From the IMG/VR virus record IMGVR_UViG_2859564202_000001: a stretch of DNA of 64,000 bases; one strand, 5' to 3'. This document shows positions 1-64,000 of the stretch, in pieces. The notes under the pieces were generated by a model that was given only the letters and a program-made list of their open reading frames with translations, was not told the origin of the DNA and did not search any database. The stretch's first letter is position 1; each line of letters opens with the position of its first letter. The translations under genes were made by a program, and so were the position numbers. This DNA comes from a virus (taxonomy: Duplodnaviria; Caudoviricetes).

Positions 1-318
1 ATGCCCCATCCCCCTATGAATCGCACTCATTCAGCTGCTCGGGGTCGAACCACAATCACAGCACAAACAACTGCATTACATAATCACGTTTCCAGAACGA
101 CTATTAAACCTGTTGTTAATATTGAATTACAGGACGCGGATCTTCGCGCCTACTCACGTGCTGAAGTTCAGGAGCGACTCGGCGGCATTTGTTCACGCTC
201 GGTTGATCGACTCATCAACTCAGGCCAACTCAAAGCTGTGCCTGGTACCCGAGGTAAAGGGAAGCGGCCACTCATTACCGCCCGATCCCTTGCGCAATAC
301 ATCTACTCTGGGGGCTAG
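1..318 (+). CDS. Excisionase-like helix-turn-helix DNA-binding protein
   Basis: YSRAEVQERLGGICSRSVDRLINSGQLKAV...PLITARSLAQY fits the MerR/HTH_17 excisionase pattern. Confidence 0.65.
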   Translation: MPHPPMNRTHSAARGRTTITAQTTALHNHVSRTTIKPVVNIELQDADLRAYSRAEVQERLGGICSRSVDRLINSGQLKAVPGTRGKGKRPLITARSLAQYIYSGG

Positions 319-341
319 AGCGCGCCAAAGAAAACACAGAG

Positions 342-383
342 CAACCACCATTGCAGCAGTGCTGCAATGGTGGTTGTTTTTTT
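342..383 (+). terminator. Intrinsic terminator
   Basis: CAACCACCATTGCAGC-agt-GCTGCAATGGTGGTTG followed by a T-run. Confidence 0.8.
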
Positions 384-714
384 GGCACAGTCTCAGGCTG
401 TGTTCGATGAGTGCAACATCAGCAGCAATCCCATTCGAGCAGTCAATGACCACGGGGACGAGCCCCGAGGTTTTCTCGCACATTATTCATAAAAAAAATT
501 GCCAACCTGTGCTTAGATCAACCGCGAAAGAAAAGGAACACGGTAAAGCAACAGACTGGCAATCTTCCACACAGGTATTCGACGAGGGGTTTGGGGAACC
601 AAGGGAACGAACATCTGCGAGATACTTAAGCTTGGGACGACACTCCCTCACTAGAGAACCTGTTACTAGTGTAACAAAGTTAAAACCAATACTCAATAAG
701 ATTCTCTAGTTTAA

Positions 715-765
715 AATACCTAGTTCTTAGATGAAGTTTGAAACTTCATCTAAGAACTAGGTATT
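715..765. terminator. 25-bp-arm perfect inverted repeat just downstream of alpC
   Basis: AATACCTAGTTCTTAGATGAAGTTT-g-AAACTTCATCTAAGAACTAGGTATT. Confidence 0.65.
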
Positions 766-767
766 AA

Positions 768-2177
768 TTACTTGCGTGCTTTCGCTGCAATCGAGCGTGC
801 CGCAATCATAAGTCCTTCGCGATTGAGCTTGCGCGAATATGCTGAATCCAAATACAGCACCGGGAACGTATCTTCCGAACCCATCTCCGCTGCCTTAATC
901 AGCAACGCTTCATGCAGTCGATCACGCAGCGGGCCGGAACCACCGCCGTAGACAAAGGCTACTTCGGTAAGAGCACCCACGTCGCTCAACACTCGTGCGA
1001 ACTCTGCAGCCACATCCTGAACAAAGAACACTGCCTCCTGATCAACATGCTGTTCCACGCGGGTATAGAAATTCCGCTTGAGTGCACTCGGTGGTCGCTG
1101 CAAATAATCAGCCAACTGCTTACGCGAGTTAAAGTTGTGTGCCAACCCAGCATCGTCCATAGCCTGAATCGCCGACTCCAAGACGGTGCCATAACCCTTG
1201 TCATAGGCGCGTGAAGCATCATGATTAAACCGCCCATCCGTAAAGACTGGGAAATTCACAGTACCTTCACCCACATCCACACCGATTGTGTGGCGAGCTT
1301 GTAGCACATCACCTGCTGTCACGCCCTCTAGAGCAAGCCCTTTGGAGCGTACATCGGCGAGCATTCCGTTCATAAGTACTTCGCCACCTGCGGTAATGGC
1401 ATACTGTGCCGATGCGCCCTCGGCAATGACCTCGACACGCTCAAAGATGAGCTGCACCGTTGCTGGGGTTTCAAAGTTGTTAACCGTCACCACATGCACA
1501 GCCGGGTTCGCTGCCCCATCACCCATAAACTGTGCCTTATACCCATGACGGTGACCCACATATTCATTAATCGGTAACGCAAGTGCAAGATACGTATGCA
1601 CACGCAGCACACCGGGATCACCCTCAACAGCAACCTGTGGGATTCGACCATGTGCTGCCACAAAGTCTTTCACAGCCTTGGCCGCAAGTACTGCCATGAC
1701 CAGCACCTTGCTCAGTTCTTGTTCCGCCTTGGAGCGGTTACCCACCAGATCAAATTCCTCCAAGCTACCTCGTGCAGACAAGCTGCGCGTGCCACAAAGG
1801 TAACGATAATTACCTTTCACCATAGGCGAATTGAAATTGGTATCAATGTGGTTGAAGAAATCCGCACCGGTGACAGCAACAGCGGTGTCATCTGGTTCGG
1901 GAACTTCCGTTGGCCGGCTCATGCGCGTTGCTGCAGAGGGCATATCAATAACATCAACAGACGTGCCAGTCGTATCACCGGTTGCCTCGATAATGCCCTT
2001 GACATAACCGTTTCCAATATCGAGTCCAGCGGTATAGGTGTAGACACCGATATTCGAGCCTAAAGCAGATCCGTGCTGGCCTGTCTGTACTGCATCTGTC
2101 GCAGAGTAATTCTTCGTATTAATGGGCTTAAGTACTTTCTGTGTGGTCTTCTTCTGCACATTCACAGCGCTGGTCAT
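768..2177 (-). CDS. alpC: Actin-like ATPase (ParM/StbA family), AlpC
   Basis: Actin-fold motifs GLDIGNGYVK, AEG, GVDVGEGT and VYGGGS; paired with an adaptor gene. Confidence 0.9.
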   Translation of the reverse strand: MTSAVNVQKKTTQKVLKPINTKNYSATDAVQTGQHGSALGSNIGVYTYTAGLDIGNGYVKGIIEATGDTTGTSVDVIDMPSAATRMSRPTEVPEPDDTAVAVTGADFFNHIDTNFNSPMVKGNYRYLCGTRSLSARGSLEEFDLVGNRSKAEQELSKVLVMAVLAAKAVKDFVAAHGRIPQVAVEGDPGVLRVHTYLALALPINEYVGHRHGYKAQFMGDGAANPAVHVVTVNNFETPATVQLIFERVEVIAEGASAQYAITAGGEVLMNGMLADVRSKGLALEGVTAGDVLQARHTIGVDVGEGTVNFPVFTDGRFNHDASRAYDKGYGTVLESAIQAMDDAGLAHNFNSRKQLADYLQRPPSALKRNFYTRVEQHVDQEAVFFVQDVAAEFARVLSDVGALTEVAFVYGGGSGPLRDRLHEALLIKAAEMGSEDTFPVLYLDSAYSRKLNREGLMIAARSIAAKARK

Positions 2178-2219
2178 AATCTTCTTCCCTTAAAAAGTGT
2201 CGTTGTAACAAGGTATGAG

Positions 2220-2783
2220 CTAGCGACCGAACGCTTGGCCCATGACATCATCCATATCAAAGCCATCATCTGGCTCTGACTGTGCTGGTTGCGCCGACTT
2301 TTGTTCTGGTTTTTGCTCCGGCTTCTGTGCCGGCTGTGGTGCTACCTGCTGCTTGGGTACTTTGGCCTCAACAACTGACTCCTCAACCGGCTGACTCTCC
2401 GCCTCGGCAACAAACTCATTTACCTGATCAGGTGCACGGGTTGTGGTCGATGGCGGTGCTATCTGCTGCGGTGCCTTCTTGCGTGTAGTCACAGCGTCTA
2501 CGTCAGCAACCCCGGCCGCGAGCTGAGCAAAAAGATCACTACCCTCAGCCCCTGCCTGCAGGCTTTCCACCAGCTTGAGGCCAATAACGGTAGCAACCTC
2601 TACATCACCGTATTCAGCGACAAACAAATAGATCAGCTGTCGCATCGCAAGCGAGATGCCACGAGCACCCTGTGTTTCCAAAAACCGCTCAACGATAGCG
2701 TCTGTTTCTGGGAAGCGCATACGCACATTACGCCACGGGGCATCGTCCTCTGATACATGTGTCGTGTCCTGTTTTTGAGCCAT
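2220..2783 (-). CDS. alpA: DNA-binding partition adaptor AlpA
   Basis: Directly upstream of alpC on the same strand; RHH-like N-terminus and disordered Pro/Gln tail; start taken at MAQKQ. Confidence 0.75.
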   Translation of the reverse strand: MAQKQDTTHVSEDDAPWRNVRMRFPETDAIVERFLETQGARGISLAMRQLIYLFVAEYGDVEVATVIGLKLVESLQAGAEGSDLFAQLAAGVADVDAVTTRKKAPQQIAPPSTTTRAPDQVNEFVAEAESQPVEESVVEAKVPKQQVAPQPAQKPEQKPEQKSAQPAQSEPDDGFDMDDVMGQAFGR

Positions 2784-2879
2784 GTGTGACCCCCATTTCG
2801 TACATTGTGTCGGGAAGTTTCTCTTCAATAACTGCATTGTTTATGACTAACGTTATTGACTAATTTAATAGTAACATAG

Positions 2880-3155
2880 AAGTGTCTTTTAAAAGACAAT
2901 TAAAAAGCAATTAACGTACTTTTAAAAGGCACTTATGTGTCAATTAATAATTAACCCGTAAAAAACAATTAATCGTTTCTTAAAGGGCTTTTAAACAACC
3001 ACTAACAGCACAATCCCCTATGTACCGATAATCGACCGTTATCTGCCTTTTAAGGCACTTTTAACAAGCCCTTAAAACACGCCTAACGTGCACTTAAGCA
3101 GGCAGGTAATAAACCCCTAGCGGTCGATTAAATAACTATTTAATAGTTAACTAAT
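2880..3155. repeat. 11-bp-period degenerate TTAA array upstream of alpAC (alpS/centromere-like)
   Basis: Consecutive units from 2886: CTTTTAAAAGA CAATTAAAAAG CAATTAACGTA CTTTTAAAAGG CACTTATGTGT CAATTAATAAT. Confidence 0.75.
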
Positions 3156-3172
3156 GGAGCCCCACCATGACA

Positions 3173-3480
3173 TCAACCTTTAATCTCCACCGCATTATTG
3201 AGTGCGATGCTGTAACCATCACCCCGAAAATGGCGCGCTCGAACATCGAGCTCGCTAGAAGAGGCGGCCTTACCTGCGACGGTGGAGCCGTAGCTATAAC
3301 CAATCACAACTTTTCTTTGGTCTGGGTTGCGGGACTGTAGGGCTGTTTGAAACTTCTGAAGATCTTTCGCAGCGTGATTGGCCACTGCACCTGATACCGC
3401 AGTGGAGATAGAATTTGGTGCTTGATAACCCAACCACAGTACTGTTGCGGAATTGGTGGAAGTGGAAACCGTGCGGGCGC
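3173..3480 (-). pseudogene. Alpha/beta hydrolase fragment
   Basis: WLGYQAP and VIGYSYGSTVAG (GxSxG) present, but both ends are missing. Confidence 0.6.
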
Positions 3481-3684
3481 GATCAGCGTGAAAAGGCAAA
3501 TTTACGCCACAAGTTGGCCTAAAGGTAACACTCGCACGGGTACGCGGGCGCGCGCATAGGTATGCAGGAGACAAAAAGAAACCCCGCGACTGAGAGTTAG
3601 ATCAGTCGCGGGGTTTCCCGAATATAAACAATGAAGTTGCCGCTATGTCCGAACGGCAGGACGCAATATCAAAGCCGGGAAGAG

Positions 3685-4254
3685 CTACAGCTCCACTCCC
3701 ATCGTGTAAACAACAGGGCCACCCGGAACCTCTGATCGATGGGAGACCTTGAAGCCATGACGCTCGTACAACGAAACATTGCTTTCAGCTGACGTCTCAA
3801 GCGATACCCGTCGATGATCAGACTCTGAAACACGCAGCAATGCTTCTTTGATGAGTGCAGAACCCAAGCCCCGCCCGGCAGATTCAGGTCGCACGCCAAG
3901 AGTCGCAAAATCCCAAGACGTATCGAGCCTTGGCGGAAGCACCAGACCGAATACCTCCTGGACACGATCGCCCATAATCTCAGCTATCTCAAGCTGAACA
4001 CTTTCAGAAGGCTCAGGTGCATTAGGAGGAAGTAACGCAGCCACACCATCGCGATTTGGTGTTATCAAAATCATGCCGTGCTGTAAAGCATGAGAGAGAT
4101 AGATCGATTGAAGCCTCAACAATCGCGAGTCGTAATCCGCCTCGGGAAGGCACCATCTAGTCCAAGGATAGGAAACAAAGGCTACGGCTAGGGTCGCAGC
4201 AGCCTCATCGATGTCGGCCTCCGTAGCCGACTGAACAACGTAATTCACAAGCAA
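3685..4254 (-). CDS. GNAT family N-acetyltransferase
   Basis: LGVRPESAGRGLGSAL motif A; NVSLYERHGF. Confidence 0.9.
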   Translation of the reverse strand: MLVNYVVQSATEADIDEAAATLAVAFVSYPWTRWCLPEADYDSRLLRLQSIYLSHALQHGMILITPNRDGVAALLPPNAPEPSESVQLEIAEIMGDRVQEVFGLVLPPRLDTSWDFATLGVRPESAGRGLGSALIKEALLRVSESDHRRVSLETSAESNVSLYERHGFKVSHRSEVPGGPVVYTMGVEL

Positions 4255-4592
4255 ACACTACCACAGCGACTCTAGGAACTCGGGATCTTTCTGCAGGAAG
4301 CAGCAGGTAGCGGACTCGTCGCGCGGAACTGCGAAGCAGGACGCAACGCCTAGAAGAAGAATGGCAGCAGCTCTTGTCGGAAGCCTTCAGACAGCACGTG
4401 TGGCTACGGACTGTGTGGCTCGCGAATCCACAAGGAGAAGCAAAGGAGTGTTTTTACTTTAACAAAAGGTTGAGGGGTATTTTTTATGCTTTAATCAACC
4501 ACAGATGTACAAGCCTTGCTGTGTATATTGTTCTGCTGTACTCAACCCCCACTTATTCACCGATATTTTTCCAGAAGAGGGCACACTACCCT

Positions 4593-5462
4593 ATGACTAC
4601 ACCGCAACCCAGCAAACCTGCGCCATGGTCGCTTGCCTATAAGTATCAAGCCATCAGCAATGATGATTTTGACAACCATATGGATGACCTCAGCAGTCGC
4701 CAAGACCATGAAGCCTACGGCACGTACAACCCCGATAACGGTGTCATGCCCGATCATGTCATCGTGCCTTCACCCTATGAACCATATGATGATGCTGCGC
4801 CGATTGATCCTTTCGACTACGACGAAGATCTTCTCGATGAGATTAAAGAAGAGCGCGCTGCACAAGCGGCTGACGCACAAGTAACAGAAACAACTAAAGC
4901 TGACGCAGACGTTGCAGAGCTCGCAGCCGCTATTGACGAACAGAACCGCACCCACAAAGAGCAGTTCCCTACGGCAGATCGCAAGGAACTATTCGCCTGG
5001 TTGGATAAGCGTCGCCCAGAATTAAGCGACGATTTCATCAAAGCTTTTGATGATTTCCTTCATTCTTTTGCGTGCCTGGACAAAACAACGATCACCCTAT
5101 TGGCGCAATCACCGGTGCGCACATCCACTGGCTATACAGGTACTTTTATCGGCATCCCCAATAATGAACCACTGTCCGAAGAGCCCACCCCCACCATTTA
5201 CATTGTGCACGATAATCACACAGGGATAATCCACAGTTACCCCGCACGAATGATTAATCTTAAATCTGAGCTCGGTTCCGCTGAGATGATTCACGAGGCA
5301 ATCTGGGGGTCACCCCATCAACAGCAGTTAATCTCATGGTATGAGACTTACTACACCAACATCTACTATGGTTTTAACCCACCCACTGAACCACATAAGA
5401 GTCTTGAGATTTTTGCTCAAGACTTCTGTCTGACCCCACCAGAGAAACCTCCTTTTTTCTAA
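4593..5462 (+). CDS. Hypothetical protein with acidic N-terminal half
   Basis: Long ORF with AGAGG RBS before ATG 4593; hairpin follows at about 5490-5520. Confidence 0.7.
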   Translation: MTTPQPSKPAPWSLAYKYQAISNDDFDNHMDDLSSRQDHEAYGTYNPDNGVMPDHVIVPSPYEPYDDAAPIDPFDYDEDLLDEIKEERAAQAADAQVTETTKADADVAELAAAIDEQNRTHKEQFPTADRKELFAWLDKRRPELSDDFIKAFDDFLHSFACLDKTTITLLAQSPVRTSTGYTGTFIGIPNNEPLSEEPTPTIYIVHDNHTGIIHSYPARMINLKSELGSAEMIHEAIWGSPHQQQLISWYETYYTNIYYGFNPPTEPHKSLEIFAQDFCLTPPEKPPFF

Positions 5463-5559
5463 GGCAAGGCCCGTGGCACACATACACAACAACCCCTAGA
5501 GAATATCTCTAGGGGTTGTGTTCCGACTTTAATCAGTCATGGTCGTTGCTCTATGACCT

Positions 5560-8142
5560 TTAGTCAATAGTACCTTCGGCATCTGCACCGGTCTCTGCAC
5601 CGGCCTCAGCATCATCTGGGAATCCAAGATCATCACCTGGGACCGTGATGCAGTCATTGCCGGTACCAGGGTTGCCGCCACCGCCAAAGGTTGTCGAAAT
5701 ACCAGTGTCCTTTTCGCCGATCCACCAGTTTCCGTTCTCACCGATGTGCGGGGTGAGACCATCCTTACCGTCAGTTCCGTTAGTACCGTTGGTGCCATCT
5801 CGTCCATGTGGAATGGTCACAGTGGAATGGTCACTGAATCGAATAGTGGTGAAACCAGGAGTCTCTTCAGTACCTATAACAGTGAGGCCCGATGCATTCG
5901 GTAGAGAATATGCCATTGGTGAACCTGTAGCGTAGAACACAACAGCACTATGTGGTGGAAGGGTGTAATCATATTCTTCACCATTGATCGTTGCAGTAAT
6001 GGTCTTGGGTTCATCACTAGTGTTGAAGACCACATCAGTGACACCCGCTACCGCCTCACCAACGGGGGTCGGGCTTGCAGAGACACCTGTATCGGTATCA
6101 CCGATCCACCAGTTACCGTTGTCGCCAATGTGTGGTGTGAGGCCATCCTCACCAGGTGTTCCAGTGCCACCCTGAGCTGGGATACCAGTATCCTTTTCAC
6201 CGATGTACCAGTTACCGTTGTCACCAATAACAGTGTGCGGGATTTCATATTCAAATTGATCAAGAATGATGATGGTGGCCTGGCCACCACCTGGATAACT
6301 CGATTCTCGGATCTCAATGTCCACATTACCGGAACCCTCGCCCGGAGCGCCCGTGTCACCAGTGTCACCCTTATCGCCCTTTGGACCCTGCGCCTTGACA
6401 CCGGTATTTTCACCATTGATGTACCAGTAGCCATTAATGATCTCAACGGTGTTAGCACCGTTGGTTCCATTTTCACCGTCTTGTCCATCGGCTCCGTTGG
6501 TGCCATTTTCACCAACTGCCTTGACACCGGTATTTTCACCATTGATGTACCAGTAGCCATTAATGATCTCAACGGTGTTAGCACCATCGGCTCCGTTGGC
6601 GCCATCCTGACCACGAGCAGGAACGCCGGTATCAACGATGCCGATCCACCAATTACCATTATCACCGATGCGTGGGGTGTCACCGTCTTTACCGTCATTG
6701 CCACGTGCAGCAGTACAGGTGTTGTTCTCACCGATCCACCAGTTACCATCTGGGCCGATGTACGGGGTCAGTCCGTCCTTACCGTCTTCGCCGGTATCTC
6801 CCTTGTCGCCCTTCTCACCCTTGTTGATGGTGATTTCAGTGCCGTTCGAGAACACCACAACAGTGTTGCCGTCCGCATCGAAACGGGTTTCGATGACCGT
6901 AATGGACTCGCCATCTGCGCCATTACTTCCATCTTCACCATCGGCGCCAGCGTCACCCTTATCACCCTTATTAATGGTAATAACAGTGCCATCGGAGAGC
7001 TCAACAAGAGTGTTGCCTTCAGCATCGTTGCTGGTGTTAACAACAGTAATTGATTCACCATCTGCGCCGTCTTCGCCATCGGCGCCAGCGTCACCCTTGT
7101 CGCCCTTCTCACCCTTGTTGATGGTCACATTGGAGCCATCGGAGAATTCGACAACAGTGTTGCCGTCCGCATCAACATAAGAGTTCTCCACAGTGATGCT
7201 GACTCCATCAGCACCGTCAGAGCCGTCAGCACCGTCCTTACCATCGGTACCCTTCTTTACAATGATCGTGGAACCATCGGAAAGCTCAACAACGGTGTCT
7301 CCATCATCGTTGATGTAGGTATCAGTTACGGTAAGGTCCTTACCGTCTTCGCCGTCCTTGCCGTCTTCTCCATCTTTACCGTCTTCACCCTTGTCGATAA
7401 CAATGGTGGAACCGTCAGAGAACTCAACAACAGTATTACCTTCATCGTCGCGGTAAGTATTAACAATGGTGATAGCAGCGCCGTCTTTACCATTGGTGAT
7501 GGTGATTTCAGAACCATCGGAAAAGACAACAATGGTATTGCCGTCATCATCAGTCTTAATCTCAGTAATGGTGATCGAGGTACCATCTTGACCATCAACA
7601 CCATTTTCACCATCAGTGCCACTGGAGCCACCCGCGAAGTCGAAGCCTTCCAGCCAGCAGTAGTCAACCAGTGCGATCAGGCCGGCAGTACCAGCAACAG
7701 CGCCGATAGCAGGGCCTGCAGTCTGGCCCACCTGTGCCGCCAGGTCATTCCATCCAGCCATGGTTCGTGCTGCTTCAGTGAGATCAATACCCTGCACAGC
7801 GTTCTGCTGTGGGCCGTGCACGCCGTTACCGAGGCCAATGTTGAGCGATTCAAGAGAGTTGTTGAACTGATTGCTGAGATCCTGCCCAATGCGCTGTGCG
7901 TCAGACTGAATCTGGGACACCATATGCTGGAATTCTGGCTGCTGAGACAGCAGACCAACACCCACTGCTGCGCCTGCAACAAGCGGTGCAGCAGCACAAA
8001 TGGCATCACGGGTGGAATCGGAGTTGGTAGTGTCATCCGCAACATCCTGTGCAGATGCCGCAGGAACAATAGACAGACCCAGACCAGCAACAGTCAGCGC
8101 GGTAATAGAACGCGCAGAATTCTTCTTCAAATTAAGAGACAA
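5560..8142 (-). CDS. Secreted collagen-like repeat surface protein
   Basis: Signal peptide (ASA-Q), GxD triplets, repeated DxxGNTVVxFSDG modules and TPxIGxNGNWWIG repeats. Confidence 0.85.
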   Translation of the reverse strand: MSLNLKKNSARSITALTVAGLGLSIVPAASAQDVADDTTNSDSTRDAICAAAPLVAGAAVGVGLLSQQPEFQHMVSQIQSDAQRIGQDLSNQFNNSLESLNIGLGNGVHGPQQNAVQGIDLTEAARTMAGWNDLAAQVGQTAGPAIGAVAGTAGLIALVDYCWLEGFDFAGGSSGTDGENGVDGQDGTSITITEIKTDDDGNTIVVFSDGSEITITNGKDGAAITIVNTYRDDEGNTVVEFSDGSTIVIDKGEDGKDGEDGKDGEDGKDLTVTDTYINDDGDTVVELSDGSTIIVKKGTDGKDGADGSDGADGVSITVENSYVDADGNTVVEFSDGSNVTINKGEKGDKGDAGADGEDGADGESITVVNTSNDAEGNTLVELSDGTVITINKGDKGDAGADGEDGSNGADGESITVIETRFDADGNTVVVFSNGTEITINKGEKGDKGDTGEDGKDGLTPYIGPDGNWWIGENNTCTAARGNDGKDGDTPRIGDNGNWWIGIVDTGVPARGQDGANGADGANTVEIINGYWYINGENTGVKAVGENGTNGADGQDGENGTNGANTVEIINGYWYINGENTGVKAQGPKGDKGDTGDTGAPGEGSGNVDIEIRESSYPGGGQATIIILDQFEYEIPHTVIGDNGNWYIGEKDTGIPAQGGTGTPGEDGLTPHIGDNGNWWIGDTDTGVSASPTPVGEAVAGVTDVVFNTSDEPKTITATINGEEYDYTLPPHSAVVFYATGSPMAYSLPNASGLTVIGTEETPGFTTIRFSDHSTVTIPHGRDGTNGTNGTDGKDGLTPHIGENGNWWIGEKDTGISTTFGGGGNPGTGNDCITVPGDDLGFPDDAEAGAETGADAEGTID

Positions 8143-8397
8143 GGTGAAACGCCTTTCATAAAAGGTAATAACATGCTGTAACTAGTTAAAAGATGAAAAC
8201 TTAATTATTATTTCCCATAAAGTAATTAATGACTTTTAAACTACTTTTAAAGATATACGTTATAGATAACTATATGCAACTAAACTATTATTTACTTATT
8301 AACTTCTTACATGTCCCCAGAAAACTAAAAAACCTTTAAGAAAATTTCTTAAAGGTTTTTCTTCATGCTGCTGTATTAATCCAGCATTACACTGGCG

Positions 8398-9513
8398 TTA
8401 ACCTGCGTTAACAAGCTCAGGGTCTTCTTCTACTTCGAGATCTGCATCAGTTTCAGTGTCGATCACACTATCGTCGTCACCATCAACCTTTTCACTCTGT
8501 TCAGATGATCCAAGCCCAGAAGAGCCAGTTGGCTTTTCTGCCGCCACGTCACCATCTGCGTTGTCATCGGCATCAATGTCGCCACAGAAATCATCAGCGA
8601 GCACCGACAGCACAGCAAGGCCGGTAGCACCAGAGATCAACAACCCTGCATCAATATCCTTGGTCGCGTTGTAGAGCCACTGATCAAACTGGGGGTTGAG
8701 GCTTGGAAGATTGAACTGTGCACGCACATCTTCAACAACACGTGGGATCGCCGGTGCCACAGCGTTAGCAATAGCACCTGCAGCAGGAATTGCTGCCAGC
8801 AGCAACATCTTCGGGTTCAGCAGACACTGTGCCAGCTCATCGGTGGCACCCTTAGCTGGCGCTGGGATAGTGACCTCAGAACCATCGGAGAACACAATGG
8901 TAATGGAACCATCGTCATTGGCAATCTGATCGACAATGGTCGCGTTAGCGCCGTTCTCACCATCCTTGCCATTTTCACCATCAGCACCATCCTGGCCGTC
9001 TGAGCCATCGTTGCCGTCCTTACCGTTAGCAACAACAAGCACAGAGCCATCAGAGAACGTAATGACGATATTGCCGTTGGCGTCAGTCGCAGTAGACACC
9101 ACAGTAGCGTCCTCGCCATCCTTGCCATCTTCACCATCCACACCGTCCTTAGCTGCAGGAATGGTGACGACGGTGCCATCAGAGAAGGTGAGCTTGACAT
9201 CACCATTGGACTCCGTAGCGACATCAACAATGGTTGCGTCCTTGCCGATCACACCATCTTGGCCATCGGTACCATCCTTGCCATCAACACCCGCCTTGAG
9301 GGTGACAAAAGTGCCGTCGGTGAAGTGGAAGGTGATGTCACCAGTCACTGGATCAACAACGGTGCGATCAAGGTTGACAACGTGAATCGGGGTACCAGCA
9401 CCTACCTGCTGAGCCGTAGCTGGTGCCGCACCAACAGCAGCAACACCAGAGACACCGACTGCAACAGCGACAGCAATGGATGCAAGACGACGAGAATTAA
9501 GCTTCAAAGACAT
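8398..9513 (-). CDS. Secreted collagen-like repeat protein with C-terminal Cys-flanked hydrophobic domain
   Basis: Signal peptide, GxDGxDG repeats, FSDG modules. Confidence 0.85.
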   Translation of the reverse strand: MSLKLNSRRLASIAVAVAVGVSGVAAVGAAPATAQQVGAGTPIHVVNLDRTVVDPVTGDITFHFTDGTFVTLKAGVDGKDGTDGQDGVIGKDATIVDVATESNGDVKLTFSDGTVVTIPAAKDGVDGEDGKDGEDATVVSTATDANGNIVITFSDGSVLVVANGKDGNDGSDGQDGADGENGKDGENGANATIVDQIANDDGSITIVFSDGSEVTIPAPAKGATDELAQCLLNPKMLLLAAIPAAGAIANAVAPAIPRVVEDVRAQFNLPSLNPQFDQWLYNATKDIDAGLLISGATGLAVLSVLADDFCGDIDADDNADGDVAAEKPTGSSGLGSSEQSEKVDGDDDSVIDTETDADLEVEEDPELVNAG

Positions 9514-9572
9514 GTGAATATTCCTTATCTATATAAAGGTGAGAAAAAAACTCAAAACAGGGAGTGAAAAAA

Positions 9573-11498
9573 CTACTTACTGGAACTAATGACGGAGCCG
9601 CCACCAAGACCGAACAGATTAAACAGCGGGAGAAGCAAATCAAGCAGCTTGGACAGCCAGTTTGTCGGCGTTGGCTTCGTGGTGATCTGTGAACCGTCCT
9701 CGTAGGTAATGGTCACTGAGCCGTTGTCGTTGGTAACTCGGGACACCTCTACCAGACCTTTACCGTCTGACCCGTCTACGCCATCTGTGCCATTGACTCC
9801 ATCTTTGCCGTCCTTACCGTCTGACCCATCAACACCGTTGCGCACAGTGAACTCAGTACCGTCAGAAAGAACATAGGTGATGTTGCCGTCCTCATCAGGG
9901 GTAGCAGATTCCAGCGTTAGGCCAGTACCATCAAGCCCGTCAAGACCATCTTTGCCGTCTTGACCAGCATCAAGAGTAAACGTAGTGCCATCGGACAAGG
10001 TGACAGTCACCGTGCCGTCAGCATTGTCAACAACATCAATGGCGACAACACCGTCTCGGCCGTCTGAGCCATCAGACCCATCGTCACCGTCCTTGCCGTC
10101 ATCAACAGAGGGGAGGTTGCCATCGCCATCGGTGATGTTGGGGCCAAACAAGCCATCACCGGAAAGCAGATCGTCTGCGTGGCGATGTTTGTAGAGCTCA
10201 CCCTCAGTGAAATAGTTATCCCTAGTGAACGCCCCCGCTGGTTCACCAACAGAACCTTGCACCTTATGTTCGAAGGTTTTACCAGGGCTAAATGGCTCTA
10301 GTGCTTCAATACCAGTCCAACTAAAGGAAATATCCGAAGGAATATTCTTAAACGTCGCTGTTGCTGTGGTCTTATCCGCTGAATACACAACGGTTGGTTC
10401 CCACGCAGCTACGTCGTACTCGGGAAATGCGGCAACAAATTCGTCATATTCAAATGAATTTTTGTAAGAATAGCTGATCCTCGTCGATGTTTCCTCTACC
10501 CGAGGAACTTCCGAGAAAACGTCGAAATCCTCAAATCCACCTCCGGAACGTTCGCGTAAAGTGGCTCCGTCTGCGGCTGTGAAATTAAGTATCACGTCGC
10601 GTGTGGTGGGTGTGGTATTGACAAGCGCACCCCGGAATCCAGCACCGTTGTTATTGCTAATGACAACATTGGCGTGCCCGACCACGACGCCAAGTGGAGC
10701 TGCGTATGCTAATGCGCCCATATCAACAGCTGGTGGTTGATTAATCTTCCAGTCTTGTTCACTTCGGAAATGCGACACGGTCTGCGTAGACTTAACCCAC
10801 GTGTGCTGGACAGTACTGATAATCCACGGGTGTCCAGCAACGCCGTAGCGGACTACCTTGTTCTCAACCTGACCCTCAGTCTTACCCACAGTCCAGTCTT
10901 GAATTGGTCGCTCACCCGTCTGCTGGGCGCTACTCACCCACCCGTACAGTTCCATATCAAGAGCTGCGGTGCGAGAAGTAGTGCCAGCATCCGAACTAAA
11001 GTTTGTCAACGTACCGCGCGTACCACCGTTGCTCACCAAAAGATCTGCGACACGAATACCTGCATCATTGCGTACAGGGACGGTGCGATCGTTTGAATTG
11101 AAAAACCGAAGTCCATCGCCGGTGAGATTAAAGACGTACTCATCCTCGGCAGTTGCTGAATCCGGGATCGAAAACTCCATCTGCAATCGCAGTTCACCCT
11201 TGGTGATGTCTCCTAGAAGCTCTTCACGCTTGTCGTTGTCACTGATACCCAGCTCAACCGGGTCAGAAAATGACAGCCCGTTCAACGTATAAGAAACACT
11301 GGTCACAATACTGTCCGGCAACGTCGCAGCAGACGCAGTTGCCATACCAAACTGTGCCACATGATCAGATGTCGCCACTGCCACACCGCCAATCGCCACA
11401 GTGGTGGCGAGCGCCAACGCAATAGGACGAGCAATCCGAGATCCCAGTACAAACTGAGGACGAACCCCTACCTCTCGACCCTGTTTATTAAAAGTCAT
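9573..11498 (-). CDS. Secreted adhesin-like protein with collagen-like repeats
   Basis: Signal peptide, beta-rich N-domain, GxD repeats, amphipathic C-terminus. Confidence 0.8.
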   Translation of the reverse strand: MTFNKQGREVGVRPQFVLGSRIARPIALALATTVAIGGVAVATSDHVAQFGMATASAATLPDSIVTSVSYTLNGLSFSDPVELGISDNDKREELLGDITKGELRLQMEFSIPDSATAEDEYVFNLTGDGLRFFNSNDRTVPVRNDAGIRVADLLVSNGGTRGTLTNFSSDAGTTSRTAALDMELYGWVSSAQQTGERPIQDWTVGKTEGQVENKVVRYGVAGHPWIISTVQHTWVKSTQTVSHFRSEQDWKINQPPAVDMGALAYAAPLGVVVGHANVVISNNNGAGFRGALVNTTPTTRDVILNFTAADGATLRERSGGGFEDFDVFSEVPRVEETSTRISYSYKNSFEYDEFVAAFPEYDVAAWEPTVVYSADKTTATATFKNIPSDISFSWTGIEALEPFSPGKTFEHKVQGSVGEPAGAFTRDNYFTEGELYKHRHADDLLSGDGLFGPNITDGDGNLPSVDDGKDGDDGSDGSDGRDGVVAIDVVDNADGTVTVTLSDGTTFTLDAGQDGKDGLDGLDGTGLTLESATPDEDGNITYVLSDGTEFTVRNGVDGSDGKDGKDGVNGTDGVDGSDGKGLVEVSRVTNDNGSVTITYEDGSQITTKPTPTNWLSKLLDLLLPLFNLFGLGGGSVISSSK

Positions 11499-11674
11499 AA
11501 AAAACCACCTTCATAAATGTAGTTAATTTACTGTAATGAAACTAAAGAACGTTTCATAGTAATTAACATAACACATGTATGAAATAATTGTGAATACTAA
11601 AGTTAATAGTTTCTTTATTACTATTATTAACATAATGGCCCCAGGGAAGGTGCTGGTCATACCGCCAAAAGAGC

Positions 11675-11696
11675 ACCGCAGCACAGCTGCGGTCGG
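11675..11696 (+). promoter_or_regulatory. Hairpin motif copy 1
   Basis: ACCG-CAGC-ACA-GCTG-CGGT-CGG, a compensatory variant without the bulge. Confidence 0.6.
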
Positions 11697-11748
11697 ACAC
11701 TAGTGCGCAGTACTACCTCTTACCCACCCCATATATAAGGAGTAAAAA

Positions 11749-12234
11749 ATGACTGCTCTACCCTGCCCACCAACACAGAAGCTGCTCTATGCACAGATGC
11801 GTGAAATTGCAGCCGAACTTACAGCCTGTGACGCTACTCGCGGACTCCATGCCGAAGTGGCTGCCGAATGGCTTAGTGACGCCATAACCGGCGAACCCAC
11901 CTCTATCGAGATTGACCCCCACCGCAACCTGTTCTACGCACTTAATGTTGAGCACCCGCGACTCCATGAACTCTTTGCCGGTTACGCTACACGCCTTGAT
12001 GAACTCGACCGCGCACCGCAGCAGTGTGAGTCGCGTCAATATTTTCTTGATTATGTCTGTGCTGACAACCCTTTTGGCTCAGACAAACCAGAGGGCATTA
12101 TCGTGCTGCTCGCTGATCACGTGCTGGCAGCAGATCCAGTGACAAACAAGCCGGCACTCAAATCAGAGGCATTCCCTACTGTCACAGACTATTGCCGCAC
12201 TCACTCTGCTAAACCAACAGACATTCTCATTTAA
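11749..12234 (+). CDS. Hypothetical protein
   Basis: AAGGAG RBS; 161-aa ORF. Confidence 0.75.
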   Translation: MTALPCPPTQKLLYAQMREIAAELTACDATRGLHAEVAAEWLSDAITGEPTSIEIDPHRNLFYALNVEHPRLHELFAGYATRLDELDRAPQQCESRQYFLDYVCADNPFGSDKPEGIIVLLADHVLAADPVTNKPALKSEAFPTVTDYCRTHSAKPTDILI

Positions 12235-12248
12235 GGATTTTAGTCACC

Positions 12249-12440
12249 ATGACGAAACACGACCATACTTACACAACCCCTGCAGAGCACTCAGATCCAG
12301 CTGATCAGCGCATTTTTCCGCTCGCTGAATCAGACATAGAAAAATTCGACATGCAGCTCGATCAGCCTGTCAACACCAAAGAGATGCAGGCTTTTCCGCA
12401 CGCCCCCACCATCTTTGGCACTGAGATTGTGTTCGATTAA
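12249..12440 (+). CDS. Small hypothetical protein
   Basis: AAGGA RBS; follows the previous gene closely. Confidence 0.55.
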   Translation: MTKHDHTYTTPAEHSDPADQRIFPLAESDIEKFDMQLDQPVNTKEMQAFPHAPTIFGTEIVFD

Positions 12441-12501
12441 CTACCACTGCTGCACACACACATACAACACCTCTCACACACAAACAAGAAAGGGTCACCC
12501 C

Positions 12502-12729
12502 ATGACCACCGTTCAAGTATCCACCCGCACTGTGCGCGAACACCGTTTTACTGTGCCAGTGGACTACGCTGTCGGCGCCACCATTTCAGAAATCTATGCT
12601 GCCTGTGCCATGGCCGAAAAGAAAGCCAACAACCTTGGGCTTAACACTACTAAGGACGATTGGGCACGAGTCACTGTCACTGATAATGCTGTTGTGTTCA
12701 TTGTCGAGAATGTTATCGGGAATACTTAG
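12502..12729 (+). CDS. Small hypothetical protein
   Basis: GAAAGGG RBS before MTTVQV. Confidence 0.65.
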   Translation: MTTVQVSTRTVREHRFTVPVDYAVGATISEIYAACAMAEKKANNLGLNTTKDDWARVTVTDNAVVFIVENVIGNT

Positions 12730-13126
12730 AATTGTGTGCTCCTTAACGGCTCACTGCGACCCAACCAGCCTTAATTAAGACACCTCTACAACTGTTAGCA
12801 GGGTCTTTCCCTATGTAGCGCACCCACAGTAGCTACCCTTATACCGATACACGCCAATCCAAGAATCGAGATCAATCTGCTGGCCTCATCGCTTGTACAT
12901 CCACCGTACGGGCTGTGCAATGCCTCACCGTCACTAAAAAGGTGGGTGTCAGGACAAAAGCCAAAACCCTTAACCTGATATAGGTATAACAGGTTAAGGG
13001 TTTTTACGCAGATGAGAACTGTTAGAAAATCACTTGTACAAATTCTTTCAGATCAGCTCAGCGCTGATTAGAGGGGAAAAGGGCAGATAATGGACGAGGT
13101 AGTGTTTTTTCACTAACCATGCGAAC

Positions 13127-13558
13127 TCAATTACCCACTACAGATAATCCTTCAGTGCCACCGGTGCCAAAAACCCCGAAAATCTCCAGCGATTCATCTT
13201 CATCATTTTTCTTTGAGATGTACGACGTCCACTCTCCACCGGCCTCCCTCACCAGGAGTTCGCCGATAAGCAAAGCCACATTATTGAGCTCTTGCTCATC
13301 GTCGGTGGGGAAAGTGTCACGCTCAATGAGATCTACGATACTCTGCAGTGAAAGATCATCACCGACATCACCAGCGGACTCGTTGTGCTTTTCCCACTGT
13401 TCAAAGGCACGGCTAGCCGCTTTCTTTACATCAACGAGAGACACCGTTCCTGCTTCAACAGGATAGAGCACCGAAGGTGTTTGATCATCGAATGAAGGAT
13501 TATACAACTTGAATAGCCGTACCTGGCTCAAAACCTGAAGGGGCTGCCTCGGCTGCAT
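13127..13558 (-). CDS. Hypothetical acidic protein, possibly a fragment
   Basis: 143-aa ORF; start uncertain. Confidence 0.45.
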   Translation of the reverse strand: MQPRQPLQVLSQVRLFKLYNPSFDDQTPSVLYPVEAGTVSLVDVKKAASRAFEQWEKHNESAGDVGDDLSLQSIVDLIERDTFPTDDEQELNNVALLIGELLVREAGGEWTSYISKKNDEDESLEIFGVFGTGGTEGLSVVGN

Positions 13559-14510
13559 TGCTAGGTGCTGCGATACCTACGAAAACACATGTCAAAGCTG
13601 CACCTGCAGCCAGTCTCTTAATCATCCCTAACCTTTCTGTCGTATGTATGGGACTGCGTTCGACTTTACGTATGGTGCATGTATTTTAATAGCACTGTCA
13701 GAAATATCTATCGGAATATTTAAATCAGGTGCCACACTGTTTTACCCAATCCCTTCCGTGAGGAATTGTGACGAGGAGTAAACCCCACGTTGAGGTCGAT
13801 TTATTCAACAGCTTAAAAAACTGATCTCCGCATTGGTGCTCTCATACATGCCCTCACTCAGGGTCAACTGCCACCAGCTCCTCTAGAGCAAACTCACACC
13901 AAACTCAGCATGAATAACGCTATGACATTGCGTGCGGGTCCACGTGCGGTGACCCTCAACCATCCCTGATTCCCGGCCCGGTAGGAATGCACTGGCCAGA
14001 GTAGTACCCGCACCAATTGTCCAGGCATGCCCATTGGGACAACACTCAGGATGACGCTCCACCCACTCCTCGATATTGGAATGCATATTCCAATATTAGC
14101 TTACCCAGGTGACCATGGTGCAACGTTCGTGCTGCATGATTGTTTTTACATTCTATATATATACAATTATCGATTTTTAAAGTGATATTACGATTATAAA
14201 GAAACTCAATAGTTGCATATGTTGTTATGTTACAAAACATACAAAAGATCGCCTCAGATTCGCTAAGAAGCTCATCCGCAAGTCATGTCCAGCAGGAAGA
14301 ATCGCCCATGACTAACATAACCATCATCTCCATCGTTAATCCACACCGAGCGTAGTAAGAAAATCTAAGTACTGTTAGGCTGAGGTTGGCCTCTTGATTA
14401 ACCTCGCCTATGCCACATACCAATAAGTGACATCGGCTAAAACTAATAATTTTCGAAACTTCATGGTCGATTTCGATGGGTTAATACATGAACCTCAGAT
14501 AGGATTCTAA

Positions 14511-15110
14511 ATGCTTTCAATTTGCGCAAAAATTGGATATTCGACGACAATTGCAGAAGTGGAAATGAACTTCCGAAAGGGACAAACATATGGTATTTGC
14601 GGTGAAAACGGATCTGGAAAATCGACACTTCTTCGCACCCTGTGCGGGGAAATCCATCCAATTGACGGGTATGCAACTATAGATGACCAAAGTGTCACCG
14701 AACCAAGTTCTATCGGTAAAATTATAAAGATTTCTACCCCCGAATTCTATCCCGATATTTCAATTGGAGAGCACTTTAAGATACTGACTAAAACCACAAA
14801 GGTGGACTATGATGACGCCATTAAACGCTGGAATCTGGAAAAACTCCTTGAGAAATCACCTAATCGAGTATCGAGCGGGCAGCAACAACGCAGCTTTCTA
14901 GCTTTACAATTGGGGGTGAAATGCGATGTGATTGTCTTGGATGAGCCGGAGAGGCATTTAGATTCTTTCTGGATAAGAATCCTATCGGAGGAACTGAAAG
15001 ACCGAGCCAAAAGTGGTACGACTGTGATTTTAGCCAGTCATTCACAAGAGATTCTTAAAGTTTGTGACGAGGTAATCTCACTCGAAAGATATTTAAATGC
15101 AAATAAATAA
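14511..15110 (+). CDS. ABC transporter ATP-binding subunit (RiPP export/immunity)
   Basis: Walker A GENGSGKST, signature VSSGQQQR, Walker B VIVLDEP, H-loop ASH. Confidence 0.92.
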   Translation: MLSICAKIGYSTTIAEVEMNFRKGQTYGICGENGSGKSTLLRTLCGEIHPIDGYATIDDQSVTEPSSIGKIIKISTPEFYPDISIGEHFKILTKTTKVDYDDAIKRWNLEKLLEKSPNRVSSGQQQRSFLALQLGVKCDVIVLDEPERHLDSFWIRILSEELKDRAKSGTTVILASHSQEILKVCDEVISLERYLNANK

Positions 15111-16098
15111 AGTGATCAAATTTGCAATACTGTTGGCTGTTGTCTTAGGTATTTCGTTTTCAACGGTGTCGTGGGTTTTTGATCAATACAAATTGAATGC
15201 AAATGATTACTCCCCGATATCTTCATTTGTCTGGAATCTGATATTCATCATAGGTTTATCGACTCTAGTAGAAAAATTTCTACCGCTCCTATCAATCTCA
15301 AAACTAGAGTGGATATATCATGTGAGACCCTTAGGCCAATTGTCTTTTGGTCGGTTTAGCCCAATCTTGCAACTGAGTGTATTCGCTCTCTTTGGACTTC
15401 TTGTTGGTGCTGCGAATGGGCATTTTTGGATATGGCTCATGATCAGCCTCTTAGCTAGACTAGTCACAGGCCTTTTTAAGAGAAAATCAATTCCAAATCT
15501 TCTTTCTGCAGGTAGAAGAAAAATTTTGTCGGAAGCCAGCCTTAACGTTTTGGATTCTGCACTAGTCGCAGATAGCACAACAGTCGCTCATCTAAAATGG
15601 ATAGACCGACCCCCCACCGGAAACTACCTCATACTCACTTTTAGAAGATTTTTAAGAAGACCCCATATCGCTTTGACAATGCTAGTGGTCATCTCTTTCA
15701 CATTCTCTTTTTCCAATGTTTTTGGAAATTTTACCCCTTGCTTATTTTTCCTACTGTGGTCCATTTTAGGTGCCGATGTGGCGCGGTGCGCAGACTTCTC
15801 TAAGCTAAAAGGACCAAACCACCTTAAAGTCGTGACTCTTATTGTGCATGGGTTATTCGCGCTAGCGATCATGCTAATAATCACAGGGACAATCCAAATG
15901 CTGCCCTACGGGATTTTAATACTGCCAAGCATTCTTTGGACAGGAATAGTCAGAAGTCGAGCGAGGAGAGTAGATCAAATCACCTATATAGACAGCGGCG
16001 TTATAGGCCCAATTTCCCCAGAAATCATCAAGTTCTATTTATCAGGTTTACTACCGACTGTAGTAGTGTCAATTATTATTGTTTCCCTACTAAATTAA
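15097..16098 (+). CDS. Multi-pass membrane protein, ABC permease
   Basis: Many hydrophobic segments; overlaps the ATPase gene by 14 nt. Confidence 0.85.
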   Translation: MQINKVIKFAILLAVVLGISFSTVSWVFDQYKLNANDYSPISSFVWNLIFIIGLSTLVEKFLPLLSISKLEWIYHVRPLGQLSFGRFSPILQLSVFALFGLLVGAANGHFWIWLMISLLARLVTGLFKRKSIPNLLSAGRRKILSEASLNVLDSALVADSTTVAHLKWIDRPPTGNYLILTFRRFLRRPHIALTMLVVISFTFSFSNVFGNFTPCLFFLLWSILGADVARCADFSKLKGPNHLKVVTLIVHGLFALAIMLIITGTIQMLPYGILILPSILWTGIVRSRARRVDQITYIDSGVIGPISPEIIKFYLSGLLPTVVVSIIIVSLLN

Positions 16099-16216
16099 CC
16101 CCTAAAGGGGTAATCCACTACCAGTAATTTCTACTTTCAAATACAAATCCTTTGAGCCATGTTAATTTGATGATGCCAATACATGGCAACCCCAACTCAA
16201 GACAGGAAAACCAAAA

Positions 16217-16372
16217 ATGGTTAATATCAATCGATACACATCTACTAACTCCATTGCATCAGACGCTGGGAAACCAGCAGACGGTCGCACCACACCAACT
16301 ACTGTTTCTTCTGTAATTTGCACTGAAACTATCGCCTACACTGTCACTGCTACCATCACAATCGGTTGCTAG
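16217..16372 (+). CDS. Class V lanthipeptide precursor, 51 aa (not in ORF track)
   Basis: MVNINRYTSTNSIASDAGKPADGR-TTPTTVSSVICTETIAYTVTATITIGC*; AGGA RBS; Thr/Ser-rich core with C-terminal Cys; ends 10 nt before the kinase gene. Confidence 0.88.
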   Translation: MVNINRYTSTNSIASDAGKPADGRTTPTTVSSVICTETIAYTVTATITIGC

Positions 16373-16382
16373 TAGGCTACAA

Positions 16383-17492
16383 ATGAACCGCCCCCTTCAA
16401 AGTCAAAATTTTTCAATAACCAGCGAATGGGCAAATGCCACGTTCAACGATATCGAAGACTCTTTGGAGGGGTCTTTTGACATCGAACCAGGCCAATACA
16501 TTGGACGCGGAGAATACTTCGTAGCTACTTCTGGAACGGGTTCCAAAAAGTTTATCAAGGTGGTTTTGGGTGACGGTATCGATAGCGAACTAAATCGTCG
16601 CATCGAAGGTGAAATTCTTGCAAGTAGTCTCCATCTTCCATCCACAGACCTAATCTCTCCTGTCGTAATTCAGTATGTGAAAGAGTCTTCTAATTTTCCC
16701 GGTGACTTCTACATCGTGTCCGACTTCAAAGACGACACAGAAACTTTAGAGCTATCTAAGGCTTCTCTACCCCTCACTGACTTAGCCAAGATCGGAGCGT
16801 TTCTCTTTCGTTTGGAATCTGTAACAGTTCCCCCTCAAAATCCTGCAAGGCGAGCAATGGATGTTTTGGATGGACTTTCTCTTCTTGCAAATAAAGGCAA
16901 CATTGAAACAGGCGCACAATTAACAAAAGGAACTATACAAGCTCTTGAAATCATTAATCAAGAAGCGACCAACATCGAGAATGCACTTGAAAAAGTAACT
17001 AAAGTAGGATCACGGAAGTTTTTCTCGCATGGAGATCTTAAATTTTCTCAGTTCTTAATTAATGGTGAAACCGGAAAGATTTTCCTATGTGACTGGGAAG
17101 AATGCGGTAGTGCACATTTCGCAAATGACCTATGTTTTCTCGCAGGTGATTTGTTCTATAGCACAATTCGGGAACTGGTGGATACCAACATCAAAAACAT
17201 TAAAGGCTCCTCGATCATTCAGGAAGCCTACGATAATGCAACGCTTGAGGCTGTATCAAAAGTAAATGCAATATTAACTGGCTATTCCTCAGAGAGGGGT
17301 TACTCTCTCACCTCGGACGAAAAACGAATCATTAGTATCAGAATCGGATTGGCTGGTCTATTTCGACTTTACACTGTGAGCGCTAAATCTAATGAGTTAC
17401 GCCCGCGCGAATTAGCCTTAGCCTCCATCGGAATGCAAATTACTTTAGGTCAAGCACCCAATCTGGTGTTTACAGATAGCAAGGTGGTTTAA
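16383..17492 (+). CDS. APH-like phosphotransferase (LanK-type kinase of a split dehydratase)
   Basis: HGDLKFSQFL and CDWEE motifs. Confidence 0.85.
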   Translation: MNRPLQSQNFSITSEWANATFNDIEDSLEGSFDIEPGQYIGRGEYFVATSGTGSKKFIKVVLGDGIDSELNRRIEGEILASSLHLPSTDLISPVVIQYVKESSNFPGDFYIVSDFKDDTETLELSKASLPLTDLAKIGAFLFRLESVTVPPQNPARRAMDVLDGLSLLANKGNIETGAQLTKGTIQALEIINQEATNIENALEKVTKVGSRKFFSHGDLKFSQFLINGETGKIFLCDWEECGSAHFANDLCFLAGDLFYSTIRELVDTNIKNIKGSSIIQEAYDNATLEAVSKVNAILTGYSSERGYSLTSDEKRIISIRIGLAGLFRLYTVSAKSNELRPRELALASIGMQITLGQAPNLVFTDSKVV

Positions 17493-18293
17493 GTGAGGAA
17501 TTTGCACGAAACGATAGACAAGATCAAAAACTCAATGGTCTTTTTAAATGATCAAACCTTTACGATACCACCGTATACAGGGCATCCAGAAACAGAAAAC
17601 GTCCATGTAACTTCGCTGGAAGCCAATTCGGTACTGGCTAGTTATATTTATTCTCAATATCATGCCCGAGCAACAGAAGTAATTCCTCTTACAACCAAGC
17701 TTGACATAGTTCGCTTTCTCAGAGCTGATCCATATCTCATGGGCCTTTCGGGAGATCCGAATCAAGAACAAGCGATACCGAAAATGTCATTAGTCCGATC
17801 GCCTGGATTCGTCCACAGTTTTGGAAATCGTAAGTGGGTTCAACCAAAAAAATCAATAGGCAGAATTTACATGTCCGCGAAAAACGCGGTAGAGCGAACC
17901 GAAATATTTTTAGCTACTTTACAAATCGCTGAGAATAGCAATCTAATATTTCAGGGGAAAACTAGTTGGAACACATCCCTCCTGCGGACTGATGATATTG
18001 TATTCTACTTTCCGTTGGAATCTCATTTCTCGGAAGCACAAAGGCTGATCAAAAAATTTTTACCCTTTCGATCAGATGACGGCTTAGTTGAATCATTCTT
18101 TACTTCCTATTTGGCACCAGGTGTGAGTAAAGCTGTTGAAGTCCCAACTGCTAAGAACAATGGGCTCAGTTTTGGTATGGAATGGTCCACCATTTGCGCC
18201 CAACTAATAATCGAAGAATTTTCAGGAAAATCCGTCACGATCGCAGAAAAACTATCCGAATGGGGTATTCCTCAGAAGGAGGCCCACGCATAA
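17493..18293 (+). CDS. HopA1-like phospho-Ser/Thr lyase (LanY-type)
   Basis: GRIY, RTDDIVFY and LAPGVSKAVE...SFG motifs; abuts the kinase stop codon. Confidence 0.75.
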   Translation: MRNLHETIDKIKNSMVFLNDQTFTIPPYTGHPETENVHVTSLEANSVLASYIYSQYHARATEVIPLTTKLDIVRFLRADPYLMGLSGDPNQEQAIPKMSLVRSPGFVHSFGNRKWVQPKKSIGRIYMSAKNAVERTEIFLATLQIAENSNLIFQGKTSWNTSLLRTDDIVFYFPLESHFSEAQRLIKKFLPFRSDDGLVESFFTSYLAPGVSKAVEVPTAKNNGLSFGMEWSTICAQLIIEEFSGKSVTIAEKLSEWGIPQKEAHA

Positions 18294-18853
18294 TGACCAA
18301 AGTTACGAATGTGTCTTGGTTAGTAACAGGTTCAATGTCGGCCCTATCAATACCGGGTCTAATTTTCTCACTTCGCTCATCACATCCTAACCTTAATTTC
18401 ACTCCCTATCTAACACAAAGCGCAAGTCGAATCGTCACTATGACCAGTATGGCCACGCTAAGTGGAGTGACTCCTAGAAATAGTGACTGGGGGTCAGAAC
18501 CAGAGGCTACACCCAGCCACATTCAAATCGAATCAGAGTCAGATGCATATCTGATTGCCCCAGCGACCCTTGATTTTCTAGCTCGCTTTGCGCGTTATGA
18601 TTGTTCGACCCCTTTCTCCCTTGCTCTTCAATGTACGAAAAAGCCAATTCTCGTAGCACCGTCCTTGCCGCCTGGGGGGAAAGATTCAATAGCATATAAG
18701 TCACTAAGCATGGACCTCTTAAAGTGGGAGAATTTACGGTTATTGAGTCCTATCGAAACTAAAAGTGCTTCTTCCCCAAACGCATCGTCATCCGGCTTCG
18801 GATCTGCCACACGATTAATCGAATTCATGTTAGAAAACCTACAGGGTACTTAG
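18293..18853 (+). CDS. HFCD flavoprotein, peptidyl-Cys decarboxylase (LanD-type)
   Basis: VTGS, catalytic His (PSHIQ), APAT and APSLP; AAGGAGG RBS with TAATG stop/start overlap. Confidence 0.88.
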   Translation: MTKVTNVSWLVTGSMSALSIPGLIFSLRSSHPNLNFTPYLTQSASRIVTMTSMATLSGVTPRNSDWGSEPEATPSHIQIESESDAYLIAPATLDFLARFARYDCSTPFSLALQCTKKPILVAPSLPPGGKDSIAYKSLSMDLLKWENLRLLSPIETKSASSPNASSSGFGSATRLIEFMLENLQGT

Positions 18854-18854
18854 A

Positions 18855-19721
18855 GTGAAAAAAGTTTTTCAAAATGAAATGCGCACAATTTGGCAAAGAG
18901 ATTCGGCCAATGATCAAGAACCGTGGTCCGAGATCCGTCGGTACTCTCCTGCAAATGGAAAACTTCCTCGCTTACCCGAGCAACTTCCTCAAGAAAACAG
19001 TTCGATCTATTGGGGTCAATCGGAAGATTTCACATTTAAAATCGGCACTTTGATTGATGAATCATTCTGGAGTGGTATTAACAAAAAAGCAATCAGTATG
19101 ACCGATGATGACAAGAGTAAGCTTATTTTGAACTACTCAGAGAAAGCTATTAGTGCTTTCTCTGAGTTCTCTACTAGCGCCCACTGTCGATATCTGCCGG
19201 TTTTTGCACAGTACATCCATCATCTACCAAGAGATCTTCGAGAATTAAAAGAACTCCTGTTGGATAGCCATGTGCGCTGTGTATTTGAGGACGCTAACCT
19301 ATCAGTCTCCTCAATATTCAAAGACATCCAGTCTTTTGAAGATTACTCTAAAAAGTCTCATCGAATAGTTCATGGTTGTTTTCGATTTAGAAATATAGGT
19401 TTCTCAGGCAATGGCAAACTGCTCGTAATCTCCGGGGATGATCTAATCTACGGGTCTGAAATATTTATACAAGCTGCGATGCTGGCTGATCTATTTGAGC
19501 TAAGTTCCTCCAAAGTCGTTGCTGTAAACAAATCAATGTTCGTTATGTATCAAACCTTCACTCAAAACAAGGACAGTTTTTATGTAAATAAATTAAACAG
19601 ATTTACCTTCCTCTACCTAATCTCCCACTATGTACAATTTCTTTTTACCTACAAAAAATCTTTTCCTAAGAGACTTCTCTCGGAGGCAACGCTACTGAGA
19701 TTCAACGGGCCTGTCATTTAG
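18855..19721 (+). CDS. Degenerate phosphotransferase/pseudokinase (LanX/TvaE-type cyclisation factor)
   Basis: IVHGCFRFRNI is an HGD motif that has lost the catalytic Asp; last gene of the operon. Confidence 0.65.
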   Translation: MKKVFQNEMRTIWQRDSANDQEPWSEIRRYSPANGKLPRLPEQLPQENSSIYWGQSEDFTFKIGTLIDESFWSGINKKAISMTDDDKSKLILNYSEKAISAFSEFSTSAHCRYLPVFAQYIHHLPRDLRELKELLLDSHVRCVFEDANLSVSSIFKDIQSFEDYSKKSHRIVHGCFRFRNIGFSGNGKLLVISGDDLIYGSEIFIQAAMLADLFELSSSKVVAVNKSMFVMYQTFTQNKDSFYVNKLNRFTFLYLISHYVQFLFTYKKSFPKRLLSEATLLRFNGPVI

Positions 19722-19779
19722 CCTTTAGAAACTGGATCTTTTGTGCGCTCTAATAAACAGTAGTAAGAGTTTCTTCACA

Positions 19780-19818
19780 ACAACGACAGCGCAGTTGCCT
19801 TCGAGATAGTGGCTGAAC
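19780..19818 (+). promoter_or_regulatory. Hairpin motif copy 2 (degenerate)
   Basis: ACAACGACAGC-GCA-GTTGCCTTCGAG...GAAC. Confidence 0.55.
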
Positions 19819-19850
19819 ACTACTGTGTACATCATCATGAAGGTCATGCA

Positions 19851-20441
19851 ATGTCTGAATACTTACCACTCGCGCAACACGTGCTCTCCCAGCGCACGCA
19901 GCCGTGGCCAGAAGGGTCTTTTCATGTGCCACTGACAGGACACAGATCACAGTCTTTGCCCGGTGGCTACGACAGCCATCCGTTTCAACATGGACTCTAC
20001 CAACGCTAATACGGCATCATGGAGCGAGGCCTTAGCAAGCACAACCGCTTTGTGCTGCACTCGCATGGCACTGGGCGCCGACACAGTGTCGGTGCAGATG
20101 CGGTGTGGGCGTACGTCATTACAGCGTTGAAGCAAGCTTATCTGGGTCGGTTCTCTTTTGTTGCTGAGGCACTACTGTTAACACAGCCAAACCAGTGGCC
20201 GGCTCACGCGCAACAACAATGGCAGCAACTGGTACTACAAGCCGATCATGCCAATCTCTACAGCGAGATTTATCATCCCAGCGTGCTCATGAAGCGCAAC
20301 ACCGGCATAATTGCTGCTGCTGATCTCGTGCTTGCTGTGATTAACAAGAATGCCACCACCGGTGGCACGGCACACACTGTTCGGGAAGCAGAAACCATGA
20401 GAAAGCAGGTCTTTAGGATTCACCCAGCAGGTCTGGTCTAA
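19851..20441 (+). pseudogene. YspA-like SLOG protein with in-frame stop at 20007-20009
   Basis: LTGHRSQSLPGGYD before the stop; GADAVWA, KRN and GGTAHTVREA after it, in the same frame. Confidence 0.7.
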
Positions 20442-20515
20442 AAGATAGTCAACACTCGCGCACACCCCAAGAGGATTTCCTCTTGGGGTATGTAGCTCTT
20501 TAACTCCACCGAATT

Positions 20516-20638
20516 CTATTTTTCCAACTTGTCGCTCTTACGTTTTTGCACCACTTTCACCAAAATTACAATGAGGCCGATCGAAATCAATAGCGCAACA
20601 GTAAAAAATAAAAGTGCAAAAAATAAAATAAACTCCAA
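20516..20638 (-). CDS. 40-aa single-pass membrane peptide (not in ORF track)
   Basis: AAGGAGG RBS, TTG start, MEFILFFALLFFTVALLISIGLIVILVKVVQKRKSDKLEK. Confidence 0.7.
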   Translation of the reverse strand: MEFILFFALLFFTVALLISIGLIVILVKVVQKRKSDKLEK

Positions 20639-20688
20639 CGAAACCTCCTTCCAACAATAAATCCGAGCAACTCAAAAAATTTCACACA

Positions 20689-21426
20689 TTAGTTTGCGCT
20701 AAAATGAGCGCCATTGGTATCGACATCAACCTGTATCCAGGCCATATTTTGTATAGGGAATCCCTGGAATAATAATGACAAAAGAGCACTCATGCGTACA
20801 TTTCGATCACTAGTCTGCTCAAATGTTGGTGTTTCAAAACTCATTCCGATCCCAGTAACTGACGGATTGTAAAACTTCTGAATTTTCGCATCTTGTACTG
20901 TGTAATAGTAGTCAAAACGAAATGACATCGTAGCCAAAATAATAGTCTTTTGTGCCAAGCAATTAGTGTTAAAACGATGCCCTTGAGCAAAGAATTCCTC
21001 ACAATCCCGAATAGAGCCAGGAACAATCGACCTCGGCTGGATCAGAGAATTATTTGCATCAATCGGGACTTGAAGTGTAGAAACTACGACTGACCCATCA
21101 GCAAAACGCTCAATAGTACCTTTCCCCTGTTCATTTTCAAAGTCCTCAATGTCCACCGGATGTTTTTGTGGGTCGATTGAATCCCACAGTTCACCCTGTT
21201 CGAGTTTTCCTATTAATCTATTAACTTGCTCTTCAGGGACGTTGTATGACCGAAGGCCATCACGAACTTCATCAATTTGCTCAGCCGTGTAATCAATAGT
21301 TAATTGATCGGTAATGTGTATTGGATCGACACCCTCTATTGCCTCAGAAGGCGAGGCAAAAGTCAGTGTGGAAATTAAGACGCTCAATGCAATTACCGTA
21401 GTAGACGCTCTTATTGAAGTAAGCAC
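20689..21426 (-). CDS. Secreted protein
   Basis: Signal peptide (SEA-IE); low GC; C-terminal domain with a Cys pair. Confidence 0.8.
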   Translation of the reverse strand: MLTSIRASTTVIALSVLISTLTFASPSEAIEGVDPIHITDQLTIDYTAEQIDEVRDGLRSYNVPEEQVNRLIGKLEQGELWDSIDPQKHPVDIEDFENEQGKGTIERFADGSVVVSTLQVPIDANNSLIQPRSIVPGSIRDCEEFFAQGHRFNTNCLAQKTIILATMSFRFDYYYTVQDAKIQKFYNPSVTGIGMSFETPTFEQTSDRNVRMSALLSLLFQGFPIQNMAWIQVDVDTNGAHFSAN

Positions 21427-21668
21427 TTTAAAAATTATCCTCTTCTAGTAGTTCTTCAAATGCCAGATAAAAGCATAGTTTTGAACTATAACACGAATGT
21501 ATTACCAGTAAATGGCCTTTCTCATTTCGCCACCCCCTCTGTGAAACAAAGCCATCACAGCTTTTCTTTGCAAAATGAATATAACAATTATAAACAGGGC
21601 TTAAATACTCATCTTAGGATTCTGCATATAAGAGCCCCGACATACACTGGCTACACCCTCAAGTATGT

Positions 21669-21693
21669 AAACGACAACACACCTGCATTCGGG
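21669..21693 (+). promoter_or_regulatory. Hairpin motif copy 3 (degenerate)
   Basis: AACGACAAC-ACA-CCTGCATTCGG followed by GACATGCTCGA, a tail shared with copy 4. Confidence 0.5.
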
Positions 21694-21718
21694 GACATGC
21701 TCGATAAGTAGGCTACGT

Positions 21719-22170
21719 CTGCCTGCTACCGCTACCGTTCTTGCTGTTATCTCCGATTTCTGAGGTCAGTACGCGCTCCTGTCTAACTTCTACCACCCAG
21801 CCCAACCAATCGTTTTTCAAGGGTTCACCGAAGCAACTGTTGAGCACCTCATGCAGGTCATTGAGACGCTTGATCCCGATCAGCGCGCAGCGGTGCTCGC
21901 TGCAGCGATACCGCGCGAGGCTAAGATCCTGGGGCGAAAAGTAACTCTTCGCCCTGGTTGGGGCAATATGCGCGTACACGTCGTGATTGCAGTTATCTTT
22001 ATCAAGTTTTTGCAACCGGATCTTCGCCAGGCGCTGCTAACAACAGGTGATGCCGTACTTGTCGAAGATGATACCTGAGGCGCCTTCTGGGGCGTCGATT
22101 CGCGCACCAGAAAAGGCGACAAACACCTCGATAAAGCACTCATGACTGTCTGTGAAATTCTGCACAACGT
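21719..22170 (+). pseudogene. NADAR (YbiA-like) family pseudogene
   Basis: One frame reads ISDF*GQYALLSNFY...TVEHLMQ...REAKILGRKV...KFLQPDLRQALLTTGDAVLVEDDT*GAFWGV...HLDKALM, with TGA at 21761 and 22076. Confidence 0.8.
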
Positions 22171-22216
22171 ACATAATCCAAAGGACTTCCCCCTGAGGTT
22201 TCTTTTTCTCCCAAGG

Positions 22217-22241
22217 ACAACGACAGCACAGCTGCGTTCGG
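22217..22241 (+). promoter_or_regulatory. Hairpin motif copy 4
   Basis: ACAACGACAGC-ACA-GCTGCGTTCGG. Confidence 0.7.
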
Positions 22242-22292
22242 AGACATGCTCGACCAACCACCCACCCGCATCCTCAAAGGAGACTGCACATC

Positions 22293-23274
<982 letters not shown>

Positions 23275-23298
23275 TCAATCCCTTAAAAGGAGATCATC

Positions 23299-23430
23299 AT
23301 GAACTGCCCAAACTGCTCCGAAGACATGACTGTCGTTGATGTTGTTGGTCGTGGTGCCAGCCGAGGTCTGTTGCTTATTGACCCCACCACTCACGTCTGC
23401 AGCGACTGCGGATATATCGAAGTACTGTAA
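23299..23430 (+). CDS. 43-aa zinc-ribbon microprotein (not in ORF track)
   Basis: AAGGAG RBS; MNCPNC...HVCSDCGYIEVL. Confidence 0.75.
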   Translation: MNCPNCSEDMTVVDVVGRGASRGLLLIDPTTHVCSDCGYIEVL

Positions 23431-23541
23431 ATCAGCACACTCTCACATACCTTTACACCACCCCATACCCTTTAACCCCTGCACTGCTCATCCACAAGCA
23501 CTGTGCAGGGGTTGTGTTTTCTAACAAGAAAAGAGACCACC

Positions 23542-23979
23542 ATGTTCACAGCTTTTAAAAGCAATCCTACGACCATTAAAAAGCTGGTTTCTGAGCTCAT
23601 TAATGGCGACGATGCAGCGCTCAACGAACTAGAGCGACACGTCACTAATGAATCAGTCCGTGCTCGCGAACTCCCTAATGTCCAGTACAAAGCCACTGCG
23701 GGGCGCAACTTCGCCATATCCAAGCTGGTCCAAAATTTGCGTCGCATCAACAAGGCACAAAACAATCCACGTGGTGTGCCCACTCATGCCACCGTGATTC
23801 TGCTTAAGGAAGACGGCAGCTACGACGGTGAAGAACAGTGGCGCATTCCAGAAAAGGCGATCACTCCGTTCGACATGCTACGTTCGCCTGACTTCAACCA
23901 CAACAGGCTGAAGAACCGGCCGCTCATGGTCGAGTCCCAATACCCCTGGGGCGTCCCCGGACTCATTAAAATGAACTGA
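23542..23979 (+). CDS. Hypothetical protein, paralog of 24163-24768
   Basis: Shared EEQWRIPE...SPD...QYPWG. Confidence 0.75.
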   Translation: MFTAFKSNPTTIKKLVSELINGDDAALNELERHVTNESVRARELPNVQYKATAGRNFAISKLVQNLRRINKAQNNPRGVPTHATVILLKEDGSYDGEEQWRIPEKAITPFDMLRSPDFNHNRLKNRPLMVESQYPWGVPGLIKMN

Positions 23980-24162
23980 TCAATCCCTGACACAGCCATT
24001 GATTCCGAGGATATGAAAGACCCCCGGACTACCGCGAAATTAACACCGGTGTCGGTACCGGCAACTGCATCATTGTCGTTCCTGAACAAGCGCCGTGGTT
24101 TAAGCCAGCCATCATCAAACAGGCTTAAAAATACTCAATCGTCCCATTCAAGAAAAGAGCAC

Positions 24163-24768
24163 ATGACCATGTACAACGCCGCAAAGACCCTTGTTCCCCA
24201 GATTGTTGCTTTCGATGACACAGCAATCATCGCACTCGACCAAGCCGCGGAAGATGAATTCCGCAAGGCTAACTACCCCGAGGTTAAAGCCAACCAAGAA
24301 GCTGCCTATATCCTGGCGGAAGCTGCCCAAAACATTCAACGCATTGCAACAGCTCGTGCCACAGGCGATGTCCCAGCGACTGCTCGCGTGGTGCGCATTA
24401 AGGGCTCTGAGAAATACTACACCGAGGAGCAGTGGCGCATTCCAGAGAACGCCTACTACCCTCGCAGTATGGCTGAATCTCCTGATGCTCACCTTGATGA
24501 CCGTGGCATCTATATCATCCCAGCTCAATATCCTTGGGGATACGAGGAAATCATTAACCTACCGGCACGCGCTACCTCTACACCTGCTGTTGCTCCTCGC
24601 ACTGAGGCTGCTCCAGCTACAGTATCTGATGCTGAGGTCCAGAGCCTGCTTGAGTACTTGCGTACTAATGCTTTCGTAAGTCGTCACGACGGCGACACCA
24701 CGAAGGCCGACATCTTCAACAAGCACGCGGATACTGTCAACAAGCTTGCAGCACTACGTGCACCCTAA
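24163..24768 (+). CDS. Hypothetical protein, paralog of 23542-23979
   Basis: Shared motif and the same AAGAAAAGAG leader. Confidence 0.75.
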   Translation: MTMYNAAKTLVPQIVAFDDTAIIALDQAAEDEFRKANYPEVKANQEAAYILAEAAQNIQRIATARATGDVPATARVVRIKGSEKYYTEEQWRIPENAYYPRSMAESPDAHLDDRGIYIIPAQYPWGYEEIINLPARATSTPAVAPRTEAAPATVSDAEVQSLLEYLRTNAFVSRHDGDTTKADIFNKHADTVNKLAALRAP

Positions 24769-24820
24769 ACCCACACCGCATAACCCCCCTGCATAGGCTG
24801 ATGTCCAGCCTGTGCGGGGG

Positions 24821-25246
24821 TTATTTTTTCAACTGAATCATCGGTATCTTGCCATTGTTAGCAATGGCTGCCACTACACCTAAGGTTGCAACCGCAACAG
24901 TCCCGATGAGCTCTGCTTTGTTTTTCGCTAACTTCTGCAACAAACCCTTGTTGTCTTTATCGTGCTCACGAGCGTACTCATCTATCCGCGCCATATTCTC
25001 CCGAGCTTCTTTCCTAGTTTCTTCAGATTGATTCGGATCGAGCGCAATTTTTGCCCACATCTCTCGACTGGCTTTAATATCCGCCAAATAAGCATCAGAG
25101 CCATGCTCGTTACTTTTAATGACTTGCTCATTAGTTTCGTCCATGGACCCTGTAGCCTGCGACGTTAAATTAGCCAGATTTGCTGCCACCTGCGCTGCTG
25201 CGGCGTTCTCGTTTGGTGTACCGGAATTCTTCGGCGAAATGCTCAT
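24821..25246 (-). CDS. Hypothetical protein with C-terminal hydrophobic helix
   Basis: AAGGAG RBS; shares a bidirectional hairpin at about 24781-24822. Confidence 0.75.
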   Translation of the reverse strand: MSISPKNSGTPNENAAAAQVAANLANLTSQATGSMDETNEQVIKSNEHGSDAYLADIKASREMWAKIALDPNQSEETRKEARENMARIDEYAREHDKDNKGLLQKLAKNKAELIGTVAVATLGVVAAIANNGKIPMIQLKK

Positions 25247-25557
25247 TACATACTCCTTAGCCTCGTAACTGTATTACCTCAAGTGTATCCGGTGGACACG
25301 ACGCAGTAGTAAAAAATTTAGACCACCCTTGCGAATAAAAACTAATAAATACTGTTCACTATATTTTCGATAATTTATTAAAACTATTCACCCAAAAGTT
25401 TTTGTATCAAAATACACATATTTTAATGACTTTAGCTATACTTCTATCTTGTGACTTAAATGAAAGTCACAAACTTTGTTGGGGTTTCTTTAAAGTAAAA
25501 TACAGAAGTTTCTCTGGCAAAAAACCTCACTACTTTCTACAGAAAGGCGTCTTCCTC

Positions 25558-26091
25558 ATGAAGGCTTCTCAGACCCTCACCCGCAACACTCGTGCACGCA
25601 AGCTCGGCATGGGTATTCTCGCAGCAACTATTATGGCTACCGGTGCACTTGCTGGCACTGCTCCACAGGCGACAGCAGCAGTAGATACCACTGCGCCATA
25701 CGTGTCCTATGTCGTTGACATTCCTGGCAAGGTTGGTGAACCAATCAAGCCTCAGTACCTCACCATCTCCGATCAGTCCGCCTACACCGTGACCTTCAAG
25801 TACATGCCATCCTGGTTGAAGTACGACGCAAACAAGAAGATGCTGTACGGTACCCCAACCGAGGTTGATGTCTGGACTCCTGAGGTACATGTTGTTGATG
25901 CTCATGGCAACAAGACTGTCCGTTACTTCACCGTTGTAGCAGTCCCAGCAAACACTGCACCAACCACCACCACGCCATCTACTCCAAAGCCATCTACCCC
26001 GCAGGTGACCACCCCAACTACTCCGAAGGCGCCTACCTTGCCAAAGTCCACCTTCGACTGGACCTTGTGGGGCTCCATCTTTGGTTTCTAG
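25558..26091 (+). CDS. Secreted protein with Ig-like domain and Pro/Thr linker
   Basis: Signal peptide; MPSWLKYD...LYGTPT is a He_PIG-like motif. Confidence 0.75.
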   Translation: MKASQTLTRNTRARKLGMGILAATIMATGALAGTAPQATAAVDTTAPYVSYVVDIPGKVGEPIKPQYLTISDQSAYTVTFKYMPSWLKYDANKKMLYGTPTEVDVWTPEVHVVDAHGNKTVRYFTVVAVPANTAPTTTTPSTPKPSTPQVTTPTTPKAPTLPKSTFDWTLWGSIFGF

Positions 26092-26196
26092 TTCTCACTA
26101 GCACCTCAAAAAGCACCACCTTTTAAACAACCCTTGTACTGCACCTTGGTGCACTGCAGGGGTTGTTTTCTATGTGCCAACGAGTTCTTAAGAAAC

Positions 26197-26235
26197 ACAA
26201 CGACAGCAAAGCTGCGTTCGGGAGCATGTGTGAAC
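26197..26235 (+). promoter_or_regulatory. Hairpin motif copy 6
   Basis: ACAACGACAGC-AAA-GCTGCGTTCGG...GAAC. Confidence 0.7.
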
Positions 26236-26298
26236 CCTCGCTGTGCCCGCACTTGCCTGCATACAGCTCACTCAACAACACAGAAAGAACCTTTTACC

Positions 26299-26565
26299 AT
26301 GCTCAATGCACTCAACGCTGTCCTTGATGTTGTCGAATCTGCTCAAGGGCTGGTCTTTGTCGTCATCACTGCTAGCCTGCTCACTCTTGCTGTCATCTAC
26401 ATCAAGAACTATCCCCACGCGCCACAGCCTGCTACCCAACACACCACTGACCAACCAACTGTGCCAGAGCCGCTGCAGATTCTTGACAACCCTGCTCAGA
26501 CAACTGCTGCTGGTCTACGCCATGACCTTCATAGCGATCTCTACGCCGAAGAAAAGAGCGCATAA
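26299..26565 (+). CDS. Small membrane protein
   Basis: One hydrophobic segment; AGAAAGA leader. Confidence 0.65.
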   Translation: MLNALNAVLDVVESAQGLVFVVITASLLTLAVIYIKNYPHAPQPATQHTTDQPTVPEPLQILDNPAQTTAAGLRHDLHSDLYAEEKSA

Positions 26566-26687
26566 TCTGTGTCTCGATGTTGCCTGGGATGCTGATGAAA
26601 ACCTCCCTGTTGTCGTTGAAGTCAATCCTGTAGCGATGCCTGGGTGTTGCGCCTCGGGCGCAGCTGGGTGCTAACTTAGCACCGCAT

Positions 26688-26710
26688 CAACGCAGCGAAG
26701 CCGCGTTCGG
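26688..26710 (+). promoter_or_regulatory. Hairpin motif copy 7
   Basis: CAACG-CAGC-GAA-GCCG-CGTTCGG. Confidence 0.6.
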
Positions 26711-26802
26711 GTAAACCCGTGACAATCGCACGGGGCTTGTTTACCTGACACTCAAGCCCCGTGCACCACAACAACCCACCTTAAAGAAAGGTTTTTCCAC
26801 CC

Positions 26803-27270
26803 ATGTCCGAATTCCCTACACCTACGACTTTTCACGTCGAACCAGAAACGCTTAGCTCCGCCACCGATCTCACTGTTGATGCACATAAAATCGCAGAACT
26901 GCTGCTCAGCACCACTGATTACCGTGTGTTCTACATGCCGCGTCTCGCCGGTGTGACTCCTATCGTGTCCTACCTCTATGTCTACGATGGTGAAAACTTC
27001 CTCATTGTTGGTCGCTCCACTCATGTGCCGTGGGAGTACTACGTTCACTACCCCATCAAGCCATCACGTGAATTTGGCTCTGCTATTGCTGTGCCTCTCG
27101 ATGATTCTGATGACCCTTATGATGCAGCAGAAGTTGTTGCTCTAGTAAAGCAGTACATGACGCCCACGCTCACTCCTGGTGAGGGTTATATGCAGGGCTT
27201 TTACAAGGGTCTCACCTTCACCAACCACCTCGATATACATCGACCACTGACCCAGATTATCTCAGACTAA
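26803..27270 (+). CDS. Hypothetical protein
   Basis: GAAAGG RBS; 155 aa. Confidence 0.75.
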   Translation: MSEFPTPTTFHVEPETLSSATDLTVDAHKIAELLLSTTDYRVFYMPRLAGVTPIVSYLYVYDGENFLIVGRSTHVPWEYYVHYPIKPSREFGSAIAVPLDDSDDPYDAAEVVALVKQYMTPTLTPGEGYMQGFYKGLTFTNHLDIHRPLTQIISD

Positions 27271-27656
27271 CAGCTATATTCACCCACCTACTTCATCTTG
27301 TGCCTGAGCAACAACCCTGCTTATGCACTCGCTGTCCCTGCTGACACACTCGCTGTTAATCCCAACAGCACACTGCCAGCACAACTTGCCATCGTTGAAC
27401 ACACCACCTTAGGTGCTGTTGTTGCAGTACACACACCAGACGCCCGTACCGGACATCACCTCTATATCCGATCCAGCGTCACTGCTGAATCAGAGGTCCA
27501 CACCGGCACGGCAACACCTGTTGAACTGGTCTTTTAAAACTACTTCACTTTTTCGCTTCGTTTTACCCACACCAGCACGTCACCCTCTTGCATCACGCCG
27601 AGAGGGTGACGTGCTTTTTTCCTACTTTTCCTCATAACTACAGAAGGGACGCCCTC

Positions 27657-28271
27657 ATGTCTGCTTTTGATGAACTCCGCAAGAACTACCGCTACAAGTT
27701 CACTGACACCTGGCCGGCCAACGCTGTTACCGGCACCGGCTACTACGCCAACCCAGCTTTTATCATCATCTCCGCTGATGCCATGACGCAGAACACCCAT
27801 GCCGATTCCAATCTCATCACGGTTAAAGAGCACCTTAACACCCTGTTTCCGTACAGCGTACAACGCAAGGATCGTGCCTTTGTCTCTGAGATCTACACCC
27901 CTATTAACCTGCTCGAAGATAATCCAGAACTAGCTCAAGAAATACTCGATGTGCTCGACACCCTGAGCAACAACGCTGTTTTTAACGATGCGCACTACAG
28001 CGAGCTTGAACTAGAGCGCCTCAATGAATATGTCATCGACACCTTGGCCTATGACATGAAGTCCGACATGATGCGCGCCCTCGTTAAGGCCCGACCAGAG
28101 GCCGATCTTGAGGCGATGGAAGAACTCGACATTGCCAATATCCAGAGCTGGATTAATCTCCACTCCTCCACTGTGAGCGAACACAACGATGGCAGCGTTG
28201 ATGATGCACCGTTTAATTCTCTCGCATTAGCTGAGATTTATTTGCAACAGCTTGCAGACCACACTGTCTAA
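27657..28271 (+). CDS. Hypothetical protein
   Basis: GAAGGGA RBS before MSAFDEL. Confidence 0.75.
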   Translation: MSAFDELRKNYRYKFTDTWPANAVTGTGYYANPAFIIISADAMTQNTHADSNLITVKEHLNTLFPYSVQRKDRAFVSEIYTPINLLEDNPELAQEILDVLDTLSNNAVFNDAHYSELELERLNEYVIDTLAYDMKSDMMRALVKARPEADLEAMEELDIANIQSWINLHSSTVSEHNDGSVDDAPFNSLALAEIYLQQLADHTV

Positions 28272-28443
28272 GCACGCTGTGTAACTACCACTGATTTTCA
28301 TCCTCCGCTAGAGGACACCTCTGAGCACGACCGCCATATCGCGTTCATTGTTGATGGTATTTATGACTCAACCAGGCGCCCCTACGTCATGACGTTTGCG
28401 CCCGATCAACTCCACGACATCTGACACAGAAAGAAGATTCACC

Positions 28444-29358
28444 ATGTCTAAGAACAACGCAGCTCACCCGCAGTCTGTCTTCCATATTCATATCCCAGCA
28501 CATACCACTATGCACTCTGACCGCTTTGAGCACCCAGACAACGGCTATGGCTACACCATTCGTCAGGACACTGATGCAGAGAACCCGATGACCCATCACG
28601 ATACGAAAGATGCAGCTCTCTGGGTTCACAACCGACCACGACGCGGAGATACCGTCGCCGATAAGCCAGAAGGCAATGAGATTCTCGACATCTTTGCCAA
28701 GTTCATCTGCGGCCAGCACGATAATGATGACAACCCGTTCGAAGTCTGGTCCGACGGTGACTCGGATGCATCACTCATCCGCACCAAGGCGTATGTTGCC
28801 GAGCACCACCCCGAACTTATATTCGACATCTCTGCGAAAACCATCACGGGTTATTCCCAAGGCGATTGGCTCGATGTGGTCTGTGTTACTACTGCCGCCA
28901 CTTGCGACGAACTTATCCCTGCTGACAGTCTTATTGACATCTACCGCCAGTGGGCTTTTGGTGATGTGTGGACAGTGATTCCTGATTCTCAGCCAGGTCT
29001 CGCAGGTATTTATGCTGACGATCCAGCTGACGCCCTTGCGTACTATCAAGAGAATTTCGAAGATGAACCCATCTGGGATCTCTTAAGCCGCCACGACGCT
29101 GACAAAGACGCCGCAGCACTGGCAGCTGCCTCTGCTGCAGAAAACCACGCACTAGCGCGAGGTACTACCCCAGTCGTTATCCGTACCCAAGACATCATCA
29201 CTAACGCGCGATACCTCATGTCTGATAGTGCTGATGACAATCCAGAATACGATCGCGCCTTGGTCGAACTTAGTGCTTATCTCTTAAGTATCGACCTCGA
29301 TGATCGCGTTGCTGCAGAGATGACCATTTTAGGTCGCCCTGTGCCTAAAGAAGGATAA
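28444..29358 (+). CDS. Hypothetical acidic protein
   Basis: Long ORF containing a GYSQGDW motif. Confidence 0.75.
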   Translation: MSKNNAAHPQSVFHIHIPAHTTMHSDRFEHPDNGYGYTIRQDTDAENPMTHHDTKDAALWVHNRPRRGDTVADKPEGNEILDIFAKFICGQHDNDDNPFEVWSDGDSDASLIRTKAYVAEHHPELIFDISAKTITGYSQGDWLDVVCVTTAATCDELIPADSLIDIYRQWAFGDVWTVIPDSQPGLAGIYADDPADALAYYQENFEDEPIWDLLSRHDADKDAAALAAASAAENHALARGTTPVVIRTQDIITNARYLMSDSADDNPEYDRALVELSAYLLSIDLDDRVAAEMTILGRPVPKEG

Positions 29359-29585
29359 CCACCACACCAGAAAAGAAGTACCTCATTATGGCTCGAACCA
29401 CACCTCCACCAGCTGATGTACTCGACATCATCATTTACCACCGTGAAGCAGACCATCGGCATTGATCTTGCTGAACTGATTCAGGGCCGTGCACTCGGCC
29501 AGGCTCAAGGTGAGGCACAAGGCAAAGCTAGTGCAGCAGCCCTTGAGCAGGCACCTCATAATGAGCAGTAAATAACACACACCAC

Positions 29586-30068
29586 ATGTGCACAGATACA
29601 GTTAGTCGCATGTACGCATTCTATATTCTCGACACCATGCTTAATCGTTCGATCAAACAGATTGAGCAATGCCTGGATCGACAAGACACCACCATCAGCC
29701 ACATCATCGCCGATAGCGTGCACGACAAGCTACATGAATATGCAACAACTAATCCACCCTGTGACAGCGACAAACAAGCACTTCTCGGTCATGTCGAGCT
29801 TGAGATAGCTAGTTTACAGATCATCATCACGAGCATCCATCCTGCAGAGGGCACAGATATGGTGGTGTGCGGCACAGTCTCAGCATCCGCATCAACATGG
29901 TTTTATACCGTTGATGAGGTCTTTACCCAAGGCTGGCGCAGTCACTTTGGGTCAGTGCTTGTCGAAGGCAGCTTCGCACTGTTGATAGACCCTGACACCT
30001 TTGACGTGCACAATCTTGATCTTGTCGGTCAACAACACGTGCACTGGGTGCCAGCTCGACAGCCGTAA
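29586..30068 (+). CDS. Hypothetical protein
   Basis: 160-aa ORF in the + strand run. Confidence 0.55.
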   Translation: MCTDTVSRMYAFYILDTMLNRSIKQIEQCLDRQDTTISHIIADSVHDKLHEYATTNPPCDSDKQALLGHVELEIASLQIIITSIHPAEGTDMVVCGTVSASASTWFYTVDEVFTQGWRSHFGSVLVEGSFALLIDPDTFDVHNLDLVGQQHVHWVPARQP

Positions 30069-30215
30069 AGAAGTTGTAGGTCTTTTTCGCTTGGGATACT
30101 GATGCTCTCCCAAGCGAACATGGGCGGGAGCCCATGTCGGGGTGTTGTGCGAATGGCTGTGTGTCAACTACCTCAGCCTGAGAAAACAACACTTATAAAG
30201 AAAGACCTTTTACTC

Positions 30216-30785
30216 ATGACTTCTACAACTAACTCCACCGCCATGTTCAACGACCACCTTATCCCTATGGCAGAGCTTGATGAACAAGCTCTGCGCGACA
30301 GCGTTGGTTCTTGGGCACAGTACAAGCACCCGCTTGACCAGCGCAAAGAACCAGAGCTCGTCCTTATTCGTCGCGTCAACAGCTCAGAGCGTGTGTGGGT
30401 CTTAAGTTTCACTGACCTGCGTGCTGATGCAGGTCTTGTGCCTCGTAGCACACCGAATGCTGACCCCTCCAATATCCGCAATACCATTTTCTCTGTCGCT
30501 GTCCGCGATCTTGTCCTTGATCGCTCACTTCCCCGGCTGCTTAACCTCAACGGGCAACCACCAGCAGGTGAATGGGAAGAAGGCTTTGTCTACGTCGATT
30601 ATGACCAGAGCGACACCGTAGATGGCTACCTCATTGAGCACAGCGAACCTGTCTCCATTGAAAGTCAAACCACCGGTGAAATGCACTATTTCGATAAGGT
30701 GCCAGGCGGTGTGGCTGTTACCAACAATCCCGATGGCACTGAACAAGGTGATGCACGCCGCTGGGTAAGCCACTGGGAATCATAA
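30216..30785 (+). CDS. Hypothetical protein
   Basis: AAGAAAGA leader before MTSTTN. Confidence 0.7.
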   Translation: MTSTTNSTAMFNDHLIPMAELDEQALRDSVGSWAQYKHPLDQRKEPELVLIRRVNSSERVWVLSFTDLRADAGLVPRSTPNADPSNIRNTIFSVAVRDLVLDRSLPRLLNLNGQPPAGEWEEGFVYVDYDQSDTVDGYLIEHSEPVSIESQTTGEMHYFDKVPGGVAVTNNPDGTEQGDARRWVSHWES

Positions 30786-30805
30786 AAAAGAAAGTAGCAC
30801 TAGCT

Positions 30806-31093
30806 ATGCCTAATCACCCACCTATTTCCACCTTCGATGACCGTCGCTCTGCTATGCGCGAAGGCATTACTGATTACCTTGCCAATACAAATGCAAATGG
30901 GTTAGGCGGTTACAGCATCAGCGACACCCACCTCGACAATCTTGCTGAGAAATTCACCCGCACACATGGTGAAGCACAGTACGATGCCGGCTTTGATCCC
31001 AATGATCTTGAACCAGAGACTTTTGTTCGTGACATTGAGATGAGCTGGGATGAGCGTGCTATTGATCGTGCCCTGATCCACACACAACTGTGA
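30806..31093 (+). CDS. Hypothetical protein
   Basis: 95-aa ORF; paralogous to the next gene. Confidence 0.7.
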   Translation: MPNHPPISTFDDRRSAMREGITDYLANTNANGLGGYSISDTHLDNLAEKFTRTHGEAQYDAGFDPNDLEPETFVRDIEMSWDERAIDRALIHTQL

Positions 31094-31107
31094 AGAAAGA
31101 AGCCGCA

Positions 31108-31504
31108 ATGTCCACCACATCCACCTATGAGAGCCGTAAGGCAGCTATTCGCGACGCTATTCTCGCCTATGTCAACAACAATCAAGGCTGCTGCACCCTA
31201 CAGCCTTCATGCCCATGATCTCGAACAGCTTGCTGTAGATCTCACTTTAGTTACCACCTTTGATAGCAATGCTGCAGTTGATGTCACGCCAACACATACA
31301 GAAGCACCTGGTTTTACCCTGCATGAGGGCACCGATACTGCGCCTATGGCTCCAACCCTGGTCGTACCTATTTCCAGCGACATCTCCACAGCCGTTTCGG
31401 AAATATCTACATTAGTGCAGCAGGCTCGCACCGACGCAGCAAGCGCCATTCATGAAGCAGAAGCTGAATTTTACAACCAACTTGCTGCGGTCCTTGCTCA
31501 GTGA
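31108..31504 (+). pseudogene. Frameshifted paralog of 30806-31093
   Basis: MSTTSTYESRKAAIRDAILAYVN shifts frame near 31176 into IKAAAPYSLHAHDLEQLA. Confidence 0.55.
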
Positions 31505-32007
31505 TTTAATGTGGCCGACACACCCGATCGCGTGCCAGCTAAAAACGCCCTGTTTCACGGGTATTCGCCTGACTTTGAGTCAGCAAAAAGCGTGCATTCT
31601 CACAATAGCAACATCTCAAAAACTAGCCCTGACCTGCACAGTCTAGACTCACTCGCACTTTAACTTAAGCCTCACATACTTTCGTCACAGTGATGTTACG
31701 TAACCACCTCATAGGTCGCTTAAAAATACAGACCCTTGAGGGAGTGCCCTCAATTCTGCCAAAAAAGCACCACCGCTATCACCAGCCATCACCACTTCCT
31801 GTGCACGGGTTGAGGCGATCGTGTTCCTGTCTGGGCACTGGGCGGTTTATGCATGTTTGTTGCACGGTTACTGTACGGGCTCATCCACCACACCTACCCT
31901 TGCAGCAGTACATTCGTACTGCTACATTTTTTTAACGTGCCAACAAGTGCTAACTCACCGCCGTCCAACCACTACCCCACTGTCACCCGAGCGTCCAATA
32001 CTCCAAG

Positions 32008-32126
32008 TGTCGGATTAGGGTAGACCCTGACACGACACTGCCCACAGCACTGTTTAGACTGTCGGACTAAGCGGTCCCCTGGCATTTCCCAACAGTGTCG
32101 GGTTAAGTCTAAGACTTATTCCGACA
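32008..32126. promoter_or_regulatory. Tripartite res site
   Basis: Three TGTCGG...(C)CGACA-type inverted subsites at 32008-32037, 32060-32094 and 32096-32126, upstream of the resolvase. Confidence 0.75.
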
Positions 32127-32429
32127 GTTTATTCGATAATTATGCACCTACTCCGCAATAATACACTCGGTATACTTTTACACTCAGTGTATATTGTTAG
32201 GTCTTTGCTTAGAGTGGGAATTGGCACAACACGCCTTAACAATACGCCCGTATCGTTTCGCAAAAGAACGTACTTTAGTTTTGTTAATAAAACCCGCGTA
32301 TGCATATGTTGACATTGACAACTATTGTTTTAAACAAGTACATAGTTTTGTGTTTTCTACTTCCCTACTGCTGTAATAATGGAAAGTAGTTTTCATCACA
32401 CAACACAAAACTATTAAAGGTAGTCTTAA

Positions 32430-33044
32430 ATGTTTGGTAGTAGTTTTAAGGAACAAACAACTAACCCGAGAAGTCAACGAGTTTCTTATTTGCGTGTCTC
32501 TAGCACCGATCAGAATCTGGCTCGACAACGTGAAGCTGTTAACCATTCCGGTCATATTGATCGTGAGTTCACAGATGAGCTTTCCGGTGGCGCCAAATCA
32601 CACAGACCTGGCTTGGAAGACTGCATTAATTATCTTCGCGAGGATGATGTTCTTGTCGTCGCATCCATTGACCGACTTGCACGCTCGCTGGTTGATTTAC
32701 GCGTCATCATTGACCGCATCACAGACAAAGGCGCATCGGTCATTTTTCTCAAAGAGAATTTGACTTTCGCTGCAGGCCGCGATGATCCTCGAGCAAACCT
32801 CATGCTCGGTATTTTGGGCAGTTTCGCAGAATTTGAACGCTCAATTATTCGCGAGCGCCAAGCAGAAGGTATTGCCCTGGCAAAAAAGGCCGGCAAGTAT
32901 GCAGGTCGCCCAAAAGCCCTCGACAAGGAACAAATACAAGAAGCAAAAGATATGATCGCTCAAGGTGAAACAAAATCTGCTGTCGCCAAGCATTTTGGTA
33001 TTAATCGCTCGACCTTGTACGAATATCTCAAAAATCCTGACTAG
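32430..33044 (+). CDS. Serine resolvase/invertase
   Basis: YLRVSSTDQNLARQ, DRLARS, C-terminal HTH. Confidence 0.95.
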   Translation: MFGSSFKEQTTNPRSQRVSYLRVSSTDQNLARQREAVNHSGHIDREFTDELSGGAKSHRPGLEDCINYLREDDVLVVASIDRLARSLVDLRVIIDRITDKGASVIFLKENLTFAAGRDDPRANLMLGILGSFAEFERSIIRERQAEGIALAKKAGKYAGRPKALDKEQIQEAKDMIAQGETKSAVAKHFGINRSTLYEYLKNPD

Positions 33045-33221
33045 ATTGAGAATCAACTATGCGACAAGTCAACTTGCATACCAGTATCCGAGCACATCCA
33101 CCCCCGAAAAAATTAGGTAAAGCTTGCCTATTTAAGAAGAACTGCTATAAGATCATCCATACATGCAGAGCACAGCTTTCACACATAGACATCACTGCAC
33201 ATTTATCTAATGGGAGACTCA

Positions 33222-34217
33222 ATGACAGTTGCACACAAACGAAGTCTGACATGGATCAAGAGACTATCTGCGACTACATTTGCAGCTTTTCTTGGCATTC
33301 AGCTTGTGACCCCCGCTCACTCAATTGAAAACACGACGCAGATTCCAGAAAGCGAATTGCACAACCTCGGGCTCACAGACGAAGAAATTCAAGAATTCAA
33401 TCAATATCTCATTGACGAGTCACTCTTTCAAGAGACTGTAGAAACCTCTCCGATCGTAGTCAGCGACAATGAAGATGCAGCCCAAGATCCCGGTTTCGGC
33501 CTTTTCACCACAAATCCTGTGAAACACACAGATGAGCACATTGGCGCTCTATACTTCTCCGACCTACCAGGTATTTCCAATCTTACGTGCACTGCCAACT
33601 ACATCGGTGGAAAATTCTGGACCACAGCACATCATTGTGTTGAAGGCCGCAGTCGCTTCGTCGGCTTCATCGAGCAGTCGGACGGACAATATGCAGGCAT
33701 TGAGCATGTTTACACAAAGTCAAGTGACTACGATATTGCCCTCATTAAAGTGGGATCTGGAATTGACGCAGAACAGTTCAGCCTCACTCGATCACGCCCT
33801 GCGGTTGGAAAAATGCTGGAAGTCGTTGGGTTTGCAGTTGTGAACCCATTCTCCTCTAGAGCAACAATGGAAGTCACCAACTCAAACACAGTCGCGAACT
33901 ATCCTATGAGCAACCTGTACTACAAAGACGTATTCTCGGCTAAACCCGCAGGATCATTCCCTTATGTCATTTCCGGAGGTGATTCCGGCGCAGCTGTTTG
34001 GTCGGGTGAAACCATGTACGGCATTGCTAGTGGCTCTAACGGCAGCACTAAAAACCTAGCAGCAAATGTTGGACCGCACGTCTCTTGGATCGAACAAACG
34101 ATGCAAAACAATAGCAATTCCTCTCCCTATGAAATTTTGCAAGCGTTCCGAGGCGGCCTTGCAACGTCTTACCCCAAATATAATCAAATTAGAGACCTAG
34201 TCGACTCAAGTAGTTAA
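33222..34217 (+). CDS. Secreted trypsin-like serine protease
   Basis: TAHHC, DIALIK and GDSG catalytic triad motifs; signal peptide. Confidence 0.88.
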   Translation: MTVAHKRSLTWIKRLSATTFAAFLGIQLVTPAHSIENTTQIPESELHNLGLTDEEIQEFNQYLIDESLFQETVETSPIVVSDNEDAAQDPGFGLFTTNPVKHTDEHIGALYFSDLPGISNLTCTANYIGGKFWTTAHHCVEGRSRFVGFIEQSDGQYAGIEHVYTKSSDYDIALIKVGSGIDAEQFSLTRSRPAVGKMLEVVGFAVVNPFSSRATMEVTNSNTVANYPMSNLYYKDVFSAKPAGSFPYVISGGDSGAAVWSGETMYGIASGSNGSTKNLAANVGPHVSWIEQTMQNNSNSSPYEILQAFRGGLATSYPKYNQIRDLVDSSS

Positions 34218-34232
34218 GAGGAAACAACAATA

Positions 34233-34610
34233 ATGTTACGAAAAGTATCCATTGCATTGGTCGCATCCGCCGCTATCTTGGTATCTGTACCTTTCGCACA
34301 GGCATCGACCTCAGTGGCACTGTCGTCAGAAAGCTCAGATTCTCTGGGAAGTATTCCAAACGATTTAATTGGGGGTCTAGCCGGTTACTTTAATAAAGAT
34401 CTTACGGAGGAACAGCGCGATGCTATTCGCTTCGGCCCCACCACAGCACAAGAAGCAGAACAGTGCTTAGCAAAATACGGACTTGGCGGTGAAGGCCCGT
34501 GGCCTACTATCGCGGTGTACCCTAACTGCTCTTTCGAGACAATTGAACAAGATTTCTATGATCAAGCGGTAGCCGAGACTCTCGCAGCAATAGGCATCGG
34601 GAGCTCTTAA
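34233..34610 (+). CDS. Small secreted protein
   Basis: Signal peptide AQA; Cys pair. Confidence 0.75.
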   Translation: MLRKVSIALVASAAILVSVPFAQASTSVALSSESSDSLGSIPNDLIGGLAGYFNKDLTEEQRDAIRFGPTTAQEAEQCLAKYGLGGEGPWPTIAVYPNCSFETIEQDFYDQAVAETLAAIGIGSS

Positions 34611-34636
34611 ACAATCAAAGGTACAACCCAAAAAAC

Positions 34637-34680
34637 AAATAGGAACCCTGTACAGAGATCTCTGTACAGGGTTCCTATTT
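34637..34680. terminator. 44-bp perfect palindrome
   Basis: AAATAGGAACCCTGTACAGAGA|TCTCTGTACAGGGTTCCTATTT. Confidence 0.75.
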
Positions 34681-34791
34681 ATTACTTACACAACACGTAG
34701 TGCCCGAAAAACACAAGACAACAGTGGATGCAGTGGTGCCAGTTGTGCGCGAGAGTCATGTTGCACAGTACTGGAAAGAACGACCCTAAAA

Positions 34792-34830
34792 ACAACGACA
34801 GCAAAGCTGCGTTCGGATATATTCTCGAAC
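34792..34830 (+). promoter_or_regulatory. Hairpin motif copy 8
   Basis: ACAACGACAGC-AAA-GCTGCGTTCGG...CGAAC. Confidence 0.7.
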
Positions 34831-34883
34831 TGCTGTAGTGCATACGCTACAGCCCGCTACCACCGTAAAAGCGAGAACATATC

Positions 34884-35363
34884 ATGACTGTTGATCTCTA
34901 CCAGGCACGCATTCCTTTTCAGCGCGATGGCGTGCGCTTTGATCATACGATGATCACCCACATTCAAGCCGGCCTGCATCTTGGTGGCTGCCGCGCAGCA
35001 GGTTTACTGCCTATACCAGCACATATTGATCATATTGTGCGCCTGACAGCCGCAGATTTCTATGACACCCAGTCAGCACCGCAGCTGCTCAGCAACACTG
35101 TGCTTGATGTATTGGACACCACCACTCAAGACTTGAAGGCATTGTGGCCTGTTGCAGAACATATTGCTACAACCATTCCTGAATCTGAGAACGTGCTTAT
35201 CCACTGCCAGATGGGTATCAACCGCTCAGCTGCACTCATGACACGGGTGTTGATGTTGCGCAACGATTGCACCGCCGATGAAGCAATTGCACTGCTGCGT
35301 GATCGACGCTCACCGTTTGTACTGTTCAATGAGCATTTTGTGGAACAACTTCGAGCACTGTAA
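34884..35363 (+). CDS. Dual-specificity/tyrosine phosphatase family protein
   Basis: HCQMGINRS is a CX5R motif. Confidence 0.9.
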   Translation: MTVDLYQARIPFQRDGVRFDHTMITHIQAGLHLGGCRAAGLLPIPAHIDHIVRLTAADFYDTQSAPQLLSNTVLDVLDTTTQDLKALWPVAEHIATTIPESENVLIHCQMGINRSAALMTRVLMLRNDCTADEAIALLRDRRSPFVLFNEHFVEQLRAL

Positions 35364-35468
35364 GCGCTCAAAGACCCATTACCCCGTGAAGAGAACATTC
35401 TCTTCACGGGGTTCTTTTTTCTTGCACGGGTGATGGTTGATGTGGGTGTCTGCGCAAGAAGAGAAAAA

Positions 35469-35493
35469 ACAACGACAGCGAAGCTGCGTTCGG
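35469..35493 (+). promoter_or_regulatory. Hairpin motif copy 9
   Basis: ACAACGACAGC-GAA-GCTGCGTTCGG. Confidence 0.7.
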
Positions 35494-35549
35494 GCGAATC
35501 GGCGATAATCACACACCACTCTTCCTGAGAGAATCCTGAGGTCATCACC

Positions 35550-36278
35550 ATGTCACCGAACTTCCAAGCTCGCGGTACTACTGCGCCCACTGTTGCTTTG
35601 TCCATGCGCCAGATCGCGCACATCCGTGAAGAAATTAAGAAATCACCACTCGCTGCTTCCGTTTTCATCACACCCACCACCAAACAAATGGTTGTCCGAG
35701 ATCTAGAATCACTGTTCCAGCAGCTCTACCACACAGATCTACCTGAACCATCCATCAAAGACAGTGGTCTTATCAGTGCTATCGGCTCTAGCGCCGGCAA
35801 TACCAATAATCCAGCACTCGCCCTAGAAACTCAGATGGCTTACCACCTGGTGCTTGCTATGCACCACACCGATGTTGCTACCTGGCACAAGGTGGTGACC
35901 AAAAACATCACCGAATCTGCTGCTGCACAAGATGCTGCGGTCGAGCACAGTGCTAAATACGATGCTGTGTACGATGCCGCACAACTTATGGGCATCACTG
36001 TTGAGGAAGGTAATGTCGGTAGCATCGCTATTGCCTTTAGCACAGCACGTGCAGACGGTAAATCTGATTGGTGTGTTTCCGGCATCAGCCGCTACATCGA
36101 GGTCACCGAAGCCTTGGATGCTGCGCGAGCTGTCACTAAAAATACTGCTGCGCTCAATAAAACTGCTCTACCAGACGTGCAGCCGGCGCCGGTTGTGCAT
36201 TCAGCACAGTTCATGAACAAGTCCGCACACGATCATGGGGTTAATACTGCGGAAAAAGATCAACCAACCCTGTTTTAA
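35550..36278 (+). CDS. Hypothetical protein
   Basis: GAGG RBS; 242 aa. Confidence 0.75.
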   Translation: MSPNFQARGTTAPTVALSMRQIAHIREEIKKSPLAASVFITPTTKQMVVRDLESLFQQLYHTDLPEPSIKDSGLISAIGSSAGNTNNPALALETQMAYHLVLAMHHTDVATWHKVVTKNITESAAAQDAAVEHSAKYDAVYDAAQLMGITVEEGNVGSIAIAFSTARADGKSDWCVSGISRYIEVTEALDAARAVTKNTAALNKTALPDVQPAPVVHSAQFMNKSAHDHGVNTAEKDQPTLF

Positions 36279-36448
36279 AAGACTGTCCATTTAACAACCA
36301 CATCGTTACCCCCGAACAGTCTTTTAAAGGCTATTCAGGGGTAATTTTTTCGCCACACTCCCAATATCTACCAAAAATGGTGATCTATTATACATAATGG
36401 AATTACCAAAGCTTCATATCACTTTTCCACAGCCTGAAAGAACATACT

Positions 36449-37189
36449 ATGTCCGCAGCTTTACCTCACACAGCAGCAGATCCCGTACACACCACCCCAG
36501 CGAAACCGCTGCTCGATCATGTCTTAGATTCACTAGGACGCAGCATCATCAGTGGTGAAATGGAAGCCGGTAGCACATTCAAACTGCAAGACATCGGTGA
36601 AAAATTCGGTATCTCCCGCACCGTCGCCAGAGAAGCCATGCGTGCCTTAGAGCAACTTGGGTTGGTGGCCTCATCGAGACGAATTGGTATTACAGTGCTC
36701 TCGCACGAGCACTGGGCTGTCTTTGACAAAGCCATTATTCGCTGGCGCCTCGAAGATGAGCGTCAACGTGAACAGCAACTGCAGTCACTCACCGAACTTC
36801 GTATTGCCATTGAACCAATTGCTGCACGCAGTGTTGCCCTTCATGCATCGAGCGCAGAGATTGCTATCATCGGTGATCTTGCTGCACGAATGCGTAACCT
36901 CGGTGAAGCTGGTCGTGGCGCATCACAAGAATTCCTAGACGCAGATGTGAAATTTCATGAGCTTATTTTGCAGTATTGCCATAATGAGATGTTCGCTGCC
37001 ATGGCACCACCCATAAAAGCTGTACTAGTCGGGCGCACCACACTTGGCCTTCAACCCGATCGACCTGCCGAAGAAGTCTTGGACAATCATGATGCTCTCG
37101 CACACGCACTAAGTGTTCGTAATGCAGACCTCGCCGAAAAAGCATCCAGGAGCATTCTGAATGAGGTGCGCGACGCACTGACCTCGTAA
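36449..37189 (+). CDS. gntR2: GntR/FadR family regulator (GntR2)
   Basis: wHTH ISRTVAREAMRALEQLGLV plus FCD domain; position matches the CGP3-borne gntR2. Confidence 0.8.
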   Translation: MSAALPHTAADPVHTTPAKPLLDHVLDSLGRSIISGEMEAGSTFKLQDIGEKFGISRTVAREAMRALEQLGLVASSRRIGITVLSHEHWAVFDKAIIRWRLEDERQREQQLQSLTELRIAIEPIAARSVALHASSAEIAIIGDLAARMRNLGEAGRGASQEFLDADVKFHELILQYCHNEMFAAMAPPIKAVLVGRTTLGLQPDRPAEEVLDNHDALAHALSVRNADLAEKASRSILNEVRDALTS

Positions 37190-37229
37190 TTGCCACTAAA
37201 CGAGTCACTACACAATTACATCGCTCATT

Positions 37230-37356
37230 GTTACTTAATTACCCTTTAATAGTCTTTTACAAGGCTGTTAAAGGGTAATTTTTTATTAGTTTGCTTAAAG
37301 CCTATTACATGACAATTACAGCACAATTGAAAAGTCACTTAAGCGCACGCTAAAAG
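37230..37356 (+). repeat. Direct repeat copy A (terminator plus 11-bp units)
   Basis: 58-bp core at 37230-37287 is identical to 38879-38936. Confidence 0.9.
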
Positions 37357-37555
37357 CGAATTGTAGAGGGTTATTTTTTTCGCAATTAAAAGCCTTTTGC
37401 GACACAAATAGGACAACAAAACAAAGATGCATTAACTCTAAAAGAACAAAATTAATCAATCAGAAAAACATATTGAATACTTATAAATTTCTGACATACT
37501 CATTAATGAGATATTCGAAGTCTTTATCAAAATGATTAACAAAAGGAGTATGTTT

Positions 37556-38323
37556 ATGTCGCTAAAAACTCGCCGAATATTCGGCGCACTTGCTGTTTCG
37601 CTATCAATCTCTTTCTCAGCCATTGCTACACCTGCAGCATCCGCACAAGAACTAGTGGTGAGCACATCAGCAGTAAACGAATTTGGTGTAGTTACCAGTG
37701 ACATCACGGCTGAGCAAATTCTTCAGGCGCAAGATCTAATCGCTGAGATGAAACAGTCAGAGGACATATATGAGTATTTCGGTGCCTTGTCTGACGTTGA
37801 ACAGAGATCCATCATTGCAGCTGTAAAGGAAAATCCATATCTCATTGAGAACGAATCACCCCGTATGAGAGTCCAAAGTGAAACACCCGACGAGGAAACA
37901 CCTGATAAGAAAAAGCCGAGCAAAACCTACAAGCTCTATATGAGCATTCTCGAAATGATGTCATGTATCAATCTTGTTGATGTTCCGTCATGTGCCCAAG
38001 CCCTTAAAGCGGCAAATATAGCTGAACGCGAGGCCAAGGCCCGTTACCCCGATTCGGTCACTAATGGTAAAGGCGATGCCCTTCGTCATTGTGCATGGAG
38101 CGCTCTCATGACTATTCGAATCGGAAAAGATGCAGCCGAAAGAATTGGTAACGCTCATGAAACCGTTGTGAGAGGTGAACCCGAAGAAAGAGAAATGGAT
38201 CTCATCAATAACGCGCTGGGTAGAGACATCGGCGAAAGATTCATCATCAATGGCGATGAAACGGGTGCGCTCAGTACTTGTGTATCCATGGCTAATATCG
38301 GGCTACTTCATACTCTGTTGTAA
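37556..38323 (+). CDS. Secreted protein with DUF6973-like C-terminal domain (candidate effector)
   Basis: Signal peptide; DALRHCAWSALM...AHE...MDLINNALGR. Confidence 0.75.
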   Translation: MSLKTRRIFGALAVSLSISFSAIATPAASAQELVVSTSAVNEFGVVTSDITAEQILQAQDLIAEMKQSEDIYEYFGALSDVEQRSIIAAVKENPYLIENESPRMRVQSETPDEETPDKKKPSKTYKLYMSILEMMSCINLVDVPSCAQALKAANIAEREAKARYPDSVTNGKGDALRHCAWSALMTIRIGKDAAERIGNAHETVVRGEPEEREMDLINNALGRDIGERFIINGDETGALSTCVSMANIGLLHTLL

Positions 38324-38341
38324 ACAAAGGAAGTTTCTATC

Positions 38342-38800
38342 ATGAAAATCAAGAAATTCAGCATCACAGCGCTAGCCTCAGTTCTAATGCTCACGGGTTG
38401 CGCGACCAATCACAGCTCACCTCTGTACAGTTATCTGAATGCGTCAACATCAACCACTGTTGAACAAGTACGTCTCAGCGATCTTTACGGTGAGCAGTGG
38501 ACCGAGTTCGCTCTTGTCTGCCCCTACACCACAAAAGACGAGGTAAAAGAAGAGCTTGGTATAAAAATAAACACCTACCTCACCGATTCGACCGATGACA
38601 GTAGTAACGATATTGTGCTCAGGGATAAAGACGGTTCATATGATTGGATCTATTTCAACAGATTCGACATTGTGTACCTCTGCAACGGCTCAGCGGAAAA
38701 TCTAAAAATCTACCCCATTGATTCAGTTCTAGAATTTGAGCATAGAGACGACTACGGTACCTGGAAACTGAGCGCTATCACAGAGCCGGGTAATCAATAA
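38342..38800 (+). CDS. Lipoprotein (candidate immunity partner)
   Basis: Lipobox LTGC; starts 18 nt after the previous gene. Confidence 0.8.
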   Translation: MKIKKFSITALASVLMLTGCATNHSSPLYSYLNASTSTTVEQVRLSDLYGEQWTEFALVCPYTTKDEVKEELGIKINTYLTDSTDDSSNDIVLRDKDGSYDWIYFNRFDIVYLCNGSAENLKIYPIDSVLEFEHRDDYGTWKLSAITEPGNQ

Positions 38801-38878
38801 TAACGCGGACACTTAAGTACCTTTTATCGGTCGATTAAGTGTCTACTGTTTATCCGCTACCAAACCACGCCGCTAATC

Positions 38879-39028
38879 GTTACTTAATTACCCTTTAATA
38901 GTCTTTTACAAGGCTGTTAAAGGGTAATTTTTTATTCGTTTGTTTTTGGGACCATTAAATGTCAATTACATGTCGAGTAAGTGACACTTACAGCGCAATT
39001 GAATAGTCACTTAAACGCACGCTAAAAG
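38879..39028 (+). repeat. Direct repeat copy B
   Basis: Matches 37230-37356 with a 22-bp (2 x 11) insertion. Confidence 0.9.
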
Positions 39029-39029
39029 A

Positions 39030-39054
39030 CAAATGACAGCGAAGCTGCATTCGG
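39030..39054 (+). promoter_or_regulatory. Hairpin motif copy 10
   Basis: AATG-A-CAGC-GAA-GCTG-CATT-CGG, with a compensatory C-G to T-A change. Confidence 0.7.
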
Positions 39055-39119
39055 ATACACACCTGAAGAACACTCTTCACCACTAGCATTCCACCAACGC
39101 CTCGGAAAGGGCTATCTCC

Positions 39120-39308
39120 ATGTCTGTTGACGATCTTTACGCTGTTGCTCTCGATACTCACACCGGTAAGCCTATCCCCTGCGTACTCTGTGAAAATGCT
39201 CCACAGATTGTTATCTACGATGGTTGCTGCTCGCTTGCATATACCCAAGCACTTGGCGATCTCGCCGAAGCGGAATACTACGGCGCCGATCTTGCTGCAG
39301 CTGCCTAA
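39120..39308 (+). CDS. Small Cys-containing hypothetical protein
   Basis: GAAAGGG RBS; terminator follows at about 39329-39380. Confidence 0.65.
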   Translation: MSVDDLYAVALDTHTGKPIPCVLCENAPQIVIYDGCCSLAYTQALGDLAEAEYYGADLAAAA

Positions 39309-39800
39309 ACAAACTTCATAGAACGACAAAAACCCCGCCTCAGAATATTGCACAACGCAATAGCTGAAGCGGGGTTTTTGTTTTCTGACTCAAGGTGCCA
39401 GTTTCCATAGTCAAGATTCCCAATCAACATTTAAGTATATGTGAATTATTAAAGTTATACAACTTAATTAATCAATAACTTCTCACTTCACCAACGCAAC
39501 AACCCCGCTATCAAGAGTTGCATCAAGGCAACAAATGAAGCGGGGTTGTGTTTTCTTGCAGGCTTCGTCTTAAGGAAACTAATTATTAGTATATACCAAC
39601 ACAAAACCATTAATCAACTTAGTTATTATATATCACCCTCCATATAACCCATTCTGGATTGCAGGATTACCACATACACGCCTATCGCGTTTCTCTATTT
39701 TAATTAATATAATTAATGTAGTTTATTAACCTATTATGCAATGACATTTTTTAATAATTAACCACGTCACAACATTCTCTCAGATCACAGAGGTTCGCTC

Positions 39801-40475
39801 ATGCGCCACACCACGTCAGCCACATCAACTACATCTATTATTAAGCGTGCTATGACCATTAGTGCCGCTGTTCTTATTGCCAGCGCTGTTGGTCTCACAA
39901 CCAGCGCAAGTTCGCTCAATACTCTCAGCGCTACATCACCTGAATCACCCGATCAGGCAGCCACTGTGTCACAGGCTGAATCAGATAGTGAATTAGATGA
40001 CGGCATGAAAAAGCTTGCAACCAAGATCCTTAATCGCGCTGACAACGCTGAAAATAATGATGACACCGGCAAAAACCTCAACAATGATGATAAGAAGCTC
40101 AACACGAAGCAGCCGCAGCGCCCTGCTGAAAAAGTTGCCCAGGCGATCGAGCTAAGCCTTGATACCACCACGAATGCAGAAAAGCCTGATAAAAGTTTTC
40201 ACCATGAAAAACCCGTAAACGCCTATGTCACAAGTGTCAGCTACAACAAAAGCAATGACACCTGGACTATCAAACCATCAGACAGCGCGGTGAATACACC
40301 GACCAATGATGCTGAGCGCATCAGCAATATCATCCAAGAAGCTCGCGACCTCGGTCTCAGCGACGATGAATCCTTGACGCAACAGATCGCATTTCACGCT
40401 CATGCTGCTAATTATTTAGTCACCGAATGGGTACTTCGCGGCTATCAGCTTGCTAACCCGAAGGTGCTTCCATGA
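39801..40475 (+). CDS. Secreted hypothetical protein
   Basis: GAGG RBS; signal peptide. Confidence 0.75.
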   Translation: MRHTTSATSTTSIIKRAMTISAAVLIASAVGLTTSASSLNTLSATSPESPDQAATVSQAESDSELDDGMKKLATKILNRADNAENNDDTGKNLNNDDKKLNTKQPQRPAEKVAQAIELSLDTTTNAEKPDKSFHHEKPVNAYVTSVSYNKSNDTWTIKPSDSAVNTPTNDAERISNIIQEARDLGLSDDESLTQQIAFHAHAANYLVTEWVLRGYQLANPKVLP

Positions 40476-40891
40476 GAAAACAACGACGCATGATGATGGC
40501 TGTAGGGTGTGCCGGAATCTTGAGTACCCTCGCTGTCGGCCTCACGGCGTGTAGCAATGACGCTGCGCTATCCGATTTCTTCGAGTCGGCATCGCTTCGA
40601 GATCATCTCGCTGCGCACACACCAGGTGAATCGTCTCGTGATACCGCAACTGTGAGTGTGTCTCTACATGAGTTCTACAGCGTGCAATGGACTGACTTCG
40701 CCATTGTATGCCCAGGAATCTCGCGTGATGACATTACTGCAGCTCTTGATAGTACCGTTGTTGGTGATAATTATGATGATATTCCCGCAACAGGTTTACC
40801 CGACACAGCAAGCGCACTCGTGACCAACACCCATCCAGGAGCGTACCGGCCAGACCCGCCTCTAATGCAGAGCTCACCGCTAGACAAGTAG
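40472..40891 (+). CDS. Lipoprotein paralogous to 38342-38800, possibly truncated
   Basis: LTAC lipobox; LHEFYSVQWTDFAIVCP versus LSDLYGEQWTEFALVCP. Confidence 0.65.
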   Translation: MRKQRRMMMAVGCAGILSTLAVGLTACSNDAALSDFFESASLRDHLAAHTPGESSRDTATVSVSLHEFYSVQWTDFAIVCPGISRDDITAALDSTVVGDNYDDIPATGLPDTASALVTNTHPGAYRPDPPLMQSSPLDK

Positions 40892-41140
40892 TGCACTTTA
40901 AGCTTGCCGCGCCAACCGCCCCGTCATTCGCCCCACCAACTCTGTTCCCAATCGTAAGCAGGGATTGATGAGACAAGACAATGCCAAAACAGAGTAAAAC
41001 GATATCATTCCTATAACAATTATGGGATTTTGTACAGTAAGTCACATTTCGTGAAAATATATGCAACAGTAGAAGTCAGGCGAGATCGTTCCGCAACTTG
41101 CCAACTCCACACACACCCATTTCACTGATTGGAATGTGAC

Positions 41141-41446
41141 ATGAGGAAACTAGCTTCGATTGGTATTGCAATAGCATTATCGCTTGCAATCACTCCTACT
41201 ATTCAGGCGAATGAAATAATCACGCCTCAAGCCATGGATCGAATTGCAGTAAAGTGCAATGTCCACAAAATTTGGTCGGTTCCAAGCTTGAACAACTATG
41301 ACGGTTGGGTCGTAGTTGGTCATGCCTATTCTAAGGTTGAGGCTGAAAAAAGGGCCAATACTTTCGTCCCATTTGGTCATACTAAACGTCATTGCCTTCC
41401 GGTACCTATTGACCGCTTTCCGTTTGAAGGACTTAACCGAAGTTAA
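41141..41446 (+). CDS. Small secreted protein with a Cys pair
   Basis: Signal peptide IQA-NE. Confidence 0.7.
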   Translation: MRKLASIGIAIALSLAITPTIQANEIITPQAMDRIAVKCNVHKIWSVPSLNNYDGWVVVGHAYSKVEAEKRANTFVPFGHTKRHCLPVPIDRFPFEGLNRS

Positions 41447-41466
41447 GGTGCTAGGCGAATCAACTC

Positions 41467-41838
41467 ATGCGAAAAACTTATGTCTTTCTAACTCAATTTA
41501 TTGTAGAAAAAGGCAATGAAAGTAACGCCTACAACAGATATCGCGAACGAGTGCAGAATCTATTGGCTCTGGACGGTGTTGATGTAATTTCAGTTTCTAA
41601 AAACCTTCAGCAGGCTGAAAAAGCTTATGGATGGGAGTCGCTTTCCGACCAATATCAAATGGAGCACGACGGTAAATATCCAGAAAACCATATTCTGTGC
41701 GATGTTTACACTGTGGTCGTTCTAAATGACATAGAGAAATTTGAAGAAGCTGCTGAACTCTTGATCATGGATGACCGAGACGTGAGTGTTGATGCTTTCC
41801 CCAGTCGCGTCGACGCTTTCGAACAGGTGCTGTTTTAG
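41467..41838 (+). CDS. Small acidic cytoplasmic protein
   Basis: Starts 20 nt after the secreted gene; low GC. Confidence 0.7.
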   Translation: MRKTYVFLTQFIVEKGNESNAYNRYRERVQNLLALDGVDVISVSKNLQQAEKAYGWESLSDQYQMEHDGKYPENHILCDVYTVVVLNDIEKFEEAAELLIMDDRDVSVDAFPSRVDAFEQVLF

Positions 41839-42413
41839 AAGGGAAATAGACAGCATCAACGCTTCGCGGGTAAGCCAGCAGAGCAAGATTCATGGGCATG
41901 AGTCGTAAGACAGACCGTGACGGCACCGCATAGCCACTGTACAGTTGCTGTTAACTAGGACTATCTCTTTTCCTGCCCTGAATGGCGAGCAGAAGATCGT
42001 TGCGTAACCCATCAGAATTTTCTGCAACCAAAGACCGCACTTTGTATCAGCAAAGTGCGGTTAATACCAATTCCCGGAAAGTAGAACATGGGGAGATTTA
42101 ATGAGGAAGCAGTACCGAACATGCATGAAAGAGAGACAGGCAAATAGCCGACCAGAGCGTATAAAGGTACCATACACACCCTGTCAACCGATGACATAGT
42201 CATTCCACCCGAATGAGTAGTCACACAACCAAGACAAATCACAACTGTATTACCCCACCGGATGGTGTAAAAAGCACGGAAGACTTGATTTAAAGGGTCC
42301 ACTACCGATTAAGGCGATTGGGTACCGGAATTCCAGAAAGTCGGTACCCAATCACCTTAATCGGTTTCTTACTTACTCTGGAAAACAACTCCCTAGGAAG
42401 CTGTTACAAACAG

Positions 42414-42623
42414 TCACTCATCAAATCCTGAATCAGTCGCAGTACCTTCTGTGGATTGATCACTGTCAGCGATGGATACTTTCTGCCGACGTTTCTCCAT
42501 CAGTTTTTTAGAACCTCCGACCAGCCCTACACCTGCTAACAGCACCAAAGATGCTCCTACAGAGCCCTGAACCCTGCCCTTGTGCAGTCCTTTATTAAAA
42601 CCATGTCCCCACTGCGCACTCAT
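42414..42623 (-). CDS. Small membrane protein or fragment
   Basis: GGAG RBS; one hydrophobic helix; long hairpin at 42304-42365 downstream. Confidence 0.45.
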   Translation of the reverse strand: MSAQWGHGFNKGLHKGRVQGSVGASLVLLAGVGLVGGSKKLMEKRRQKVSIADSDQSTEGTATDSGFDE

Positions 42624-42846
42624 ATGTACTCCAAACTATTGACATCTACGGTAGATACGAGTCTAGTGCGATCTCGATGCAGTGCTTACCCGCACCACCA
42701 GCAGAGGTAGCGACAGTTGAAGGACACCTTTAGTACGATTACCGGATCCTCTATCATTTAATGCAGTCGCCGCTGATGGTGAAATTTATTCACCTGACTC
42801 CTTACACGCTATGCCAGAATTAATTGAAGTCATGACCTCAGCCTCA

Positions 42847-45051
42847 TCAATCGACTATAGAATCTGCGATACTGTAGCCCCCTAATCGTTCTCGAGTGAA
42901 ATCACTTCTTCCAGTCTCCAGTGCATATGCGACAACTTTTCGCTTCCCTTCCCAGCTAAAATCCGTGAACTGTATCTTACCTAGTTCTACATCTACTTCA
43001 GACTTGGTTATAGCCCGTAGAGAATCAGGTACGTACCGTGAAAACAGACTATGCTGAAAAGAATCTATCCATGCACCACCGCTTGGTCCCTGTCGCGAAG
43101 AATACACAGTCGTTAAGAAAAGCACTCCAATATCTATCACATCAAACTGATGTTCCTCTATACCACTTTGCAGAGACTTCAGCACTGAAGAAAAATTCGA
43201 GCTTTTCGCCAAAATACCAAGCGAATATGGACCTAAATCCCAATCTGAGGGGTCCTGATTCTTCAATACACTTAAAATTCTAGCTTCGGTCTTTATATTA
43301 ACTTTACGAAAAAGCTCAAGGCCACTTACATCATTACCACAGGCTCTAGCCCTTTCCCCCACCTGGTTTAACCAGAAAGCAGCCTCATTAAGCGTCATCT
43401 CAGAAAAGAATTTCTCATAGAGTTGTTCCACTGGTAATTGAGGCAATGCACCAAGAATCGAGCACGCATGGGAATACAGGTCACTGAATATGCCGCTCAT
43501 ACGCACTTGACGACCTTTATCATGCATACCATTAGCAGCGGTGAATAACACCTCAACTGCCATGTGCCTAACACCCTCTCCATCAAGTCGATCAATTGCT
43601 AGAGGAAGCTTTTTCATCACTGATGCCACCATGTCATTGTCATCGGAGTTAATTAAATCGACGAAACCCATAGCATCGTCCGCATTAGATAGATACTTAT
43701 CCAACTGTTCATCACTTATGACATGTCCAGGTCTTTGAAACATGAGGTACGTGTCAAAATAAACTTCCGTCGAGATCCCCCTCTCACGATGCATTCTCGT
43801 ACTAGGGTGATCCGAAAGACGTGGGAAAAGGAACAAAAGCATGGTCTTTAAAAGATCCATCTGCTCGTTGTTCATCCCCTCACATAATTGCTTTTCCCAA
43901 CCGGGTTTCTGCGAGCCTGTCGTTCGACCTCCTTGAAGCAATACTTCCTTCGCTCGAGAAAGACGTTTATACACAGACGGAAAAACAATTCGAATGGTCG
44001 CAAGTATTGTGAGATCAACGCCGTTAACTTCACCTGATCCATATATCCGAGTCCAGTTGGTTAGTAGAGCAGCAAAACGGTGCAACAGCCTCGGCGTGAC
44101 CAGAGTCTTTTCCCAGACATCGAACATTCTCGACTTCACTAGTGCAAAGTCTTCAGGATCACCCGATAGCGAAACACCCTGGAAAAGCTTGTCAAATAAT
44201 GCACTGAGCTCTTTCTCTATTTGAAATGATGTCAGAGGCGGAACATCGAAAGGATACTGCACGATTTTCTCCATGAAACGCAAAGCATCATCTTCGCTAC
44301 CACCTACAGCTGTCGATCTGGCTAGCGTCGTTAACAGTGATTCTTCTTCATAAACCAAAAGATAATTCACCTGCGGGAATCGTCCAAGCAAGCGTATTAC
44401 TTTCATTAACAGCGCCAATTCATCAGTATGGAGGCGATCAATATCATCGACGACAATGAGAATTCGCTTGTTCAGATCTTTAAAATGGTTCGCAGCACGT
44501 GTATACAGCGTTGGCCACGAATCTTGCTCCTGTTTCCATGTCTTATATACAGCGTTTGCAGCATCTACTCCTTTTGAGAGCGCAAGTGCTTCTAGGACAC
44601 CAAACCCTCCGACCCCACCTGCAATTGACCCAATCGTGCTAAAGGTTTTCTGCAGAACAGTTTTGATCTTTTGGCCGGTCTTATCATCAGGTACCGTCCC
44701 AACGATTACTCGGTAAAACTCCTCAATCAAAGATTGCGGGTCAGAGGCCACCCACGGGTTGAAATCAACGATTGTCCATTTTTCGTTCGATAGAGATTCT
44801 TCCGAGCGAATCAAATTAACAAGAGATGTCTTACCACTGCCCCACTGACCAGTAAGACTGAAAACAGTGCTCGCTCCCCAAGGTGCCACATCGCAGATTA
44901 TATTTGCCAGCTGGGCTGAATACGCAGAACGCTCGAAACGATCCTCAGAGATCTTAGTAATAGGCAAGTCTCGACCAGATACTGAATCTCCATCAGTTTT
45001 TACCGTGTTGTTTTTTGCCGCATCTGAAAATGGGGTAAACAGTCCGCTCAT
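42847..45051 (-). CDS. KAP family P-loop NTPase
   Basis: GQWGSGKTS, FNPW, IVVDDIDR, EKIVQYPF and TPR motifs. Confidence 0.9.
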   Translation of the reverse strand: MSGLFTPFSDAAKNNTVKTDGDSVSGRDLPITKISEDRFERSAYSAQLANIICDVAPWGASTVFSLTGQWGSGKTSLVNLIRSEESLSNEKWTIVDFNPWVASDPQSLIEEFYRVIVGTVPDDKTGQKIKTVLQKTFSTIGSIAGGVGGFGVLEALALSKGVDAANAVYKTWKQEQDSWPTLYTRAANHFKDLNKRILIVVDDIDRLHTDELALLMKVIRLLGRFPQVNYLLVYEEESLLTTLARSTAVGGSEDDALRFMEKIVQYPFDVPPLTSFQIEKELSALFDKLFQGVSLSGDPEDFALVKSRMFDVWEKTLVTPRLLHRFAALLTNWTRIYGSGEVNGVDLTILATIRIVFPSVYKRLSRAKEVLLQGGRTTGSQKPGWEKQLCEGMNNEQMDLLKTMLLFLFPRLSDHPSTRMHRERGISTEVYFDTYLMFQRPGHVISDEQLDKYLSNADDAMGFVDLINSDDNDMVASVMKKLPLAIDRLDGEGVRHMAVEVLFTAANGMHDKGRQVRMSGIFSDLYSHACSILGALPQLPVEQLYEKFFSEMTLNEAAFWLNQVGERARACGNDVSGLELFRKVNIKTEARILSVLKNQDPSDWDLGPYSLGILAKSSNFSSVLKSLQSGIEEHQFDVIDIGVLFLTTVYSSRQGPSGGAWIDSFQHSLFSRYVPDSLRAITKSEVDVELGKIQFTDFSWEGKRKVVAYALETGRSDFTRERLGGYSIADSIVD

Positions 45052-45296
45052 TTCTAGCACTGTACCGTGCTAAATCTTGGCACATGCAGCAATATCGGTG
45101 GGACACATCATCCATCGCTGTGTGCTAGAACCGCCGTATGTTAATAAGGCCTACTACGCCCCTGCAGAGATTCTAGTTCTCCTTCTTAAAACGGATATAC
45201 CATCCAACTCTTAAGTCGCCGTATACATCGACTTTTCGGCTTCATATGAGATGCTATTTACCTACTTTTCCAGTGGTGTGTCATAAGATCCGAAGC

Positions 45297-46994
45297 ATGA
45301 CTGTTTTCCATGATTTTGAAATAGTAGTTACCCCAAATCCTGATGCCCCAGAAGCTTTGCAAAAAATAGGAGAACAATACTGGATAATCTCGGAGATTAA
45401 CCCAGATCTGAAAACTGTTCAATGGGCGCAGAATGTCTCAGATATTGACCATCAACCCTGGTCATCTTCCGCCTACCTCGCTGCTGCAGCAGCAGTGGAT
45501 GCTACAGTCCCTACCGCACATTGTAGTGCATGTGATTCTATCTTGACGTTAACGTCTCGTGCCGCAGTGAGCGAGGTACTACGAGAGCGACCTATAAAGT
45601 GCAAAAAGTGTACCCCCAAGATTGATGAACACATCAAAAAAATATTAGACCCAGCAGCCCAGGCGAGACAAAAAGAACGCGCTGCGCGAAAACGGGAAGA
45701 AGACTGCAAAAGGGCGCAACAGCGGCTTGCAGATCAGAAGGCGCGAGAGGCGCGACAGCTGCTAGATATTGAACGTCAGCAGGTGATTGCAGATCGCTAT
45801 GGGCCGTTGGTGAATATGCATAGCGACGCTGTGCTAGCGGGTGCTTCAATAAGAGCAAAAATAGGTGCTCTCGCAACTATTTACGGTGCTCAAAACTTAG
45901 AGAATGTCATTCACTCAGTTAGTTTTACTGACAGACGTATTTCTCCCGATGGACAACTGTCGAAAGAATTATTTCGCGAAGCTTGGAGCGCAAACCTTCT
46001 TATCCCTGATCCATCTTCTGATGTGGAAGCGTTTGCGTGGAGCGAAAAGAATTCCACTGAGCTAGCGGGAGGCATATTCGTTGAGAAAATGCTATTTACT
46101 GTCCCGGACACAGGCCGCTCCAATAACCGTGTCCAGAGCTTCTCAGAAGAACTTCGTAACCACATTTCTTTGAAAGATATGTATTCTACACAACGTGAAG
46201 AGCTATTAGACCTTGCCTACGAGCTCATGGTGGGGGAAGCAGTACGTTTTGCTAACTTCCGCCTTTATGATCAGAATCTCCCACCACTTACTGAAGCAAA
46301 TATAGACAAATTGAGAGCCCATCTACGTGAGGCCGCAGCTAGTGCGTCACTAGGAGTGTTATATCTAATGGTGTGGCGATCTGTAAAAGACGCAGCTGCA
46401 GCGCACACTAAACATACAAGAATGAGCAAAGAAAATGCGACAACGCATAGTGTTACAAAAGTTTCTATCTTTGTTGACCAATTATTAAGCGGAACATTCC
46501 CTTGTTCAAAGCCTTTTCACGAATCTTCACAAGTCCCACTGAGTGAAGCCACCAAGATAGTTTTTAATTTGATTATGGAGTCACCGCCGATGGAAACTGA
46601 GCCGAGTGTGCTGCGAAATTCCCTCCAAGAACACTCGGATTGGGAGCTATTGCAACAGTGTGATGAGAAGATTCCTGATCGGGAGTTTCTGATGGAGTGG
46701 TTATATCAAGAACAGACGTGGACTGCAGAGCAATTTTTTGATGCTCTAGCTATGGTTTCTTCTAGCGAGTTTCGTATATGTGCACCTGGATGTGCGCATC
46801 AAGTAAGTGCAGACATCGCTACACAAGTCTTAGAATTCCACGATCGAGTGTCTTTCCATGACGATCGTAAAAGCGCCATGCTTGCTGCTGAAGCAACTAT
46901 TATTGGTAACAAAATTGGTTCACAAGCACGGGCCGGAGACTTTGTTTTAGGTGAAGTAATCACCAAGCTGCAGAACATACCTGGTGAGGTATAA
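45297..46994 (+). CDS. Large hypothetical protein with CxxC/CxxC zinc site and coiled coil
   Basis: CSAC...CKKC; about 565-aa ORF. Confidence 0.75.
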   Translation: MTVFHDFEIVVTPNPDAPEALQKIGEQYWIISEINPDLKTVQWAQNVSDIDHQPWSSSAYLAAAAAVDATVPTAHCSACDSILTLTSRAAVSEVLRERPIKCKKCTPKIDEHIKKILDPAAQARQKERAARKREEDCKRAQQRLADQKAREARQLLDIERQQVIADRYGPLVNMHSDAVLAGASIRAKIGALATIYGAQNLENVIHSVSFTDRRISPDGQLSKELFREAWSANLLIPDPSSDVEAFAWSEKNSTELAGGIFVEKMLFTVPDTGRSNNRVQSFSEELRNHISLKDMYSTQREELLDLAYELMVGEAVRFANFRLYDQNLPPLTEANIDKLRAHLREAAASASLGVLYLMVWRSVKDAAAAHTKHTRMSKENATTHSVTKVSIFVDQLLSGTFPCSKPFHESSQVPLSEATKIVFNLIMESPPMETEPSVLRNSLQEHSDWELLQQCDEKIPDREFLMEWLYQEQTWTAEQFFDALAMVSSSEFRICAPGCAHQVSADIATQVLEFHDRVSFHDDRKSAMLAAEATIIGNKIGSQARAGDFVLGEVITKLQNIPGEV

Positions 46995-47039
46995 CTTCTG
47001 CGTCGTCCAATTAGTCTATGACTATTTTTCTCGACGCTG

Positions 47040-47261
47040 ATGGAGAAGTCGTGGATTTTCGCCCGTAACCACCAAGAACTCGCCGAGGTACTCCTCGAAC
47101 ATCTCGACATCACCCATGACAGCGATCTCGTGCGCCTCGCAGCAGCGTGTCTCGACTGTGAGGTCGATGCCGTCATGTGGGTAGAAGACAAAGACAATGA
47201 ACCACCACTCAACAGTTTTTTCACACTCAGTGCAGTGACACTACTCAACATCTATCTATAG
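47040..47261 (+). CDS. Small hypothetical protein
   Basis: 73-aa ORF; weak support. Confidence 0.4.
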   Translation: MEKSWIFARNHQELAEVLLEHLDITHDSDLVRLAAACLDCEVDAVMWVEDKDNEPPLNSFFTLSAVTLLNIYL

Positions 47262-47790
47262 AAAAGCCATCAACGCCCCTCACAGAAAAAGTGATGAGGT
47301 GTTGATGGCGTTGACAGAGTTGCCGCACATCCACAGGCGAGCGCAAACAACACACCTGCGACATCCGTGTGAATTTCTACCCGTCAATGACCACAAGGTG
47401 AACCCGTGGCTTACTCAAGTGAAGTGCCCCAGGTTTTGTTCCGTTTGAGTAGATGGGAAAATCTGAGGCACTTCATACCGGCACACTTGATCTCTGTGCA
47501 CATAGCGATACTGATGTTCAGTTCCGGCCACTCAACACAGCGCTGACATTCCACTACAATGCAGACTCTGCAGTATGGGAACTCGCGCCATTTGACTAAC
47601 ACATCCACAAAAAATAACCCTCGTAGTAGCTTAAACAAGCTGCTGCGGGGGTTATTTTTTTACTTTTACATGCAAACCCATACAGTGACTCCTGCCGGCA
47701 ACAAGCCCCATAAATCGACGTGATAAGCCGGTGCGACTTCCTCCGGGAGATTCCTGCGAACTCACTTTTTCGACCATGATCTCCCATCTT

Positions 47791-47850
47791 TTGATATCCT
47801 CTCCACCCTAAAGAGTGGAGATTCCGGCTCAAAGAGCGGTGGTTCAAGCT
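47791..47850 (-). mobile_element. IS200/IS605 (tnpB-type) right-end remnant
   Basis: Minus strand reads GGAATCTCCACTCTTTAGGGTGGAGAGGATATCAA. Confidence 0.55.
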
Positions 47851-48275
47851 GCCTCTGAATTACGCTCCACGAAACCCTCAAGCCCCGGAGCTACCCACCC
47901 TACGGGGAGTGACCACAAGTGAGACAGATCAGGTCTAAATGATGTGCGCTCCTCTTCGAGCACAAGTGCAGCAAAGTCTTCTTCGAGTGTTGCACTCATG
48001 AGAGATTGACCTGGAAAAACAAAAGAAATTTCACCAGGCGTGGAAAGAGCCGTCACAAACACCAGATGGACCAATTGCCCTTTATATATTTCTTCACGAG
48101 CAACATCAGCCTTGTTAATATCTTCCCATTCAAGAAAATGGTTCTTCAGCTTCCTACCCTTCAGAAGCTTTTCAATATAATCACGTCCATCTGAGCCATC
48201 TAATAAACCTACGCAGCATTCATAGCTTGAATGCTGCTCAGAAAGGAACAAGAGAATCAGTTTGTCGGAATACAT
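47844..48275 (-). CDS. Hypothetical protein, C-terminus possibly IS-derived
   Basis: GGAG RBS near the start. Confidence 0.55.
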   Translation of the reverse strand: MYSDKLILLFLSEQHSSYECCVGLLDGSDGRDYIEKLLKGRKLKNHFLEWEDINKADVAREEIYKGQLVHLVFVTALSTPGEISFVFPGQSLMSATLEEDFAALVLEEERTSFRPDLSHLWSLPVGWVAPGLEGFVERNSEAA

Positions 48276-48416
48276 GCCTCAATTCTCCTATCCTATTCCT
48301 TATTTAACTACGGCCTATCGTACAGGGAAGATAAGTCGCCTTATTGATATCGCAGCCCAATACGCGCCCCTGCTTCAGCGGGTCCGACCCCCGGATGGTG
48401 GACACGGAGGATTTGA

Positions 48417-49313
48417 TCAGGAAGCAGATCTCAGGATAGCAGGACCGCGCTCCTCAAACACGACCGGAGCCAGATATCTACACCAGGAATGCCGGCGAAC
48501 CGTGTTGTAACGGGTACACCAGCGGAAGACGTCCCGGCGACAGCACAATTGATTTTCAAAGGTCTTGGAATCCTGCAGGACTTCCCGCTTCATCGCGGCA
48601 TTGAAAGACTCCGCCAAAGCGTTGTCAGCACTGGTGCCAATTGATCCCATCGACTGCCTGATCCCTAGTTTCTTACACGTCTCCTGAAACGCATGAGACG
48701 TGTAAACGCTGCCGTGGTCGGAGTGAAAAATCGCACCTTTGAGGTTTCCACGCTGGTCTTTAGCCATGAGCAGCGCGTCCTGGACCAAGCTCGTGCGCAT
48801 GTGATCTGCGATAGAAAAGCCCACCAACCTGCGGGAGTAACAGTCAATGACCGTGGCCAGGTACATATTCGACCCATCCTGAATTGGCAGATAGGTGATA
48901 TCCCCGACATAGAGCTGGTTCGGCTTGTCAGCGGTGAACTTCCGGCCGACAAGGTCAGGGAACACTGTCTTGGTTTTGTCCGGCACGGTGGTGGTGACCT
49001 TGCGTTTCTTTGTGTATCCGAACAGCTTCAACGATCGCATGATCCGGGCAACCCGCTTGTGGTTCGCAAGGTCATGGCCGATCTGGTCTTTGAGTTCAGC
49101 CGCGATTCGTTTGGCCCCATAACAGCCACTGTGAGTGGTGAATACAGTCTTGACCTGGACCCCAAGAATAGCGTCGCTGAGCAGGCGTTTTTCACGCGTG
49201 AAGGCGGTGCTTTTCCATTTGTAATATGAGGAACGATTGAGCTTCAACACGTCACATATCCGCTTAACCGAGTAGGTCTTTCGAGCGTCATCAACGAATC
49301 GGAAGCGGATCAC
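48417..49313 (-). CDS. IS3 transposase OrfB (DDE)
   Basis: GDITY, HSDHGS and DNALAESF motifs. Confidence 0.95.
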   Translation of the reverse strand: MIRFRFVDDARKTYSVKRICDVLKLNRSSYYKWKSTAFTREKRLLSDAILGVQVKTVFTTHSGCYGAKRIAAELKDQIGHDLANHKRVARIMRSLKLFGYTKKRKVTTTVPDKTKTVFPDLVGRKFTADKPNQLYVGDITYLPIQDGSNMYLATVIDCYSRRLVGFSIADHMRTSLVQDALLMAKDQRGNLKGAIFHSDHGSVYTSHAFQETCKKLGIRQSMGSIGTSADNALAESFNAAMKREVLQDSKTFENQLCCRRDVFRWCTRYNTVRRHSWCRYLAPVVFEERGPAILRSAS

Positions 49314-49606
49314 CAGTTCGTCTCTTCCGCGAAATATTTGGCCGCTTTCCGCAGGATGTCACGCTCTTCGCGGAGGAGTGCATTTTCCTTTTCAAGTTGG
49401 CGGATCCGTTCAGCTTCGGACAGCGCGGTGGCCGTGTTAGCGCCATGTGGAGTTGAGTTGGCCCCGTATTTAGTAATCCAGTTTTTAAGGGTCATTCGGT
49501 TGATTCCGAGATCATTGGCGATCTTCTGGATCGAGGTGCCGGCGGAGTTCTCGTAGAGCGCGACAGCGTCGCGCTTGAACTCCTCTGTGTAGGTCTTGCG
49601 TGGCAT
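49310..49606 (-). CDS. IS3 transposase OrfA (HTH)
   Basis: YTEEFKRDAV...LRKAAKYF. Confidence 0.95.
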   Translation of the reverse strand: MPRKTYTEEFKRDAVALYENSAGTSIQKIANDLGINRMTLKNWITKYGANSTPHGANTATALSEAERIRQLEKENALLREERDILRKAAKYFAEETNW

Positions 49607-49849
49607 GGTGGCAGATTACCTTTCCCAGCATCATGCTTGTTTCAAGGTGTCCACCATCCGGGGGTCAGGTCCAGCTTCAGCTTTTGAACTTCTCCACATT
49701 GGATGACATCAACTAAGCGAGTGCGGACATACTGCAGAAACAAATGGTTTCCTCACTTCCTTCTATGAAATCCAGCTAGGTGCAGCCTCTGAGCTCCCTA
49801 CTAGAAAATCGCGCATAAGTTCCAGTACACCGATCACGAATGGCGTTGC

Positions 49850-49882
49850 TTGACATCCTCCCCGCCCTCGACGTGCGGGGCT
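49850..49882 (-). mobile_element. IS200/IS605-type right-end remnant
   Basis: Minus strand reads CCCCGCACGTCGAGGGCGGGGAGGATGTCAA. Confidence 0.55.
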
Positions 49883-49889
49883 GGCGCGT

Positions 49890-50066
49890 ATACCGAGAGG
49901 TCACTTCTGCATCAACAACGCAAAATACTGGATAACCACCAACATCAATGCCTGTATTAATAGTGCTGACATGCTGCAGCCTCTGCCTATAAAGCGCATC
50001 AACACGAGACTGCGCACTATCATGCGGTGAGCTGTGAAATTCTTTTGCTAAAGTGCGATACACCAT
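49890..50066 (-). pseudogene. Truncated gene resembling the N-terminus of actinobacterial Fic proteins
   Basis: YRTLAKEFH...LYRQRL...TGIDVGGYPVF runs into the IS end; no Fic motif remains. Confidence 0.35.
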
Positions 50067-50147
50067 AAGCTCTATTGTCCCCTACGTGCTCGTTTCTGGC
50101 CTTTTAGTAAGCACCAGGAATAAGCGCCGATGAAGACACAATCATAC

Positions 50148-50904
50148 CGACAATTAATCGTGCCGATATGAGCTCTTAAAAGACAGCATAAAACGAGTTT
50201 TTCAAAAGCCTATTAAGTGTCAATTACGACGTGCATTAATAGATACTCAATCACCTTAAATTGTTGACACACTCCACTAAAACAGGTCTATTAAAAGACA
50301 ATTGAATTACGCCCTAGTAGTACTTGTTTCAGGCCACCACTTAGAAGGCTTTTAAGTATCCACTATGTATCAATTATCTAGAACCTTTAGTGACTTTGAA
50401 ACGGCAGTACTCTATTGGCTCTTAATGGTCAATTACATAACAATTATATTGAGCCTTTGAAACAACTCACTCTGCTGCATATTAAAAGGTCGATTAACTA
50501 ACGATTGAATTGATCCTTAAAAAGCCTTTATCTATCGCATTATGAATAAATATTTAATCGACCTTTAATAGTGACCTAAAAGCCTTTTAAAAGCCAACGC
50601 ATTCAGTGACTTTTAAAAGGCTATTAAGTGTCAATTGAATTGCCTTGTTACTGGCTTTTAAAAGGCTATTAAAGAACACTCCCCTATTGTCTTTTAATCG
50701 TCACTTAATCGACCTCTAAAAGGTAACTAATTGACTCTTGAGTGACACATATTTAATTGACCTTTAAGTAACGATTATAAGGCAATTAATGTGACCAAAT
50801 AAAGACACGTAACTGACTAATCTTTATCTGACTATTACAAGGCTTTAAAAGAGCACTTATGTGTCGATTAAGTGTCTACGCAATAACTGTGCTTTAAGAG
50901 GCTT
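50148..50904. repeat. 11-bp-period TTAA array, left part
   Basis: For example CTTTTAAAAGG CTATTAAGTGT CAATTGAATTG at 50610-50642; same units as upstream of alpA. Confidence 0.8.
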
Positions 50905-50970
50905 GGACCTGACCCCCGGATGGTGGACACCTTGAAACAAGCATGATGCTGGGAAAGGTAATCTGCCACC

Positions 50971-51267
50971 ATGCCACGCAAGACCTACACAGAGGAGTTC
51001 AAGCGCGACGCTGTCGCGCTCTACGAGAACTCCGCCGGCACCTCGATCCAGAAGATCGCCAATGATCTCGGAATCAACCGAATGACCCTTAAAAACTGGA
51101 TTACTAAATACGGGGCCAACTCAACTCCACATGGCGCTAACACGGCCACCGCGCTGTCCGAAGCTGAACGGATCCGCCAACTTGAAAAGGAAAATGCACT
51201 CCTCCGCGAAGAGCGTGACATCCTGCGGAAAGCGGCCAAATATTTCGCGGAAGAGACGAACTGGTGA
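50971..51267 (+). CDS. IS3 transposase OrfA
   Basis: Identical to 49310-49606. Confidence 0.95.
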   Translation: MPRKTYTEEFKRDAVALYENSAGTSIQKIANDLGINRMTLKNWITKYGANSTPHGANTATALSEAERIRQLEKENALLREERDILRKAAKYFAEETNW

Positions 51268-52160
51268 TCCGCTTCCGATTCGTTGATGACGCTCGAAAGA
51301 CCTACTCGGTTAAGCGGATATGTGACGTGTTGAAGCTCAATCGTTCCTCATATTACAAATGGAAAAGCACCGCCTTCACGCGTGAAAAACGCCTGCTCAG
51401 CGACGCTATTCTTGGGGTCCAGGTCAAGACTGTATTCACCACTCACAGTGGCTGTTATGGGGCCAAACGAATCGCGGCTGAACTCAAAGACCAGATCGGC
51501 CATGACCTTGCGAACCACAAGCGGGTTGCCCGGATCATGCGATCGTTGAAGCTGTTCGGATACACAAAGAAACGCAAGGTCACCACCACCGTGCCGGACA
51601 AAACCAAGACAGTGTTCCCTGACCTTGTCGGCCGGAAGTTCACCGCTGACAAGCCGAACCAGCTCTATGTCGGGGATATCACCTATCTGCCAATTCAGGA
51701 TGGGTCGAATATGTACCTGGCCACGGTCATTGACTGTTACTCCCGCAGGTTGGTGGGCTTTTCTATCGCAGATCACATGCGCACGAGCTTGGTCCAGGAC
51801 GCGCTGCTCATGGCTAAAGACCAGCGTGGAAACCTCAAAGGTGCGATTTTTCACTCCGACCACGGCAGCGTTTACACGTCTCATGCGTTTCAGGAGACGT
51901 GTAAGAAACTAGGGATCAGGCAGTCGATGGGATCAATTGGCACCAGTGCTGACAACGCTTTGGCGGAGTCTTTCAATGCCGCGATGAAGCGGGAAGTCCT
52001 GCAGGATTCCAAGACCTTTGAAAATCAATTGTGCTGTCGCCGGGACGTCTTCCGCTGGTGTACCCGTTACAACACGGTTCGCCGGCATTCCTGGTGTAGA
52101 TATCTGGCTCCGGTCGTGTTTGAGGAGCGCGGTCCTGCTATCCTGAGATCTGCTTCCTGA
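51264..52160 (+). CDS. IS3 transposase OrfB
   Basis: Identical to 48417-49313. Confidence 0.95.
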   Translation: MIRFRFVDDARKTYSVKRICDVLKLNRSSYYKWKSTAFTREKRLLSDAILGVQVKTVFTTHSGCYGAKRIAAELKDQIGHDLANHKRVARIMRSLKLFGYTKKRKVTTTVPDKTKTVFPDLVGRKFTADKPNQLYVGDITYLPIQDGSNMYLATVIDCYSRRLVGFSIADHMRTSLVQDALLMAKDQRGNLKGAIFHSDHGSVYTSHAFQETCKKLGIRQSMGSIGTSADNALAESFNAAMKREVLQDSKTFENQLCCRRDVFRWCTRYNTVRRHSWCRYLAPVVFEERGPAILRSAS

Positions 52161-52197
52161 TCAAATCCTCCGTGTCCACCATCCGGGGGTCGGACCC

Positions 52198-52582
52198 CTT
52201 TAAAAACTACAATTGAATCGACCACTAATCGTTACTTAAATGACTATTAACAAAAGTCACTTTTAGAGCACCGCAAAAGCCTTTTAATGGTCACGCAATA
52301 AGCCTTTAAGTAACAATTAAATAAGTGGCTTTAAAATCACTACTGCAGCACGATTGAAAGGTAATTAGCGGTCGATTAAGTGTCAATTAATTAATAGTGA
52401 TTCAAAATCTCATTAAAGCGCAATTCAATTGACAGCTAATAAGCCCTTAAGTAACAAATACTTTATCCGTACTTTAAGGGCACGCTAAAAGCCTTTTAAT
52501 CGACATCTAATTGTCATAACGCTTCGATGCGCCCATGGGAATACACTTAGCGGTCGATTAAATGGATACTAAGTAGCAATTA
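52198..52582. repeat. 11-bp-period TTAA array, right part
   Basis: CGATTAAGTGT, CAATTAATTAA and CTTTTAATCGA units continue after the IS. Confidence 0.8.
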
Positions 52583-54729
52583 GCCAGAGTCGCGTGACAG
52601 AGTTGTGGCGCACAGTAGCACATCACCCCTACCCCCGTGCATCTCTTAATTAGCACTAAAACAACATTTATCTACTTTATGCTGTTTAGTTTTAACGGAC
52701 TACTACCCCCACCATTGCGGGACAGTGTAACGGTATTGTCCGCACTAAAAGTGACTGAAATATGGCTACAGAGCTGCCTGCAACGAGCATCCAATTCAAG
52801 CCGACAACGAGCTTGTAGAAACGCAGCTACAGCGGACACCAACGAGCCAGCAACGCATGATCTAGCGGCCTGAAACAGGCGCCTTGAAGCCCGCCACAAT
52901 GTCGCAACAAGGTCGCAACAATAGCCCGGAAAACTCCCCAACGGACTGTTGAGGCAATCAGCTTGAGTCACCCAACAAGTGCCCCAGCGAGCCTGCTCTA
53001 TCGGTTGCGAAATCGGCCTCAGCAGGCTCTCTCAAACACTTGAGAAAAACTCTGCAGCAAACCTTCCTCACGCCCCGCAACAAGACCTCACAAGACTGCA
53101 ACGGCTGCTAGAAAAAGCTCCTATAATTCCTCGCAGCAAGCTCCCAGAAACACTGCCGCAGCACCGTTTAAAACCCGCCACAGAATTACAGCAAACCCCT
53201 CAGCGACACTGCTGAAGCACTGTCGCATGTCGCAGCCCTCCGTGAGCCCAGAACCCCTTAAAAATATCCATTCCAGGACCTCTTAAACGGTCTCTACAGG
53301 GGCTGAAAAAGCACTTATCAAGCTACAACGTCTGCTTCATCTCTATCACCGGTATATTCCAGTGGGACCCTCGTTCTCGTGCCTCGAACCCCACTGAAAT
53401 ACACCGGCGTCGCACTCGCTTCGCTCATATATACAGCAGACCTCTCCTACCTGGGAAAACGCAAAACCGTATACACGTATATACGGCTGAAATCGGCAAA
53501 AACCGCTGCCGTATACACGTGTATATGAACTTAATTTCCCCAGCTTAACAAGCATATTCGCCCCTTTTCTGGTCGCTAAAGCTCCCGCCACAGGGGAAAA
53601 AGAATGAAAGGGCATAAGGGGGTGTGACGCATTGAGCCTTTCGCTGCGCTCAATTCTCAATCCGATCGGCATAGCCGATACACCTGGTTTGCTGACGCAA
53701 ACCCCCGTCCTTCGGACGGCCCTTATCACCCAGCTCCCAAGCCAAAGAGGGGTCAGTTGCTGCGCTGTCTTTCCTCCCCTCTTCGTCTTCCGCTGTGTGC
53801 CCCTTCGGGGTGCCCCTAACAACCACCGATGTGGCTGGCGCCACGATCTTTTCGGTGGTTGTCATTCAAGCCCTTGAGACACCAACCTGACTGCAGCTGT
53901 CGCTGCGTCATGCCTGTAGGTTCGCTGCGCTCACTGGTGTTACGGGCTTTCAAGACAGGCGTGCTGCGCGGCCCTCATAATCGTTGTGACGATTCTTCGT
54001 TGCCCGCTGCGCCCGCGACGCGCCTAAAAGCAATCACCTTTGCACGGCTGCTGCTCCGTTCTTCGAACTCCCACATCAGCTCGCACAGCCCGTTGAAGGC
54101 GCGCTAAAAGATGAAAAGATCCTGCAACAAAAACGGTTGCAAAAAACTCAAGGGAAGCTCGCTACGAAACCTCTCGTTTCTTCGCAAGCGGTGCGCGACG
54201 CACACTTAAAAAACACTCTCGCAACACTCGCTCAATTACTACGTTCAAGAGTCCAACCAACACAACAAACCAAGCTCTAAGAATCCGAAAATATCAGATA
54301 ATTATGCACCCCTTTTAATATCAACAAAGGTACTCAGAAGTTCATTAATTACTCACCCACATAATTTATGAAAACTCTGTCCCCGTAGGCGCACAATGGA
54401 TGCCGTGGATTAGTAGCAAAAAGTCTGACTCAAGGCAAGCGCTCGCAACCTACGGTTGCTTCTCGCGCTTGTGCACGTGTAGTGAGTTGGGTTCTTTTTT
54501 TGCCCGAGGTTGAGGTAAGCGATTCTCGGTTTCACCGATCATCGCGCCAGGCGGTGCCTGGCCGGATGAACTTGGGAGTGTTGGGTGCGCAGCCTCGCCG
54601 CCCGGTGGGTGGTTGCTATGAAAGAAAAGCAACCCGCCCCACAAACACATACAATTAACTTCTATATTTAGTAAATAAATAACTAGTATTTTTAATGACT
54701 TACAAATATCAAGAAAGAATCTATTCCTT

Positions 54730-56031
54730 ATGTCCGCATTATCTAGACCGCACAAGATCGCCACCGGCGTTGCTGTCGCAACTCTTACCCTCACCTTGTG
54801 TACCTCTGCTGCCGGCGTTGTCCATGCAGCGCAACAATCCATCAGCGGTCCAGAATCCTCCTGTGCTTTTAATCAACAGCGTTGGGATGACAGCAAAGTT
54901 AAGCTTGACGACACCATCGCTACGGCCAAAAACTCATTGGTACAAACAGGCGAACTGCACCGCAACGAACAGGATCTACTTACTGGCTATCTTTTCCAGC
55001 AACCGCACAGCAGCAATTACCTTGCACTCAACAACGCTTATGCCGATGCCGTAGCAATCAAAGACAGCTTTGTCCGCCCAACATGTGACGGTTCTAAAGA
55101 GTCCAAGATTGCCAGCGAACACGCCGTGTCTGAGGTTGTGGGTGCAGTGAATGTACTCGCCCGAGCACAAAAAGCGCTGCAGATTAACTCCGACACCTAC
55201 GAACAGCAACGTCGTTGTGATGCCCTTCGTCTAGCAAGCCGAGATGAATCAGATGTTCTTATGCGCATTGATCGCACCATGCTGCAGCTTCGTCGCACAC
55301 TAGCTGACATTGACCAGGCGTCCACAGACATTCGCGATATTCGGGCTCAAACAACAAGCTTTGAACGTGATCTTGCCCGCGAGCAAAAAGAGGCCGACGC
55401 AGCAGCACGTGCTCAAGCTGTAGACACTTCGACCACACCAACATCAAGCACAGAAGATCGTGTCAACGACATTCTTAAAGAGTCCCGTACCGATCACAGT
55501 GGCGACAGTTACACGCGCTCAACGACAACGAGCGCACAAAGCACTGAGCCGGATTCTGCAACCAACACCTCATATCTGTCACGTCGTCTCGACAGCCTGG
55601 AACGCAGTGCGCAGCATATTGATCTCAATACCCAGTGCGACAACCTCGATGATCTTCGTGAACTCACCAACAATGACACGCGTGATCACACCGGCTCCGT
55701 CATTTCCATTGCCGATCAACTCACAGACATCACCAATGAAATCAATGAATTACGCGATAGCACTTTTGCCACCAGAGACAGTGCCCAACAAGCACAGGAT
55801 CAGGTAATTGCTCAACGTGAAGAACTGCAACGAGCAAAGGAAGCACGACTAGAAGAACAGCGACTCGCCAAAGAAGCAGAAGAGGGCGCTCGCAACGCAG
55901 CAATTCAGGAACGTGACGCGGCCGAAGCAGCACTGCGTGAAGCACAAGACCTCCTCAGTCGCCTCGATGACACAGGCAACGCAACCAGTGATGACACAGC
56001 AGCGCTAGTAGACGGTCTTCTCAATAACTAA
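54730..56031 (+). CDS. Secreted coiled-coil protein
   Basis: Signal peptide VHA-AQ; long heptad regions. Confidence 0.8.
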   Translation: MSALSRPHKIATGVAVATLTLTLCTSAAGVVHAAQQSISGPESSCAFNQQRWDDSKVKLDDTIATAKNSLVQTGELHRNEQDLLTGYLFQQPHSSNYLALNNAYADAVAIKDSFVRPTCDGSKESKIASEHAVSEVVGAVNVLARAQKALQINSDTYEQQRRCDALRLASRDESDVLMRIDRTMLQLRRTLADIDQASTDIRDIRAQTTSFERDLAREQKEADAAARAQAVDTSTTPTSSTEDRVNDILKESRTDHSGDSYTRSTTTSAQSTEPDSATNTSYLSRRLDSLERSAQHIDLNTQCDNLDDLRELTNNDTRDHTGSVISIADQLTDITNEINELRDSTFATRDSAQQAQDQVIAQREELQRAKEARLEEQRLAKEAEEGARNAAIQERDAAEAALREAQDLLSRLDDTGNATSDDTAALVDGLLNN

Positions 56032-56149
56032 CAATCAGCAACACCGCTCACCGGATACCTTATGAAACACCTGGTGAGCGGTGTGTTTCACCCCAACAAC
56101 CGAGTAAAATATATCTAGTACTATTTTACGATTGAAAGTAGATTTTTCT

Positions 56150-58012
56150 ATGACCGTTACCTCACCAGCAGCGCTCGCACTCAGCGACATGTCCTATGTG
56201 GACATCATTAAGAAGAAGCGCGGATGGACAACCGAGTTTTTCCACAGCACCATCAACACCGGTGAAACCACCACACCGCTACCAGACAGCGACCGTGCCA
56301 CAGCACTAATCCATGACCACATCACCAAGGCTCAAGAGATAACCATCATCACCGACTTTGATATGGACGGTATTTCAGCCGGTGTCATTGCCTATGCAGG
56401 TCTTGCCGAACTGGGCGCACAGGTCAATATGGTGGTGCCCGACTATCGTGGCGAACGAAATGTCACAGCCAGCGATATTGATCGTGCGCTAGAGCTCTAC
56501 CCTGCAACCTCACTCATCATCACCTGCGATGTCGGCATCGGCTCCCATGAAGGTATTGCCCGTGCTCACGAACGCAGTATCGCCGTCCTGGTCACAGATC
56601 ACCACATGGAGGTCGAACCCTGCCAGGCCGATGTGGTTCTTAACCCCAACAGAATTGACTCTGACTACCCCAACAAAGATATTTGCGGTGCGCAGGTCAT
56701 TTTCGCCACATTGAGTGACTATGCACGTCGTTATCGGGCGGACAAGATTATCGACATTAATTTGTTGGCTGTTTTCTCAGGCATTGGTGCACTCGCCGAT
56801 GTCATGCCTCTCACCCGTGACACTCGACCAACAGTGAAGCAGGCTATTGCGTTGCTTCGGCTTGCTATCCCACAAGTAAGTAAAAACCGTTTCGGCGGTT
56901 GGGATACCTATGCTGCACGCTCTGTTAATCCTGATACGTCCACACTCATGCATATTGTCAATGCCAGCCAGCATGATCACCGCTTCATTGCAGCCTTCCA
57001 AGGCATCTCAATTCTTCTTGGTGAACTGATTGCGCAAAAGAAGCTAGTAAACATCGACAATATTTCTGAGTCATTCATTGGCTTCACTCTTGGTCCGATG
57101 TTTAACGCTACTCGTCGTGTTGGTGGCGACATGCACGATTCATTTCTCGTGTTTGCGCCCCATGCCGCACTAGCATCACAGCCGTCGATGAATCCAAATC
57201 GACATGCTGCGATCTCTCGCATCATTGATAACAACGAACGTCGCAAAGAGCTCTCCAAGTCCTCTTATGCTGCCGTACACAGCTCAGATCAGCCCTACGC
57301 GCCCTTTGTGTGGCTCTCTGAGGCACCAAGCGGCATTCTTGGTCTCATTGCCTCACAGCTCACTCGTGAGTCTGACGTGCCTGCCATTGTCATTAATCCA
57401 GATACCTTGTCCGGTTCAGCTCGCTCACCTGAGTGGGCACCGATCATCACCCAAGTAAACACCCTCAGCGCACAAGGTCACGGCGGTATTCATGCTGCAG
57501 GCCATGAGTACGCCTGTGGTATGCGTTTTGATAACCATGATGACATTGTGACCTTTGTTGCAACACTCGACGCACTCGATAAAAACACGCCACGGGAAGC
57601 ACAGCCGGCAGATCTGCATTTGGTTGACATTGACCACGCGCGTCCTGTGCTTGATAACCCCTCACTCACCCAAGAGCTCAGTACGGTCGATGCTGCAGTG
57701 GATGCTGCACAGTTGCTTGTTCTCATTGATCAGCTTGATCAACTGCAGCCATTTGGACATGGTTTTACCTATCCGCGCATCGACGTGACGTTCAGGCCGG
57801 CAGAAACAGAATTCAAGGTTATGGGTCAGCACCATCAACATCTCAAGGTGATCACTCACTCAGGGTTGACCTTATTGTGGTGGAATAAGGCTCAGCAGCT
57901 CGATGAGATCGCACAGTCTGAATTAGTCACCATGTCTGTGGAGCTCGATGTCAATATGTTCCGTGGGTTTATTTCCCCGCAAGGCATTGTCTCTGCGTGC
58001 ACAGTTATCTAG
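56150..58012 (+). CDS. recJ: RecJ-like ssDNA exonuclease (DHH family)
   Basis: DFDMDG, TCDVG, TDHH, GSARS and GHEYACG motifs. Confidence 0.9.
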   Translation: MTVTSPAALALSDMSYVDIIKKKRGWTTEFFHSTINTGETTTPLPDSDRATALIHDHITKAQEITIITDFDMDGISAGVIAYAGLAELGAQVNMVVPDYRGERNVTASDIDRALELYPATSLIITCDVGIGSHEGIARAHERSIAVLVTDHHMEVEPCQADVVLNPNRIDSDYPNKDICGAQVIFATLSDYARRYRADKIIDINLLAVFSGIGALADVMPLTRDTRPTVKQAIALLRLAIPQVSKNRFGGWDTYAARSVNPDTSTLMHIVNASQHDHRFIAAFQGISILLGELIAQKKLVNIDNISESFIGFTLGPMFNATRRVGGDMHDSFLVFAPHAALASQPSMNPNRHAAISRIIDNNERRKELSKSSYAAVHSSDQPYAPFVWLSEAPSGILGLIASQLTRESDVPAIVINPDTLSGSARSPEWAPIITQVNTLSAQGHGGIHAAGHEYACGMRFDNHDDIVTFVATLDALDKNTPREAQPADLHLVDIDHARPVLDNPSLTQELSTVDAAVDAAQLLVLIDQLDQLQPFGHGFTYPRIDVTFRPAETEFKVMGQHHQHLKVITHSGLTLLWWNKAQQLDEIAQSELVTMSVELDVNMFRGFISPQGIVSACTVI

Positions 58013-58110
58013 CTTGGTTGCATAAGCACCAAAAACAACCCCCAACAGCCTCTACACAGGCAGTTGGGGGTTGTTGCTATGTTTGTGGTCGTTAAGGTCT
58101 GAAAAAGTCT

Positions 58111-58893
58111 CTACACAGGCGCAGATGATGCGCGTAAACGGGTTGCCATAGAAAACGGTTGTCCTGATTTCATGCCAGGGATACGCCCCTCATCGACAGT
58201 GACCACCACATCACTAAAAACTGTCATGGCTGCCGTCACAGCATCACCGGTGAGTTCTTTCCCGAACACTGTGCCTTTAAGCAACCAACCGTGATGTGCA
58301 GTGGAATCCTCACCCGCACGTGCCTGGTGTCGCACATGGCGATCCTCTCGAAGTGCGTGACGACCATAACCGTCTTCAAAGCGGCACCCTGCAGCCCACA
58401 TGACAAAATGCTCACGACCTTTAATGGTGTTGGCCTCCCCGGTGAGACCATCGCCCCATGGCGTGCCCATAATCGCCACGCTGTCATCCCCAAGACCGGA
58501 GACTGCATTAAGTGTGAGTAACTGCCCCCGCGTCTGCTCACGCAGCTCTCGTTGCCACAGATCGTCGTGCACAGTGTCAAAGGAGTTTCCATAATCAGCA
58601 AGAAGATTGAGACTAAGCTTCACAGGCTCAGAAAGCCCCTTCACTGGCACAGTGACTGTGCCCGTGGACGCAAGACCAGCCTTAGTGCGGTTGTGGCTGT
58701 ACGTACTGCCTTCAGGCGCACAAATGATCAAAGAGTCAGTGTGAATCTCTACAGCCGTGCTGTGGCGTCGCCTGACCTTGGTGGTGTGCTCTAAATAGTC
58801 ATCGCCTGCTGGTACTTCGCACAGATCCCACGGGCCGATACTAATGCCACGTTGAAATTCGTCAGCGATTCGTTGTGCGGTGGTCACAGTCAT
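58111..58893 (-). CDS. Hypothetical protein
   Basis: 260-aa ORF converging on a hairpin at about 58033-58076. Confidence 0.7.
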   Translation of the reverse strand: MTVTTAQRIADEFQRGISIGPWDLCEVPAGDDYLEHTTKVRRRHSTAVEIHTDSLIICAPEGSTYSHNRTKAGLASTGTVTVPVKGLSEPVKLSLNLLADYGNSFDTVHDDLWQRELREQTRGQLLTLNAVSGLGDDSVAIMGTPWGDGLTGEANTIKGREHFVMWAAGCRFEDGYGRHALREDRHVRHQARAGEDSTAHHGWLLKGTVFGKELTGDAVTAAMTVFSDVVVTVDEGRIPGMKSGQPFSMATRLRASSAPV

Positions 58894-59439
58894 AGTTATT
58901 TAAAAGTCCCTTTACTTACATTACTTAGTTATTCATTAATTACTCTAACAAACTTAAAGCTAGGTAACACCAGCAAGAAAGGTAGTTCTCCTACATTCCA
59001 GAAAAAGACAAAAAGTAGAGCCACTGGGTCACTACTCCCAATGGCTCTACACTCTTCTCGCTCCGTTAAAGATTCCTACTGTTCACCATCCCTGCCGGAC
59101 TATCTGCACACCAGGCAAGTAAAGGAAAACTGATCGCGGTCCTGGACAGGGCAGCAGTAAATGTTTAACTCACTTTTCAGTATAGACAAACTTTAAAGAC
59201 AATGCAACTAGTTTATAAATCTATTTCAAAGTCAATTACTTACTCACTAAGAAGAATTATCCATATCCTGTCGCACCCATGCCCGAAACCATTTTTATGG
59301 GCCATAAAGTGTACGCAAACTTTTTAGATCACGCAGAAACTAAAAATTCCCATAAGTTTCAATTAATGAACACAGTAACTACTTGATTATTGAAATAGAA
59401 CAAATGTGTGCATAACAGCCATATATATGAATTTAATTA

Positions 59440-60025
59440 TGAACGTAACGTTACAAACGTTACGTATCGTTACACCTCAAAAACATGCCTTGAGCTGCTG
59501 TAAAGGTGAATCTGTAGCGCTACGGTGTAACGATACGAAAAAGCTAAAGTTACACCTAAAAGTACGCTTTAACCTGCTTCTATAGTTCTAAAATTGTGGT
59601 TTGTAACGTTGTAACGATACTTTTGCAACTTTAATATAGACAGAAGAGAAAGAGAGAAAACATATAAACATGATATAGGACACATAAGTGCATAAAAGCA
59701 CATATGCGCGTCATGTCATGTCGTTTTACTACCTACGACCACATAAGCGTGCACATGAGCACTGCCACTCCGCACAGTGGTGATGATAGGTAAATAAGAT
59801 AACCCTGTATGAGCTACTCCCGCGCGTATAGAAAACATGCACAGTATCGTTACAACGTTACACTTTTACATTCATGCAGTTCACAGTGTGTTTTTCATGT
59901 AACTTTGATGTAACGCTTATATTATTTTAAGAATTAACTTTAATATAATAAAAGGGTCTTTGACGTGCATCTTTAGTGCTGTAACACTGTGTAACGGAAC
60001 GTAACGATACGTAACGTTACGCTCG
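59440..60025. repeat. Candidate replication origin: GTAACG/CGTTAC iterons in nested inverted repeats
   Basis: 18-bp inverted repeat at 59456-59473/60001-60018 and 20-bp inverted repeat at 59602-59621/59843-59862; ORF-free; upstream of the helicase. Confidence 0.7.
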
Positions 60026-60516
60026 AATTAAATTCACGTTTTTACGGTTTTTTAGCGTTCATCTCATTATGTGGAATTTCCGTCCCATAAATCGACCCCA
60101 CCGCAGCACCCTTTAAATTGACTAAACCTATCAGTCGGCGTGCACCTGCAGCCTCTAAAACACTCCCCTCACTCCATTACGCACACAGTTATGGTTCGTA
60201 ACGCTCGATCACGTGCAGCAGCACTCCCCTACCCACCACGCGCATATGTGTGCACGTGCAACTGTGCGCTAAATGCGTCTTAATAAACCGTTGAGTTTCT
60301 TTATTACTAAGCTTGTTTAAATTGAAACTTCGTTATATTCTGATTAAAGAAAGTAAGTAATTAAGTACTTCGGCTCCACGGCCACCCGCACCGTTGTTCA
60401 CCCACAGTGCACAAGAAAAAGCAACTCACTTCGTGCTTTTTTCACCGACCCCGGCTGTGTGGATGCCACCCACTTACACCGCACAATCGAAAATAAAAGT
60501 AAAGGATGTTCACCTT

Positions 60517-62292
60517 ATGTCTGACACCACAGACAGCCACGACCCAGCAACCTCCCCTACAGTCGATTCAGCCGCATCCGGTACTTCTGACCCCAACCAG
60601 CAACCCAAGAAGAAATTCACCATCATTAAGCAGGTGAACATGATTGCGCGTACTGCCATTGATGACTGCATTAATCGACTAGGCCCAGATGTTGTCACCA
60701 TGTCCAGCGAAGACATTGCTGATCAAGTGGTCAACTCCATTAACGTTGCTATTGCCAGAGAAAACACACGTGCCCAAGATGCCAATGCTGCGGTGCGTTA
60801 CACACCTATCTTTAAGCTCGATTTCTCCCATGTCGCTGTCCTTATGCGCAGACTGCATGTGATTATCAACATCGCGCCATCGCATAACTCTGATCCTGAC
60901 AGCGATATGTTGGCTATTTACGACCCCAACCCACGCAGCGAGCATTACGGGATCTATCGCACCTCAGAGGCTGAAATACGCCGCGTAGCCCGTGAATACT
61001 GCCCTGACCTCACCTCAGCGCAGTTTAGAGAACTGCAGATGGCACTCTCAGATGCTGCACCTCGTAAAGTCCGCCACAAGCAGCGTGACTTGATTCCCGT
61101 GAAAAACGGCATCTTTAATTACTCGACTAAACAACTAGAACCGTTTTCTCAAGAGTTTGTCTTTCTTGCTAAATCTGCAGTGAACTACAACCCAAATGCA
61201 CAAAACCCTGTCATCACTCATCCCCAGGATGGCTCTGTCTGGGATGTTGAATCATGGATGAACGATCTCTCCGATGACCCTGAAGTCGTTAACCTGCTGT
61301 GGGAGATTATCGGCGCTATCGTGCGCCCCTATGTGTCCTGGAACAAGTCTGCCTGGTTCTACTCAGAGGCCGGCAACAACGGTAAAGGCACGCTCGTTGA
61401 GCTCATGCGCAACATCTTGGGCGCAGAGGCCTATACCAGTATCCAGCTCTCGGACTTCTCTAAAGAGTTCCACCTTGAATCACTGACTCGTGCACAAGCA
61501 ATCCTTGTTGATGAGAACGATGTCGGCGCCTTCTTAGAAAAGTCAGCAAACCTTAAAGCGATTGTCACCAATGACGTCATCTCCATTAACCGCAAGCACA
61601 AAACCATGCTCAGCTATCAGTTTTATGGCTTTATGGTGCAGTGTATTAACGGCTTCCCCAAGGTCAAAGACCAGTCGGAGTCATTTTTCAGGCGCCAACT
61701 CTTTGTGCCGTTTGAGAAAAGCTTCACCGGTGCCGAGCGCAAGTACATCAAAGACGACTACATGTCGCGCACTGATGTCCTCGAATATGTACTGCACCGC
61801 GTACTGCATATGAACTACGACAATCTCTCCACCCCTGCTGCAGCTCTCGCTGTGCTGGATGAATACAAAGAGTTTGTCGATCCTGTGCGCGCATTCTGGA
61901 ATGAATTCAGCGATCAATTTGTCTGGGATCTTCTTCCCCTGCAATTCCTCTACGAGTTTTATCGCAAGTGGTTTGACCGTGACAGCCCATCCGGGTCTGT
62001 GCTCGGCAAACGCAGCTTCATTCAAAAAATCACCACCATCGCCGTTGATAGCGGTCAGTGGGAGTATCCGCTGACAGCACAGCGTCCCGGTGGCGATATG
62101 GCCGTTCCTGAGCCATTAGTCATTGATTATGACCTCACCGAGTGGCAAAACGCCACTGTACCTAAAGGTCACGTCAACAAGGGGCTCCCTCTACCACTCA
62201 AGGCTAATTATCGAGGACTGCTCCGCAAACCTCTAACAACACCTGCTACTCCCCCTGCAGCGCCGCTCAACCCCACACCACCCACCCCTTAA
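60517..62292 (+). CDS. Phage/plasmid P4-family (D5-like) SF3 helicase/primase
   Basis: IPVKNGIFN (D5_N), Walker A GNNGKGT, DEND, RKHK, FFRR; AAAGGA RBS. Confidence 0.88.
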   Translation: MSDTTDSHDPATSPTVDSAASGTSDPNQQPKKKFTIIKQVNMIARTAIDDCINRLGPDVVTMSSEDIADQVVNSINVAIARENTRAQDANAAVRYTPIFKLDFSHVAVLMRRLHVIINIAPSHNSDPDSDMLAIYDPNPRSEHYGIYRTSEAEIRRVAREYCPDLTSAQFRELQMALSDAAPRKVRHKQRDLIPVKNGIFNYSTKQLEPFSQEFVFLAKSAVNYNPNAQNPVITHPQDGSVWDVESWMNDLSDDPEVVNLLWEIIGAIVRPYVSWNKSAWFYSEAGNNGKGTLVELMRNILGAEAYTSIQLSDFSKEFHLESLTRAQAILVDENDVGAFLEKSANLKAIVTNDVISINRKHKTMLSYQFYGFMVQCINGFPKVKDQSESFFRRQLFVPFEKSFTGAERKYIKDDYMSRTDVLEYVLHRVLHMNYDNLSTPAAALAVLDEYKEFVDPVRAFWNEFSDQFVWDLLPLQFLYEFYRKWFDRDSPSGSVLGKRSFIQKITTIAVDSGQWEYPLTAQRPGGDMAVPEPLVIDYDLTEWQNATVPKGHVNKGLPLPLKANYRGLLRKPLTTPATPPAAPLNPTPPTP

Positions 62293-62313
62293 CAACCACA
62301 AGAAAGATTTATC

Positions 62314-64000
62314 ATGTCCGCTCCAACCATCTACCCCGGCACCAAAACATCTATTGATCCGATCACCATGGATGACGCTCGCATCATCTTTTTCGATATT
62401 GAGTCGCTCCACAATATTTTCACGGTAGCAACCTACGATTCTCTGTCCCACCACGTCGATGTCTTTTACCTGCTCGATCACACAACCAGCCCTCAGATCA
62501 CGGTGCTGCCGCACTCAATGGATTATTTCGATCAAACGCGCAGCGATGCTGTTATGGCTGCCATCATTGAGCAAAACCCTGCGTTCGCAGAAATTAAAGG
62601 CTCACCCATTACAACCGCAGATGTAGCCCTCCACAATCTCGGTGACACCAACGCCAACCGACGCTGGCAGTCTAACGTGCTGCTTGCCCGGCTACTCGGG
62701 GGTATTAGTGTGCGCGGAGAGGTACCTGAGCACCAGAGCCACAACCATCTCGCCAAGCAGTTTGCCGAGGCAACCTTGGTCACCAGGGACTTCGATGTGA
62801 ATTATGATCCAACAAGCGCTCACCCTTTTACTGCTGGCTTCAACTCGATCAACTATGACACCACCTTGCTCAGCCTGTACTTCGCAATGTTGACCTCAAA
62901 TATCGGAAGTACACCGACGTATTTCCCGGTGATCACCGCACAGGAACTTCGTGCGCATAACGACAAGCTCTTTAGCCCTGAGTTCATCAAAAACATGCCA
63001 AAGTATCTCTGGGATCGCGACAGCGGTGCTGGACTCAGAGCTGCATCGGGTTTCCGCAACGCCATGCTCAAATCGGGTCGCCACATTGATATTCAACGCC
63101 TCAATGAAAAACAGCTCTTTGTTGGACTCAAGCGCCTGCTTGGTCTCCTCGGTCACCAGATTCTCGAATCTGATCGTCTCTCTGGTGATGATGCCCATGT
63201 TGATACTAACGAGGATGTACTTGATCTCATTGCCTACAACGTCTCAGACGTGGTGGGCACCAGACTGCTCGCTGAGGACCCGGTGTACTCCGGCTCTTTC
63301 GATCTGCGGGCAGGTCTACTGAGCACCTACCCAGAGACTGTTTTTGATCATGATGGTACTTTCCGTCAGCCATCCACGCAGATGCGTAAAGATCGCCTAA
63401 CGATTAATACCTCATCAGCTCAGTTCGCAGCGCGTATTTTGGCGCCATATCGCCCACTCCGCGATGTCCCTGATGCGATTGGCGACATGCCGGTGGTGTC
63501 TTACTTGTACCCGGATGCAGCAGTCGCCGAAGCAACAGGTCAAAAACAAGTCAACGTGCTTGATGAGTCAAAGAAGTTCTTCTATGACAACATCACCGAC
63601 CCGGAAGCACGTGCTGCCTTTGATGAGGTCTTTGCTTTTTACGCTGATATTGAGGGTCGCAACTTCAACAGTCACAATGAGGCTATTGATACCCAGATTA
63701 ACCAATTACGTGCTTATCTCAACCAGGTTGTCGCATTCGATGCAGCTGGGTATGCGCTCTATGATGTACGTACACGTTTTGAGCAGATCTTCCCCAAGGA
63801 TCGCAGCTACATCAACGATGCTACGGATATGACCCCTCGCGCAGTATCGAGCTTTGACGATCTGGTTGCACTCTGTGATGATATTCGCGGTGTACTTGAT
63901 CGAGGTTTAGAGATCTCATCTCCGAATCATCATGAGATGGTGGATGCTATGCGCAAGCAGCTGCACTATATTCAGGCATTTTACCGTGCCTGGGGACCCA
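62314..64000 (+). CDS. DNA-polymerase-like protein with N-terminal 3'-5' exonuclease (partial, not in ORF track)
   Basis: Frame appears open to the window end; Exo I FFDIES, Exo II GFNSINYD, VGLKRL, Exo III YNVSDV. Confidence 0.7.
   Translation, partial: MSAPTIYPGTKTSIDPITMDDARIIFFDIESLHNIFTVATYDSLSHHVDVFYLLDHTTSPQITVLPHSMDYFDQTRSDAVMAAIIEQNPAFAEIKGSPITTADVALHNLGDTNANRRWQSNVLLARLLGGISVRGEVPEHQSHNHLAKQFAEATLVTRDFDVNYDPTSAHPFTAGFNSINYDTTLLSLYFAMLTSNIGSTPTYFPVITAQELRAHNDKLFSPEFIKNMPKYLWDRDSGAGLRAASGFRNAMLKSGRHIDIQRLNEKQLFVGLKRLLGLLGHQILESDRLSGDDAHVDTNEDVLDLIAYNVSDVVGTRLLAEDPVYSGSFDLRAGLLSTYPETVFDHDGTFRQPSTQMRKDRLTINTSSAQFAARILAPYRPLRDVPDAIGDMPVVSYLYPDAAVAEATGQKQVNVLDESKKFFYDNITDPEARAAFDEVFAFYADIEGRNFNSHNEAIDTQINQLRAYLNQVVAFDAAGYALYDVRTRFEQIFPKDRSYINDATDMTPRAVSSFDDLVALCDDIRGVLDRGLEISSPNHHEMVDAMRKQLHYIQAFYRAWGP

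Follow-up and report, generated by a model that had tools for sequence, protein, structure and literature searches.

Kintamdin is formed in Streptomyces sp. RK44 by the kin cluster, in which the precursor peptide KinA is accompanied by the kinase KinD, the HopA1 lyase KinC, the inactive kinase homologue KinH and the flavoprotein KinI (PMC9415263). Its Cys11 is linked to the C-terminal aminovinyl unit as a bis-thioether and no lanthionine is made, Ser7 is converted into a β-enamino acid, and Cys11 is required even for the decarboxylation (PMC9415263). The M16 peptidase genes kinE and kinF are reported always to accompany kinA-like genes (PMC9415263). Class Va lanthipeptides such as lexapeptide (LxmK/Y/X/D), rosin (RosK/Y/X/D) and cacaoidin rely on a minimal set of LanK, LanY, LanD and LanX without LanC, and the thioamitides (TvaC/D/E/F, TsaC/D/E/F) use a kinase, a HopA1 lyase, an inactive kinase and an HFCD flavoprotein as their AviCys module. 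Here we compare these systems with an operon from Corynebacterium glutamicum, which adds a new member to this already known kind of RiPP and is not a new system.

Results and Discussion

The operon is located at positions 14511–19721 of the window, the whole 64,000-nucleotide stretch of DNA that was analysed, and lies within the CGP3 prophage region of C. glutamicum, confirming the carriage by a prophage that had been proposed from the DNA letters. All seven ORFs are on the + strand, at the coordinates given in that original prediction, and they are tightly packed: the ATPase and permease ORFs share 14 nt, the HopA1-like ORF begins one base past the kinase stop, and the flavoprotein most likely starts at the ATG at 18293, resulting in a 1-nt overlap with the HopA1-like stop. 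The GC content is 0.41–0.445 over 14–20 kb and about 0.48–0.52 in the flanks. The genes are:

14511..15110, + strand: ABC transporter ATP-binding protein, 199 aa (PF00005)
15097..16098, + strand: integral membrane permease partner of the ATPase, 333 aa (no Pfam family)
16217..16372, + strand: precursor peptide, 51 aa, previously unannotated (ORF with RBS and homologues)
16383..17492, + strand: predicted Ser/Thr kinase of the LanK/LxmK/KinD type, 369 aa (LxmK model, catalytic residues)
17493..18293, + strand: predicted HopA1-fold phospho-Ser/Thr lyase of the LanY/LxmY/KinC type, 266 aa (PF17914, fold match to LxmY)
18293..18853, + strand: HFCD flavoprotein of the CypD/LanD/KinI type, 186 aa (PF02441, CypD NF033753)
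18855..19721, + strand: kinase-fold non-kinase of the LanX/TvaE/KinH type, 288 aa (280 aa from Met9)

From sequence comparison and structural models we consider it very probable (about 0.87) that these genes form a complete, minimal cluster for a RiPP of the kintamdin-like (β-bithionin)/class Va lanthipeptide type, carried as low-GC cargo of CGP3. As in kintamdin biosynthesis, where the Kin proteins could be compared by their descriptions, the four essential enzyme types are all encoded directly downstream of the precursor. In contrast to kin, the operon is carried by a prophage or island in Corynebacterium and has no counterparts of the M16 peptidases KinE/KinF, the F420H2-dependent reductase KinJ and the methyltransferase KinO; a Pfam/family search found none of these among its products. 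The lack of tailoring and peptidase genes also distinguishes it from the described class Va clusters, and the search for peptidase genes was likewise negative for the adjacent ORFs that were checked and for the other loci from Corynebacterium. Three published surveys that mined genomes of C. glutamicum or its prophages do not report the operon.

The precursor ORF is preceded by an AGGA-type RBS and encodes a 24-aa leader ending in Gly-Arg and a 27-aa core TTPTTVSSVICTETIAYTVTATITIGC, which is Thr-rich as foreseen and ends in Cys. Seven distinct homologues were found, each directly upstream of a kinase gene in another locus, with R6, Y7, T8, I13, G23, T25, T26, P27, S31, S32, C35, T44, T46, G50 and C51 being invariant. 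The core pattern S7-S8-x-x-C11...T22-x4-C27 corresponds exactly to the published signature of kintamdin (β-bithionin) precursors, and the β-bithionin signature S-S/T-x-x-C-Xn-T-x4-C is present with all ring-forming residues (S7, S8, C11, T22 and C27) invariant in the seven homologues. The likeness to KinA extends to the 27-residue core length, to I10 and V19-T20-A21-T22, and to a Thr-rich stretch ahead of the first Ser (four Thr within core residues 1–5), whereas the Ser residues at 13, 16 and 18, which are the D-Ala sites of kintamdin, are missing. With class Va lanthipeptides the peptide shares the C-terminal T-x4-C, and its leader motif Y-T-S/T...I-A resembles canonical class V leaders, with Y-T/A-S/T...I-A visible in an alignment with a canonical precursor; the local Pfam search gave no match for that canonical class V precursor either. 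A search with a profile of the Corynebacterium precursors gave no relatives from Streptomyces. Identity across the loci is 56–69% for the precursor and 31–53% for the enzymes, and the precursor from C. timonense is 69% identical to that of CGP3. As the C. timonense homologue had been listed in 2022 among the BlastP homologues of KinA (44/61%; PMC9415263), the claim that such a peptide was undescribed in Corynebacterium stands only in part.

The operon enzymes are strongly diverged, and all of their NCBIfam scores lie under the equivalog cut-offs. The kinase matches APH (1.9e-4; motifs HGDLK...DWE), the LxmK model NF038156 (2e-20, 73 bits, model positions 22–336 of 347, below the equivalog cut-off) and LxmK in the PDB (9dk1_A, 1e-4). 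Its invariant residues R42, K59, H216-G217-D218, Q223 and D237 have the same spacing as Arg49, Lys66, Asp221, Gln226 and Asp241 of LxmK, and by sequence it is predicted to be an active, LxmK-like APH-type kinase. The lyase scores 35.1 bits against HopA1 PF17914 (cut-off 22.7) and 1e-5 against LxmY (9dk1_B) by sequence, and its AF2 model (pLDDT 84.5) has LxmY as best Foldseek match (9dk2_B, E 3e-11, TM 0.65), followed by the HopA1 effectors 4rsx and 4rsw and then by class III lyase domains and OspF/SpvC. The protein is highly diverged: a search of 1.84 billion representatives gave only three relatives with E≤1e-3. Its HopA1 fold had been chosen beforehand as one of three tests at sequence level that could refute the prediction; all three were run and none of them spoke against it.

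The flavoprotein scores 39.5 bits against PF02441 (cut-off 22.7) and has the RiPP decarboxylase CypD as its best NCBIfam match (NF033753, 2.7e-16). Its family profile finds CypD (6jdd) with 3e-17, both proteins share a PATLD motif, the family motif PPGG matches the Pro-Gly segment of CypD where other HFCD proteins have PxMN, and the catalytic His76 is invariant across the relatives. We thus predict a CypD-like peptidyl-cysteine oxidative decarboxylase. This protein was presumably annotated earlier as a PPC decarboxylase. An assignment as CoaC/CoaBC was rejected, as had been anticipated, since its score of 52.7 bits falls short of the cut-off (219.7 bits) and the true CoaBC (381 bits) is encoded elsewhere, at position 1.70 Mb in the nearest genome.

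The last protein has a confident kinase fold with LxmK and TvaE as tied best matches, but an invariant Cys replaces the catalytic Asp (HGC instead of HGD). RosX, KinH and TvaE have been published as likewise inactive kinase-fold proteins, and the protein is probably an Avi(Me)Cys cyclase or scaffold. Unlike RosX as described it retains Asn180 and Asp195, which belong to the Mg site of kinases, and it may therefore still have some nucleotide-dependent role. With these matches the proposed set of kinase, HopA1 lyase, pseudokinase and HFCD decarboxylase is supported by family as well as by fold: three of the proteins have LxmK or LxmY as their best match of solved structure, albeit with identities of 8–19% in structural alignments, and the decarboxylase departs from class Va in being nearest to CypD. 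Of the features that delimit class Va (PMC12291118), those concerning the set of enzymes were found, namely a stand-alone LanK (PF01636) with intact catalytic residues, a stand-alone LanY lyase of the PF17914/HopA1 fold, a LanD flavin-dependent Cys decarboxylase at the sequence level, a LanX with a kinase fold but without the catalytic Asp, and no LanC, as LANC_like had no match in the seven operon products or the flanking ORFs.

Regarding the transporter genes, the ATPase matches ABC_tran (PF00005, 5.2e-23) and its best NCBIfam model is a lantibiotic-protection ABC ATPase (TIGR03740, 89 bits, far under the cut-off); its probable function is export or self-protection. An ABC_tran ATPase is found at the matching operon position in locus L008 and in the C. 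diphtheriae loci L062–L064. The permease is 34% identical to that of L008 over 316 aa (E 9e-69), and in C. diphtheriae a 345-aa gene takes its position.

The order precursor, kinase, lyase, decarboxylase and LanX-type protein is conserved in at least seven loci from at least five Corynebacterium lineages in unrelated mobile contexts, and this identical gene order in independent loci rules out a chance arrangement. Species that carry this enzyme block are C. diphtheriae, C. timonense and C. sp. KPL2850; C. rouxii has it in decayed form, and the mobile context differs each time.

Proposed biosynthesis

Based on characterised homologues we propose the following pathway. The 51-aa precursor would be bound through its leader, in which the motif (I/F)(N/D)-R-Y-T-S/T...I-A is found, and the kinase would phosphorylate Ser and Thr residues of the core, from which the HopA1-fold lyase would remove the phosphate to give Dha and Dhb at up to 12 sites. 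The CypD-like flavoprotein might then convert the C-terminal Cys27 into an enethiol by oxidative decarboxylation, which the HGC kinase-fold protein together with the decarboxylase would steer onto Dhb22, giving a six-residue AviMeCys-type ring. Cys11 could add either to Dha7/8, resulting in a lanthionine as in rosin, or to the aminovinyl unit, resulting in the bis-thioether MAbi as in kintamdin; in the latter case Ser7 would be rearranged to a β-enamino acid. The leader would be cut off after Gly-Arg by a protease that the operon does not encode, and ATPase and permease may serve in peptide export or producer protection. The predicted modified core would have a mass of about 2484–2557 Da.

Alternative explanations

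The original prediction of a class V lanthipeptide agrees with the enzyme set, but it did not name kintamdin, the closest characterised relative; as Cys11 and Ser7 of kintamdin end up in a bis-thioether and a β-enamino acid, a lanthionine combined with an AviCys accounts for just one of the two products that could arise. A canonical two-ring class Va peptide with a Ser7/8-Cys11 lanthionine and a Thr22-Cys27 AviMeCys, and with neither bis-thioether nor β-enamino acid, is a real possibility at somewhat worse than even odds. Rosin A1 obtains its Ser6-Cys10 lanthionine and Thr20-Cys25 AviMeCys from the same four enzyme types without LanC, the spacing S7/S8-C11 and T22-C27 suits such rings equally well, and a methyltransferase is also absent from 151 of the 851 mined class Va clusters. 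However, the homology of the core to KinA goes beyond the ring residues, BlastP with KinA retrieved the C. timonense homologue, and in kintamdin the decarboxylation itself depends on Cys11. This product and the kintamdin-like one differ in the last cyclisation step only. Affiliation to another Avi(Me)Cys class is very improbable. A linaridin such as cypemycin is favoured by the flavoprotein, to which CypD is nearest among solved and curated proteins, and by the Thr-rich core with its C-terminal Cys, and a thioamitide by the joint best fold match of the last protein to TvaE. But linaridins do not dehydrate by kinase and HopA1 lyase, and with all seven ORFs assigned there is no space for CypH/CypL-type genes, which have no match in the flanking ORFs either; the core is unrelated to those of thioamitides, and the YcaO and TfuA thioamidation genes have no match in the operon and the flanking ORFs, as the original prediction had stated. 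That the operon encodes no RiPP at all, with the flavoprotein as a spare CoaC and the kinases acting on a small molecule, e.g. an antibiotic, is hardly credible: older annotations do read protein kinase and protein phosphatase, but the low CoaBC score and the true CoaBC encoded elsewhere argue against it, as does the fact that in every locus the gene just upstream encodes a conserved peptide with a terminal Cys.

A different question is whether the intact cluster gives any mature peptide in C. glutamicum. It would be silent or incomplete cargo if silencing and the lack of a dedicated leader peptidase prevented this, which we regard as less likely than not. Because CgpS binds CGP3 and silences it, operon expression may be very low; the protease gene is absent from the operon, and relatives are decaying, with fragmented kinase and lyase genes in C. 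rouxii and, in C. timonense, IS elements upstream in place of the transporters, for which no gene was called. On the other hand, all seven ORFs are full length relative to their homologues, the precursor is visibly constrained, and many assemblies of C. diphtheriae retain the complete seven-gene form (122 index blocks). In addition, pH-responsive transcripts have been published for cg1905 and cg1906, and both proteins were detected at low peptide counts at pH 7.5, so some expression of the operon takes place, provided that the cg numbering applies.

Conclusion

In summary, the CGP3 operon very probably encodes a minimal pathway of the kintamdin-like/class Va type. The antimicrobial role originally suggested for its product finds no backing in its relatives: antibacterial activity was weak or absent for kintamdin, and rosin A1 showed none. 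More speculatively, and with low probability, the Corynebacterium operons might represent a branch of the kintamdin family that is distinct, minimal and horizontally mobile. Here the four enzymes alone would build the bis-thioether and β-enamino scaffold, the LanX-type protein would use its invariant Cys, at the position of the kinase catalytic Asp, in the cyclisation chemistry, and the mobile element would be what benefits from the peptide. If this were true, its role would be strain competition or protection against other phages and not that of a classical antibiotic.

Results and Discussion

The ORFs and base composition of the locus were recomputed, giving the organization listed below.

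Operon at 14511-19721 (+), seven co-directional ORFs in head-to-tail order, and a protease gene from the same window
ABC ATPase, 199 aa, first ORF
Membrane protein (permease), 333 aa, 14-nt overlap with the ATPase ORF
Precursor peptide, 51 codons, with an AGGA-type ribosome-binding site and a double stop
APH-type kinase, 369 aa, starting 10 nt past the double stop of the precursor
HopA1-like lyase, 266 aa, starting at the base after the kinase stop
Flavoprotein, its likely ATG overlapping the lyase stop by 1 base
18855-19721 (+), 288-aa protein, starting two bases past the flavoprotein stop
33210-34217 (+), trypsin-domain protein (PF00089, 3e-10), 14 kb downstream of the operon

The GC content is 0.41-0.445 within the operon versus roughly 0.48-0.52 on both sides, and the seven-gene, same-strand, low-GC operon of the original prediction was thus correct in every particular. 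Scans for promoters and terminators gave fewer matches than in shuffles, and a repeat scan found no flanking repeats marking cargo boundaries.

In a whole-genome search the k-mers sampled from the window were all (100%) shared by the nearest genome, which carries the locus at about 1.795 Mb; the HopA1 search also matched the named control genome Corynebacterium glutamicum. Other features of the window are an actin-like partition protein, tail-fibre-like proteins with collagen repeats, a primase of the D5 type, a RecJ-like nuclease, a GntR regulator, two identical IS copies and the trypsin-like protease. This set agrees with the genes published for CGP3 (alpAC cg1890/91, transposases cg1950/51, primase cg1959). 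From gene order and annotation we infer that the operon ORFs correspond to cg1903-cg1908. A combined transcriptome and proteome study on pH lists cg1904 as ABC permease, cg1905 as ‘putative protein kinase’, cg1906 as ‘putative protein phosphatase’ and cg1930 as secreted serine protease. CGP3 is silenced by CgpS, and despite this silencing regulated transcripts and low peptide counts were reported for cg1905 and cg1906 in the pH study. The two inverted IS copies at 48417-49313 (-) and 51264-52160 (+), with identical Pfam scores (rve, HTH_21, rve_3), are probably transposases cg1950/51, for which the strongest signals of CgpS were reported (PMC5137423). A KAP-family P-loop NTPase (7e-85) at 42847-45060 (-) is divergent from a 582-aa protein without family match at 45246-46994 (+), and both may form a defence-type pair.

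The kinase matches the NCBIfam LxmK model almost from end to end (2e-20, a score below the equivalog cut-off) as well as the LxmK chain of PDB 9dk1. Among seven aligned homologues the residues R42, K59, H216-G217-D218, Q223 and D237 are invariant, with the same spacing as Arg49, Lys66, Asp221, Gln226 and Asp241 listed for LxmK in the rosin paper. The original prediction depended on a HopA1 fold in the 266-aa protein and on this point it stands, because this protein passes the Pfam HopA1 threshold, matches the LxmY chain by sequence and gave an AlphaFold2 model (pLDDT 84.5) with LxmY as first structural match (E 3e-11, TM 0.65), followed by Pseudomonas HopA1 effectors and then by class III synthetase lyase domains and OspF/SpvC phosphothreonine lyases. 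Close relatives of the lyase are rare: an exhaustive HMMER search of 1.84 billion representatives found only three (39%, 38% and 28% identity), a word-indexed homologue search returned only the protein itself, and a class-level HopA1-profile search, its profile dominated by the included canonical class V sequence, yielded LxmA-type clusters and no closer relatives.

For the flavoprotein the best curated family is the RiPP peptide-cysteine decarboxylase CypD. A profile built from six homologues also matches CypD (6jdd, 3e-17), with which the Corynebacterium flavoproteins share the PATLD motif and a Pro-Gly segment (PPGG in the latter), and His76 is invariant in the alignment. We rejected the reading as CoaC, as the protein scores 52.7 bits against the CoaBC model (cut-off 219.7) and a genuine CoaBC (381 bits) is encoded about 95 kb off in the chromosome. 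Taken with the CypD assignment, this supports the earlier view that the flavoprotein is probably not a phosphopantothenoylcysteine enzyme. Scanning genome contigs with the flavoprotein alignment gave only generic flavoproteins of unrelated MAGs.

The 288-aa protein belongs to no Pfam family and was grouped by language-model features with actinobacterial APH-like proteins. Its fold prediction with ten homologues is confident (pLDDT 92.6, pTM 0.91), and all ten sequences carry H-G-C instead of H-G-D as catalytic-loop motif. It therefore matches the description of RosX, LxmX, KinH and TvaE as kinase folds lacking the catalytic base, of which RosX acts as AviMeCys cyclase in vitro and binds the decarboxylase. 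Arg177, Arg179, Asn180, Asp195-Asp196, His258 and Gln261 are invariant as well, and judged from this alignment the conservation, including the Cys of HGC, appears to exceed what a purely structural remnant would need. A profile of this protein matched one of 401 family genomes, the nearest genome only, and a scan of genome contigs with the LanX alignment confirmed nothing.

The mostly unannotated precursor gene encodes the 27-residue core TTPTTVSSVICTETIAYTVTATITIGC. Seven distinct precursors align readily and keep M1, R6-Y7-T8, I13 and G23 (with Arg or Lys as the next residue) in the leader, and T25-T26-P27, S31-S32, C35, T44, T46, G50 and C51 in the core (numbering of the full peptide). Across the loci the precursors are 56-69% identical and the enzymes 31-53%; peptides more conserved than their enzymes would be the pattern expected of a substrate under selection. 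A fourth lyase relative sits in a textbook class V cluster, whose precursor has a Y-A/T-T/S...E-I-A leader motif in common with the Corynebacterium peptides. No Pfam leader family matched our precursor, but none matched a canonical class V precursor either, so that this absence says little about the leader. Searching 401 genomes with the precursor profile gave chance-level matches only, and a large protein collection gave only Corynebacterium peptides; KinA-like peptides from Streptomyces appeared in neither.

Linaridin and thioamitide readings of the operon were rejected. The closest described system is kintamdin, which requires the kinase KinD, the HopA1 lyase KinC, the inactive kinase homologue KinH and the flavoprotein KinI, and whose KinA-like precursors are defined by the pattern S-S/T-x-x-C-Xn-T-x4-C (S7-S8-C11-T22-C27) in a 27-residue core with Thr-rich start (PMC9415263). 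Compared with the kintamdin sequence as read from the NMR fragments and primers of that paper (PMC9415263), the C. glutamicum core has the same length, identical positions of S7, S8, C11, T22 and C27, and also I10 and V19-T20-A21-T22 in common. In kintamdin Cys11 is tied to the aminovinyl unit in the bis-thioether MAbi and Ser7 is converted into a β-enamino acid (PMC9415263). The class Va lanthipeptide rosin A1, whose biosynthesis uses these four types of enzyme, instead contains a Lan ring (Ser6-Cys10) and an AviMeCys ring (Thr20-Cys25). Its ring spacing also fits the C. glutamicum core, so that Lan from Ser7 or Ser8 and Cys11 plus AviMeCys from Thr22-Cys27 would be possible, though less probable; as the homology to the kintamdin core goes beyond the ring residues, we lean towards the kintamdin topology.

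In the BlastP table of KinA homologues Corynebacterium is represented by a single entry, a C. timonense peptide of 59 aa (44/61%), and C. glutamicum is absent from it (PMC9415263). We found a C. timonense precursor independently, 69% identical to the window's peptide and almost certainly the tabulated one; therefore the family is already in print in outline. As far as literature searches reach, the C. glutamicum member has not been published, nor has its location in a prophage or the spread of the family across Corynebacterium.

Unlike kintamdin, the C. glutamicum operon encodes neither a reductase nor a methyltransferase, which is consistent with a core lacking Ser at the D-Ala positions of kintamdin. 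It also lacks the M16 peptidases said always to accompany kinA-like genes (PMC9415263), and therefore leader removal must rely on a protease encoded elsewhere. As the leader ends with Gly-Arg (Gly-Lys in C. rouxii), one might speculate that the trypsin-like protease at 33210-34217, probably cg1930, performs this step. The label ‘antimicrobial’ of the original prediction lacks support, because kintamdin is cytotoxic to cancer cell lines and weakly or not antibacterial (PMC9415263), and rosin A1 is not antibacterial.

Contigs of relatives were gathered via the lyase relatives, the homologues of the 288-aa protein and the peptide profile. The block of precursor, kinase, lyase, flavoprotein and 288-aa protein recurs in the loci listed below, in C. 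rouxii in decayed form.

Related loci
L008, metagenome-derived contig: block and two transporter genes
C. timonense and a second Corynebacterium genome (CP047047.1): block adjoining IS elements and parAB
Corynebacterium sp. KPL2850: block present
Two further assemblies: block accompanied by a resolvase, or by Abi and ParA-like genes
C. diphtheriae, many genomes: full seven-gene operon on an integrase-bearing island
L062-L064 (C. diphtheriae CP003215.1, CP003209.1 and a draft assembly): operon at about 7310-12534, last product 293 aa, precursor 51 aa
C. rouxii, L007 6566-9932 (-): decayed copy; precursor, flavoprotein and 254-aa LanX-type ORFs remain

The island of L062-L064 also carries IS elements, genes resembling Abi_2, VbhA and ParA, and an integrase of the phage type, and 122 indexed blocks of the sequence collection contain the C. 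diphtheriae precursor. In C. rouxii the kinase is cut to 195 aa and the lyase split into fragments of 103 and 90 aa. That C. glutamicum, C. diphtheriae, C. timonense and a nasal Corynebacterium carry the operon on distinct mobile elements suggests that corynebacteria exchange this trait.

Any HopA1 domain was found in 3 of 201 species genomes of the genus. C. timonense (L001/L006) has a second, much stronger HopA1-domain match (G094:C1:1707958-1708467, 118 bits, 366-aa frame), which may belong to a separate kinase-lyase RiPP locus. In the metagenome assemblies L013/L014 a single 11-kb contig combines two systems, a class II LanM gene that has its own small peptide, and a class V kinase/HopA1 pair accompanied by an LxmA-like precursor and an O-methyltransferase.

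For 30 C. glutamicum genomes mined with antiSMASH, one study listed only clusters of the terpene, NAPAA, betalactone, T1PKS, RiPP-like and class IV lanthipeptide types, and a 2026 study of 36 strains with antiSMASH and BAGEL reported only lactococcin-like RiPPs. CGP3-bearing genomes were among those surveyed for BGCs in actinobacterial prophages, and the BGC table of that survey has no C. glutamicum entry; the 151 methyltransferase-free class Va clusters of the rosin paper include no Corynebacterium. Literature searches combining class V lanthipeptide or aminovinyl with Corynebacterium found nothing about this locus. Absent from these antiSMASH/BAGEL and prophage surveys, and with a mostly unannotated precursor, the operon therefore exemplifies RiPP clusters that escape standard pipelines, and it documents a blind spot of routine genome mining.

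Conclusion

In summary, this RiPP operon of the kintamdin/class Va type is real and intact, as well as conserved and mobile. It is of practical value as a minimal system whose host, C. glutamicum ATCC 13032, is a non-pathogenic industrial model organism amenable to genetics; a prophage-free derivative, described in the cited literature, would be a ready negative control. With four enzymes, seven genes and no tailoring genes it would be a compact natural system in which to study the formation of Avi(Me)Cys or bis-thioether rings by HFCD decarboxylases and the kinase-fold proteins LanX/KinH.
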